Assembly (NCBI GenBank): GCA_964016885.1
Contig: OZ024764.1
Location: 7,440,001 to 7,504,000, forward strand
DNA: 64,000 bases
Source: Eledone cirrhosa
Taxonomy: Eukaryota
Direction of reading: 5' to 3'
Below, one piece after another: positions 1 to 64,000 of the stretch (position 1 is the first letter of the stretch; each line of letters begins with the position of its first letter). Made by a program: the position numbers and the translations under genes. The notes beneath the pieces are model-generated. The model was given only the letters and a program-made list of their open reading frames with translations. It had not been told where the DNA came from and made no database searches.

Positions 1-420
1 TAACCAGAATATAGAAAGGCTACGCAAAAACATTGAGAAATGTTTTAGCGAACTGGGTCTGAAAATAACGAATGAGTACAATCTTATAACCAGAATATAG
101 AAAGGCTACGCAAAAACATTGAGAAATGTTTTAGCGAACTGGGTCTGAAAATAACGAATGAGTACAATCTTATAACCAGAATATAGAAAGGCTACGCAAA
201 AACATTGAGAAATGTTTTAGCGAACTGGGTCTGAAAATAACGTATGAGTACAATCTTAAAGAAGTGAATTTTCTAGACGTAACTCTTAATTTGAAGCCAG
301 GATTGATACGGCCCTTCCACAAGATAAACGAGAACCTTACCTATATTAATTACAACTCAAATCATCCACTTTCCATGATTAAATCGGTTCCTCGTAGTAT
401 TTCTCTCAGAATCTCTCGCC
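1..420 (+). mobile_element. Penelope-like retroelement RT fragment; the first ~258 bp is an 86-bp tandem triplication
   Basis: ORF 264-578 begins NFLDVTLNL..PFHK.NENLTYINYNSNHP..IKSVP.SISLRIS, matching the PLE RT thumb region also seen at 18550-18710. The motif taaccagaat recurs at 1, 87 and 173. Confidence 0.85.
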
Positions 421-515
421 TAGTGTGCTCAATGTTGGTTTCTCGGCTTGAAAGACATCCATTTTTGCATCGACTCATTACGTATGATGAGAAATGGATA
501 CTCTTCGATAACAGC
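420..515 (+). mobile_element. Mariner-type transposase fragment
   Basis: The peptide PFLHRLITYDEKWILFDN resembles the mariner first catalytic-Asp motif (FL.RI.TGDEKW..YDN). Confidence 0.7.
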
Positions 516-558
516 ATGAGCAGGGGGGGGGGGGGGGTAGAGGGTCTAAAACAAAATA

Positions 559-3500
559 CCTCACTACATCTGGCCTGATTGTGGAGCAGACGTGAATAGT
601 AGGGATGTTGAGGGTAACACCTCACTACATCTGTCCTGACTGAGGAGCAGACCTGAATATTGGGGATGTTGAGGGTAACACCTCACTACATCTGTCCTGA
701 CTGAGGAGCAGACCTGAATATTGGGGATTTTGATGGTAACACCTCACTACATCTGACCTGACAGAGGAGCAGACCCGAATATTAGGGATTTTTAGGGTAA
801 GACCTCACTACATCTGTCCTGACTGAGGAGCAGACCTGAATATTGGGGATGTTGAGGGTAACACCTCACTACATGTCCTGACTGAGGAGCAGACCTGAAT
901 ATTGGGGATGTTGAGGGTAACACCTCACTACATCTGGCCTGAGGAGCAGACCTGAATATTGGGGTTTTTGAGGGTAACACCTCACTACATCTGGCCTGAG
1001 GAGCAGACCTGAATATTGGGGATGTTGAGGGTAACACCTCACTACATCTGTCCTGACTGAGGAGCAGACCTGAATATTGGGGATGTTGAGGGTAACACCT
1101 CACTACATCTGTCCTGACTGAGGAGCAGACCTGAATATTGGGGATGTTGAGGGTAACACCTCACTACATCTGTCCTGACTGAGGAGCAGACCTGAATATT
1201 GGGGATGTTGAGGGTAACACCTCACTACATCTGTCCTGACTGAGGAGCAGACCTGAATATTGGGGATGTTGAGGGTAACACCTCACTACATCTGTCCTGA
1301 CTGAGGAGCAGACCTGAATATTGGGGATGTTGAGGGTAACACCTCACTACATCTGGCCTGACTGTGGAGCAGACCTGAATATTGGGGATTTTGAGGGTAA
1401 CACCTCACTACATCTGACCTGACAGAGGAGCAGACCCGAATGTTAGGGATTTTGAGAGTAAGACCTCACTACATCTGTCCTGACTGAGGAGCAGACCTGA
1501 ATATTGGGGATGTTGAGGGTAACACCTCACTACATCTGGCCTGAGGAGCAGACCTGAATATTGGGGATGTTGAGGGTAACACCTCACTACATCTGTCCTG
1601 ACTGAGGAGCAGACCTGAATATTAGGGATGTTGAGGGTAACACCTTACTACATCTGTCCTGACTGAGGAGCAGACCTGAATATTGGGGATGTTGAGGGTA
1701 ACACCTCACTACATCTGGCCTGACTGAGGAGCAGACCTGAATATTGGGGATTTTGAGGGTAACACCTCACTACATCTGTCCTGACTGAGGAGCAGACCCG
1801 AATATTGGGGATGTTGAGGGGTAACACCTCACTACATCTGGCCTGACTGTGGAGCAGACCTGAATATTGGGGATTTTGAGGGTAACACCTCACTACATCT
1901 GACCTGACAGAGGAGCAGACCCGAATGTTAGGGATTTTGAGGGTAAGACCTCACTACATCTGTCCTGACTGAGGAGCAGACCTGAATATTAGGAATTTTG
2001 AGGGTAAGACCTCACTACATCTGTCCTGACTGAGGAGCAGACCTGAATATTGGGGTTTTGAGGGTAAGACCTCACTACATCTGTCCTGACTGAGGAGCAG
2101 ACCTGAATATTGGGGATGTTGAGGGTAACACCTCACTACATTTGGCCTGAGGAGCAGACCTGAATATTGGGGATGTTGAGGGTAACACCTCACTACATCT
2201 GTCCTGACTGAGGAGCAGACCTGAATATTGGGGATGTTGAGGGTAACACCTCACTACATCTGACCTGACAGAGGAGCAGACCCGAATGTTAGGGATTTTG
2301 AGGGTAAGACCTCACTACATCTGTCCTGACTGAGGAGCAGACCCGAATATTGGGGATTTTGAGGGTAACACCTCACTACATCTGTCCTGACTGAGGAGCA
2401 GACCTGAATATTGGGGATTTTGAGGGTAACACCTCACTACATCTGACCTGACAGAGGAGCAGACCCGAATGTGAGGGATTTTGAGGGTAACACCTCACTA
2501 CATCTGTCCTGACTGAGGAGCAGACCTGAATATTGGGGATTTTGAGGGTAACACCTCACTACATCTGTCCTGACTGAGGAGCAGACCTGAATATTGGGGT
2601 TTTGAGGGTAAGACCTCACTACATCTGTCCTGACTGAGGAGCAGACCTGAATATTGGGGATGTTGAGGGTAACACCTCACTACATTTGGCCTGAGGAGCA
2701 GACCTGAATATTGGGGATGTTGAGGGTAACACCTCACTACATCTGTCCTGACTGAGGAGCAGACCTGAATATTGGGGATGTTGAGGGTAACACCTCACTA
2801 CATCTGACCTGACAGAGGAGCAGACCCGAATGTGAGGGATTTTGAGGGTAAGACCTCACTACATCTGTCCTGACTGAGGAGCAGACCTGAATATTGGGGA
2901 TGTTGAGGGTAACACCTCACTACATCTGGCCTGAGGAGCAGACCTGAATATTGGGGATGTTGAGGGTAACACCTCACTACATCTGGCCTGACTGAGGAGC
3001 AGACCTGAATATTGGGGATGTTGAGGGTAACACCTCACTACATCTGTCCTGACTGAGGAGCAGACCTGAATATTAGGGATTTTGAGGGTAAGACCTCACT
3101 ACATCTGTCCTGACTGAGGAGCAGACCTGAATATTGGGGTTTTGAGGGTAACACCTCACTACATCTGGCCTGAGGAGCAGACCTGAATATTGGGGTTTTG
3201 AGGGTAACACCTCACTACATCTGTCCTGACTGAGGAGCAGACCCGAATATTGGGGATTTTGAGGGTAACACCTCACTACATCTGTCCTGACTGAGGAGCA
3301 GACCTGAATATTGGGGATTTTGAGGGTAACACCTCACTACATCTGTCCTGACTGAGGAGCAGACCTGAATATTGGGGTTTTGAGGGTAAGACCTCACTAC
3401 ATCTGTCCTGACTGAGGAGCAGACCTGAATATTGGGGATGTTGAGGGTAACACCTCACTACATTTGGCCTGAGGAGCAGACCTGAATATTGGGGATGTTG

Positions 3501-6500
3501 AGGGTAACACCTCACTACATCTGTCCTGACTGAGGAGCAGACCTGAATATTGGGGATGTTGAGGGTAACACCTCACTACATCTGACCTGACAGAGGAGCA
3601 GACCCGAATGTGAGGGATTTTGAGGGTAAGACCTCACTACATCTGTCCTGACTGAGGAGCAGACCTGAATATTGGGGATGTTGAGGGTAACACCTCACTA
3701 CATCTGGCCTGAGGAGCAGACCTGAATATTGGGGATGTTGAGGGTAACACCTCACTACATCTGGCCTGACTGAGGAGCAGACCTGAATATTGGGGATGTT
3801 GAGGGTAACACCTCACTACATCTGTCCTGACTGAGGAGCAGACCTGAATATTAGGGATTTTGAGGGTAAGACCTCACTACATCTGTCCTGACTGAGGAGC
3901 AGACCTGAATATTGGGGTTTTGAGGGTAACACCTCACTACATCTGGCCTGAGGAGCAGACCTGAATATTGGGGTTTTGAGGGTAACACCTCACTACATCT
4001 GTCCTGACTGAGGAGCAGACCCGAATATTGGGGATTTTGAGGGTAACACCTCACTACATCTGTCCTGACTGAGGAGCAGACCTGAATATTGGGGATTTTG
4101 AGGGTAACACCTCACTACATCTGACCTGACAGAGGAGCAGACCCGAATGTGAGGGATTTTGAGGGTAACACCTCACTACATCTGTCCTGACTGAGGAGCA
4201 GACCTGAATATTGGGGATTTTGAGGGTAACACCTCACTACATCTGTCCTGACTGAGGAGCAGACCTGAATATTGGGGTTTTGAGGGTAAGACCTCACTAC
4301 ATCTGTCCTGACTGAGGAGCAGACCTGAATATTGGGGATGTTGAGGGTAACACCTCACTACATTTGGCCTGAGGAGCAGACCTGAATATTGGGGATGTTG
4401 AGGGTAACACCTCACTACATCTGTCCTGACTGAGGAGCAGACCTGAATATTGGGGATGTTGAGGGTAACACCTCACTACATCTGACCTGACAGAGGAGCA
4501 GACCCGAATGTTAGGGATTTTGAGGGTAAGACCTCACTACATCTGTCCTGACTGAGGAGCAGACCCGAATATTGGGGATTTTGAGGGTAACACCTCACTA
4601 CATCTGTCCTGACTGAGGAGCAGACCTGAATATTGGGGATTTTGAGGGTAACACCTCACTACATCTGACCTGACAGAGGAGCAGACCCGAATGTGAGGGA
4701 TTTTGAGGGTAAGACCTCACTACATCTGTCCTGACTGAGGAGCAGACCTGAATATTGGGGATGTTGAGGGTAACACCTCACTACATCTGGCCTGAGGAGC
4801 AGACCTGAATATTGGGGATGTTGAGGGTAACACCTCACTACATCTGGCCTGACTGAGGAGCAGACCTGAATATTGGGGATGTTGAGGGTAACACCTCACT
4901 ACATCTGGCCTGAGGAGCAGACCTGAATATTGGGGATGTTGAGGGTAACACCTCACTACATCTGGCCTGACTGAGGAGCAGACCTGAATATTGGGGATGT
5001 TGAGGGTAACACCTCACTACATCTGTCCTGACTGAGGAGCAGACCTGAATATTAGGGATTTTGAGGGTAAGACCTCACTACATCTGTCCTGACTGAGGAG
5101 CAGACCTGAATATTGGGGTTTTGAGGGTAACACCTCACTACATCTGGCCTGAGGAGCAGACCTGAATATTGGGGTTTTGAGGGTAACACCTCACTACATC
5201 TGTCCTGACTGAGGAGCAGACCCGAATATTGGGGATTTTGAGGGTAACACCTCACTACATCTGTCCTGACTGAGGAGCAGACCTGAATATTGGGGATTTT
5301 GAGGGTAACACCTCACTACATCTGTCCTGACTGAGGAGCAGACCTGAATATTGGGGTTTTGAGGGTAAGACCTCACTACATCTGTCCTGACTGAGGAGCA
5401 GACCTGAATATTGGGGATGTTGAGGGTAACACCTCACTACATTTGGCCTGAGGAGCAGACCTGAATATTGGGGATGTTGAGGGTAACACCTCACTACATC
5501 TGTCCTGACTGAGGAGCAGACCTGAATATTGGGGATGTTGAGGGTAACACCTCACTACATCTGACCTGACAGAGGAGCAGACCCGAATGTGAGGGATTTT
5601 GAGGGTAAGACCTCACTACATCTGTCCTGACTGAGGAGCAGACCTGAATATTGGGGATGTTGAGGGTAACACCTCACTACATCTGGCCTGAGGAGCAGAC
5701 CTGAATATTGGGGATGTTGAGGGTAACACCTCACTACATCTGGCCTGACTGAGGAGCAGACCTGAATATTGGGGATGTTGAGGGTAACACCTCACTACAT
5801 CTGTCCTGACTGAGGAGCAGACCTGAATATTAGGGATTTTGAGGGTAAGACCTCACTACATCTGTCCTGACTGAGGAGCAGACCTGAATATTGGGGTTTT
5901 GGGGGTAACACCTCACTACATCTGGCCTGAGGAGCAGACCTGAATATTGGGGTTTTGAGGGTAACACCTCACTACATCTGTCCTGACTGAGGAGCAGACC
6001 CGAATATTGGGGATTTTGAGGGTAACACCTCACTACATCTGTCCTGACTGAGGAGCAGACCTGAATATTGGGGATTTTGAGGGTAACACCTCACTACATC
6101 TGACCTGACAGAGGAGCAGACCCGAATGTGAGGGATTTTGAGGGTAACACCTCACTACATCTGTCCTGACTGAGGAGCAGACCTGAATATTGGGGATTTT
6201 GAGGGTAACACCTCACTACATCTGTCCTGACTGAGGAGCAGACCTGAATATTGGGGTTTTGAGGGTAAGACCTCACTACATCTGTCCTGACTGAGGAGCA
6301 GACCTGAATATTGGGGATGTTGAGGGTAACACCTCACTACATTTGGCCTGAGGAGCAGACCTGAATATTGGGGATGTTGAGGGTAACACCTCACTACATC
6401 TGTCCTGACTGAGGAGCAGACCTGAATATTGGGGATGTTGAGGGTAACACCTCACTACATCTGACCTGACAGAGGAGCAGACCCGAATGTTAGGGATTTT

Positions 6501-9300
6501 GAGGGTAAGACCTCACTACATCTGTCCTGACTGAGGAGCAGACCCGAATATTGGGGATTTTGAGGGTAACACCTCACTACATCTGTCCTGACTGAGGAGC
6601 AGACCTGAATATTGGGGATTTTGAGGGTAACACCTCACTACATCTGACCTGACAGAGGAGCAGACCCGAATGTGAGGGATTTTGAGGGTAAGACCTCACT
6701 ACATCTGTCCTGACTGAGGAGCAGACCTGAATATTGGGGATGTTGAGGGTAACACCTCACTACATCTGGCCTGAGGAGCAGACCTGAATATTGGGGATGT
6801 TGAGGGTAACACCTCACTACATCTGGCCTGACTGAGGAGCAGACCTGAATATTGGGGATGTTGAGGGTAACACCTCACTACATCTGTCCTGACTGAGGAG
6901 CAGACCTGAATATTGGGGATGTTGAGGGTAACACCTCACTACATCTGGCCTGACTGAGGAGCAGACCTGAATATTGGGGATTTTGAGGGTAACACCTCAC
7001 TACATCTGTCCTGACTGAGGAGCAGACCCGAATATTGGGCATGTTGAGGGGTAACACCTCACTACATCTGGCCTGACTGTGGAGCAGACCTGAATATTGG
7101 GGATTTTGAGGGTAACACCTCACTACATCTGACCTGACAGAGGAGCAGACCCGAATGTTAGGGATTTTGAGGGTAAGACCTCACTACATCTGTCCTGACT
7201 GAGGAGCAGACCTGAATATTGGGGATGTTGAGGGTAACACCTCACTACATCTGGCCTGAGGAGCAGACCTGAATATTGGGGATTTTGAGGGTAACACCTC
7301 ACTACATCTGACCTGACAGAGGAGCAGACCTGAATATTAGGGATTTTGAGGGTAAGACCTCACTACATCTGTCCTGACTGAGGAGCAGACCTGAATATTA
7401 GGGATTTTGAGGGTAAGACCTCACTACATCTGTCCTGACTGAGGAGCAGACCTGAATATTGGGGTTTTGAGGGTAACACCTCACTACATCTGTCCTGACT
7501 GAGGAGCAGACCCGAATATTGGGGATTTTGAGGGTAACACCTCACTACATCTGTCCTGACTGAGGAGCAGACCTGAATATTGGGGATTTTGAAGGTAACA
7601 CCTCACTACATCTGACCTGACTGAGGAGCAGACCCGAATATTGGGGATTTTGAGGGTAACACCTCACTACATCTGTCCTGACTGAGGAGCAGACCTGAAT
7701 ATTGGGGTTTTGAGGGTAACACCTCATTACATCTGTCCTGACTGAGGAGCAGACCTGAATATTGGGGATTTTGAGGGTAACACCTCACTACATCTGTCCT
7801 GACTGAGGAGCAGACCCGAATATTGGGGATTTTGAGGGTAACACCTCACTACATCTGTCCTGACTGAGGAGCAGACCTGAATATTGGGGATTTTGAGGGT
7901 AACACCTCACTACATCTGACCTGACTGAGGAGCAGACCCGAATATTGGGGATTTTGAGGGTAACACCTCACTACATCTGTCCTGACTGAGGAGCAGACCT
8001 GAATATTGGGGTTTTGAGGGTAACACCTCACTACATCTGTCCTGACTGAGGAGCAGACCTGAATATTGGGGATTTTGAGGGTAACACCTCACTACATCTG
8101 ACCTGACTGAGGAGCAGACCCGAATATTGGGGATTTTGAGGGTAACACCTCACTACATCTGTCCTGACTGAGGAGCAGACCCGAATATTGGGGATGTTGA
8201 GGGGTAACACCTCACTACATCTGGCCTGACTGAGGAGCAGACCTGAATATTGGGGATTTTGAGGGTAACACCTCACTACATCTGGCCTGAGGAGCAGACC
8301 TGAATATTGGGGTTTGGAGGGTAACACCTCACTACATCAGTCCTGACTGAGGAGCAGACCTGAATATTGGGGATGTTGAGGGTAACACCTCACTACATCT
8401 GTCCTGACTGAGGAGCAGACCTGAATATTGGGGATGTTGAGGGTAACACCTCACTACATCTGGCCTGAGGAGCAGACCTGAATATTGGGGATGTTGAGGG
8501 TAACACCTCACTACATCTGTCCTGACTGAGGAGCAGACCTGAATATTGGGGATGTTGAGGGTAACACCTCACTACATCTGTCCTGACTGAGGAGCAGACC
8601 TGAATATTGGGGATGTTGAGGGTAACACCTCACTACATCTGTCCTGACTGAGGAGCAGACCTGAATATTGGGGATGTTGAGGGTAACACCTCACTACATG
8701 TCCTGACTGAGGAGCAGACCTGAATATTGGGGATGTTGAGGGTAACACCTCACTACATCTGGCCTGAGGAGCAGACCTGAATATTGGGGTTTTTGAGGGT
8801 AACACCTCACTACATCTGGCCTGAGGAGCAGACCTGAATATTGGGGATGTTGAGGGTAACACCTCACTACATCTGTCCTGACTGAGGAGCAGACCTGAAT
8901 ATTGGGGATGTTGAGGGTAACACCTCACTACATCTGTCCTGACTGAGGAGCAGACCTGAATATTGGGGATGTTGAGGGTAACACCTCACTACATCTGTCC
9001 TGACTGAGGAGCAGACCCGAATATTAGGGATTTTGAGGGTAACACCTCACTACATCTGTCCTGACTGAGGAGCAGACCTGAATATTGGGGATTTTGAGGG
9101 TAACACCTCACTACATCTGACCTGACAGAGGAGCAGACCCGAATATTAGGGATTTTGAGGGTAACACCTCACTACATCTGTCCTGACTGAGGAGCAGACC
9201 TGAATATTGGGGTTTTGAGGGTAACACCTCACTACATCTGGCCTGAGGAGCAGACCTGTATATTGGGGTTTTGAGGGTAACACCTCACTACATCTGGCCT
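559..9300. repeat. ~8.7-kb tandem satellite with ~61-bp monomer (57-62 bp variants) and higher-order structure
   Basis: Monomer cctcactacatctgtcctgactgaggagcagacctgaatattggggatgttgagggtaaca, about 140-145 copies. Identical ORF-track blocks recur at 778-bp and 1979-bp spacing. Confidence 0.98.
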
Positions 9301-9496
9301 GTGGTAGAGTAGAACAGACACCAGTGGTTCTCCCAACCATCTCCATATCTTGTATTATAAAATGTAATACGAAACGATAATACGATTAATGTGGGAACCA
9401 CCGGTGACCATTGATATCGCTTTCATAAGAGGTGCCCTGTCTAGTAATTTAGACCGATGCCAGCGATGTAGTTCAATAGTTTTCATTTCTACTCAA

Positions 9497-9506
9497 TATA
9501 TAAAAG
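9497..9506 (+). promoter_or_regulatory. Putative TATA box of the EVE1 capsid unit
   Basis: tatataaaag lies ~30 bp upstream of the ATG at 9530. Confidence 0.5.
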
Positions 9507-9529
9507 CTAGACCTATACGACTTATCATT

Positions 9530-10420
9530 ATGCCCCCTGCTCGCAAGAGAAAGAAGTCAGAAGAAGACCAGCAGCCTAGTACATTAAAAAAAACAAAAAA
9601 AAAACAACAAACACTTCCAAAGAAATATACTGTACCAGGGTACAACTTTCTAGGCCCCGGAACGAACATAAAAAAAAAAAGAAGTAATGGGTAGCGCGAA
9701 ACCGTCTTGACCAAGCTGCTAAAGAACACGATATAGCCTACGGGAATCCTGACATACGAACCTGGTACGCTGACAAGAAATTCATCGGAGAGGTTGTTAA
9801 AAACAGGACCCACTGGAATATTGGCTGCAGCAGCAATCGCAGCAAAGCGTTACACAGGGCTTGATTCATACTTTAGAGGTAGCAACACCGACACTGTTGA
9901 TTCTGGGGTCCCTGCTAATATGGCTAGCATGGAAACGGATGAAGAGTCTCAGAGAGTGGATGGTGGAGGAGGATGGCAAGGTAGACAAATGGGATCTCAA
10001 AAAGAAATACCGACACCCAGTGGTCCACATCGAAGAGAGGTCACATTCGCTAGGAAGTTCCACAACTGTGTAAAAAGTACAGACATGAACTCATCAACAG
10101 GAAATTTTATTACATTGAAAATGGAAGGCGATAATCAGCCACCTAGCTTGAAAGACTCAATGACCAGAGGTAATTGCAGATCTGAAGACTACATAGTACC
10201 ATATTGGTTAACGTCATGGGTAAAACCAATTGAATGGAAGGCACAGGTTAAAATGGCAACATCCTAGAGAATAAAAGAGTCGGGTTTCAAGATATCTAAT
10301 ATTATATGCTCGGAATGGATAGTTTCGAGAGGAGAAGATCAATTCATAAATAATCCACTACCCTATTTTCAGATATATGTTAATAGAGGTCGATACATCG
10401 GATACAACAACCTTAGGGGC
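9530..10420 (+). pseudogene. Endogenous parvovirus/densovirus-like VP1 capsid gene with PLA2 domain; frameshifted and 3'-truncated
   Basis: Basic N-terminus (MPPARKRKK), Ca-binding loop YTVPGYNFLGPGT, then after a frameshift NRLDQAAKEHDIAY...ADKKF (HDxxY at 9727-9741). It continues through a Gly-rich stretch (GGGG), EVTFARKFH and WLTSWVKPIEW, and past a TAG into GFKISNI..NNPLPYFQIY. Confidence 0.9.
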
Positions 10421-10490
10421 ATAACACGGTCACCCTGTCAAAAACGTGCAACATGGCAGAACATTAGATGTAAAAGATAGGGAGGGCCCA

Positions 10491-10498
10491 TATAAATA
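10491..10498 (+). promoter_or_regulatory. Putative TATA box of the EVE1 NS unit
   Basis: gggccca-TATAAATA lies ~50 bp upstream of the ATG at 10544. Confidence 0.5.
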
Positions 10499-11103
10499 CG
10501 CGAGTGGACACTTCGTCAACAAGTAGCCTCTGAACTACCAAACATGATGATACAAGTAAACGGACAACCAAACATGATGGACCAAGAAACAAAGAAACGC
10601 TTCAACGATCCCACCAACACAACCAACCTTACAACATATACTTGGGTATACCGATGGAAGGAGGAGAAAGAATTTACGTGGAGAGAACCAAACTTGTACA
10701 AACACCCCAACCAAGTGATAAAGTACAAGTCATTCAAAGATGAACACGCATTATTATTCCGCCTGCTCCGTATATTTACCTCGATCATAATATACCACCC
10801 TAAAGGACCATCCAGAATTAAGCATTGTGACGACATAGACCATTTCCATATTATTACTTGGCACTCGACTCATCCCTCGAAACAGCACACATTTCAAAAA
10901 CTGAAGAAAACTATTCTGAAAGATGACCCTATAAATGGATATGAGATGGAGGCAGTTAAGATCCAATCACCGGCTGGCTTTAGCGAATATCTACAGAGAT
11001 ATCAACTTATAGCATGCAACAACATAACAAGAACCTCACAACGAAGAATGCTGTCAACAGTAGCAAAAGAAGATTTAACACCAGCTCACACTGAAGAAAT
11101 AAC

Positions 11104-11286
11104 TGTTTCTACTTTAGGCACAAGGGGCCAGCAAATTACCCAGTGCATTACTGGTACTTTATTTTATCGACCCCCGTAAGGATGAAAGGCAAAGTCAACC
11201 TCGGCGGGATTTGAACTCAGATCGTAAAGGGACGTAACTATGCTGCAAAGCATGGCGTCCGACACTCTACCGATACTGCCAATCCA
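11104..11286 (-). mobile_element. tRNA-derived SINE (family A, Meta-domain-like core) inserted in NS1
   Basis: A box tggcagtatcgg, B box gttcaaatcc and core gcctttcatccttacggggtcgataaaat. An 18-bp TSD tcacactgaagaaataac lies at 11086-11103 and 11287-11304. Confidence 0.92.
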
Positions 11287-11415
11287 TCACACTGAAGAAA
11301 TAACGATGAAAATAAAGACAAATGACACGGTCAGAGGAAATAAGTTCAATTTTGTCAAAGACCTTATAAAGAAATGCAATTCGACAGATCTTGGAGACAT
11401 TATTAATTTTGTATG

Positions 11416-11601
11416 AGGGCGATGGATTGGCAGTATCGGTAGAGGGTCGGATGCCATGCTTTCCAGCATAGTTACGTCCCTTTACGATCCGAGTTCAAAT
11501 CCCGCCGAGGTTAACTTTGCCTTTCATCCTTACGGGGTCAATAAAATAAAGTACCAGTAATGCACTGGGTGATTGCTGGCCTTGTGCCTAAAGTAGAAAC
11601 A
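11416..11601 (+). mobile_element. tRNA-derived SINE (family A) inserted in NS1
   Basis: Same family as 11104-11286. TSD attattaattttgtatg / attattcattttgtatg at 11399-11415 and 11602-11618. Confidence 0.92.
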
Positions 11602-11742
11602 ATTATTCATTTTGTATGTACCGCTGGTAAAGAGAACAATGGTGCCACCTAGGATGCCGTGTACCGAAATACTCCGAATCTTTCTTCTTTGTTACAACCC
11701 GCTGCAACACAGCTACAAATAGAGAATCGTATAACTCCGACT

Positions 11743-12708
11743 TGGGAGCAAGTACAAGAGAAACGACTCATGCTCGGTAGCAAGTACAAGAGAAACGACT
11801 CATGCTCGGGAGCAAGTACAAGAGAAACGACTCATGCTCGGGAGCAAGTACAAGAGAAACGACTCATGCTCGGGAGCAAGTACAAGAGAAACGACTCATG
11901 CTCGGGAGCAAGTACAAGAGAAACGACTCATGCTCGGGAGCAAGTACAAGAGAAACGACTCATGCTCGGGAGCAAGTACAAGAGAAACGACTCATGCTCG
12001 GGAGCAAGTACAAGAGAAACGACTCATGCTCGGGAGCAAGTACAAGAGAAACGACTCATGCTCGGGAGCAAGTACAAGAGAAACGACTCATGCTCGGGAG
12101 CAAGTACAAGAGAAACGACTCATGCTCGGGAGCAAGTACAAGAGAAACGACTCATGCTCGGGAGCAAGTACAAGAGAAACGACTCATGCTCGGGAGCAAG
12201 TACAAGAGAAACGACTCATGCTCGGGAGCAAGTACAAGAGAAACGACTCATGCTCGGGAGCAAGTACAAGAGAAACGACTCATGCTCGGGAGCAAGTACA
12301 AGAGAAACGACTCATGCTCGGGAGCAAGTACAAGAGAAACGACTCATGCTCGGGAGCAAGTACAAGAGAAACGACTCATGCTCGGGAGCAAGTACAAGAG
12401 AAACGACTCATGCTCGGGAGCAAGTACAAGAGAAACGACTCATGCTCGGGAGCAAGTACAAGAGAAACGACTCATGCTCGGGAGCAAGTACAAGAGAAAC
12501 GACTCATGCTCGGGAGCAAGTACAAGAGAAACGACTCATGCTCGGGAGCAAGTACAAGAGAAACGACTCATGCTCGGGAGCAAGTACAAGAGAAACGACT
12601 CATGCTCGGTAGCAAGTACAAGAGAAACGACTCATGCTCGGTAGCAAGTACAAGAGAAACGACTCATGCTCGGTAGCAAGTACAAGAGGAACGACTCATG
12701 CTCGGTAG
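11743..12708 (+). repeat. 32-bp minisatellite (~30 copies) amplified from NS1 coding sequence
   Basis: The unit gggagcaagtacaagagaaacgactcatgctc is nearly invariant. Collapsing it to one copy restores WEQVQEKRLMLGSDCN. Confidence 0.97.
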
Positions 12709-13752
12709 CGACTGTAACAGATACTGTCCAGTGAACACAAGCCTCGTCATATATGAACAATGGACATCTTTTCATTGTATCGACCACATAAAATTTGGTC
12801 AAGATTTATTCGATGTATGCCACAAAATCCTGCCAAAGAAAAACACATTACATATCACAGGTCTCCCAAGCAGTGGCAAGAGCTACATTCTTTATAGCAT
12901 AAGAAATGGTTTAATGAATTGTGGCAGAATGAGATGCCAAGCTACAGATAACTTCACTTTCGGTACCTGTGTTGATAAAACTCTCATCTTCACGGACGAA
13001 ATGTGGTTTACAAATACAAATATAGAAGAAGCAAAATGCATCTCGGAGGTAAGTGAAACCTATGTTAATATAAAGCATCAACATGAACAGATCGTGCAGA
13101 GAACACCATGCATCAGTACAGGTAATAGTGACCCATGGGACCGTGTCATGCAAGACGAGGGTGCACTAAAGGCTCGAATGTTCTTATATAATACAAATAA
13201 ACCAATGTCGAAACTCAAAGAATGGGGCCAGAAAGAGTTAAATCCAATGATGTGGCTCACCATATGGCGAGAATACATTAACGACTACACGCATAATAAA
13301 TACATGTCAACAAAATTAGAATCCCTACCAAAAGCAAGCTATTATGAAGAAATGGTTGCCGATTTCTACTCACCAGCGGAACGAATAAATACAAAGAGAC
13401 CAGCGATTGCAAACAAAAATATCAAAGACGAAACAACCAGCAAGAAACTCAAAATTGACGAAACACGCTACCAAAATAAAGATGACGAAATACAGGCATC
13501 AACCTCCGAAATCACGAATAACGAATTAAATTATAACATGGCTAATGATTACTGGGAGACACTACCGTCCGAATGCCACGACAGACCCGTTTGAAGTCAA
13601 CTGCAGAGAAAAGAAACCTGATAGCATCTGTCACCGTGACCTACAATCCAACAGACAATATTGTACTGAACTTGGTACTGCATTTCATCTATGTAACTTT
13701 GATAATAAAACGGATTAAATTTCATTCTTGTCTTGCGTTTGTTATTTCATTA

Positions 13753-15178
13753 GGAATATCCACATTTGTTTCTTTTACAATGATGTTGTGTTTTTCATTC
13801 AGCCATTAATGTCAAGATCCCAACATGGGACTTCATAAATATTTCAGAAATAAATGTCAATATAAATAACTATGGTAAGACAGCTTTAAAACTTACCAAC
13901 AAAAGACAACACTGATATAGAGCTGTTGTTAAGGTCACTTATCACTCAAGTTCCTTATAAAGGTGACACAGCTGTAGAAGTTGAACTGTAAGTTAACAAT
14001 GATCTGGAATATCCACATTTGTTTCTTTTTCATTCAGGCATTAATGTCAAGATCCCACCATGGGTCTTCATAAATATTTCAGAAATAAATGTCAATATAG
14101 ATAACTCTGGTAAGACAGCTTTACAACTTACCAACAAAAGACAACACTAATATAGAGCTGTTAAGGTCACTTATCACTCAAGTTCCTTATAAAGGTGACA
14201 CAGCTGTAGAAGTTGAACTGTAAGTTAACAATGATCTGGAATATCCACATTTGTTTCTTTTACAATGTTTCTTTTTCATTCAGCCATTAATGTCAAGATC
14301 CCACCATGGGTCTTCATAAATATTTCAGAAATAAATGTTAATATAAATAACTATGGTAAGACAGCTTTAGAACTGACCAACAAAAGACAACACTGATATA
14401 GAGCTGTTGTTAAGGTCACTTATCACTCAAGTTCCTTATAAAGGTGACACAGCTGTAGAAGTTGAACTGTAAGTTAACAATGATCTGGAATATCCACATT
14501 TGTTTCTTTTTCATTCAGGCATTAATGTCAAGATCCCACCATGGGTCTTCATAAATATTTCAGAAATAAATGTCAATATAGATAACTCTGGTCAGACAGC
14601 TTTACAACTTACCAACAAAAGACAACACTAATATAGAGCAGTTGTTAAGGTCACTTGTCACTCAAGTTCCTCATAAAGGTGACACAGCTGTAGAAGAAGT
14701 TGAACTGTAAGTTAACAATGATCTGGAATATCGACATTTGTTTCTTTTACAATAATGTTTCTTTTTCATTCAGCCATTAATGTCAAGATCCCACTATGGG
14801 TCTTCATAAATATTTCAGAAATAAATGTTAATATAAATAACTATGGTAAGTCAGCTTTACAACTTACCAACAAAAGACAACACTAATATAGAGCTGTTGT
14901 TAAGGTCACTTATCACTCAAGGTCCTTATAAAGGTGACACAGCTGTAGAAGTTGAACTGTAAGTTAACAATGATCTGGAATATCGACATTTGTTTCTTTT
15001 TCATTCAGCCATTAATGTCAAGATCCCACCATAGGTCTTCATAAATATTTCAGAAATAAATGTTAATATAAATAACTATGGTAAGACAGCTTTACAACTT
15101 ACCAACAAAAGACAACACTAATATAGAGCTGTTAAGGTCACTTATCACTCAAGTTCCTTATAAAGGTGACACAGCTGT
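13753..15178. repeat. Tandem array of ~232-253-bp units (~6 copies, alternating long and short)
   Basis: ggaatatc(c/g)acatttgtttc recurs at 13753, 14006, 14238, 14487, 14725 and 14977. Confidence 0.93.
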
Positions 15179-15179
15179 A

Positions 15180-15650
15180 AAAAATAACGGAGATCCCTAG
15201 CATGGGCGGAGGCTTGTACCAGGACAACGCCCTGCTCATGGTCCGCGGATTCAATAATAGCCAATTAGTTAGACTACACAAACGACTTAGATATATCTTT
15301 AAGACCCAAGGATTAGCGGTAGAAATAGAACCCAACAGTAGGACAGTGAACGTCTTAGACGTCACTTTAGAATTAGACACAGGTGCGACCTCGGCTACGT
15401 TTAACGAGCGCTGGTATAACCACAAAAGCTCCTTTAAACACAGGCCCAAACGATCCCAAACCAGACTGGTGGACTTGATCTGGGACCTCAAAGACAAGAA
15501 CATGGAATACCAGATCAAATGGTCAGTTAAAAGATGCGTGGCCCAACTCCCCAATGACAGAAACCACTGCAGGTTGTGCTTGGCTGAGGCGGCTGAGATC
15601 ATTAAATTGAAATCAGCCATAAACGTTTGCCTATCCGCTAAATACTTAGA
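15180..15650 (+). mobile_element. Internally deleted Penelope-like element (RT fragment joined to GIY-YIG C-terminal fragment)
   Basis: GGLYQDNAL (degenerate GLYRDD), VNVLDVTLEL, then TFNERWYNHKSSF..IWDLKD..IKWS..CRLCLAE. Confidence 0.85.
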
Positions 15651-15994
15651 ATTCCTCCACCTCCCTCCCGACCGGCTTGTCTCCCTTCCCAAAAGGGCAG
15701 TGCACAGCGCAGGCAGGTTCTCAAATTACGAGGAGGTATTCAATACTATGTGGTGGGAAATATTTTGCTGACTAAGATTAATTCTGATTGGATATTAAAA
15801 TATGCTGACGAAATGAAACGTGGCAAAAACAATAGCATATAAATACCATTGCGCGGAAAAATCTGTCACAGAGGCAGAAGGGCCCGCGCTGAAAAGAACA
15901 ACGATACTCCACTGAAACATAAAACCAACAATAATGAATTACGAAGATTTAAAGGCAAGAGATAGCACAATGTTGAACGAACTATCGGTAAGTC

Positions 15995-16490
15995 ATGCCA
16001 TTACATTTACCATTTTATAATTACTGTGGGCCTTACACTAATAACTTTCAAGAGAAACCGATTAACGAATTAGATAACTGCTGCAGACAACACGACTTAC
16101 ATTATGATAAACAAGATATATTAACAGAAGACGCAGATAAAAAATTAATAGACTGTAGTAAGGAAATTAGTGGAGTATCGTCGTTCTTAGGAATATAATT
16201 AAGGCAAAAAATATACTAATGCCTCCTGTCTTTCCTAAAAAAAGAAGAATCGAACAAGAAGAATCGAAAAAAAATCAAGAAGATAGTTGCGACATTTCGG
16301 ATCAAGATTTGATTGACGCAGTTGCACCACAAGACAGCGGAATAAACGAATCTCAAAACATGGGAGATCCTCATGTTGGGCCAGCACCAGGAGGTGCAGC
16401 TCCGATGGCTACAGGAGATCAGCCACCGTCGATAGGAGATAGAAATCCGATAGTAAGCAAAAAATTTTCAAGAACATTCGTACAGAGGAG
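15995..16490 (+). pseudogene. Second endogenous parvovirus-like VP1 fragment with PLA2 domain (EVE2)
   Basis: LPFYNYCGPYT..PINELDNCCRQHDLHY..ADKKLI, then a basic PKKRR motif, a Gly/Ala-rich stretch and SKKFSRTF (compare EVE1 VTFARKF). Confidence 0.8.
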
Positions 16491-16540
16491 CAAGCAGCTG
16501 GCAGGTCGCTTGTTCCTCTCCTCCTTTTTTTGACATAATA

Positions 16541-17015
16541 GTTGTTTCTACGTTAGGCACAAGGCCAGCAATTACCCAGTGCATTATGGAGGCACATGGC
16601 TTAGTGGTTAGAGCATTGGCCTTGCAATCTAAAGATTGTGAGTTCAATTCTCAGACCGGGTGATGTGTTGTTTCCTTGAGCAAGACACTTTATTTCACAT
16701 TGCTCCAGTTTACTCAGCTGTAGAAATGAGATGATAGGGACTGAGGTCCCTATCATTCCACTGCAAAGTGGTCGTGGAGGTGCCACGGCAAAAAAGCACC
16801 CAGCACTCACTGTAAATGAGGTTGGTGTTAGGAAGGGCATCCAGCTGTAGAAATCAAGCCAGCATCAGTTCCCGTCCCACCCTTGCAAGCAGGGAAAAAG
16901 CGGACGTAAAATGAAATGATGATGATGATGATTACTGGTACTTTATTTTATCGACCCCGTAAGGATGAAAGGCAAAGTTAACCTCGGCGGGATTTGAACT
17001 CAGAATGGCAAGTTC
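16541..17015 (-). mobile_element. SINE family A copy interrupted by a nested family B SINE
   Basis: Family A halves at 16541-16587 and 16933-17015. TSD tgacataata at 16531 and 17016. Confidence 0.85.
16588..16932 (+). mobile_element. tRNA-derived SINE family B with RTE-derived 3' tail
   Basis: A box tggcttagtgg, B box gttcaattct, core ccttgagcaagacacttt, and tail cccacccttgcaagcagggaaaaagcggacgtaaaatga(tga)n. Confidence 0.9.
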
Positions 17016-17381
17016 TGACATAATAATAAACTGTAGACACACCAGGAAGAGCACCTTCTCCGCCCAGACATTCAGCCATGTGCCAAGGACTAACCCCGAC
17101 TTGAACTCAACATAGGGATAATCAGAAATGCCTTACCACACCGTCCCTCATTTCAGTACCACTGTTTTCTCTGTGAACAAATTTTTTTTTATATTTTGAA
17201 GTGAATGTGACCTAATGGGTCACAGATGGCCTCGTGTATATATATACTTTGCTCCTATTTTCACGGAGATATTCTTATTTTTGTATTGTATGTGTATGTA
17301 AATTTATATATATATATATATATATATACATATATATGTATGGCTTTATAACTCCATATACAAATAGTTGAGCTCTTTTTC

Positions 17382-19836
17382 TTGTCCATTATCCATATCA
17401 CAATGGAAAAACAATACTTGGGAACTTCTTTAAAGAATATACCATTACCTTCTAAGGATGATTTCTTACTTCTTATGATACAAAAAACCAACCAATTTAT
17501 CAGAAGAGTCAGATGGAGGGCCTACCACTTCGATAAAAAATCAAAATGTACAGATAGGAAATATCTGTATGATTTCACTACATATAAAAATCCACCACAC
17601 AACTCTCTACTTGAAAACTTTGAGAAAGACCTTTTTAATTTAATCAAACACCTCAAATTTAAGAGGTATAAATCTAACTTTCAAAAGGACCTTCATTCTA
17701 CCCTATTGGACCTAAAAAAATCCATGTCCACTCGGACAAAACTGGAAACTTATATCACATGGATATTGAAAATTACAACGAGTTCATATATAAGGAACTC
17801 AGGAAAAATTATAAAAAAACAAATAATGCGTCACTTACCAACATCAACAACAAAACACACAGCATAGTGAATAGACTTAATATTGAAGATAGAACTGAAC
17901 CTTTGGCATTGAAAAGACCACACTTCAACCTGAAAGATCATAAATCAAACTTTAACTATAATCCTTCTATAAGACTTATATGCCCTTCCAAATCCGATAT
18001 TGGAATAATTAGTAAAAAAATTTTAGATAGAGTCGTCCCACAAATAAGAAAATATGTTAATTTACCACTCTGGGAAAACACATCCCAGGTAATTAACTGG
18101 TTTAATAATATTAGATATAAATCCTCTGCTTCAATTTGATATAGATAATTACTATTCTTCTATATCACCTATACTCCTGAACAAAGCCTTGATATTTGCT
18201 AAAAATAGATCTAACTTAACTTTGGATGACATTAATATTATTACACATGCTAGACTAACACTACTGGAATTTCAGAATGAATACTGGACCAGAAACACAT
18301 ATAGTAATCTATTTGATATTACTATGGGCTCAAGCGATTCTGCCCAAATTACTGATCTTGTGGGCCTCTTTCTTCTTTTTAACATAAATGCTTCCTTTCC
18401 CCACCTTAAAGGTGGTTTATATTGTGACGACTGTCTTCTTCTTTCCAATAACCTTAGCCTCCCAGAGATAGAAAAAAACAAAAAGCTTATTAGAACTTTC
18501 CTTAAAGACTATTATAGTCTAGATATTACATTTGAAAACACAAGTAAAGTAGTTAATTTCCTAGATATAACAGACTTATCTACGGGTATCTACCAACCTT
18601 ACCATAAACCCAACCAAAATTTACACTACATACACTCACAATCTAATCACCCTAAATCTATCCTTAAAAACCTTGCATATAATATATCACTTAGAATTTC
18701 TAACCTTTCGTCTAACCAAGATGTATTTGATAAAAATGCGACCTTTTATAACGAAGCTCTAGCTAGAAGTGGCCACAAAAATAGATTGGAATATATACCT
18801 TCTACCAATAACACTACAAACATACAACCTAATATTACCAACAAACACCAAATGAAACGTACACACCTAAATGCCACTCACACTATACCCCAAAATACCA
18901 ACATAAAACCAAATTTCTCTAACTCCTCTAATATACAGTATAGTAACTCTCAAAAAACTACTCATCCTACAACTCTAATAAATGTTAATAATAAAACTCC
19001 TAATAAACAAGCTAAAACACCTAAATCAATAAATCTAACTAAAAATGTGTGTGGAGAGGTCATTAACAATAATTCTCCTAGTAAACATCAGGATGCATCC
19101 TATAAAAACAATAAACAACATAGAAACCGTAATAGACGAGTTACTTGGTATAATGCTCCATTTAATTTACAAGTTAAGGATAATATACCTAAAAAATTCT
19201 TTAATATCCTAGAGAAAAACTTCCCGCCAAACCACAAATACCATCAAATCTTAAATAGATCAACAGTTAAATTCTCATACTCAACAACCAAAAACATAAA
19301 ACAAAATATAAGTGCCTATAATGCATATAAATGTAAAAAAACCCATAAGTATACCACCAATACATCAAACTAGCCATAATATCTCCTCAAATACAGGATT
19401 AACGAAAAGTTGTAACTGTAGAAACAAGGCAAACTGCCCATTAAAAGGAAATTGCCTTGTTAATAACATAGTATATAAATGTAAAGTTAACACTAAGGAC
19501 TCTATTTGTTCATATATAGGAGCTACTTCTAACAATTTTAAGGTAAGATTTAATACCCACAAACATAGTTTTAAAAATGCCGCACTAGCTAATACAACAT
19601 CTCTAGCAGAAAAAATTAATAGTTATAGAAAGAGGAATATAGAATATGACATGACCTGGAGTGTGCTCAAAAGAGCCACCCCTTATCAAAATAGTAGAAA
19701 TGAATGTAGATTGTGTTCCCCAGAACTTTTCGAAATAAGGAAATCTAAGGATATCCTATTAAATAAGCGACAGGAATTAATAATATCGTGTAATCATAAA
19801 CTGAGAAAAACATTTAAATATTATAAACCTAATTAA
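17382..19836 (+). mobile_element. Near full-length Penelope-like retroelement ORF (RT + C-terminal GIY-YIG), frameshifted
   Basis: LKDHKSNF..P.IRLICPSKSDIG, QFDIDNYYSSI, FDITMGS.D.AQI.DLVG, GLYCDD, SNHP, WYNAPF, CNCR...CPL.G.CL, IVYKC..YIG..FK.RF..HK.SF and CRLC..E. Confidence 0.93.
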
Positions 19837-20590
19837 TATACATTTTAGAAATTAATATATAAATTAATTTTAATGTAGTTAATCTATAATTTTAATTTAG
19901 TTAACCTATAATTAAAATTCTACTACAGATGAAATACAAAATATCGTGTAATCATAAACTGAGAAAAACATTTAAATATTATAAACCTAATTAATATACA
20001 CTTTAGAAATTAATATATAGATTAATTTTAATTTAGTTAACCTATTATTAAAATTCTACTACAGACGAAATACAACAAAATATCGTGTAATCATAAACGG
20101 AGAAAAACTTTTAAATATTATAAACCTAATTAATATACACTTTAGAAATTAATATAAAGATTAATTTTAATTTAGTTAACCTATAATTTTACTTTAGTTA
20201 ACTTATAATTAAAATTCTACTACAGATGAAATACATATCGTGTAATCATAAACTGAGAAAAACATTTAAATATAAACCTAATTAATATACATTTTTGAAA
20301 TTAATATATAGATTAATTTTAATTTTGTTAACCTATAATTAAAATTCTACTACAGATAAAATACAAAATTCTGCTTTAAATATTATAAACCTAATTAATA
20401 TACACTATAGAAATTAATATATAAACTATTTTTAATTTAGTTAACCTATAATTAATATTCTACTACCGATGAACTACATAATTCCGCTTTAAATATTATA
20501 AACCTAATTAGTATACACCTTAGAAATTAATATATAAACTATTTTTATTTTAGTTAACCTATAATTAATATTCTAATATGATGAACTACA
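19783..20590 (+). repeat. Tandem duplication (~6 units of 115-160 bp) of the PLE ORF end and 3' UTR
   Basis: atatcgtgtaatcataaactgagaaaaac..tattataaacctaattaata recurs at ~19783, 19941, 20080 and 20235, with shorter units after that. Confidence 0.9.
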
Positions 20591-20993
20591 TAATTTGGCT
20601 TTCCTTCTTACAAATACCATTTCCTAAAACTGATACCATTAAGTAAACACATATAAAGCTTTAACTTCAGGTTATGACTATGTTCCTTGAAACCTATATA
20701 TTTACTATTTCCCACTAATAAATTTAATTCCCCCCCCCCAATAATTATATGTATATGTAAGCGTGGATGTGTGTATGTATGTATATGTGTATGTATGAGA
20801 GTGTAAAAATACATATATATGTATGTGTAGATATATGTATATATGTGTGTGACTGTGTATATATATATATGTCTGTGTGTGTGTGTGGTTTGTATATGTG
20901 TATGTGTGTGTATATATATATATGTATGGGTATATGTTTTACTTATTTTTATGCGTGTGCATGCAAACAGGTCAATATGCGTGAGTGTAAGTA

Positions 20994-21024
<31 letters not shown>

Positions 21025-21584
21025 ACGTATCGAACGTATGGATGTGTAAGTGTGCGTGTGTATATAAGCATGTATATTTTTGCGTTTCTTTTGTGAGACA
21101 TGCGTGTCTGTGTATGTATGTACCCCTTTTTTTGTCTTCTTTTTTTTAGTTTTTTCTTTCTAAAATTTTTTTCTTTCTAATTTATTGTTACATTTTTATA
21201 AATATATCGAGATTGATACTTTCCTTTAATTATTACACTCCCTTACCTCTTTTACTTCCGCATCTAAGTGTACGTGTGTGTAGGCGTGTTTATGCGCACG
21301 CCTTCATATTCATATACTTATGATGTATCTATTCTGTCTGTAGATTACAGACATACAGATACATTTGCCCTAAATTTTAGATTTACACACTTTTTCACTA
21401 TACGTATACATGTGCATACACATATCTGCACATCTGTGAGCGTATTTACATACATATACACACACCTAACTATATTTCTTGATAGATTTTTATATATTTC
21501 AATCTCTATTTCATTTGTCTATTCAAAACCTGTTCCCAAGCAGACCTATTGTATTGAATCTTTGTTCTTATCAATAAACAAGCA

Positions 21585-21726
21585 TCATTATTTCTGAAGA
21601 CAGCATATATATGTGAAGGTATGTATATTCCCTCTGATAGTTTGTATAAATATTGTACATAGATCTATAGAATATGCATACCAATTCTAACACATATATG
21701 TCCTAGAAACGATCGTAAAATAATGA
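21585..21726 (+). ncRNA. Type I hammerhead ribozyme in the 3' region of the PLE
   Basis: Helix I tcattattt/aaataatga; CUGAAGA at 21594-21600; long helix II (catatatatgtg/cacatatatg); GAAAC-gauc-GUA with palindromic helix III. Confidence 0.8.
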
Positions 21727-21799
21727 ACTTTTTTTTGTTTAATATAAGGAACTGTTTCTTTGTTGATTCATTATTTTTTTAATAATTTATATATATATA

Positions 21800-22740
21800 T
21801 AAAGGCCTTTGATAGGGTACCCCGATCTGTCATCTGGTGGTCCCTAAGGAAGCTGGGTGTTGAGGAATGGCTTGTGAGGACAGTGCAAACTTTGTACAGA
21901 GGTACTCTCAGTAAAGTCAGGGTAGGAATGGAGTTTAGTGAGGAATTCCAGATACAAGTAGGAGTACATCAGGGTTCGGTCCTCAGCCCGCTCTTGTTCA
22001 TTATAGTCCTCCAAGCCATAACAGAGGAGTTTAAGACTGGCTGTCCATGGGAACTTCTCTATGCTGACGATCTGGCTCTTATGGCAGAATCAGTAGAGGA
22101 GCTAGAGAATAAATTCCGGCTATGGAAACAGCAGTTGGAAGCAAGAGGACTGAGAGTAAATCTAGCTAAGACAAAAGTGTTGATGAGTAGAAAAGAGGAC
22201 AAAACCCTGATTCCGTCAGGGAAATGGCCATGTTCGATATGCAGAAAAGGAACTGGCATAAATTCTATAAAATGCACACAATGCAGGTCCTGGGTACACA
22301 AGAGATGTAGCGGGATAGCAGGCAAACTAACAGGTAGGGAGAAATATGTATGCAGTAGATGTACAGGGAAATTAGACAGTAGAAGTCGCATGTGCGTGAA
22401 CGACCCAGCATAAATGTGTTGAGAGAGAAACTGTGTCTGAGAGGGATAGAATGTAGTGTACGGGAGAGGAGACTGAGGTGGTATGGACATGTGATGCGCA
22501 TGGAGGATGACCGATGGGTGAAGAAGTGCCAGGAAATGCCAGTTGAAGGAAGACGTGGTAGAGGTAGACCACGAAAAACATGGGCGGAGGTGGTGAGAAC
22601 AGACCTCAGATCATTGAAGCTCACGGTGGAGATGATGAGGGACCGTGACGAGTGGAGAGATGCTGTGCTGAATAAGATCCGTCCCACCCTTGCAAGCAGG
22701 GAAAAGCGGACGTAAAATGATGATGATGATGATGATGATA
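21800..22740 (+). mobile_element. RTE-clade LINE 3' fragment, internally deleted
   Basis: KAFDRVPR, GVHQGSVLSPLLF, LLYADDL, RRLRWYGHVMR and GRGRPRKTW, ending in a (tga)n tail. Confidence 0.93.
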
Positions 22741-22759
22741 TATATATATATATGTGTAG

Positions 22760-23334
22760 GCAAAAAATTCCTAGAGCTCTTAGATAAACATTTCCCTAAA
22801 ACACATAGATACTATATATAAGATCTTCAATAGAAACCGTGTCAAAATTAGCTACTCCTGCCGTCCCCCTATTAAATCTTATATCATCAATAAGAAATCA
22901 CCCAGAGAACATCAAAATTGCTCCTGTAGAGTCAAAAGTGAATGCCCATTACAAGGTAAATGCAACACCAAAGCCATTGTAAATGCGGCTAAAGTGACAA
23001 CCAACCAGCCACCAACGAACGATATGTGGGTATGACACAAGACAAATTCAAAACGCGTTATTACTCACATGTCACATCTTTCCGACAAGCAGAAAAAAGA
23101 TTCACAACAGCTCTGGCTAGCAGAATATGGGATTTGAAAGACCAATATAAATTGGATTGGTCAATTTTGAACCAATCTAAAGAATATGCAAGAGGAACAA
23201 GATGCACACTCTGCATAAGTGAAAAATATTGGATTTTACAGAACGTTAAATCACCAAAAACCTGCCTAAATACAAAAACAAATTTTCACCAGTTGCCCAC
23301 ACATGAAATCACACTTGCTTTCCAGCTCATATAA
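22760..23334 (+). mobile_element. PLE GIY-YIG fragment
   Basis: CSCRVKSECPLQGKC, YVGMT..FKTRYYSH..SF, IWDLKD and CTLCISEK. Confidence 0.85.
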
Positions 23335-24029
23335 ACTTAACTCACTTTCAGATACTTATCCTCCATAAACTCTTATTCTTCACTTTCCTTAAATTATCCT
23401 CTTCACAGACTTCTCTTCCTGATTTACTTTCATTTTTAACTTTATTTTAATTTTTACTTCACAAATGCCTTACCACACCGTCCCTCATTTCAGTACCACT
23501 GTTTTCTCTGTCATATTTTAACATGTAACCCATTGTAACATTCGACCCTCCCGAGAGATGGGCTTTTCTGGGTACCTTCATAGAGAGAAGGATCAAGAGA
23601 AAGAGATAGTGGTTGTGAGAGAAACAGAGAAGGAGAATAGAAGAGAGAGAGAGCTGTTGAGTATATGTATGTGTGTCTATGACCAGTGTATGTAGATCAC
23701 AGACACCCACATATATATACACACACACACATATATATACATACACAAACACACACATTTATATATATATGGGCCTTCCAGTTTCATTTCACATTATATA
23801 CATGTCTGTGTATATTGCAATTATTTAAAAATTATTTTTAAGTGAACATATTTTTAGTAGTACACAAGTAAGTCGATCTCTCTCTCTCTCTATATATATA
23901 TATAGATTATAAAATATGGTAGCAGGATATAACATAAGATATAAAAGGATCGATCGACTTTCATCAAATCGGACCGAGGAAACAATATTTCCGTTGGTCT
24001 TTCCAATTGCTAATACTATCTATTGGTCA

Positions 24030-24165
24030 CAACTCCAGGTAGAAGGAGCAATGTGAAATAAAGTGTCTTGCTCAAGAACATAACGCATCGCCCGGTCCAG
24101 GAATCGAACTCACAACCTCAAGATTGTGAATCCAGTTCTCTAACCACTCAGCCACACGCCTTCAC
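24030..24165 (-). mobile_element. Partial tRNA-derived SINE
   Basis: The reverse complement contains tggttagag, gttcgattcc and cttgagcaagacacttt. Confidence 0.75.
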
Positions 24166-24539
24166 ATATAAGATATAAGGGTGGTGAAATATATATATAC
24201 GTAATTATGGTAGTAGCAGTAGTTGGAAGGAAAAATGAAAAATAAAATAGGAAAAATAAAAAAAAATATAAACATTATGAGAATCATAAAATATGGAATT
24301 ATGAAATATAACATAACATATCAGAAATATATGTGAAACAAATTGCTTTGGTGCTGGATTACCCACATCCAGTAAAGTTTGGGAGATGGTAGTTGTGGGC
24401 AAAAGAGTCTAAACAAGGTAGTGGTGGGGGTTTTTCCATTATTTGCACAATCCGGTACACATTACCCAGTCGGTTAACAGGTATACAGATTGGTATAATT
24501 CTGGGAAAGTGGGGAAAGGATACATTTGAAGTGACAGGC

Positions 24540-24960
24540 TAAACTTTCTCGTATGCAGGCAAGGTGACTGTTTCTTCCCGTGAGTTCAAGACGTTAGTTG
24601 AAGAAGCGAGGATATTTAACTTTTCAGAAGTACACAAGTAGCATCTCGTGCCTAATGTTATAGCCTTTTGCTTCTGCCACAATGCTCCATTTTGATGGTA
24701 GGACCTGTAATGCCACTGTCTTTCAATTATCAAATATATTTTGACAGAGATGTTGAATTCTGCATCCATTTACTATTGAATGCATGCAGGTGTTGAGAGG
24801 AGAAGTGGGATTTAAATTTATTTTCTGGAGAAATCAACAAAGTCAAATTGTACAAACTTGCAGTTGTTTTCGTTGTCTATGCCATTGAATCACTCAATGG
24901 TGGCGTTGCTAGTTTCATTGCTTTAGATTGATAAATCTCCTGATTGTGGTGTCTATATTT
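24540..24960 (-). mobile_element. Decayed PLE fragments (RT and GIY-YIG)
   Basis: RCYLCTSEKLNIL..VLNSR.E; remnants of CKFVQFDFVDF. Confidence 0.65.
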
Positions 24961-25004
24961 TTTAACAATTTGTTTGGTTCATTCTACCACTTTCTCAATT
25001 TTTC

Positions 25005-25168
25005 AGCATTTAAACCGACCATATCCGGCCAGAATTTTCTCACCTCTTTCTGTTCAAACCAACTGTAACTGACCACTCATACTACTAATGTTATGGTATT
25101 GCTCTGAAAATAATTAATATCAAAATCCCAATAGTAAATATAGATTAGTGTGAATGCTAACGGGTTAA
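25005..25168 (+). mobile_element. Short piggyBac-like MITE copy (same family as 61365-62064)
   Basis: agcatttaaaccg.ccatatc.ggccagaatt ... aatgctaacgggTTAA. Confidence 0.6.
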
Positions 25169-25319
25169 ATCTTCTAATTGTGGTCTTTATACTTTTTAAC
25201 GATTTGTCTTCCTCATTCTACCACTTTTTCATTTTGGGTTTGCAGTAAAATTTTCTTTATGGTCCTACAGCAGGAGGTAGGGATTTTGTGGTGTGAACTA
25301 AACTCTGTCTGCTATTCCC

Positions 25320-25910
25320 ATTTGTGTAGCAACATTTATTGCTTCATTGTTGATGCCATTATACACTCTGTAGATGTTTATGATTTCCATTCCAGCCATG
25401 CAGCACTCGGCATCAAACCTATCAAGTGCAAGTCGAAGATCAACAGTCAAGTTGAGTAACAACATGTCGTCTGCAAATTCCAGCTGACTGATTGTACACC
25501 TGCCAGTCGTGATACCACTTCCAACTTGGATGCACACATCAATCCAGTTCATTCAAATACAAGCAGTTGAAATGGGGACCCTCCGAAGGGTTTTTGGAGA
25601 AACATTACTCAATAAAGTGCATAGATTGGAGATCAAAGAGTCACTCGAGTTAGAGCTGCTATTTCTCTGAATTGAGAGATCACGACTCTGGTTAGAATGT
25701 CTCAGGAAAGAATCGCTGGTCAGATTTTAGTAGGAGACCCAAGATAGACCCCGAGCAAGATGGCTGGATAACATCCATGAGCTTGGCTGGTCTCACTTGG
25801 GGGATCCAGCCAGATCAGTTGGAGACAGTTGCTGCTGACAGGACCCACTAGAGGGAGTGTTTGAGGACTCTGACCCCACGACCGTCTCAGGAATAAGTGG
25901 GAGAAGAAAA
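25320..25910. mobile_element. Decayed RTE-like LINE; RT part on the minus strand, 3' part on the plus strand
   Basis: Minus strand: QLEFADDML..LALDRF.AEC..AGMEI. Plus strand: IQAVEMGTLRRVFG.TLLNKV and GRPRARWLDNI. Confidence 0.65.
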
Positions 25911-26281
25911 GAAAAGAAGGTGATCATGATGTTACTGGACAGTAGTGAATCATCTAATTTGAATGTATTCTTGGTTTTATCAGCTCATATAAATAGATTC
26001 CTTGAATGTTTGAAAGGGAGTAGGTGTTCCTTCACCTTTTGTTGAAACTCAGAAGAGTCTTTCTTCACTTCTACTGTACCTGTTACTGAAAATTTAGTCT
26101 TGTCCAATGATCCTGTTAGTGTGCAGTTGAAACTCCAGCCTAACAAAACTCAGAGCTATAATAAATGAATATTTAAACTCTACTTTGATATTGAGTACTC
26201 TTTTCTCTCGTCTGTCAATGACATACAGCTATATATATGCATATATATATATATGCAGCTATATATATGCATATATATATA

Positions 26282-26351
<70 letters not shown>

Positions 26352-26429
26352 TATCAAGACATTTTAGTTTACCATATTTGCCTTTGTTTCTTGGTATTGT
26401 CTTTTTTCTTATTTTATTTGATACTTTCA

Positions 26430-26760
26430 TGGAGGCACATGGCTTAGTGGTTAGAGCATTGGCCTTGCAATCGAAAGGTTATGAGTTCAATTCTCAGATC
26501 GGGTGATGTGTTGTTTCCTTGAGCAAGACACTTTATTTCACATTGCTCCAGTTTACTCAGCTGTAGAAATGAGATAATAGGTCCCCATCATTCCACTACA
26601 AAGTGGTCGTGGAGGTGCTACGGCAGAAAAGCACCAAGCAGTCACTGTAAATGAGGTTAGTGTTAGGAAGGGCATCCAGCTGTAGAAATCAAGCCAGAAT
26701 CAGTTCCTGTCCCACCCTTGCAAGCAAGGAAAAAGTGGACGTAAAATGAAATGAAATGAA
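26430..26760 (+). mobile_element. SINE family B, full length
   Basis: Near-identical to 16588-16932. Confidence 0.9.
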
Positions 26761-26799
26761 ATATATATTTATATATAGTCTTCTATGTCCAGTTGCAGG

Positions 26800-27530
26800 T
26801 GTTTGGTTTATCGAGCTATTGTTGAAAGCAAGAGATTGCCTCAGAGGTTCTGCTCCAAAGTGGGAGAGGTGAGGCTGTATGCAGCTATGGTAGTACTCTA
26901 TCAAGGATCTTTTTGCTGAAAGAACTGATGTCCGAACGTGTGGGGTTGATTAATCGAACCAACGTTTTGTTAAGGAAGTTTCCCTTGTGGTCTTTCAGGA
27001 TAAAGTGTGGGGTCTTTACCCTTAAAGGTTTAGTTCAGTCATCTAGTTTAAGGGAATTTGCAATCTCTTTTCCAAACACTTTGGTCTCAGTCAAAACCAT
27101 CTCATTCACCTTTTTGTAAGTGGTCGTGATCGCATCTTTTGCCAGCTTCTTATAGGTCAGTATGTCCACCTTATAAACGTTTTTGGTTTTATCAGAGGGG
27201 ACATGGAGATTGGGGGAACTTTTAATTTTCTGCATTTCGTCTTATAAATAGGTCTGGAATGGTATGTTGGCTCTATAAAAATGTATGAATTGGGAGAGGT
27301 TTTCTTCAAATGGTTCAAGTAGGCCGTTGGTGGGTGGGTGGTGCCTTATTCGTTTTGAAACCGAACTTATCATTGGTAGATGCTACATCAGAGAGATCGA
27401 AGAAGAAGGCTCTCAATCTAATATGCTTAATGAACTCATCTGTATGTCTGACGAGTGCTTTTAACTATTGTTTCCTTCAGGGTCTTGGGATTTTCTTCAA
27501 GGAGATATCGAGATTGAGTTTGGTCAGCAT
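26800..27530 (-). mobile_element. PLE RT N-terminal fragment
   Basis: SLKKIP.P, FGFKTNKAPP, SDKTKNVYK and PHFILKDHKGNF.N.T.VRLINPTRSD. Confidence 0.8.
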
Positions 27531-27709
27531 GGTTTCTTGGTGATGGTTTAGCACAGTAAAGTGCTAAAAGATAAATTTATCCCAGGTTCAATCAGGGGTA
27601 ACCACAGTAAGTAAGGTACTCAATACAATATATATATATATATATATATAACAGTGCTGATTACTTTATAAAGTAATCAGCACTGTTTTTGCAGTGAGTT
27701 TTACATCAG

Positions 27710-27929
27710 GCCAGTGCTTATGCAGGTTTCCATGGTGTTAACTGACAGAGTACAATACTTCCCCACTAGACAGGGCTCCAGTCCATAGCTGGCTTAAATC
27801 CCAGCTATTGCTGCTGAGTATACTGGAGCAACGTAAAATGAAGAGAACACAACAGACAACCCAGTTCAGGAATCAAACACAACCTTATGATCATAAGTCC
27901 AACACCGTTACCACTAGGCCACACACCCT
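27710..27929 (-). mobile_element. Decayed tRNA-derived SINE
   Basis: Similar to 33640-33892 (tggcctagtggtaa, ttgctccagtatactcagc). Confidence 0.65.
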
Positions 27930-29035
27930 ACAGGTAGACTGGTGTTTATTGGTGCCTCATTGATTCTTCCAGAGTGTGATTCTTTCAGTAACAGGTAGAC
28001 TGGTGTTTATTGGAGACTCACTAGTACTTCAACAGAGTGTGATTCTTTCAGTAACAGGTAGACTGGTGTTTATTGGTGACCTACTAGTACTTCCACAGAG
28101 TGTGATTCTTTCAGTAACAGGTAGACAGGTGTTTATTGGTGACCTACTAGTACTTCCACAGAGTGTGATTCTTTCAGTAACAGGTAGACTGGTGTTTATT
28201 GGAGACTCACTAGTACTTCAACAGAGTGTGATTCTTTCAGTAACAGGTAGACTGGTGTTTATTGGTGACCTACTAGTACTTCCACAGAGTGTGATTCTTT
28301 CAGTAACAGGTAGACAGGTGTTTATTGGTGACCTACTAGTACTTCCACAGAGTGTGATTCTTTCAGTAACAGGTAGACAGGTGTTTATTGGTGACCTACT
28401 AGTACTTCCACAGAGTGTGATTCTTTCAGTAACAGGTAGACAGGTGTTTATTGGTGACTCACTAGTACTTCCACAGAGTGATTCTTTCAGTAACAGGTAG
28501 ACTGGTGTTTATTGGTGACTCACTAGTACTTCCACAGAGAGTGATTCTTTCAGTAACAGGTAGACTGGTGTTTATTGGTGACTCACTAGTACTTCCACAG
28601 AGAGTGATTCTTTCAGTAACAGGTAGACTGGTGTTTATTGGTGACTCACTAGTACTTCCACAGAGAGTGATTCTTTCAGTAACAGGTAGACTGGTGTTTA
28701 TTGGAGACTCACTAGTACTTCCACAGAGAGTGATTCTTTCAGTAACAGGTAGACTGGTGTTTATTGGAGACTCACTAGTACTTCAACAGAGTGTGATTCT
28801 TTCAGTAACAGGCAGACTGGTGTTTATTGGTGACTCACTAGTACTTCAACAGAGTGTGATTCTTTCAGTAACAGGTAGACAGGTGTTTATTGGTGACTCA
28901 CTAGTACTTCCACAGAGAGTGATTCTTTCAGTAACAGGTAGACTGGTGTTTATTGGTGACTCACTAGTACTTCAACAGAGTGTCATTCTTTCACTAACAG
29001 GTAGACTGGTGTTTATTGGTGACTCACTAGTATTA
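27930..29035. repeat. 63-bp tandem array (~17 copies)
   Basis: Unit acaggtagactggtgtttattggtgactcactagtacttccacagagtgtgattctttcagta; 21-aa periodic ORFs. Confidence 0.96.
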
Positions 29036-29068
29036 CTGACTGTTTTAGTAACAGGATGTTAGTATTTA

Positions 29069-29610
29069 TTAGTGTGACACTGTTTCTTTCACTATATGAA
29101 CATTTGTATGTGCAGTGAAGTTCTCTATACAAGAGAATGATTTACCACAGATATCGCAGTGAAAAGGCTTCTCTGCATGAATACATTTGTGTGTAGTTAA
29201 GGTACTTACAAAGAATGATTTACCACAGATATCACAGTGATATGGCTTCTTCCTTGTATGAATACGTTTGTGACTAGTGAGGTGACATTTTTCAGAGACT
29301 GAGGTACCACATATCAAAGTGATATGGCTTCTTTCTTGTATGAATACGTTTGTGAGTAGTTAGGTGACATTTTTGAAAGATTGAGTTACCACAGATGTCA
29401 CGGTGATATGTTTTCTTCCCTGTATGAACACATTTGTATCTAATTAATTTAATATTTTTAGAGAATAATTTACCAGAGGTATCACAGTATGATGGTCTTT
29501 CCATCATACCATCTTTTCAGGAAATAATCTAAGCTTTCAGTTTCTCGCATAAACCATTTCCCTACAATTGTTCTTCAAGTTCAACATATGAATATTTATC
29601 TAGTTTTCAT
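29069..29610 (-). pseudogene. Decayed C2H2 zinc-finger gene (~5 fingers)
   Basis: HKRIHTRKKPYHCDICGKSF repeats with mutated Cys/His residues and frameshifts. Candidate ATG at 29610 and candidate splice acceptor (tttcag) at ~29893. Confidence 0.85.
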
Positions 29611-29989
29611 TTTAAAATATTTCTATTTTTCATAATTTCATCAAATGTGATCTTAGTCAATATCCAAATATTTTAAAGTGTCCTTTGTAAATATCCCAAG
29701 TTTAATCAGAATGTAAAATCATCTTGTAAATATTCCAGACTGGTGAAAAAGGAAAATGTTATTTATCTCAATTCAGAAGAAATATTTCACCAAAATTCAC
29801 CACAGACTTATATAAACAAGTTTATATCACTTGTATGTAACATCTTTCTGTTGTCTTTAAAAGATTCCTTTCTCTCAAGGTCATGTGATATTCTGAAATA
29901 GTAGAGAAACATTATTAAGATATTTAGAAAGTAGAGATAAAACAGTGAAAACTTTACTACATCTCTATATTAATAGATATAAACTTTAC

Positions 29990-30200
29990 ATGGTGACACA
30001 AACACTGCAACACTAACTTACAGGAAACCATCTAGCTACTTGATCTAGTTACTTCAATCAGGTGAAGAGATAAACTAGATTGATTTCATTCTCATCAGAA
30101 AACAGGATAGACAGATGATTGGGAATATTGAGTCCTTTATTGGAGAAGAACGTACCACTCAACATAGACTAGATACTAGTGACATAGGAGTAAGATCTAG
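29990..30200 (+). mobile_element. RTE LINE APE-endonuclease C-terminal fragment
   Basis: IDFILIRKQDR..IGEERTTQHRL..SD matches the RTE QIDYIL..GEEC.TQHRL motif. Confidence 0.7.
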
Positions 30201-33200
30201 AGGGACTGAGAGAGAGGTACAAGACAACCTAGAGAAAAGGGTAGGGATAGTAAAAGATGTCCCTGTTAAATATAAGATCTAGAGGAGCTGTGAGAGAGAT
30301 ACAAGACAACCTAGAGAAAAGGGTAGTAGGGATAGTAAAAGATCTGTTAAATATAAGATCTAGAGGGACTGAGAGGTACAAGACAACCTAGAGAAAAGGG
30401 TAGGGATAGTAAAAGATGTCCCTGTTAAATATAAGATCTAGAGGGACTGTGAGAGAGGTACAAGACAACCTAGAGAAAAGGGTAGTAGGGATAGTAAAAG
30501 ATGTCCCTGTTAAATATAAGATCTAGAGGAACTGAGAGAGAGGTAGAAGACAACCTAGAGAAAAGGGTAGGGATAGTAAAAGATGTCCCTGTTAAATATA
30601 AGATCTAGAGGAGCTGTGAGAGAGATACAAGACAACCTAGAGAAAAGGGTAGTAGGGATAGTAAAAGATCTCCCTGTTAAATATAAGATCTAGAGGGACT
30701 GTGAGTGGTACAAGACAACCTAGAGAAAAGGGTAGGGATAGTAAAAGATGTCCCTGTTAAATATAAGATCTAGAGGAGCTGTGAGAGAGATAGAAGACAA
30801 CCTAGAGAAAAGGGTAGGGATAGTAAAAGATGTCCCTGTTAAATATAAGACCTAGAGGGACTGTGAGAGAGGTACAAGACAACCTAGAGAAAAGGGTAGT
30901 AGGGATAGTAAAAGATGTCCCTGTTAAATATAAGATCTAGAGGGACTGTGAGAGAGATACAAGACAACCTAGAGAAAAGGGTAGTAGGGATAGTAAAAGA
31001 TCTCCCTGTTAAATATAAGATCTAGAGGGACTGAGTGGTACAAGACAACCTAGAGAAAAGGGTAGGGATAGTAAAAGATGTCCCTGTTAAATATAAGATC
31101 TAGAGGAGCTGTGAGAGAGATACAAGACAACCTAGAGAAAAGGGTAGTAGGGATAGTAAAAGATCTGTTAAATATAAGATCTAGAGGGACTGAGAGGTAC
31201 AAGACAACCTAGAGAAAAGGGTAGGGATAGTAAAAGATGTCCCTGTTAAATATAAGATCTAGAGGGACTGTGAGAGAGGTACAAGACAACCTAGAGAAAA
31301 GGGTAGTAGGGATAGTAAAAGATGTCCCTGTTAAATATAAGATCTAGAGGAACTGAGAGAGAGGTAGAAGACAACCTAGAGAAAAGGGTAGGGATAGTAA
31401 AAGATGTCCCTGTTAAATATAAGATCTAGAGGAGCTGTGAGAGAGATACAAGACAACCTAGAGAAAAGGGTAGTAGGGATAGTAAAAGATCTCCCTGTTA
31501 AATATAAGATCTAGAGGGACTGTGAGTGGTACAAGACAACCTAGAGAAAAGGGTAGGGATAGTAAAAGATGTCCCTGTTAAATATAAGATCTAGAGGAGC
31601 TGTGAGAGAGATAGAAGACAACCTAGAGAAAAGGGTAGGGATAGTAAAAGATGTCCCTGTTAAATATAAGACCTAGAGGGACTGTGAGAGAGGTACAAGA
31701 CAACCTAGAGAAAAGGGTAGTAGGGATAGTAAAAGATGTCCCTGTTAAATATAAGATCTAGAGGGACTGTGAGAGAGATACAAGACAACCTAGAGAAAAG
31801 GGTAGTAGGGATAGTAAAAGATCTCCCTGTTAAATATAAGATCTAGAGGGACTGAGTGGTACAAGACAACCTAGAGAAAAGGGTAGGGATAGTAAAAGAT
31901 GTCCCTGTTAAATATAAGATCTAGAGGAGCTGTGAGAGAGATACAAGACAACCTAGAGAAAAGGGTAGTAGGGATAGTAAAAGATCTGTTAAATATAAGA
32001 TCTAGAGGGACTGAGAGGTACAAGACAACCTAGAGAAAAGGGTAGGGATAGTAAAAGATGTCCCTGTTAAATATAAGATCTAGAGGGACTGTGAGAGAGG
32101 TACAAGACAACCTAGAGAAAAGGGTAGTAGGGATAGTAAAAGATGTCCCTGTTAAATATAAGATCTAGAGGAACTGAGAGAGAGGTAGAAGACAACCTAG
32201 AGAAAAGGGTAGGGATAGTAAAAGATGTCCCTGTTAAATATAAGATCTAGAGGAGCTGTGAGAGAGATACAAGACAACCTAGAGAAAAGGGTAGTAGGGA
32301 TAGTAAAAGATCTCCCTGTTAAATATAAGATCTAGAGGGACTGTGAGTGGTACAAGACAACCTAGAGAAAAGGGTAGGGATAGTAAAAGATGTCCCTGTT
32401 AAATATAAGATCTAGAGGAGCTGTGAGAGAGATAGAAGACAACCTAGAGAAAAGGGTAGGGATAGTAAAAGATGTCCCTGTTAAATATAAGACCTAGAGG
32501 GACTGTGAGAGAGGTACAAGACAACCTAGAGAAAAGGGTAGTAGGGATAGTAAAAGATGTCCCTGTTAAATATAAGATCTAGAGGGACTGTGAGAGAGAT
32601 ACAAGACAACCTAGAGAAAAGGGTAGTAGGGATAGTAAAAGATCTCCCTGTTAAATATACGATCTAGAGGGACTGAGTGGTACAAGACAACCTAGAGAAA
32701 AGGGTAGGGATACTAAAAGATGTCCCTGTTAAATATAAGATCTAGAGGGACTGTGAGTGGTACAAGACAACCTAGAGAAAAGGGTAGGGATAGTAAAAGA
32801 TGTCCCTGTTAAATATAAGATCTAGAGGGACTGTGAATGGTACAAGACAACCTAGAGAAAAGGGTAGGGATAGTAAAAGATGTCCCTGTTAAATATAAGA
32901 TCTAGAGGGACTGTGAGAGAGGTACAAGACAACCTAGAGAAAAGGGTAGTAGGGATAGTAAAAGATGTCCCTGTTAAATATAAGATCTAGAGGGACTGTG
33001 AGAGAGGTACAAGACAACCTAGAGAAAAGGGTAGTAGGGATAGTAAAAGATGTCCCTGTTAAATATAAGATCTAGAGGGACTGTGAGTGGTACAAGACAA
33101 CCTAGAGAAAAGGGTAGGGATAGTAAAAGATGTCCCTGTTAAATATAAGATCTAGAGGGACTGTGAGTGGTACAAGACAACCTAGAGAAAAGGGTAGGGA

Positions 33201-33305
33201 TAGTAAAAGATGTCCCTGTTAAATATAAGATCTAGAGGGACTGAGAGAGAGGTAGAAGACAACCTAGAGAAAAGGGTAGGGATAGTAAAAGATGTCCCTG
33301 TTAAA
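30191..33305. repeat. ~82-bp satellite (~38 copies) with an 821-bp higher-order repeat
   Basis: Unit taagatctagagggactgtgagagaggtacaagacaacctagagaaaagggtagggatagtaaaagatgtccctgttaaata. The diagnostic deletion variant gatctgttaa recurs at 30341, 31162 and 31983. Confidence 0.96.
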
Positions 33306-33639
33306 ACTGCATTGTATGGTTTTTAAAATTATCTAAATTTATGAAACCCAAATTTAAATTTTGAAGACCAACACAATGCGTATGGAGAATGTTAAATTGC
33401 TAAGATAAAAGAATCATACCTTAGCAAATTTAACGATCCCAAATTATTCGGGTTTAAAAACTAATTATCAAGGGAGTAACCCTATAAGAGATTTAAGTGA
33501 AATGAAAATTTTTAGTTTTTCATTTCATTTCACTTAAATCTGCTCTCCATACAAATAAGTCAACTCTGATCGATTTTTAAGTCTCTCTTGTGCCTATAGT
33601 AGAAATCATTATCTAAAGTCTATCTTAGACCAGAAGGCT

Positions 33640-34237
33640 CATTTGGCCGGTGCTTATCCCCGTTTCATGGCGTGAAGCGACTGAGAGTACAAGACTTCCC
33701 CCTGGACAGGACGCCAGTCCATCGCAGGGTTAAACCTCCAGCTATTGCTGGTACTCATTTTCAGCTGAGTATACTGGAGCAACGTGAAATGAAGTGTTTT
33801 GCTCAAGAACACAACACGCAGCCCAGGAATCGAACCCACGATGTTATGATCGTAAGTCCAACACCCTTACCACTAGGCCACGTGCCTCCACAGAAATCAT
33901 TTTTTTTTTACATTTTACGTCCGCTTTTTCCCCTGCTTGCAAGGGTGGGACGGGAACGGATTCTAGCTTGATTTCTACAGCTGGATGCCCTTCCTAACAC
34001 CAACCTCATTTACAGTGAGTGCTGGGTGCTTTTTTGCCGTGGCGCCTACATGTCCACTTTGCAGTGGAATGATAGGGATCCCAGTCCTATCATCTCATTT
34101 CTACAGCTGAGTAAACTGGAGCAATGAGAAATAAAGTGTCTTGCTCAAGGAAACAACACATCACCCGGTCTGAGAATTGAACTCACAACCTTTTGATTGC
34201 AAGGCCAATGCTCTAACCACTAAGCCATGTGCCTCCA
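33640..34237 (-). mobile_element. Two adjacent tRNA-derived SINEs (33640-33892; family B at 33900-34237)
   Basis: A and B boxes and the cttgagcaa core on the minus strand; RTE-type tail at ~33905-33950. Confidence 0.85.
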
Positions 34238-34664
34238 TTATAGTGTAGTACTATTATCTTTGGTAAGATAAGATAAGCTCTATGTACATTACAATACTTG
34301 ATTCATCAGGAGTATAAAACAATTAAGTTATTGGCAGTTAAATATCCTGTCGTTAAGGACAGTTCATGTAGCAGAGGATTAAGATTTAATATTAGAAAAA
34401 AATCAAGGTCACAAAATTTCTTCCGTAAATTCGATAGCAACCCGTCAGAGGAAAGAGTCCCACAAGGTATGGGGGGGGGGGGGGGCTGTTGCAGCGTGCG
34501 TCACTGGCTATAATCTGCGGAAATGCCTTTGCCATGTCCACATGGCACAACTCTGACCTAGGTGTAGAACAGAGGTCGGCAACTTCTTGGGCCTCCATGG
34601 GCCAGATAGAGTATTAATGACGGATATGAGACCGGACAAAGGCCATAAAAGAATAATAATGGAA

Positions 34665-35830
34665 AACTAGCAGTGGCACCCGGCGTTGCACGGGATAAGG
34701 TATTTTGGAACGCGGGCCGCCAACAGACCGAATGGTGGGAAAACTGCATGCCTGGACAATATGTAAAGAAAATAAACCAAATACTCTGATGGCTGGATAA
34801 TCTTTAAGATTTTCCTTGATGAAGTAGGAAAAATGCAGGTTTTCACCTAATGCGGGCCTTAGGGGATCAAGAAAATGAAATTTTTTTTATGTGCATAATA
34901 CGCCTTGAAATTTCGGGAAAATCGGCTAGACGGGATGCCTCAAAAAAGCTGAAAAAGTGAAGTTTTTCAGCTAATGCGGGCTCTATGCCATAAAAAAAGT
35001 TGGATTTTCTTTGCTCACGGTATGAAGAAGAGACCGACTAATACATAGTTACAATTTCAAGGAAATTGGTCTGACGTAACGCCTCAAAAAAACCCCCCTA
35101 AAAAGCTGAAAAAAAAACCGCAGCTTTTCGCTTAATGCGGGCCCTAGAGGATCAAAAAGTTGAATTTTTTAATGTGCATAACACTCCCTGAAACATAAGT
35201 AATAAACATGTAAAGTCTGAAAAAAAATCGGTTGGGTACTTCTCGAGTTTTAGGGATTCAAACTCACAGACAGACATCCTCAGTTTTATATATATATAGA
35301 CTAGCAGAAAGCCACCTGATGGGCGGTTTTCTGCTAGTCTATATATCTAAAACAGAGAATGTCTGTCTGTCTGTCAGCTCACTAAAACTTGAGAACCATC
35401 CAACCGATTATTTTCAAACTTTAGACATGTAATACTTATGGTCCTGTGAGTGTTTTGAGCAAAAATTATTTCAAATTTTCAATGCCCGAGGGACCGCATT
35501 AGGCGATTTAACGTTCTCTCTTTATAATTCTTAGTCTTTCTTTTTAGATAGATACATGATATAACGTTGCGCCCTTATAATATCTGTCTGTATGTCTGAC
35601 TGTCTGCATTACGTCATTATGACGCGCTCAGTGTGTGTGTGTGTATATATATATGTATCGTAATGCAGACAGCAAGACATAGCTTTCCTTCCCCTCTTCC
35701 AGCGTCTCTCTCTCTCCCTCCCGCTATCCCCCTCTTGTAGTCTGTCTCTTTCTTTCACTCTCACTCTCTCTCTCTACGCGTCGGACAGACAGACAGAGAA
35801 ATTGCTGGTTATATATTATAAGGAGATTAC
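34665..35830. mobile_element. Non-autonomous Helitron-like elements, back to back
   Basis: actagc..cccggcgttgcacggg (hairpin + CTAG on the minus strand) ... acagacagaca..tttatatatataga. Then the ctagcagaaagcc..ggttttctgctag palindrome (35301-35337), followed by tctatatatctaaaa..tgtctgtctgtc. Confidence 0.6.
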
Positions 35831-35994
35831 ACAAGCTAAAATGTAATCATGAGTGTTGCCTATACTTTAAAATAATTTGTATTGACGGAGTGAAGGCAAT
35901 ACACGGACTGAGACAATTGTACCTTCAAGGCAGTCTTTTTATGTCCGTCAGCAGGTGTGCTGGTGATTGGGTTGAAATGTTTTGGAATTGTATT

Positions 35995-37750
35995 GTTGGT
36001 GAATTGGCAGAATCGGTAGAGGGTAAGACGCCACGTTTTGCAGCATAGAGTTACGGCCCTTTATGATCTGAGTTCAAATCCCACCGAGGTTCACTTTGCC
36101 GTTCATCCTTACGAGATCGATTAAAATAAAGTACCGGTCACGTACTGGGTCGATTTAATCGACCCCCCCTCCCTCCAATTACTGGCCTTGTGCCTATACT
36201 AGAAATCATAAGAGGGGTGGGTTGGCAATATCGGTAGAGGGTCGGACGCCATGCTTTGCAGCATAGAGTTACGGCCCTTTATGATCTGAGTTCAGATTCA
36301 GCCAAGGTTAACGTTGCATTTCACCCTTAAAGGGTCAATAAAATAAAATACCAGTCACGTACTGGGGTCGATATAATCGACTTTCCCCTCCCCCAAAATT
36401 GCTGGCCCTGTGCCTATATAAGAAACCGTTATTTGGCAGTATCGGTGGAGGGTCGGAGACCATGCATTGCAGCAAGAGTTACCTCCCTTTATGATCTGAA
36501 TTCAAATCTTGCCGAAGTTAACTTTGCTTTTCATCCTTACTGAGGGGGGGGGGGGGGGGGGGGCGATAAAATAAAGTACCAGTAATACACTAAGATAATT
36601 GCTGGCCTTGTGCCAAAAGTAGAAACAATTATTATTATTATTATTTGGCAGTATCGGTAGAGAGTCGGACGCCATGCTTTCCAGCATAGTTACGTCCCTT
36701 TACGATCTGAGTTCAAATCCCGCCGAGGTTGACTTTGCCTTTCATCCTTACGGGGTCGATAAAATAAAGTACCAGTAATGCACTGGGTTATTGCTGGCCT
36801 TGTGCCTAAAGTAGAAACAATTATTATTATTATTAGGGCGGTGGATTGGCCGTATTTTGTAAAGGGTCGGACGCCATGCTTTGCAGCATAGTTACGTCCC
36901 TTTACGGTCCGAGGTCAAATCCCGCCGAGGTTAACTTCGCCTTTCATCCTTACGAGGTCGATAGAATAAAGTACCAGTAATACACCGAGATAATTGCTGG
37001 CCTTGTGTCAAAAGTAGAAACAATTATTATTATTATAACTTTTGTGGTATGTGAGCGGAAATGATGTGCGCATCCCTAAGTACGCGAAGAATTTTTAATT
37101 GTTTTTCCTATGAAAGTATTTACAACCTGTTGATGGTGGACATTAGTGAATCAGATGATTTGTGGAGGAATGTAACAGCAGACCTTTTATTATATTTATC
37201 GGTAGAGGGTCGGACGCCATGCTTTCCAGCATAGTTACGGCCCTTTACGATCTGAGTTCAAATCCCACCGAGGTTGACTTTGCCTTTCATCCTTACGGAG
37301 TCGATAAAATAAAGTACCAGTAATGTACTGGGGTAATTGCTGGCCTTGTGCCCAAAGTAGAAACAATTATATTCAAAAGTCTCGTCTCACATATTACAAT
37401 AAATCTAAATTTCAAATAAACAACTCATCGGGCATCAGTTCTCGCAAGCCGGCACAAGGCCAGCAATTATGCCAGAGTATTACTGGTACTTTATTTTATC
37501 GACCGGCGTAAGGATGAAAGGCAAAGTTAACCTCGGCGGGATTTGAACTCAGAACGTAAAGAGCCAGAACTCTATGCTGTAAAGGATGGTGTGTGACGCT
37601 CTAGCGATACTGCCAATTCACCGCCCAGACTTTTAATAATTGTTTCTACGTTAGGCACAAGGCCAGCAATCACCCAGTGCATTACTGGTACTTTAATAAT
37701 TGTTTCTACTTTTGGCACAGGGCCAGCAATTACCCAGTGCATTACAATAT
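35995..37750. mobile_element. Cluster of ~8 family A SINEs, mostly head-to-tail
   Basis: Repeated tggcagtatcggtagagggtcggacgccatgc..gttcaaatcc..gcctttcatcc..agaaacaattatt. Plus strand to ~37370, minus strand at 37450-37745. Confidence 0.9.
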
Positions 37751-38689
37751 AATATAGATAGATATAGTTATTCATTAGAAATTAGATATCTATATACAAT
37801 TTATACATCGTAATTTAGATAATCTATATACAATTTATACATCGTAATTTAGATAATCTAGAATAAAGTTGTTTATTTGTGTTGTTGTTAAAATCTGTTT
37901 AATTTGAGATATTTGAGACAATATACTGGACAATGGAATATCAATGTCTGACTTGCAACAACTAAAGTTTTCATTTTAATTAAAGGCGGGTTAATTACAC
38001 ATGATCACCATAACTTTTTATATTTCCAATAATGAAAGAAATACGAAAATATATTTGTGATGTGAGAAGTGAGAAGTTTTAACATAAATCTACAATATTT
38101 GTAGACATAATACTTACATTATTTCATAGAAATACCAGTAATGTACTGCGTAATTTGATGGCCTGGTGACAAAAGTATAAACAATTATTTCAGAGAAATG
38201 CCGCCAAGGTTGACTTAGCCTTTCATCCTTACGGGGGGTCGATAAAATAAAGTACCAGTAATACACTGAGTTATGCTGGCCTTGTGCCTAAAGTAGAAAC
38301 AATTATTTCATAGTTTCAGGTCTTTAAACCAACAGCGACATTTTTTTCGTGATGTTTCGTTGAAAGACAATCACTTTCTGAGCAGACGGACGTGGGAAGG
38401 GGGGGGGGGGACTATCTACTGCGCATGTATCTGAGGAAAGAACACTCCTTTTCCTTCTTTCAATGGATTCCATTTTGCAACGTGGCTCATAGCTTTCTTT
38501 CCACGTCACCCTATCTACTCTGGGAAGTTCAAATACGGTGTTTTCCCCATATATAACACAAGTCATATCAATTTTACTTTTAAAATGGCGCTACTGTTTA
38601 TAACCTAAAACTATCGTTATACTGTTGTCAAAAATAAATAAAAGATATATATTATACAGGGTGGTCACTACTATATATTATTTTAATAA

Positions 38690-38950
38690 TATAATTGTTT
38701 CTACTTTTGGCACAAGGCCAGCAAATACCCAGTACATTACTGGTACTTTATTTTATCGATCCCCATAAGGATGAAAGGTAAAGTTAACCTCGGCGGGATT
38801 TGAACTCAGAATGGCAAGGGCCGTAACTCTATGCGTCAAAGCATGGCGTCCAACCCTCTACCGATACTGCCAATGCCCTAATATATAATTGTTTCTACTT
38901 TAGGCACAAGGCCAGCAATTACCCAGTGCATTACTGGTACTTTATTTTAT
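38690..38950 (-). mobile_element. Family A SINE copies
   Basis: Same consensus on the minus strand. Confidence 0.85.
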
Positions 38951-39079
38951 TTATAATATATAATAATTTTAATCGTTTAAGCCAACATTCGTCAACGAAC
39001 TAAGCGATAACGACATGGATAAAAGGCGTGGTAGGAGGTGTCAAGACTTTCAGACCACCGTGTAGAATTAAAATAATTA

Positions 39080-39228
39080 CCGTATTTCCCGGCGCCGAGG
39101 GCGCACTCTAATTTTGACAACCACATTTTTTTTAAAAAATAAACAACCTTTGGCCTCCAGGACGTATGGTAGATTTTTTAGACTTATTTTTTGGGGACAA
39201 ATAACATCTTCGACGCCGGGAAATACGG
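39080..39228. mobile_element. Tc2/pogo-like MITE with TA TSD
   Basis: TA-ccgtatttcccggcg ... cgccgggaaatacgg-TA terminal inverted repeats. Confidence 0.8.
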
Positions 39229-39549
39229 TAATTTATATTATTAATCGGCAAAACTGGAATTCTGTGTTTTATATTAATTTTTCTCATAAAAATGTGCTAG
39301 AGCATATTTTCGGGGTAGGTAATAAAATAGGAGAAACACATAGATTTTAGATAAGACATCTTAACACTCCACCCACGTCCCTACCCATCACCAGATAAGT
39401 CCCCCACCTTAGATCTATATCTCTGATAAAGCTGTAAATTTGGTTGGTGTTATGTAGGTCATCCAGCCATAGAAACTAAGCTAGAAATAGTTCTATATGA
39501 GTAAGACAGACTTATCTAATCTGACTTGTTTCACAACTTATCTAACTAA

Positions 39550-39937
39550 TGTTAGCATACCCTGCCCCTTTTTATACAGCTGTCGTCCTTCATATGCATC
39601 ACATGTCCATACCAACGCAGTCTCCTCTCCAGAACATAACATTTGATACCTCTTATGCTTAGTCTCCCTCTTACTTTGTTTATGGTTCGCCTTTCACACA
39701 CAATACTATTACACATCCATCGGAGCGTGCAAGCTTCATTTTTTTCTAATCTACGCAAGTTTCAGCACACAACACCGAGGTCTCACTACCATGTAATATC
39801 GCCGTTCTTATACAAGCATCATACAATCTGCCTTTCATTTTTAGAGAAAAACCATCTGAACTTTTTCCATCCCGTTCTAACTCTGGCTAATACACTTTCA
39901 GAGCACCCTCCTCCACTGCCGATTTTGTCACCCAGGT
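39550..39937 (-). mobile_element. RTE LINE 3' fragment
   Basis: YLGDKIGSGGGCSESV.ARVR.GW.KF, LRWMCN and RRLRWYGHVM. Confidence 0.85.
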
Positions 39938-40190
39938 AATATACATATATATATATATATATATATAACAAAGAAATGTGGTAAGGAACCAGATGGACGA
40001 TAACGCACCAGAGTACTCAATACTTAGGGTAGTAGAGCGGGAAATAGGAAAAAGTATGACCCCGACGGCAGTCCAGAAATAGCCGTCGAAACAGCTTGAG
40101 CTCTGCCATCGGGGTCATACTTTTTCCTACATATATATATATAGTAATAATAATAAATGTGCTTTGCTTAAACTATAATCTGTTATTTTA

Positions 40191-40226
<36 letters not shown>

Positions 40227-41140
40227 TCATCATCATTTAACGTCCATCTTCCACGCTTGCATGGGTTTGGACGGGAATTTTCCCACTTGAGGCAAAATTG
40301 GTTGTCTTGCTCGTATACGACTGTCTGGCGGGTTTTCTACGGCTGGATGCCCTTCCTAACACCAACCACATTTACAGTGTGGACTGGGAGGTTTTTACCG
40401 TGTTACCTACACGGCCACATTACAGCGTGGACTGTGTGTTTTTTTTGTCGTGATACCTACACGACCTCATTTGTTTCGGACTGGATGTTGTGGTACCAAC
40501 ATAACTTTACATCGAAAGGGGTGGTGTGGATGGAGTGGGGGTGGTGGAACGGGGGTGTGTTTTGTTAGAGATGCCTACTGACTGCCAAAACAAATGAGGT
40601 CGTGTAGGTGTCACGACAAAAAACACACAGTCCACGCTGTAATGTGGCCATGTAGGCAACACGGTAAAAACCTCCCAGCCCCACACTGTAAATGTGGTTG
40701 GTGTTAGGAAGGGCATCCAGCTGTAGAAAACCCGCCAGACAGTCCACGCTGTAATGTGGCCGTGTAGGCAACACGGTAAAAACCTCCCAGCCCCACACTG
40801 TAAATGTGGTTGGTGTTAGGAAGGGCATCCAGCTGTAGAAAACCCGCCAGACAGTCCACGCTGTAATGTGGCCGTGTAGGCAACACGGTAAAAACCTCCC
40901 AGCCCCACACTGTAAATGTGGTTGGTGTTAGGAAGGGCATCCAGCTGTAGAAAACCCGCCAGACAGTCCTATGCGAGCAAGACAATCACTCTTGCCTCAA
41001 GTGGGAAAACCCCCGTCCAAACCCATGCAAGCGTGGAACACGGACGCTAAACCTGATGATGATGATGATGATGATGATATATATATATATATATATTAAT
41101 TCGAAATATTAACAAATATAGACATTCGTGTGATCAAGTA

Positions 41141-41207
41141 TATTTTATTATACATATTTCAGAGGTACTGAGCTATTTTCAACAGTACGTTCTCATCAGA
41201 TAAAATA
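41141..41207 (-). ncRNA. Type I minimal hammerhead ribozyme
   Basis: Reverse complement: tattttat CTGATGA gaac-gtactg..cagtac-ctct GAAA tatgt ATA ataaaata; perfect 8-bp helix I. Confidence 0.8.
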
Positions 41208-41328
41208 AGATGATGTTTGACATACTTTGACTATGTTGATGGTTAAGATTCAGTCATGGAAGTTTAACCTTTTAATATATATATATACGATATTAAACAA
41301 ATGGAAACTATATTTATAAAACCATATT

Positions 41329-41394
41329 TATTTCATTATACATATTTCAGGGATACCATATTAAAAATATGGCATGCCATCTTCAGATAAAATA
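41329..41394 (-). ncRNA. Type I minimal hammerhead ribozyme (inverted copy of 41547-41612)
   Basis: Reverse complement: tattttat CTGAAGA tggcatgccatat..atatggtatccct GAAA tatgt ATA atgaaata. Confidence 0.75.
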
Positions 41395-41546
41395 CAATAT
41401 ATAAGCAGTTTTATAAATAAATTTGACGTACCATAAAATATTGATCAACTTCCATTTAAAAAAGTTGGTTTGGTAGTTTTTTTAAATGGAAGTTGATCAA
41501 TATTTTATGGTACGTCAAATTTATTTATAAAACTGCTTATATATTG

Positions 41547-41612
41547 TATTTTATCTGAAGAAGGCATGCCATATTTTTAATATGGTATCCCTGAAATATG
41601 TATAATGAAATA
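41547..41612 (+). ncRNA. Type I minimal hammerhead ribozyme
   Basis: tattttat CTGAAGA agg-c-atgccatat-tttta-atatggtat-c-cct GAAA tatgt ATA atgaaata. Confidence 0.8.
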
Positions 41613-41739
41613 AATATGGTTTTATAAATATAGTTTCCATTTGTTTAATATCGTATATCTACTCCAAAACTTGTTGAGTGCTTTATATCAGTTATAAAAT
41701 ATTTACTCGTTGTAACCCAACAATTTTAAATAAAACTTT

Positions 41740-41789
<50 letters not shown>

Positions 41790-42268
41790 AGTGTGTGTAT
41801 AAAAGATGAAGTGCGGGGAGGAGTCCTGCTCCTCTAGTTTTATTCCCCTCCCCCTCCAATCTGAAAATAGCCAATATTTCATATTTTTCAGCTCTAACCT
41901 AAATACACCTCTCCCAAATGCTTCAAGTTAACACCATGCCATTGTCCAGAAACCTTACAAATCAAATGACTACTATCCGGTTACCTGCTAATGTAATGGC
42001 TGACCTAATTTAACACCTTAAGCATAAAGGTATTTCAAAATATAAAGTGTATATATATATAGGTTTAGGAATGTGCTTAGAAATACATTGTTTTATTAGC
42101 AATATATCTGCGTGTCTGGGCACATTGATATATTTATCAACAAAACTATATATATATATTTCGTTTCTGAATTTGTTTAGCAAGATTCTTTATCTGAAAT
42201 CATGTGTTGAAACCGATATTGTTATACTTTGGGAGGGTCTTATTGGCAACATGACCCTCCCAAAGTAT

Positions 42269-42310
<42 letters not shown>

Positions 42311-43769
42311 TCATCATCATCATCATCAACGTTTAGCGTCCGTGTTCCACGCTTGCATGGGTTTGGACGGGAGTTTTCCCACTTGAGGCAAGAGTGATTG
42401 TCTTGCTCGCATAGGACTGTCTGGCGGGTTTTCTACAGCTGGATGCCCTTCCTAACACCAACCACATTTACAGTGTGGGGCTGGGAGGTTTTTACCGTGT
42501 TGCCTACACGGCCACATTACAGCGTGGACTGTCTGGCGGGTTTTCTACAGCTGGATGCCCTTCCTAACACCAACCACATTTACAGTGTGGGGCTGGGACG
42601 TTTTTACCGTGTTGCCTACACGGCCACATTACAGCGTGGACTGTCTGGCAGGTTTTCTACAGCTGGATGCCCTTCCTAACACCAACCACATTTACAGTGT
42701 GGGATTGGGACGTTTTTACCGTGTTGCCTACACGGCCACATTACAGCGTGGACTGTCTGGCGGGTTTTCTACAGCTGGATGCCCTTCCTAACACCAACCA
42801 CATTTACAGTGTGGGATTGGGACGTTTTTACCGTGTTGCCTACACGGCCACATTACACTGTGGACTGTGTGTTTTTTGTCGTGACACCTACACGACCTCA
42901 TTTGTTTCGGCCTGGATGTTGTGGCACCAACATAACTTTACATTGAAAGGGGCGGTGTGGATGGAGTGGGGGTGGTGGAACGGGGGTGTGTTTTGTTAGA
43001 GATGCCTACTGACTGTAGTAGGTTTTACTTTGTATTTAGGTAAGGCGGGTCTTCTCTATTACTGAGTACTGCCAAAGGTCTCGGTCCAGTGACATATCAC
43101 CACACCACCCCCACCCCATCCACACCACCCCGTTCTATGTAAAGTTATGTTGGTACTACAACATCCAGGCCGAAACAAATGAGGTTGTGTAGGTGTCACG
43201 ACAAAAAACACACAGTCCACGCTGTCATGTGGCCGTGTAGGCAACACGGTAAAAACCTCCCAGCCCCACACTGTAAATGTGGTTGGTGTTAGGAAGGGCA
43301 TCCAACTGTAGAAAACCCGCCAGACAGTCCTATGCGAGCAAGACAATCACTCTTGCCTCAAGTGGGACTACCCCCGTCCAAACCCATGCAAGCGTGGAAC
43401 ACGGACGTTAAACGTTGATGATGATGATGATGATGATATATATAATGGAAAAATTTGAACAGGAACAAAACAGAGAGGCAGTACAACGAATGTTTATTAA
43501 TTTCACGCTCTGGAGAGTGGGGTGTTGGTGGGGAATATATATATATACATAAACTTGATAAACTCACTGAGACAGGTTTTGTTCCTTACAAGTTCATTCC
43601 ATAATTCATAGAGTGGATAATGTGAGCATATATATGATGATGATGATGATATGTATGTATAGCGAAATACTAGTGTGTATGAATGTAACAAGGAGAAGTG
43701 GTTTGTGTGTATAATATTTAATAAACAATTTGTGAATATATAGAACAGTATAGTTGAATATATATATAG

Positions 43770-44087
43770 TGTATTACTGGTATTTTATTTTATCTACCCC
43801 CGTAAGGATGAAAGGCAAAGTTAACCTCGGCGGGATTTGAACTTAGATCATAAAGGGCCGTAACTCTATGCTGCAAAGCATGTTGTCCGACGTTCTTCCG
43901 ATACTGCCAATCGACCGATAATAATAATTGTTTCTACTTTAGGCACAAGGCCAGCAATTACCCAGTGCATTATCGAGCCCGTAAGGATGAAAGGCAAAGT
44001 CAACCTCGGCGGGATTTGAACTGAGATCGTAAAGGGACGTAACTATGCTAGAAAGCATGGTATCCGACCCTCTACCAATACTGCCAA
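43770..44087 (-). mobile_element. Two family A SINE copies
   Basis: Family A consensus on the minus strand. Confidence 0.85.
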
Positions 44088-44115
44088 AAGATATATACTT
44101 TATATCATCTCTATT

Positions 44116-44193
44116 TATTTCATTATATATATTTCGAAGATGTAAAGTTTTATGTATCACATAAAGCAGAACATGTTCTCCTCAGATAAAATA
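44116..44193 (-). ncRNA. Type I minimal hammerhead ribozyme
   Basis: Reverse complement: tattttat CTGAGGA gaacatgt..acatcttc GAAA tatat ATA atgaaata. Confidence 0.78.
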
Positions 44194-44394
44194 TATAGAA
44201 AATGTATAATTTCTTCCTGATATGCTGGTAGACAAACGAGCTGGACAGATCGGTGACCACCAAGGATATGACTAGAAAAACCTCAACATATAAGGGTCGG
44301 ACAGGTTATCACAGTCCAAGACTTCCTACACTGGCATGGGTTGGATATGTTTTTTCCCTGGATTTCACAAAATCTGTGGATAAAATCTCTGTCT

Positions 44395-45603
44395 CTTTAC
44401 AGTGTGGGCTGGATTCCTTTTTTGCCGTGGCACCTCCACGACCACTTTACAGTGTGAGCTGGGTTCCTTTTTTGCCGTGGCACCTCCACGACCACTTTAC
44501 AGTGTGGGCTGGGTTCCTTTTTTGTTGTGGCACCTCCACGACCACTTTACAGTGTGGGCTGGGTTCCTTTTTTGCCGTGGCACCTCCACGACCACTTTGC
44601 AGTGTGGGCTGGGTTCCTTTTTTGTTGTGGCACCTCCACGACCACTTTACAGTGTGGGCTGGGTTCCTTTTTGCCATGGCACCTCCACAACCACTTTACA
44701 GTGTGGGCTGGGTTCCTTTTTTGCCGTGGCACCTCCACGTCCCCTTTACAGTGTGGGCTGGGTTCCTTTTTTGTCGTGGCACCTCCACGACCACTTTGCA
44801 GTGTGGGCTGGGTTCCTTTTTTGCCGTGGCACCTCCACGACCACTTTACACTGTGGGCTGGGTTCCTTTTTTGCCGTGGCACCTCCACGACCACTTTACA
44901 GTGTGGGCTGGGTTCCTTTTTTGCCGTGGCACCTCCACGACCACTTTACAGTGTGGGCTGGGTTCCTTTTTTGCTGTGGCACCTCCACGACCACTTTACA
45001 GTGTGGGCTGGGTTCCTTTTTTGCCGTGGCACCTCCACGACCACTTTACACTGTGGGCTGGGTTCCTTTTTTGCCGTGGCACCTCCACGACCACTTTACA
45101 GTGTGGGCTGGGTTCCTTTTTTGCCGTGGCACCTCCACGACCACTTTACAGTGTGGGCTGGGTTCCTTTTTTGCCGTGGCACCTCCACGACCACTTTACA
45201 GTGTGGGCTGGGTTCCTTTTTTGTTGTGGCACCTCCACGACCACTTTACAGTGTGGGCTGGGTTCCTTTTTTGCCGTGGCACCTCCACGACCACTTTACA
45301 GTGTGGGCTGGGTTCCTTTTTTGCCGTGGCACCTCCACGACCACTTTACAGTGTGGGCTGGGTTCCTTTTTTGTTGTGGCACCTCCACGATCACTTTACA
45401 GTGTGGGCTGGGTTCCTTTTTTGCCGTGGCACCTCCACGACCACTTTACAGTGTGGGCTGGGTTCCTTTTTTGCCGTGGCACCTCCACGACCACTTTACA
45501 GTGTGGGCTGGGTTCCTTTTTTGTTGTGGCACCTCCACGACCACTTTACAGTGTGGGCTGGGTTCCTTTTTTGCCGTGGCACCTCCACAAGCACTTTGCA
45601 GTG
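44395..45603. repeat. 50-bp tandem array (~24 copies) derived from an internal segment of SINE family B
   Basis: Unit gggttccttttttgccgtggcacctccacgaccactttacagtgtgggct closely matches the reverse complement of ~16766-16816. Confidence 0.95.
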
Positions 45604-46504
45604 GGAGGGGTGGGGGCATATTGTCTATATGCTTCAGCTTTGGCTTCTACCCATGGGAAGTCAGGTCTTCTGTATTACTGCGTGACGCCAGAGGTCACAG
45701 TCATCGCCTTTTATATATATATATAAAACATGTAGAGCAAATATTTATTATAAGATCAGATTAAAGTTCAAGCAAAGAATCGCTGCTTTCCCCTTTAACG
45801 GGATCTTCTGAAACAAAAAAAATCAATCTGTGGACGCAGAAGTAAATATTTCAAAAAATGTTGCAACTGGAGGAAAACAGGAAGACGATACTTTGGTTCT
45901 TGAAGACGTTCCCTGGCAATGAACGGAAAAATTCGAGGATAATTACGTCATTATGTGGAGAGATGAGAACAATTTCTTGCAAAGACAAAACCACGTTTAT
46001 TGTATAAAAGGAGTCGTTAGACTAATATTCTATTTAGAATAACCAAATGATTTCCAGCTCCGGATTTTAAGAATAAAATAAATGACAGAGGTTATTAATA
46101 ATAGTAAAAGTAAATAATTGTTTCTACTTTTGGCACAAGGACAGCAATTACCCCAGTGCATTACTGGTACTTTATTTTATCGACCCCGGAAGGATGAAAG
46201 GCAAAGTTAACCTCGGCGGATAAGAACATTAAAGTATATTTATAAGATTTAGGTCTGTGCATAAGTATGTGCCAATGCATACATACACATACATACGCAC
46301 ACACAAATATACTGTAAATGTGGTTGGTGTTAGGAAGGGCATCCAGCTGTAAAAAACCTGCCAGAGACACATCCGTGTGAGTGAGACACAGTCTTCCGAC
46401 CCTTCCCGCATCAAATGGAACAAAACCGTCTAACCCATGCTATTGTGGAAGATGGACGTTAAATGATGATGATGATGATTATCATCATCATCATCATCAT
46501 CATC

Positions 46505-46858
46505 ATTATCATTTTACGTCCGCTTTTTCCCTGCTTGCAAGGGTGGGACAGGTCCTATTCAGCACAGCATCTCTCCACTTGTCACGGTCCTTTGTCATCT
46601 CCACCGTGAGCTTCAGCGATCTGAGGTCTGCTCTCACCACCTCCGCCCATGTTTTTCATGGTCTTTCTCTACTAGGTCTTCCTTCAACTGGCATTTCTTG
46701 GCACTTCTTCACACATCAGTCATCCTCCATGCGCATCACATGTCCATACCATCGCAGTCTCCTCTCCCACACACAACAATTTATCCCTCTCAGACACAGT
46801 TTCTCTCTCAACACATCCATGCTCGGCCGTTCACGCACATTGACATTGCACATCCAAT
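46505..46858 (-). mobile_element. RTE LINE 3' end
   Basis: WMCNVNVRERPS.DVLREKL.LRGI..RRLRWYGHVMR; same tail as 22680-22740. Confidence 0.9.
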
Positions 46859-48650
46859 GGACAGGATGGTTAGAATGCTTACTAGTGTAATTTAGCGTAT
46901 CATTCGACTTTCTATACGGGTAGTGCAAGCCATTCGATAAGTTGAGTGTGACGTCAAGGTAGTTTACAACAGATAGGTTGGCCTCAACTTGGATGAAGAG
47001 GTTGAAGCCTTTAAAGAAAGCGATGAGTTCCTTCCTAAACTTGTCGATAGCGCGCATCTGCACTTGATCATAGTCAAAAGACCGTCATTGCGGTACAGGC
47101 CCCAGGCCCCCGTCTACATTAGGAAATTCCTCCTTGATAGAGAATAGTAGGAACAAGCCGATGAGGTCTGTGACCTCCACTGAATCGCTAACACCCATAC
47201 TCACGTCGAATGGGATACTATTTGATTTGTTAAGCCAAATAGAGTCGTTGAAATTTATCACCGACTTACGAGCATTTAAGATGGCATCAATTTCGAGATC
47301 CTTAACCACCATGAGAGTTTTAGTGAAATTGATAGCTCTAAGAAGAAGTGGTAAAGTGATGGAAGAGTAGTAGTTGTTGATGTCAAATTGGATAAAACGC
47401 CAATGTATTGAACCAATCAATCACTGCGAAAGAATTGTTCCACAGTGCAAGAGGGGCTAAGCTTCTAATTTCATGTATAATCCTATCTAAAATTCTTTTA
47501 CTAAGTCTACCTAATTCAGACTTTGTAGGGTTAATTAGCCGAATAGAGGGATTGTTGGCGAAATTGGGTTTATGATCCTTCAGGGTGAAGTGGGGAGAAA
47601 TAGAGTCCAGAGGTTTTGTCCGGTCCTGGATATTGAGTTCTGAAGTGATTTTAAACCCAACATCGTTGATGTTATTAATAACACTCTGATCAGTTTTCCA
47701 GTAACCCTTGGTTACAGCATTATGTAGAAGTTGATGGTAAGTCCTCCTCTCCATTTGGTATAGATTTCCAGTTTTATCGGAGTGGACATGCATGCATTAG
47801 AATCCTTTATAGAACGAATTCTATTCTTCAAATCATGTTGGAAGGAATTGCTTCTGTTCTAAAATTTGATTCACCATATGAGTTCCAGTACGTCGTTTTG
47901 GAAGGATAACAAAGCTGGGTCGCTAGGAGGGTTATTATATGTTTTAAACCCAAACTTATCCTGGTTTCTGTTCGCTTTATCCTGGTTGTCGAAATAAAAG
48001 GCGAGCCAACGCAACCTTTTAAGGAACGAATCCGTTTTTTTTAATTAGTAATTTTAAGTACGTCTTCTTGCTAGGTACGGGTATATTTTTCGTAGAAATA
48101 TTAAGGTGTTGTTTCTACTTGTTGATTTGAAGTCAGAAGAGTGCTCAACCGAGGGAGCAAAATAGTAATAATAAATGTGAAGACCCAAATCCGTAGTAAC
48201 ACAAACAACCCAGTAACTAGTGTTAACTGAAATTGTAGGAACCGGGAAGACTGCCCTCTATCCGGGAAATGCCTATCCAGTAATATTGTCTACAAATGTA
48301 AGGTCGACACATCTACGCTTAGTAAGGCCTCATAGGGTTAACCGCCAATACATACAAGCAGCGTCTTTACATGCACGCCCATTCTTTTCTTAACCCTTTA
48401 AGAAGGAATATGACGTCACTTTCAGCTTATATCTGGAGTCTAAAAGACAACCACACTCAATATAGGTTACACTGACTGGGAGATCCTAGCTAAAGCTAGA
48501 TCGTATAACGGAAATAAAAGACCATGCGATCTTTGCGCCGCTGAAGCGCTGGAAATACCCTACGCCAAGGATTACATCTTAAGCAAAAAATCTGAGGCAA
48601 TTTCGGCTTGTAAACACAAATTGTATAAAACTTTCCTGTATTACAGCCCC
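46859..48650. mobile_element. PLE remnant: RT on the minus strand (46859-48110) with an inverted GIY-YIG segment on the plus strand (48190-48650)
   Basis: Minus strand: STKNIPVPS, SDKTGNLY, LKDHKPNF.NNPS.RLINP.KSELG, QFDINNYYSSI, FDVSMG and NYLDVTLNL. Plus strand: NCRNREDCPLSGKCLSSNIVYKC and CDLCAAE. Confidence 0.88.
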
Positions 48651-48915
48651 ACATTATACCCTAACGGACATTACGGACAATACGCGGATAATTTACGTCA
48701 TGATATGGTCTAAGTATATTTTATGTTTATACCATCACATATTTGTATAGGTAAGTATACCTTACCCGTATGTTTGTGCATGTACGTATATTTTACGTAT
48801 GTATGTATGTGTGTGTAAATATATATGTGTGTGTGTGTGTGTACGTATGTATGTGTATGTTTGTATGTATGTGTATACGTATGTATTTATATGTGTGTAT
48901 ATATGTATGTATGTG

Positions 48916-48946
<31 letters not shown>

Positions 48947-49051
48947 ATATGCGTATATATGTGTGCATGTATATGTACGTGTGCGCGTAAATGTGTGTAT
49001 GTGCATATGTATGTGTGAGTATGTATATATATTTATGTGTGTGCATATATT

Positions 49052-49092
<41 letters not shown>

Positions 49093-49104
49093 GTGTGTGT
49101 GTAT

Positions 49105-50087
49105 ACTGATTAATGTTCAGAGCCATCCTTAGCATTCTCGTGTAGCACCCATCCACCATCTGAGTGAGTTTCTTGGTCAGTGTCCAAGTCTCAGACCCGT
49201 ACAGCAGCACAGACTCCACTACAGCAACGAAGGAACGAAACTTCAGGTCTTTACGAAGGTCCGACTTCCACACCGATCTCAAGCTGTGGCACGCCGCCCA
49301 GGTTTTGCTCTTCCTCTCGACCACATCATCTTCTGTATTCCCAATCTTTGCTCCTAAATACAAGTCTTCAACCAATTCTAGCGGCTTGCTGCCTACATTA
49401 GTAATCTTCTCTGGCTTCTTAATATTCTCTACCGGATACTTCGTCTTAATCTCATTCATTCTCAGCCCCACACTCATCGACACAGTCTCCACCTCCTGCA
49501 TCAACTCCTCTGTCACCTTCACTGTGTTTGTCACCAGAACTATGTCGTCGGCAAATTCAGCACTTGATATCTTTTTCGCCTTAACTCTCCTGCTCTGAGC
49601 CAGTGTTACAGTAAAGCCAGAGCCCTGGTATTTTTCCAGGATGAAGAACTCAGAACTGTAAGGGAGCACCCCCCCCCCCCAAGTCAGCTCGAAAGTAGCA
49701 CAGAGGAGACAGGTTAGCTGGACATCGCAACGATGATAGGGACAGAGACCGCTGGAGAGAACTCGTCCATGGATCTCGGGAATTTTACCCACCCTAGATA
49801 TGTATGTGGACCGTCACTGCCTGATGAAGATCTTACAGGCTCATAGAATCCCCAAGAAGATAGTGGACCTGATATCACTGCTTTGCACCAACACCAAAGC
49901 CCAAGTCATTACACCTGATGGGATGGCGGAGTTCTTTGAGATACTGGCTGGAGTGCTCCAGGGAGATACATTGGCTCCCTACCTTTTTATCATCGCAGTG
50001 GACTACTGTATGCGCCTTGCGCTGGAGAAACACCAGGACTCTGGCTTCACTGTAACACTAGCTCAGAGCAGGAAAGTTAAGGCGAAA
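49105..50087. mobile_element. RTE-like LINE RT fragment with inversion
   Basis: Minus strand 49105-49640: AEFADDI..ESVLLYGSETWTLT..YTRMLR. Plus strand 49800-50087: GVLQGDTLAPYLF. Both halves carry SGFTVTLAQSR. Confidence 0.85.
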
Positions 50088-50333
50088 TATATATATATAT
50101 ATTATGAAAATAAAACAAAGAAGCCTTCAATACATCAAAAGTCTTTCTTTGTTTTATTTTCATAATTCTTCGGCTCTGTTTAATTACATTGAGCTATACC
50201 TTTTACTGTCATTTCTATAATACGAAGAGGGTGTTTAACTCCAACACGCTCCAGTATTTTAATCATTATATATATAGTAATAATAATCCCGTTAAGGGTG
50301 AAAGCAGCGATTCTTTGCTTAAACTTTAATCTG

Positions 50334-50377
<44 letters not shown>

Positions 50378-50613
50378 TACAAGGATCGGAATTAAGAGTA
50401 TTCCGCAGTTCACAGATTCGTATCAGCAAACTTATAGTTATAAGGTTGGTAATTTTAAACTCTACTTCAGAGATTTGATTCTGACTTAGTTTTTTTCTAT
50501 TTAATTGCTAAACCTGTAGATATTGTTCTCTATACAGTAACGGTAAAACTCACTTGTAATAATTCTTTACACACATCTCACTGTGTAACACACTTCTCTT
50601 TGTGTAATATATT

Positions 50614-50671
<58 letters not shown>

Positions 50672-50862
50672 AACGAGTAGGACCCCGACGGCTGAGCTCA
50701 AGCCGTTTCGACGGCTAATTCTGGACGTCCAGAATTAGCCGTCGAAACGGCTTGAGCTCAGCCGTCGGGGTCCTACTCGTTCCTATTACCCACTCTACTA
50801 CCCTAAGTTTTGAGTACTTTGGTGCGTTATGGTCCACCTTGTTCCTTACCACATTTCCTTCG

Positions 50863-50915
<53 letters not shown>

Positions 50916-51189
50916 TAGATATATATAGTTGTTGCAGAAAAGATGGCGTAGAAAATACAATGTAACGGGAGGAAACAATAACACCACTGACGATGTTTGA
51001 TAGACTATATATATGTGTTTGTGTCTATATTGTATCTGTATTTTTGACCGTTGGTCAGTCAATGGCAACATTGAGGACCGAATAAATTAAATTAACCGAT
51101 ATAAAAGACACAGAAGCGAAAACCAACCAAACAGTGAGTGTGTTCTGTTATTAATTCTGGCAATATTACACAAATATGACTCTCCCCAA

Positions 51190-51255
<66 letters not shown>

Positions 51256-51773
51256 TTGTGTGTGCGTATGTATATGTATGTGTATGTATGCTTTGGCGCA
51301 TACTTATACACATGCCTAAATCCTATAACAATACTTTAAAGTCCTCATCATTACGGGGTCGATAAAATAAAGTGCCAGTAACTGTAGAACCAAAAATTAG
51401 AAACAATTATTTACTTTTACTATTATTAATAACCTCTGTCATTTATTTTATTCTTAAACTCCGGAGCTGAAAATCATTCGGTTATTCTAAATAGAATATT
51501 AGTCTAACGACTCCTTTTATACAATAAACGTGATTTTGTCTTTGCAAGAAATTCTTCTTCTCGCTCCACATAATGACGTAATTATCCTCGAATTTTTCCG
51601 ATCATTGCCAGAGAACGTCTTCACGAACCAAAGTATCATCTTCCTGTTTTCCTTCAGTTGCAACATTTTTTGAAATATTTACTTCTGCGTTCACAGATTG
51701 ATTTTTTTTTTTGTTTCAGAAGATCCCGTTAAAGGGTAAAGCAGCGATTCTTTGCCTAAACTTTAATCTGTTT

Positions 51774-51826
<53 letters not shown>

Positions 51827-52145
51827 ATAAATTTAAAGGTATAGTACTAGGAAAAACAAACGACTAGGAAAAACAAACGACTAGGCATGAAGTAGAGGTT
51901 AGATGAGAAAGATTTAATTAGAGTCTGTTCTTTAACACGTGTTTCAGTACAACATCAGTCTACAATACCTTTAAATTTATAATTACTCCATAGTCTTCCA
52001 CTTCGATACTATACATTGAGCTCTCAAATTGGACTATTGCTGTACCTCCTGCAAAAACCATGTCGAGAAATATATATAGGTAAGTAATCTTGTTTGTACA
52101 TTGATTCACACAAACAAATTTTAACCTTACATATCTTCGTATGTC

Positions 52146-52967
52146 TTGTGGTTAGGAAAAGCTATCTCACTTACCGCTTTTCATATGCGCCGCTAACTCC
52201 ACTGCAGGTTACTACTCTTCCACGTGCGTCCAACTGCTTAACACCGGGAGCTGCCAAAACTCGTGTCCACACCGTTGCTGGTCACCACTGGAGAAGCCTT
52301 CTGCTGGCCCTTCCGGTCGATCATCCTTCCGGCCAAGCACCCTTCCGGTCGAGCACTCCCCCGCTTCCGGCCACCGCACGCCACACCATACCCACATGTC
52401 TGATGGTCGGGTCGTCGGCGACTAAACTGGCAACTCCACCAAGTTTGCTTGGTGAGGAGGGTGATATTTGTGTGGGTATGGTGTGGTGTGGGGTGGCCGG
52501 AAGCTGGGGAGTGCTCGACCGGAAGAGTGCTTGACCGGAAGAGTGCTTGACCGGAAGGGTGCTTGACCGGAAGGGTGCTTGACCGGAAGAGTACTTGACC
52601 GGAAGAGTGCTTGACCGGAAGAGCGCTTGACCGGAAGGGTGCTTGACCGGAAGAGTGCTTGACCGGAAGAGTACTTGACCGGAAGAGTGCTCGACCGGAA
52701 GAGTGCTTGACCGGAAGAGTGCTCGACCGGAAGAGTGCTTGACCGGAAGAGTGCTCGACCGGAAGAGTGCTTGACCGGAAGAGTGCTCGACCGGAAGGGT
52801 GCTTGGCCGGAAGGGTGCTCGACCGGAAGGGCCAGCAGATCGGTCTCTCTCTAGTGTGATCAGAAACGTGGTGGACGCGAGTTTGGCAGCTCCCGGCGAT
52901 TAATGAAACATGAGATTTAGCGGCGCTTATGAAAAGCGGTAAGTGAGATAGCTTTTTCTAACCACAA
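52146..52967. mobile_element. Fold-back element with ~250-bp inverted arms and an expanded ~18-bp subrepeat
   Basis: ttgtggttaggaaaagctatctcacttaccgcttttcat at the left end has its reverse complement at the right end. Tandem gaccggaagagtgctt-type repeats span 52516-52830. Confidence 0.8.
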
Positions 52968-53194
52968 TTTGTACACCCTGTGGTATGAAATACAAGACCC
53001 GGCGAAGGGCGGACGAACTCGGCAGAGTCAACTGCCATCCAAATAGCCCCTTTTTTTTACATCTGGGTGTGAAAGGCCCCCAGTTGTTGTTACAACACCT
53101 TTCTAGGAGAGGGGAAACTCTGAAACAAAAAAAAAAACCCGTGCAGCTTCGGAAGCATCCGATGATGTTGACCAGTATGTAGTTATGGTGGCCA

Positions 53195-53470
53195 TTATGG
53201 CAGTATCGGTAGCGAGTCGAGCACCATGCTTTGCAGCATAGAGTTACGGTCCTTTACGGTCTGAGTTCAAATCCCGCCGAGGTTAACTTTGCCTTTCATC
53301 CTTACGGGGTCGATAAAATAAAGTACCAGTCATGCACTGGGGTCAATTTAATAGACTTCCCCTTCCCCCAAATTACTGGCCTTGTGTCTATATAAGAAAT
53401 CATTATTATGTACCAGTAATACACTGGGGTAATTGCTGGCCTTGTGCCTAAAGTAGAAACAAATATTATG
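53195..53470 (+). mobile_element. Family A SINE
   Basis: A and B boxes and core consensus. Confidence 0.85.
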
Positions 53471-53519
53471 TAGTGGATAGATAAAATATTATGTAGTGGA
53501 ATGATAAAAAGAATGATGC

Positions 53520-54182
53520 CAGAATTGTGAAGGTCCAGAGTGAACTAGTTTGATATTGAGGCCCTCACTTCTGATGGCTTTGCGTATGGCGTTGGTGGTT
53601 TCCTTGCTGAGATGTGGGATCTTGAAGAAGCAACTGTTGTTTGTGGTCCAGTCTTTGGGTCTGGGGTTTCGTCATGGGGTGGAGAAGGAAGCTGGGTAGC
53701 CGTTAATCTCTAGTGCCTTGTGGAATTGACTGATATGGGTGGCTCTATTGGCAGCATCGCTGCATCGGTTGCATATGCGAGCCATTTCGTTGAAGATGTA
53801 CCCTCTTTAGAGCTGTTGGGGAGGGCAGATTTGTAATGAACAAACAGGTCTCTGCTGGCCGCTTTGCAGTAGAAATCGGTGTGGATTTCACCGTTATCAG
53901 AGATGTTCAGTCTGAAATCAGTCTGAAATCAAGTAGAGCGAGGGGCCGGGAGTTGGTGGGATATTCGATGGTGAACTTGATATTATTGTCAGAATTGTTG
54001 AAATATTCGAAAATCTTGTTGGCATTCTCCTTGGTGGATGTGAGGATGAGTATATCATCCACATATCTAATGAAGAAAGCCCAGGTGTCGCAGGAGCTGA
54101 GTACTCGGTGTTAAAGCCTGTTCATATACGAAATAGCCAGTAAAGCCGAGAGGCTTGATCCCATGGGTAGTCCAGAGGTCTA
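53520..54182 (-). mobile_element. PLE RT fragment of a different (Penelope/Poseidon-like) lineage
   Basis: The reverse complement reads GLPMGSSLSALLAISYM..FIRYVDDILI..FNNSDNNIKFTIEYP..FYCKAA. Confidence 0.75.
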
Positions 54183-54240
54183 TATTAGAGTATGGGGTTA
54201 AAGGATTCTTAGGAACTTTCAATGTTTATTTTAGGTTTTG

Positions 54241-54298
54241 CCATCTGAAGAGCTCAGACTGTCTTAACTGATAGTCCTCAGTGAAATATGTATAACGG
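54241..54298 (+). ncRNA. Hammerhead-like motif inside the 54187-54626 palindrome (inverted copy at ~54505-54572)
   Basis: ccat CTGAAGA gctca-gactgtc..gatagtc-ctcagt GAAA tatgt ATA acgg; helix I has one mismatch. Confidence 0.55.
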
Positions 54299-54625
54299 AG
54301 TTTTAAATAAACCTGAATCAACTGAATGGGTAGTTGAGAGGTTTGTCGGTAGTTTTGTTCCAGGAAGTTGATGGTGGTGAGGCCGAAAAACTCCACTGAC
54401 ATCCACCAGTTTCTATCCATCATTGTAAATAACGCCTTTTTCAACTTCCTGGAACAAAACTACCGACAAACCTCTCGACTACCCATTCAGTTGATTCAGG
54501 TTTATTTAAAACTCCGTTATACATATTTTACTGAGGACTATCAGTTAAGACAGCCTGAGCTCTTCAGATGGCAAAACCTAAAATAAACATTGAAAGTCCC
54601 TAAGAATCCTTTAACCCCATACTCT

Positions 54626-54659
<34 letters not shown>

Positions 54660-54662
<3 letters not shown>

Positions 54663-55205
54663 CATCATCATCATCATCATTGTTTAACGTCCATCTTCCA
54701 CACTAGCATGGGTTAGACAGGAATTGTCCCACTTGAGGCAAGATTGATCGGGTGACCGTGTCTCGCTCGTATAGGACTGTATCTGGCAGGTTTTCTACAG
54801 CTGGATGCCCTTCCTAACACCAACCACATTTGCAGTGTGGACTGGGAGCCTTTTTACCGTGTCTCCTACACGACCACTTTACAGTGTGGACTGGGAGCCT
54901 TTTTACCGTGTCTCCTACACGACCACTTTACAGTGTGGACTGGGAGCCTTTTTACCATGTCTCCTACATGACCACTTTACAGTGTGGACTGGGAGCCTTT
55001 TTACCGTGTCTCCTACACGACCACTTTACAGTGTGGACTGGGAGCCTTTTTACCGTGTCTCCTACATGACCACGTTTACAGTGTGGACTGGGAGCCTTTT
55101 TACCGTGTCTTCTACACGACCACTTTACAGTGTAGACTGGGAGCCTTTTTACCATGTCTTCTACACGACCACTTTACAGTGTGAACTGGGAGCCTTTTTA
55201 CTGTG
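54660..55205. repeat. SINE-like element with a 49-bp tandem expansion (~7 copies at 54835-55205)
   Basis: Unit actgggagcctttttaccgtgtctcctacacgaccactttacagtgtgg. Confidence 0.9.
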
Positions 55206-55367
55206 TCTCATCCCAGGTTTTTCTACTGACTGTAGGTTAACTTTACACGTAGGGAAGGCGGGTCTTTTTGCTGAGAATAAGTAAGTGACATAGTCACTTA
55301 CTTTAAAACTCATAGCGAATGTTTTTAACTAAACATACAGTGTATTGCCAAATATAGTATACATACA

Positions 55368-55402
<35 letters not shown>

Positions 55403-55776
55403 ATACTTTGGGAGGGTCATGTTGCCAATAAGAAACACACGCACCAGTTGCTTTCACTTCAATTTATTATAATTTATAAATTTAGGAATTTATAAATTTC
55501 CGGTTGGTTGGTTGGTTCCACAACCGGATGATTGTTTATATATTGTCAACGTTCTTTCGTTACACATTCTGTGACCTCTTCAGTGACTGGGGATTCTTTT
55601 CTTTGTTTTTGTGCCTCTCCTTTGTTCTGTCCTACGCCAATCTTGTTTTTGTGTGTGTTGTGTGCTTAGTTTGTGCATGTGTTATTGGCAACATGACCCT
55701 CCCAAAGTATAACAATATTGGTTTCAACACACGCTTTCAGATAAAGAATCTTGCTACACAAATTCAAATCTTTTTT

Positions 55777-55818
<42 letters not shown>

Positions 55819-56541
55819 AAAAAAGATGAAATCGAAAATGCAACTGGAGTCTTATTTTTAAAAATATATATATATTTATTTGGCTCCTTTACCGGTTTCG
55901 CAGTTCTTCTGCTTTTCAAAAGTAGAGTTGAGATGGAAGGTCTGTGGTTTTTCAAACATCTGATTGGTCTTTGAATGTTACTTGTTTTATATGGAAAAAA
56001 GTGGCTCGAAACGTCAGGTTTTTAGAGAAGTAATTTGATTGGTTGGTCAATAAGTATAATAAATTTCGCGCCAGTTCGCGTTACAAAGTTCTTCAAACAA
56101 GAGGGGAGCTCATGTTGTTTTTTCATATATTAGTGTTTGAATTTCTTTTTACTTAAAAAAAAGGGGGCTCACGAAGGCCTTTTTTTTTTATAAATGCAAT
56201 TTGATTGGTTATAAATGAAATTATGGCTGTCACGTGAACAAGTTCATTAAATTTCGCACCCGTATTTGGGAATTTATTTTGTAGCCTTTTAGAGAATTTT
56301 ATACAAACAAAAGATAATGGTCAAGAGAAATAGGATGGGAGAATTGTTCTGGTTCAGTGAATATAGCAGGTTATTTTTGAAAAGCAGAAGAACTGCGAAA
56401 CCAGTAAAGGAACCAAATAAATATATATTTTTTTAAATAAGACTCCAGTTGCATTTTCGATTCCATATTTTTTTCTTTATACTTTCGCTCGTGTAGGACA
56501 CCTCGGTTATTTTTCATTTTGTAAAAAAAACGTCACTTTCT

Positions 56542-56597
<56 letters not shown>

Positions 56598-56849
56598 ATT
56601 TACATATACACAAATTAGACAAAGTCACAGATATATATGTTTTGCCAACCATTCACGATGTGGCTCAATGATGAATTAATAAATTAAATAATTAAATAAT
56701 CAGAGCAATATACTATAAAGTATGTCCATAGAATCATTTGATAATATATATACACCATTTTCTCTCCCAATTAGCATAATTAACCATGCTAATTGGGAGA
56801 GGAAATGGTGTATATATATTATCAAATGATTCTATGGACATACTTTATA

Positions 56850-56898
<49 letters not shown>

Positions 56899-56928
56899 TA
56901 TCGCTATTTCAGAGCACCAACACCAATA

Positions 56929-56984
<56 letters not shown>

Positions 56985-57067
56985 AAAGGTAAACAGAAAT
57001 AACAACACAATCGCTACAGTATATGGAAGGGATATATTAGGTTAACGCTTGATATAGCAGGAAGAGG

Positions 57068-57104
57068 GTCTTAACGTTTCGGACGCTAGTCCTTCATCAG
57101 AAGA
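57068..57104 (-). ncRNA. Type I minimal hammerhead ribozyme
   Basis: Reverse complement: tctt CTGATGA a-ggac-tagc-gtcc GAAAC GTT aaga; palindromic AACGUU helix III. Confidence 0.75.
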
Positions 57105-57263
57105 AAGAATGAGAAATAAGATAGATTGAGGGGACGGGCGGGGTGGAATTGGAAAAAAATGTCTTTAGATAAAAATAACAGGTCCATTCATGTTGACATC
57201 TCTTGTAAAACTGGTGGCGTTTTGTGTATGATTTATTTTTTAGAAAAGTGGATGATGGAGCGC

Positions 57264-57299
<36 letters not shown>

Positions 57300-57494
57300 C
57301 ATGCTCCGATATATATATATATATATATATCGCATGCTCCGAAGAACTGACTGGTTATAATTTTGTATTGGCGATCGAGTAACGTGAAAACAAGCGAATA
57401 GCGATCTCTAGACCTACCAGTTCAGAGAAACAATTGTCAGCAATGAGATTAAAAACCTTTTTTGTATTGCAAACCATGCTAATCTTCTTTCCTG

Positions 57495-57564
<70 letters not shown>

Positions 57565-58340
57565 GTGTGTGTGTGTGTATCTATTTTTATATATAACTAT
57601 ATTTTTGTAACCACAGGAGACGATGGGGTAAATGGCCTGCTAAACACAAGTGTTGTAGGTAAGTGCTACCTTAACACACTGTCTAAACATTATTTAATCT
57701 GCTCTTTCCACTATCTATATTGGGGCAGATGATGGAGTTCCTACCTATACCTTTCCTACATATTGAACAAGGCCATTTCCCTGAGGGGATCAGGGTTCTG
57801 CTTTCTTGTCTACTTACAAGAACCTTAGTCTTTGTCAGGTTGACTTTGAGACCCTTTCATTCTAGTCCCTGCTTCCATGTTTGGAAATATAAATAAATAA
57901 ATAAATATATACACAAGTACAATAACAACAAACACATATAAACACACACTAGTAAACAAAGATAGAATACAATAACCAAAACACACACGCGCAAACGCAT
58001 GCGCAGAGATGGAGACAAGAATAAATAAATAAATAGACATTACAATACAACAGCAGGAAACATAATAGTACCACTGGTGATGTTACAGATGTGCAACGAA
58101 AGAACTATGATAGACTATATATATATATATATATTTATATCTGTATTTTTTTAACCGTTGGTCAATCAATGATAAACATTGATTGCCAATTAAATTAACT
58201 ATGGAGATATAAAAGATACAGAAGCGAAAACCAACCAAACAGTGAGTGTGTTCTGTTATTATTTCTGGCAATATGACCCTCCCCAAGTATAACAATATAT
58301 ATATATATATACAACAGTACAAACAAGGAAATTTATTTAC

Positions 58341-58447
58341 AGTCTAACAATTGTTTCCACGATAGAGATGTCTATAAATTGCTAAACACTAAAGGTAGTG
58401 GCACTCAATTTAAAATACATGCAACCTCTATCATTTCGTCAGAGACT
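58341..58447 (-). ncRNA. Type I hammerhead ribozyme with long stem II
   Basis: Reverse complement: agtct CTGACGA a-atgatagag..ctctatcgt-g GAAAC aatt GTT agact. Confidence 0.82.
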
Positions 58448-58660
58448 AATAGAAAAAGTTTGTACTGTTGACCATGTTATTCTTCACTTTTTCAATTTTA
58501 TCACTCCAAGATATACTTACATGGGAATACAAGTGAAGTCATTAACTCGCCATCCACGTAAACCTCTTGTTGAGTCACACAACGCTGTACGCTTAAACTA
58601 TCCATGATAAGTAGTTTCCTCAACCTCTTATCGGATTACCATTAACGATATATTGTTTTC

Positions 58661-58714
<54 letters not shown>

Positions 58715-60769
58715 GCTAAACATTTTGTAACATATTTTTCCATCTTCAAGTGTCTTCACCCTATTTCATAGAGATTCCGACCATAAACACACTACTATTT
58801 ACATTAACTCTCTTCTATATTTTAAAACAGAGTCTCGATTGTCATGATCCTTATTGCAGTTACACTGATCATCACATATGGATTGAACAGGCGTAAACAT
58901 AATTTCGAAAATTCTTTAGGTAAAATAAATATGATTTTCCCCATCATTTCTCTTTTTTCTTTGAAATAAATTTTTTATATTCATTCTTCTTATTTTTCAA
59001 CATGAGAGTTCCGTCATTTTCTTCTCATCCAAATATTTTCTCTCAATGTAGTTGCTAATTCATTGTTTTCTAGTTTATATATATATATATATCTAATTAG
59101 AAAGTTGAGTTAAAAACTCACAATATTCCCTTATAATCAAATAAACTCAAGGAAGAAATTCTGAGCTCTTTATAACATAGTAATATACACACATATATAT
59201 AAAACCACCAGAGTAATGAATATATTAACTACAGATAGAATGGTTTATACAAATTAATTAAAAGAATAAATCAAAGTATACAAACCGACTATAATAACTA
59301 TTCACATCCAGACATGTTCAGACCTGGGCAGAGGTTGTGAGAACTGACCTCAAATCACTATGTTTCACAGAGGTGATGACAAAGGATCGCGACATGTTGA
59401 AAGATGCTTTGCTGAGAAGGACTCATCCAATCCAACCAAGTATTGACCTGGGCAGAGGTTGTGTGAGCTGACCTCAAATCACACGTGTGTGTGTGTATTT
59501 TAGTCTTCTCATAATTATTTAGCTGTGATGAGCATATCTATCAGGCACATCCACTGATGAGCAATTCCTGATCTATATCACCTCACTTAATTGTCAAAAA
59601 TTTCTATTTTGAACTGTCATTTCTTCTGAACCGGTTCAGACAGTCGGATAACATGGCCCAGGTCTTGCTAGTGTGGAGCAACACACTTCTCACACAGGAG
59701 TTGTAAATCTGCCCCTTGGTGACTTATGGCAGCCAGCGTGTCTCGGAGATTGGGTAAAGCTGCCTAACCTTGTTCCATGTGGAGTTGCACCACACAATGG
59801 CAGCGAACTCAGCTCTACCTCCAGCCAACAACATGGGTTTGGTTTGATATTCCTAGAACATTACAAAATATGGCAGAGTCTGATCAGAGATTAACAGGTC
59901 TACAAGAGCTTGCCCACAAACATGTCCACACTCGACTACACTGGATGAGCAAGAAAGAGACTGACGCTCTCAAAGAAGCAGGCCATATCACTAATACCCT
60001 TCCCTTCATGTGACATCACAGCCACAATATTTCTGGCAAGGCCCCCATAACTCCACAATAGTTATATTATTATAGGCAATGTTCATTCACTGTATTGAAA
60101 ATTGATGTTTTAAATCTATAAGAATTACATCTTAAAGAAGATGTTTTGCATTAATTTGCTTTCAATGAACACAACCATGTTTAGGAGTATTTGATGTCAT
60201 CAGAGTCCAACATACACTGGGTATTTTGACTCTTAACTGTAACACCTTCTCACTGGTGGCCAAATCATTGCTTATCTCTCCTGCTACATATTCAACAAGA
60301 TTATCAATAGATATTTTTGTTCTTACTCTAACCCATCATTTCTGTGAATATTTTCAGACAACCAAAACATGGCTTGTGAGGATTTCTGGAAATATAGTTG
60401 TGATATCACATCATTGAAGAAGGATGTAAAAGCTGATATGCAACATTCCACTAATGCAGAGGTTATGGGTATGTATTAAACTTATAATATCTTCAACAAG
60501 TTGCAATCAACCTATTGGTAGTCAGACAGAATGCTTTGCAGCATAAAGTAACGGCCCTTTACATTCTGAGTTTAAATCCTACTGTGGTTAGCTCTGCCTT
60601 TCATCCTTATGGGGTTGATAAAATAAAATACCAGTCATGCATTGGGGTCGATTTAATCGGACCCCTCCTCCTCACCAAAATTGCTGGCCTAAATCAAAAA
60701 CCATTACTACTACTACTATGTTGTCCTTAGGGCATACTCCTTCTCGTGGCCACAAGAGTGTCAGTTGCA

Positions 60770-61020
60770 AAGCTTGGCTAGATAGGATGAGGAAGGATAA
60801 AAGTAACTGGGTGATGAGATTAAAGCTAGTGGTGGATGTTGTGAAGAGAAATGGAATGATATGGTTGGGTCATGTGTTGAGGAAAGATAAAAGTGGCTGG
60901 TTGAGAGAAATAGAACTAGTGATGGATGTTGTGATGAGAAATTGAATGAGATGGTTGGATGATGATTTGAAGAAGGATGAAAGTGACTGGGTGAGAGGAG
61001 TAGAGCCAGGGATGAATGTT
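60770..61020 (+). repeat. Tandemly repeated RTE 3' segment; inverted related array at 62275-62625
   Basis: Repeated RNGMRWLGHVLRKDK.NW.R.IE peptides in both places, in opposite orientation. Confidence 0.75.
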
Positions 61021-61364
61021 GGTGCCAAGCTCTATCAGCCATTGCATTTCCCTTGGACAACATTATATACAGTGTATATATATTGTGTATATATAGAGTC
61101 TATATGAATTACAACATCACTAGTGCCAAGCTGAATTGGCCATTGCCTTTCCCTTGGACATCATCAGTGGCATATAGAAGGGAGACTGGTATGCATGGGT
61201 GACTGCTGGTCTTCCATAAAAACACCTTGTGCCTTGGAGGGCAACTTTCTAGGTGGAAACCCATTGTTATTTATGACTGAAGGAAGCGACAAATCTGGAA
61301 GTGAGCTCTTAATTGCACAAGGTAAACACTCAGAGTTATAAATAATATAGGGGATATTTCTTAG

Positions 61365-62064
61365 CCCTTTAGCATTTAAACCGGCCATATCAGGCCAGAA
61401 TTCTCTCACATCTTTCTGTTCAAACCGGCTGTAACCGGCTGCTTAAACTAATGTTAAGGTACTGTGCTCAAAATAAATAATATCAAAGACTCATAGATTC
61501 CATATTATGTGAGATATTATGTAAGGTAAAGCTTTTACTGTGAAAATACAATACTTTATATAAAGTAATGTAAATGTTATGTGAGATATTATGTGAGGTA
61601 AAGTCTTTACCATGAAAATACAATAGTGTATATAGAGTAATGTAAATGTTATGTGAGGTAAAGTCTTTACCATGAAAATACAATAGTGTATATAGAGTAA
61701 TGTAAATGTTATGTGAGATATTATGTGAGGTAAAGCCTTTACCATGAAAATACAATAGTGTATATAGAGTAATGTAAATGTTATGTGAGGTAAAGCCTTT
61801 ACTGTGAAAATACAATACTTTATATAAAGTAATGTAAATGTTATGTGAGATATTATGTAAGGTAAAGCTTTTACTGTGAAAATACAATACTTTATATAAA
61901 GTAATGTAAATGTTATGTGAGATATTATGTGAGGTAAAGTCTTTACCATGAAAATACAATACTTTATATAGAGTAATGTAAATGTTATGTGAGATATTAT
62001 ATGAGGTAAAGCCTTTACCATGAAAATACAATAGTGTATATAGAGTAATGTAAATGCTAAAGGG
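61365..62064. mobile_element. piggyBac-like MITE with an internal 61-74-bp tandem expansion (61500-62058)
   Basis: TTAG-ccctttagcattta ... taaatgctaaaggg-TTAA. Confidence 0.75.
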
Positions 62065-64000
62065 TTAAGTTATCCATTCTAGATGGTAGCACTGTCGTAA
62101 TCTTACAGAAAGTTTTATAATTTTGTTTTATCTAACAGGTTTACTGGAAGAGCCACATTCAATATTTGATATACAGCCTGTTATAATAGCCAAGAGGTTG
62201 TACAGTTCTTGCAAAAATAGAGGTTTGTATATTTTACTTTCTTGTTCAGAAACAAAAGGTCTTACATACAACAACTGTCTCATTCCATTTCTCTTTACAA
62301 CATTAGCCACAGGTTCTATTCCTCTCACCCAGTTATTTTTATCCTTCCTCAACACATGACCCAACCATCTCATTCCATTTCTCTTTAAAACATTCATCAC
62401 AGGTTCTATTCCTCTCAGCCAGTTATTTTTATCCTTCCTCAACACATGACCCAACCATTTCATTCCATTTCTTTTACAACTTTCATCACAGGTTCTATTC
62501 CTCTCAGCCAGTTATTTTTATCCTTCCTCAACACATGACCTAACCATTTCATTCCATTTCTTTTACAACTTTCATCGCTGGCTCTGTTACTCTCACCCAG
62601 TCACGTACAATCTTCCTCAACACATCGATTGTTTGTTTTTGTTTTGAACTGTTTTTGTTTCACATTTGAAAAGAGGGCTATAGCCCTGAAATATCATATT
62701 GAAATATACTGGGTACAACATTAGTTTATTTTGTTTTATTTGTCATCTTTTGCCCTTTATATATTTCTACTGCATTGTACCAGACTTTTTTTAAAACTCA
62801 TTGGTTTTTTTATTACACATTTCACAATGCTTCAGATTAACTGTACTAATATATATATATATATATATCAATCAAAGTAAACAAGATATCATTTAAGGTT
62901 ATCTAAAGTCAGGTTACAAGTAATCTGTACTGAGGGATATTTCAATGTGCAGTGCTATGTTGAGTCAACAAGATGTTTACTTAGGTTTTTTGGAGGGTTG
63001 ATTCCACAAAGTTCCGTGGTTAGTAGTTATTGGAGTATTAATAACAGGTAAAGGATGATTAACATGGATAAGCAATATAATAGGGTTTTATTCCAAGCAT
63101 TAACATGTTTCATCACTTAATATGCAATTAATTATGTCTTGAAATCACTATTGTCTATAGTTGATTGGTTATAACGATTTCAAGACATAATTAATTGCAT
63201 ATCAAGTGATGAAACATGTTAATGCTTGGAATAAAACCCTATTATATCGCTTGTTCGTGTTAATAATCCTTTACCTGTTATATATATATATAATATCATT
63301 GTATATATATATATATATATACAGAGAGAGAGAGAGATAAGAATTAGCTTCATGCATAGCTGTATACAGATATGTATTGAAATGTTGTATTTCTAAAGAA
63401 ATACAGTGTGTTTATGGATAAACATTTAGAAAGCCGTGGCTATGCAAAACACTGGAGCTAATGCCCTCTGGTGGTGTCCAGCAGAAGCAAGGGGAACAAT
63501 CATCAATGCATTTCGAACTTAACTGGTTCCCATCAGGACGATCACTCCCATGCTTGCAACTGCTGGACTTGAAAACAGTCAAGAATATAGTTTTCTCGTC
63601 TGTGTAAATGAGGTGATTAATCTCATTTGCATATAAAGCTGCATAAGTTGGCTCAACTTATAATAGAATAGAATTAGGATTTAGCTTCATGTATTGATAA
63701 TGTGATATCGAATATAAATGGATATTAGTCCATTAAAAATAAATAAGTGTGTCAATACTTATTTATTTTTAATGGTCTAATATCAATTTATATTCAATAT
63801 CACAACATCAATGTACACTCTTACGGGCGCAATATTTGAAACATTTGTTAGCCATTCAATATATACATGTATTCATAAATCTTTGTTGTGCTCTCCAGCA
63901 TCTTAAATAAATATATATATATATATGCAGAGGTTATATTTAATTTGTTGGGATTCAACAAGCTTAAAAATTTTTATAACTGATATAAAGCACTCAACAG

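Follow-up and report, generated by a model that had tools for sequence, protein, structure and literature searches.

Parvoviruses are described with the nonstructural (NS) gene on the left and the gene for the capsid (VP) to its right. The portion of PMC11357303 considered here gives this layout for all parvoviruses, and the corresponding portion of PMC9896142 gives it for 170 new genomes. For cephalopods, the relevant part of PMC5013282 (Francois et al., 2016) reports NS helicase fragments from Octopus bimaculoides, Euprymna scolopes and Sepia officinalis, with the mollusc sequences branching outside the known genera. In the open PMC and bioRxiv literature no capsid-first parvovirus was found; unremarked examples may exist. 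The unusual layout described in PMC11125579 consists of an extra ORF.

Here, we describe a locus of the octopus Eledone cirrhosa with the opposite order. The term "window" is used throughout for the whole stretch of DNA that was analyzed, 64,000 nucleotides of contig OZ024764.1 (GCA_964016885.1, positions 7,440,001 to 7,504,000, forward strand). At 9320-13718 the window contains a decayed endogenous parvovirus-like element with its genes and signals on the plus strand. Very probably, it arose by insertion into the germline and has since decayed, its capsid gene preceding NS1 on a single strand, and is likely derived from a linear, hairpin-ended, parvovirus-type virus with that order.

Organization of the Element

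From left to right, the element consists of a left hairpin, a TATA box, a PLA2-capsid gene, a second TATA box and an HUH/SF3 NS1 gene (Table 1). A sequence-only reading of the window had proposed an endogenous parvovirus-like genome with capsid before NS on the same strand, and this was borne out: the PLA2-VP gene with its TATA box at 9497, the TATA box at 10491, the HUH/SF3 NS1 gene and the AATAAA at 13704 were all recovered in place on the plus strand, with the qualification that VP is not whole. The left hairpin at 9320-9406 was absent from the feature list of that reading. Neither gene of the window copy encodes a complete protein.

Table 1. Features of the capsid-first element and of the neighboring lineage-B fragment (positions within the window).
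Feature	Position	Strand	Remarks
Degenerate left terminal hairpin	9320..9406		Folds with z -1.5 alone; homologous to the hairpin of L041 (z -8.0) and to the left end of L054
Left-end motif AAGAGGTGCC (9427) and TATA box (9497), likely VP promoter	9427..9505	+	Putative function
TATA box TATATAAAA	9497	+	Upstream of VP ATG 9530
VP1, N-terminal part	9530..10424	+	58% to L041 VP over residues 5-296
VP deletion point and C-terminal tip	10424..10526	+	About 860 nt gone; tip ends with TAG 10524-10526
Second TATA box TATAAATA, likely internal NS promoter	10491..10498	+	Within the final VP codons
NS1, N-terminal HUH endonuclease domain	10544..11107	+	HFH at 10841-10849; 60% to L042 NS
Host insert, presumably SINE-like	11104..11289	-	Flanked by a 15-nt target duplication (11089, 11290)
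Second insert, presumably SINE-like	11416..11604	+	Flanked by a 13/14-nt target duplication (11402, 11605)
32-bp tandem array, 30.2 copies, 99%	11744..12709	+	Arisen from NS1 coding sequence
SF3 helicase domain and C-terminal region	12677..13594	+	Walker A at about 12860-12883, Walker B, motif C
Cys/His-rich NS1 tail, other frame	13595..13718	+	AATAAA 13704 in the final codons; compared with L042 by eye
Separate lineage-B fragment	15631..16485	+	PF08398 at E 5e-14; interrupted by a SINE-like insert

The VP remnant retains a basic NLS-like stretch, PLA2 (Ca loop at about 9620-9676, HD at about 9727), a glycine-rich stretch and the start of a jelly roll. Its frame breaks near 9670-9690 and at about 9800, a stop is found at 10265, and PLA2 is split over two frames, the two pieces matching Pfam PF08398 at E 0.0085 and 0.0098, both below the curated cut-off. 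At about 10424 the counterpart of residues ~296-581 of a sister copy is missing; the size of this deletion, 860 nt, was obtained by comparison with a related contig. As the true VP C-terminus lies in another frame and ends only with the TAG at 10524-10526, the TATA box at 10491 falls inside the last VP codons. ATG codons for NS are located at 10544 and 10574. The NS1 gene is disrupted by a 30-copy array of a 32-bp unit and by two inserts which we take to be SINE-like, the first of them (11104..11289) being 88-90% identical to copies in unrelated loci. The right terminus of the element is gone, under a 235-bp satellite. Because 8 AATAAA motifs occur within 9300-13720, the one at 13704 is by itself weak evidence.

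Public contigs of runs X15 and X16 covered 9916-11107 without a mismatch, spanning both the deletion and the VP-NS junction, and one X18 contig covered 9305-11107 with 1 mismatch. With contigs of three runs crossing it at 0-1 mismatches, the junction is not an assembly artefact; the stretch at 10420-10490, which the sequence-only reading had singled out for inspection, is crossed by the X15 and X16 contigs at 0 mismatches. The separate fragment downstream belongs to a second lineage, termed B. It shows a partial left hairpin in the flop form, an 18-codon NS1 exon 1 (15934-15987) with the donor GTAAGT at 15988 and, right after this donor, a VP ATG at 15995 with PLA2.

Relationship of the Encoded Proteins

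VP and NS1 are parvoviral proteins. The SF3 helicase of the window matched Pfam Parvo_NS1 at E 1e-16, the NS1 profile matched AAV Rep at E 3e-12, and comparison of NS1 with the NS1 clusters of the Atlas gave 0.97. The HFH motif together with the helicase was found in the window and in the sister copies, and the PLA2 domain PF08398 in the window pieces and in the relatives. A model of a lineage-A sister VP, built from 18 sequences, was of middling quality (mean pLDDT 54, pTM 0.47). It matched bocavirus and AAV capsids at E 4e-9 and parvoviral VP1 models at E 2e-16, with a capsid identity of 10-17% in the structure alignments, and the Atlas value for VP was 0.94. The modeled capsid protein corresponds to a predicted single jelly roll of the parvovirus type. 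A single-sequence fold of the lineage-B capsid reached a pLDDT of 30 and was left out of the results.

Public relatives were 46-60% identical for NS and 33-40% for VP. Nearly all of them are unnamed sequences, and some are encoded on contigs of 3.8-4.5 kb; P0099 and P0178 both come from contigs of 4017 nt, and P0185 and P0186 likewise belong to the group on contigs of ~4 kb. Scans of IMG/VR and of JGI metagenomes gave no relative, blanks that are silent on the habitat of the virus, and no free virus genome was encountered; likewise, no relative was found in a phage collection and no match of the VP piece among PDB sequences. For the helicase, a quick tree of 118 rows was calculated after 67 of 185 had been dropped for short length or a missing Walker A, and a careful tree was calculated with 40 hand-picked rows, both trees containing almost only unnamed sequences. 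Clade A (with the Logan proteins) and clade B (with P0099) were each well supported and separate in the helicase tree; a joint clade was not rejected (p-AU 0.073).

Gene Order in Other Genomic Copies

In a search of the 3.0-Gb genome itself, the helicase piece had 58 matches and the VP piece had 23, while 70 VP and 71 NS matches were obtained for lineage B, which is 26-28% identical to lineage A, the lineage of the window. Gene order was counted in 41 stretches, namely the window and 40 loci picked around the top hits, which form a subset of all matches. VP and NS of the same lineage were taken as a pair when they were neighbors on the same strand within 1.5 kb. Using this definition, VP preceded NS in 29 of 33 pairs (11 of lineage A and 18 of lineage B, on 15 contigs). 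The pairs are not all independent, and L061/62/63/65 of lineage B, 99.1-99.9% alike, amount to one event. In 22 of the 29 pairs the C-terminus of VP joins the N-terminus of NS with a spacing of 4-256 nt; in the closest lineage-A copies the gap measures 17-75 nt and holds no terminus. The 4 reverse pairs all begin inside VP (residues 103, 135, 307 and 354), and none of them reaches the VP start. The standard NS-VP order, for which the sequence-only reading had suggested looking in other copies, is accordingly not the prevailing one in these stretches. A contig of run X1 (organism A, ~88% alike) also crosses from VP into NS. Furthermore, multimeric and rearranged insertions are common in this genome, and elements of lineages A and B often adjoin.

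In 51 of 52 copy pairs pN was 0.03-0.46 versus a pS of 0.32-0.92, and the remaining pair was near-identical. Silent distances (NG86) are saturated and have an upward bias, and no dates were drawn from them. As the differences between copies are mostly silent, unlike those between neutral duplicates of one rearranged insertion, the copies likely stem from separate viruses, i.e., from separate insertions.

Terminal Hairpins

Lineage A has a hairpin about 125 nt upstream of the VP start (z -1.5 in the window, -8.0 in L041) and another downstream of NS in L042 (z -14.8). In lineage B the left hairpin has a stem of GGGA repeats (z -11.4), and about 3.9 kb lie between the terminal hairpins. Overall, hairpins outside the gene pair at four sister ends reached z-scores of -8.0, -11.4, -19.9 and -14.8, and no terminal hairpin was present between VP and NS in the copies examined. 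Immediately internal to the left end, the motif AAGAGGTGCC recurs in L041, L042, L045, L046, L048, L049 and L054, and a left-end motif is repeated in inverted form at the L059 right end; an inverted copy of the lineage-B left stem occurred in 2 of the 7 B right ends examined. The imperfect left loop of lineage B (n = 20) had the flip form in 6 copies and the flop form in 6, was unclear in 2 and lacked a stem in 6, and both forms occur even among near-identical copies. Head-to-head and tail-to-tail fold-backs (inverted dimers) were also present. Flip/flop ends, terminal hairpins and inverted dimers are marks of the rolling-hairpin replication of a linear genome. L041 and L063 fold back at internal sites too, and some hairpins could be fold-backs made at integration, so that not every palindrome is a terminus. 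The sister copies show a linear, monopartite, hairpin-ended genome within the 3.6-6.2 kb demanded of Parvoviridae, with the window contributing a weak left hairpin only.

Expression of NS1 in the Two Lineages

Read by eye, 7 of 10 lineage-A junctions have a TATAWAW box upstream of the NS start. Four of the boxes lie inside the last VP codons, where they also serve as P-Y-K codons, and three lie past the VP stop. These TATA boxes suggest that NS1 of lineage A is likely transcribed from an internal promoter. In the window, the interval from the end of VP to the start of NS contains no AATAAA or ATTAAA poly(A) signal, and VP and NS1 of lineage A likely have a single right-hand poly(A) site in common. 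Of the two separate transcription units postulated by the sequence-only reading, the two promoters are probable for lineage A, while the separation likely does not extend to the 3' end, as VP of the window lacks its own poly(A) signal. For lineage A, a comparison that covered the decayed window copy showed neither a splice nor a start, and is thus no test of splicing in this lineage.

Lineage B follows a different plan. Its exon 1 comprises 18 codons in 20 of 20 copies and abuts a donor immediately upstream of the VP ATG, with GT retained in 18 of 20. A pyrimidine tract and CAG, continued by the NS frame, are found 33-39 nt past the VP stop in 16 of 16 copies, one of them truncated and matched at the first residues only. 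The splice sites had been predicted from the sequence before any contigs were compared. Contigs of runs X18 and X9 contain the joint 5172-6791 of L061, from which 1618 nt bounded by GT..AG are removed on the sense strand. The joint was found in these 2 of 4 runs, which belong to two studies and two coded organisms, and was absent from X15 and X1. We are aware of the fact that X18 is of unrecorded kind, that X9 is RNA by guess, and that X15, which behaves as DNA, is the sole DNA-like control; among the runs holding the sequence, a search found none on record as RNA. In lineage B, NS1 has a 1618-nt GT-AG intron that encloses the entire capsid gene.

Origin of the Capsid-First Order

The genome of the virus would comprise a left hairpin, VP, NS1 and a right hairpin on one strand, and would likely be replicated by rolling-hairpin synthesis using the HUH/SF3 NS1. 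It probably entered the germline many times, broken at random points. In lineage A, VP would be transcribed from a left promoter and NS1 from one at the 3' end of VP, with one poly(A) site on the right, which mirrors the usual monosense layout. In lineage B, one left promoter would suffice, the unspliced RNA giving VP and the spliced RNA, which fuses the 18-codon exon to the NS1 frame, giving NS1. We infer the free virus, its rolling-hairpin replication and the lineage-A promoters from integrated copies, the form in which all of these sequences were seen. Among the origins listed by the sequence-only reading, a divergent lineage with a novel gene order is supported by the predominance of VP-then-NS pairs, by the position of the termini and by the lineage-B splice.

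It is improbable, though compatible with a capsid-first order, that the copies are self-copying endogenous elements, spread by their own NS1 and no longer infectious; this reading differs in the life cycle. The young B copies on four contigs, 99.1-99.9% alike and with open frames, would agree with it, as would the contigs resembling spliced NS RNA, one of which is identical to young B copies. However, the ends are ragged and vary among copies, often falling at TA repeats or fold-backs, unlike those of precise transposition, purifying selection acts on the capsid and PLA2, and public contigs of ~4 kb carry relatives. We regard as very improbable a circular genome with a single origin between the NS end and the VP start that was always opened there. 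Such a genome would yield the identical order in all insertions, yet two different hairpins, one per end, and an inverted terminal motif were found, the flip/flop loops and the inverted dimers agree with rolling-hairpin replication of a linear genome, and a head-to-tail unit junction was not seen.

Hardly any credence can be given to a virus of normal NS-VP order whose integration took the form of a permuted head-to-tail concatemer or circle, multiplied afterwards by duplication. The frequent multimeric and rearranged insertions and the 4 of 33 pairs with NS before VP would suit this origin, which the sequence-only reading had also considered, but it found no support and is largely refuted: the termini lie outside the gene pair and not at the VP-NS junction, the copies diverge like selected viruses and not like neutral duplicates, the order is common to two lineages, and NS1 exon 1 of lineage B stands to the left of VP. 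Co-integration of two segments of a bipartite virus, raised there as well, or of two unrelated viruses is already refuted, for lineage B by the splice that crosses VP and for lineage A by the tight, conserved junction free of termini, with VP and NS of one lineage together in 29 pairs, even though A and B elements are often neighbors and P0187 and P0161 (a lineage-A VP relative; NS outside clade A), both on 3807-nt contigs, make an exchange of modules possible.

The capsid-first element of the window is likely the trace of a real virus lineage with a layout that was found described nowhere in the literature covered. We see about an even chance that a subfamily-level group of capsid-first parvoviruses is still active in coleoid cephalopods, that it expresses NS1 in two separate ways, via an internal promoter (A) or with the capsid in an intron (B), and that its young germline copies continue to produce spliced NS1 RNA. 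The order of an early NS and a late VP promoter is tied to the NS-left, VP-right layout; two lineages with the reversed order add a genome plan to the parvovirus family and raise the question of how replication protein and capsid are timed in a capsid-first virus. Ranging from decayed to very young, the copies document a virus group of animals with barely described DNA viruses. They also call for caution, as capsid-first endogenous elements need not be permuted concatemers.

Comparison With Known Parvoviruses

The elements work like a parvovirus and are filed in no named subfamily. NS1 combines HUH and SF3 domains as in Parvoviridae, and the VP1 unique region carries PLA2 as in Parvovirinae and Densovirinae. 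They depart from the NS-left, VP-right layout given in the portion of PMC11357303 considered, with VP first in 29 of 33 pairs. Bidnaviridae, in which a protein-primed PolB replaces HUH, differ as well, since HUH is present here and VP and NS take up the interval from one terminus to the other. Among the 20 helicase neighbors looked up, the sole named virus was "Turdus hortulorum parvoviridae sp." (NS, QTE03882.1, P0033), which the helicase tree places in neither clade A nor clade B. Judged by eye, the Euprymna and Sepia fragments of PMC5013282 resemble lineage A and the Octopus fragment resembles the B-related P0099; as presented in the relevant part of that paper, they are short NS pieces without termini, capsid linkage, gene order or splicing.

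Unusual cassettes are also known from the segmented densovirus of Acheta domesticus (AdSDV), whose NS and VP reside on separate segments according to the part of PMC10267136 covered, while the present elements form one unit between two termini. Swazi bat-associated megaparvovirus 1 has its PLA2 cassette placed before NS1, and complete endogenous copies of it are known; in the order given by the covered part of PMC13426907 (PLA2 protein, hypothetical protein, NS1, VP), however, the whole capsid gene is not upstream. Close in construction are the monosense Parvoviridae such as AAV, the bocaviruses and Iteradensovirus, with their HUH and SF3 NS1, PLA2 at the VP1 N-terminus, jelly roll, ~4 kb between terminal hairpins and flip/flop ends. 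In these viruses, as far as the source portions covered describe them, VP lies downstream of NS, whereas in the elements of E. cirrhosa it lies upstream and, in lineage B, within the intron of NS1.

Genomic context of the endogenous parvovirus-like copies

Fragments of the two parvovirus-like groups, lineages A and B, were found clustered in the E. cirrhosa genome. Genome searches revealed such clusters on contig C25 at 7.435-7.457 Mb (the window together with L058, a stretch with sister copies), on C2 at 345.36-345.40 Mb, on C841, and on C12 at 8.97-9.09 Mb. Within each cluster the fragments mostly shared one strand. Moreover, a single contig from X18, a public sequencing run of unrecorded kind, started outside the left hairpin and continued unbroken through the window element. 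Clustering, predominantly common strand and this unbroken contig together suggest that the clusters are putative read-through, piRNA-cluster-like loci.

Features within and near the parvovirus-like element of the window
Feature	Window position	Description
61-bp satellite	558-9301	145 copies; directly adjoins the element
32-bp tandem array	11744-12709	30 copies, 99% identical; unit is a piece of NS1 coding sequence
235-bp satellite	13753-15180	directly adjoins the element
Lineage-B fragment	15631-16485	twin at L066:6848-7374 (minus)
Long overlapping ORFs	17352-19836	few breaks

The 32-bp array, expanded from a piece of NS1 coding sequence, is a minisatellite arisen from viral DNA. The lineage-B fragment and its twin, which lie on one contig about 460 kb apart, encode an identical exon-1 peptide. 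The long ORFs presumably represent a Penelope-type RT + GIY-YIG element.

Divergence and shared motifs of the copies

In both lineages, silent divergence (pS) between copies was higher for NS (0.72-0.92) than for VP (0.32-0.76). Four lineage-B copies (L061, L062, L063 and L065 on C998, C5, C10 and C14) were 99.1-99.9% alike with open frames; these copies are very young and point to recent germline entry. They also possess ragged ends and inverted dimer junctions. The lineage-A right non-coding regions share an (A/G)ATGGCGGC motif (L042 3900-4300, L059 4100-4400, L048 6700-6850), which we take to be YY1-like; in L042 and L059 a splice-donor-like sequence follows.

Follow-up and report, generated by a model that had tools for sequence, protein, structure and literature searches.

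An endogenous parvoviral NS1 gene of Eledone cirrhosa in four pieces, interrupted by two SINEs and a tandem array

Introduction

Do the parvovirus-like stretches that lie close together in the genome of Eledone cirrhosa belong to one broken replication gene, what broke it, and which came first, the virus or the interruptions? They lie in a window of 64,000 nucleotides (the whole stretch of DNA that was analysed; contig OZ024764.1, positions 7,440,001 to 7,504,000), for which a preliminary description proposed that an NS1 gene rebuilds in one frame after the removal of three dated insertions. Genomes of the Parvoviridae have palindromic terminal hairpins and a jelly-roll capsid gene, often with a PLA2 in VP1, and their NS1 has an N-terminal HUH endonuclease domain. 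In the accessible part of PMC13426907, NS1 is also described as carrying an SF3 helicase domain, and endogenous parvoviral elements as typically defective, with insertions, stops, and deletions.

Results

Four pieces of one NS1 gene

The window contains an A-rich parvoviral block with its genes on the + strand, bounded by a 61-bp array (end 9301) and a 235-bp array (start 13753). Within this block, an endogenous parvoviral NS1 gene occupies 10544-13594; an antisense SINE, a sense SINE, a 30.2 x 32-bp array, and an in-frame stop (11650) break it, and four pieces of it are left. Piece A (10544..11103, +), the HUH nuclease domain and a linker, shows 36% identity over 166 residues to P0001, an uninterrupted relative of 568 residues that was the sole return among 472 candidates in a search of longer proteins. 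Piece B (11287..11415, +), which ends in the left copy of the second target-site duplication (TSD2, 11399-11415), shows 66% over 29 residues (P0001 198-226); piece C (11602..11743, +), which holds the right TSD2 copy (11602-11618), shows 47% over 36 residues (P0001 246-281); and piece D (12710..13594, +), the SF3 helicase and C-terminal tail, is open to a stop at 13592 and shows 57% over 209 residues. Compared singly, the four pieces are colinear on P0001, at residues 10-173, 198-226, 246-281, and 276-484, and the change in reading phase between neighbouring pieces is explained by inserted DNA at all three places. Twenty of the 153 fetched proteins, with P0001-P0003 forming one cluster within this count, match at least two NS1 pieces, always in the expected order. 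The proposal that NS1 rebuilds as one gene minus three insertions is thus borne out, no failure of the alignment with parvoviral NS1 was met across the junctions, and the single TAG expected in the rebuilt frame lies in piece C at 11650. The N-termini of two relatives suggest that the start codon may be at 10574 instead of 10544.

Piece D matches the Pfam family Parvo_NS1 (PF01057) with E 9.8e-17 and 61 bits against a cut-off of 20, and its SF3 helicase has PDB matches to parvoviral NS1/Rep. Its frame stays open over 305 codons, Walker A and Walker B are both present, and the relatives' alignment extends to about 13580. A frame at 13560-13720 (+) that overlaps the NS1 stop has a Cys/His-rich stretch; the relatives have a Cys/His cluster near their C-termini, and their matches to this frame are weak (E 0.03-0.7). 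Piece A is open for ~200 codons and its predicted model has a pLDDT of 86. The HUH histidines H90/H92 are near-invariant among the relatives, and all seven matches of the model in BFVD at E<=0.001 are parvoviral NS proteins. Against the PDB the model gives middling scores: plasmid RepB, circovirus Rep, and AAV5 Rep reach Z about 5, no better than unrelated folds do; Foldseek returned nothing in the PDB at E<=0.001 and Pfam gave no match to an HUH endonuclease domain.

Relatives of the gene

A library search with P0001 gave 1109 proteins at E<=0.001. The profile search returned 64 of 3710 candidates, namely 62 Logan proteins and two proteins of the cuttlefish Acanthosepion pharaonis (P0192 and P0196, on contigs of 0.85 and 1.5 Mb), which are the only named close relatives. 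Only two of the 93 close relatives reach 450 residues, as expected for broken elements or short contigs. In a quick tree of 50 rows, drawn from 128 matches covering at least 150 residues (three near-duplicates dropped, about 75 distant rows left out) and built without classified parvovirus references, piece D falls in a 23-row clade with an SH-aLRT of 100. The informative relatives belong to this unnamed clade, whose helicase is ~45-65% identical to piece D. Scans of IMG/VR confirmed none of three and none of 74 candidate stretches, and our literature searches found no description of this locus.

Two SINEs and their duplicated targets

SINE 1 (11104..11286, - strand) is antisense and slightly 5'-shorter than SINE 2 (11416..11601, + strand), a sense copy of the same family; the two differ from the window majority at 5/166 and 6/166 core bases, respectively, and from each other at 9/166. 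SINE 1 is flanked by the direct repeat TSD1 (left copy 11086..11103, + strand; right copy 11287-11304), identical at 18/18 positions, so the 18-bp duplication claimed for it was found as described. For SINE 2 a flanking repeat is likewise present (copies at 11399 and 11602), but the 17-bp duplication proposed is imperfect, matching at 16/17, and its true length is uncertain because its first six bases coincide with the ATT tail of the SINE as read in sequencing reads. Both lengths are above chance: pairs of 40-nt viral stretches, drawn at random 2000 times with 200 nt between them, had no exact word longer than 10 nt in common. In the alignment of the 93 close relatives, the TSD2 copies both map to P0001 225-229; the TSD1 copies map to 185-190 and 188-193, in a poorly conserved, loose linker. 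We rejected the TSD2 mismatch as a clock; it is a single change beside the tail overlap.

The target-site duplication, high copy number, and simple 3' tail of a SINE retroposon are all seen: blastn gave 23 or 24 rows of the family in the window, both SINEs included, and the reads show a very deep pile-up with ATT-rich loose ends. Motifs resembling A and B boxes are visible in the head, and the family looks like octopus SINEs; no tRNA match was found at the two copies with Rfam and none with ARAGORN. According to the accessible part of PMC8967140, SINEs make up ~40% of transposons in octopuses and <1% in Euprymna, in line with an octopus as the probable host. Among the 15 joints listed of 911 read joints, none came from a SINE-free allele, which does not amount to a test. 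Elsewhere in the window, copies of the same family are crowded at 36000-38950, where those at 36559-37036 form a tandem run with a period of about 202. A copy of the first family is split into halves at 16537-16586 and 16931-17004 by an element of another kind (16587-16930), the head of which is tRNA-like (Rfam tRNA, 32 bits, 16597-16654).

A 32-bp array made from NS1 coding DNA

The array between pieces C and D (11744..12709, +) has a period of 32, 30.2 copies, and 99% matches. Unit 1 and the final unit fall on the same residues of P0001, 276-285, which places the array inside NS1 as the preliminary description had it. The unit has no match elsewhere in the window. Unit 30 is followed by six bases that agree with the start of the unit at 5/6, and the units recurrently vary only at the base that differs; both points fit an array seeded by slippage between two imperfect repeats. 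Array growth is ordinary here, given that 17 long-period arrays cover 33% of the window. The arrays abutting the viral block consist of 145 x 61 bp (within 558-9301) and roughly 6 x 235 bp (within 13753-15180), and neither unit has a match elsewhere in the window. An 86-bp array at 1-258 appears to be amplified from Penelope-like coding DNA, as the NS1 array from NS1. The fragments at 1-360, 15181-15771, 17352-19836, and 47383-47796 resemble Penelope-type retroelements; they have no Pfam or PDB match, and two of them match each other (E 3e-5). A LINE fragment, RVT_1 followed by a PHD finger, lies at 21748-22413 (+).

Order and age of the events

Since the duplicated targets and the array unit are viral coding DNA, the sequence shows that the virus predates both SINEs and the array. 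In the proposed succession of virus, then SINEs and array, the virus-first part stands on the mapping of TSD2 and of the array unit, but the order among the three later events is not shown by it. Calling the insertions dated goes too far: over a 166-base core the SINEs diverge from the majority of 14 window copies by 3.0% and 3.6%, and the Poisson limits are about 1-8%. Both are among the four least diverged of the 14 copies, the others differing at 6-14%. Taking SINE divergence as a minimum age is unsafe, as a majority of mixed subfamilies inflates the figure. With the octopus rate of 2.4e-9 per generation and 1.5 years given in the accessible part of PMC13669787, and within the same Poisson limits, the divergence translates into 9-23 million years, a range valid only with that rate and inflated by mixed subfamilies; we infer an age of the order of 10 million years, if the octopus rate applies. 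In the read rows listed, five clear departures from the family majority are seen in SINE 2, against about two, with two small indels besides, in SINE 1, which hints that SINE 1 may be the younger copy. Array units 3-27 are identical, which at 1% divergence per site has a probability of 3e-4. The turnover of the array thus appears later than the SINEs: it was amplified or homogenised after their arrival, unless assembly polishing smoothed the units, and this concerns its last turnover, not its birth.

Decay of the gene

Among 146 family-conserved columns (conserved in at least 85% of relatives in the alignment of the 93), the window NS1 differs at 27: 6/34 in piece A, 3/13 in B, 7/14 in C, and 11/85 in D. 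In the helicase the window departs at 8/81 conserved columns, rank 38 of 57 rows (P0001 at 2/78), and in the nuclease region of piece A at 9/38, rank 23 of 26 rows; motif B' of the helicase is altered at two well-conserved columns. The open 305 codons, together with the 8/81 departures and their rank, suggest that decay of piece D is modest. Its branch in the quick tree is long (0.75), so viral divergence before integration is not separable from later decay, and part of the 27/146 departures and of the branch may be viral and older than integration. What is recovered is not the ancestral replicase that had been suggested: 27/146 conserved columns differ, motif B' included, and a stop is present. 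As it now reads, the locus cannot encode a working NS1, because stops and phase shifts separate the nuclease and helicase parts.

The probable capsid gene and gene order

Upstream of NS1 lies what is probably a broken capsid (VP1) gene (9533..10570, end approximate, +) with a split PLA2-like motif, A-runs, and stops at 9692, 10265, 10478, and 10493. The PLA2-like halves score 17.9 and 14 bits against PF08398, below the cut-off of 23.9. Searches with the window VP were blank among 1581 candidates and in the PDB, and weak in the Atlas; it is matched by the VP of the metagenomic locus L003, and weakly by residues 95-172 of the 445-residue capsid of the metagenomic locus L001 (E 9e-4), which in turn matches the PmMDV capsid (E 1.9e-8). 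A single-sequence fold of the L001 capsid had a pLDDT of 29 and was not used. After the matched part, ~50 codons are left before NS1, compared with 273 in L001, so the window VP has probably lost its 3' half. A 26-nt repeat of 81% lies at the VP/NS1 boundary (10534 and 10564).

TATA-like boxes precede VP and an AATAAA follows NS1. The probable viral upstream region (9302..9532, +) has two such boxes (9356 and 9497) and no significant hairpin (fold z -1.9, with 9/200 shuffles folding equally well); the 3' region (13595..13752, +) has AATAAA at 13704, a T-rich tract, and no hairpin (z +1.05). As palindromic terminal hairpins were found at neither end, we file the element as a derived element and not as a whole viral genome. 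Neither a capsid start 3' of NS1 nor an NS1 tail 5' of VP was found in the window.

The capsid gene comes first on one strand in two of four metagenomic loci (L001 and L002, with nine bases between the genes in L002); L003 is NS-first and L004 is too short for a capsid to show. None of these loci has terminal overlaps hinting at a permuted circle. At L001 1409-1733 an NS1 frame is open for ~108 codons before the first ATG and weakly matches piece A, which suggests a non-ATG or spliced start for that NS1.

A second viral fragment

A second, dissimilar PLA2/capsid fragment lies at about 15800-16535 (+), with an intact-scoring PLA2 (PF08398, E 1.7e-11) that is identical to the first at 14/29 positions. 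A TATA-like box precedes it, the PLA2 is followed by a frame change and then a capsid N-terminus, and the fragment is cut off by a SINE end at 16537. Upstream of it there is no NS1 match, and within the 64-kb window we found no second copy of the viral element.

Read support

Piece D is present in full in four runs of one study, perhaps the source of the assembly; the indexed runs with piece D include no listed RNA run, which is neutral on expression. Reads were placed on 9310-11743 only. One contig of run X1 spans 9310-11124 with one difference, and one of run X2 spans 11264-11441, piece B included, with no difference. Run X1 has 88 million letters of contigs and a depth of 23 on 9310-11124; X2 has 1381 million and a depth of about 8; the depth of X1 is not counted as expression. 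Contigs overlap into the SINEs by 21-26 bases, against a 31-base bridging rule, and at 11688-11743 depth is zero in all four runs, a hole that proves nothing. RAD reads of two samples of a second study (X5 and X6) cover 10786-11031 and start at 11013/11016, at the SphI site 11012; the viral DNA is thus germline. Two apparent variants at 9814/9817 in X5/X6 were discounted, because the reads there match only in part and over a short length, at a PstI site.

Discussion

The locus is very probably a decayed endogenous parvoviral element. It shows insertions, stops, and deletions, and it sits in host DNA, with host SINEs inside and a LINE reverse transcriptase nearby. In the succession that we propose, a cephalopod-linked parvovirus lineage would have entered the germline as a single capsid-plus-NS1 block, which would then have decayed as ordinary, presumably neutral, host DNA. 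A host SINE of very high abundance would have retrotransposed into NS1 twice, with a duplicated target each time, and a 32-bp NS1 stretch between two imperfect 6-bp repeats may have been duplicated by slippage and then grown to 30 copies. The viral block would also have gathered point changes, stops, and slips in its A-runs.

What genome the virus had is a separate matter. The element may come from an undescribed lineage of cephalopod parvoviruses whose genome was monosense and had the capsid first, in the order promoter, PLA2-VP, NS1, poly(A) signal, a possibility we hold tentatively and with more doubt than belief. In its favour are the TATA-like boxes before VP, the AATAAA 3' of NS1, the lack of a capsid start 3' of NS1 and of an NS1 tail 5' of VP, the second window fragment, which likewise starts with VP, and the recurrence of the capsid-first order in two of the four metagenomic loci. 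Against it, L001 and L002 lie outside the window's clade, L003 is NS-first, and the window VP seems cut short at the NS1 start, so that a deletion in a head-to-tail NS-VP concatemer of an ordinary genome, a fair rival, would give the same capsid-first picture. Capsid-first is the reverse of the usual parvovirus order. The accessible part of PMC13426907 describes parvovirus genomes as monosense or ambisense and gives no capsid-first order; a capsid-first monosense order was likewise not found in the literature within reach, weak proof with most subscription papers outside it. The virus of PMC12297876 is ambisense in the accessible part of that source and not relevant.

The decayed-element reading also has to be weighed against readings that concern the locus as a whole. 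It is very unlikely that either the nuclease domain (piece A) or the helicase (piece D) was domesticated and is translated alone: piece A is open and folds confidently and piece D keeps its Walker motifs over an even longer frame, but the nuclease ranks near the bottom of its rows at conserved columns, motif B' of the helicase is changed, and open stretches of such length would be expected without selection at a few percent divergence. We consider it hardly credible that the array or SINE junctions are assembly artefacts, or that contaminating virus was joined to host DNA. The identical units 3-27, the read placement that stops short of the array, the short bridging into the SINEs, and the single study behind the four indexed runs, which may be the assembly's own source, would all agree with an artefact; misassembly, however, does not make proper target-site duplications of viral coding DNA, over the left part the contigs of X1 and X2 show no more than one difference each, and the viral part is present in two samples of another study. 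A dead gene kept as a source of antiviral small RNA, in the manner of a piRNA cluster, is rather improbable but less easily dismissed, with two unrelated viral fragments 2 kb apart among arrays and retroelements, and with EVE clusters and EVE piRNAs reported in shrimp (accessible parts of PMC9357335 and PMC11357303). Both fragments, however, are sense and on the same strand, and a repeat-rich region under low constraint would be expected to show such clustering anyway; the small-RNA reading can stand alongside a decayed element and does not exclude it.

The decayed element is of use beyond its own history. Scored as present or absent in related species, its two SINE insertions could serve to date the integration, and a dated integration could calibrate the large unnamed NS1 clade, of which 93 close relatives were fetched. 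The locus ties the NS1 of this clade to a probable capsid gene, and the capsid-first order, if native, would add to the genome layouts known among parvoviruses. The array offers a clear example of how foreign coding DNA gave rise to a minisatellite, and relatives show what the sequence was before amplification.

Compared with known systems, AAV Rep and the NS1 of PDB 9kbj/9kbg have the SF3 helicase in common with piece D (E 8e-7 to 9e-6), and AAV5 Rep has an HUH-type fold like that of the piece A model (Z 4.9, rmsd 4.4, 119 aligned). The structural comparison with AAV Rep put forward in the preliminary description thus gives a match, but one tied with unrelated PDB folds; as a yardstick AAV Rep is homologous but distant (E about 1e-6, as also for B19-type NS1), and like 9kbj/9kbg too distant to test the NS1 junctions, which are better read on the ~45-65% clade. 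L001 and L002 have the capsid upstream of NS1 on the same strand, as in the window; however, they are uninterrupted, their helicase is only 25-32% identical to that of the window and lies outside its clade, and their capsid ORFs have no PLA2 match. Closest are the Logan NS1 clade (P0001, P0164, P0166, and others) and the cuttlefish proteins P0192 and P0196, with 57-62% identity over piece D; the Logan clade also has the nuclease region in common with piece A, and the two cuttlefish proteins, found by profile search, were not among the rows of the quick tree.

Cephalopod sequences of this kind are listed in the accessible supplement of Francois et al. 2016 (PMC5013282): genomic NS pieces of Octopus bimaculoides, one with an adjacent transposable element, a transcript of O. 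vulgaris, and ESTs of Sepia officinalis and Euprymna scolopes. Judged by eye, the Sepia and Euprymna rows have helicase wording as in piece D, and the two O. bimaculoides rows look more distant from it. The same source, as far as accessible, places mollusc parvovirus-related sequences outside known genera and reports degraded copies, carrying stops or lying next to transposons, from 22 further invertebrate species. Its cephalopod rows are short fragments, whereas here the whole NS1 span is present, with part of VP and insertions with target-site duplications. Parvoviral fossils split by transposons are therefore a known class, with cephalopod cases listed since 2016, and the main oddity of the present locus is the probable capsid gene ahead of the replication gene.
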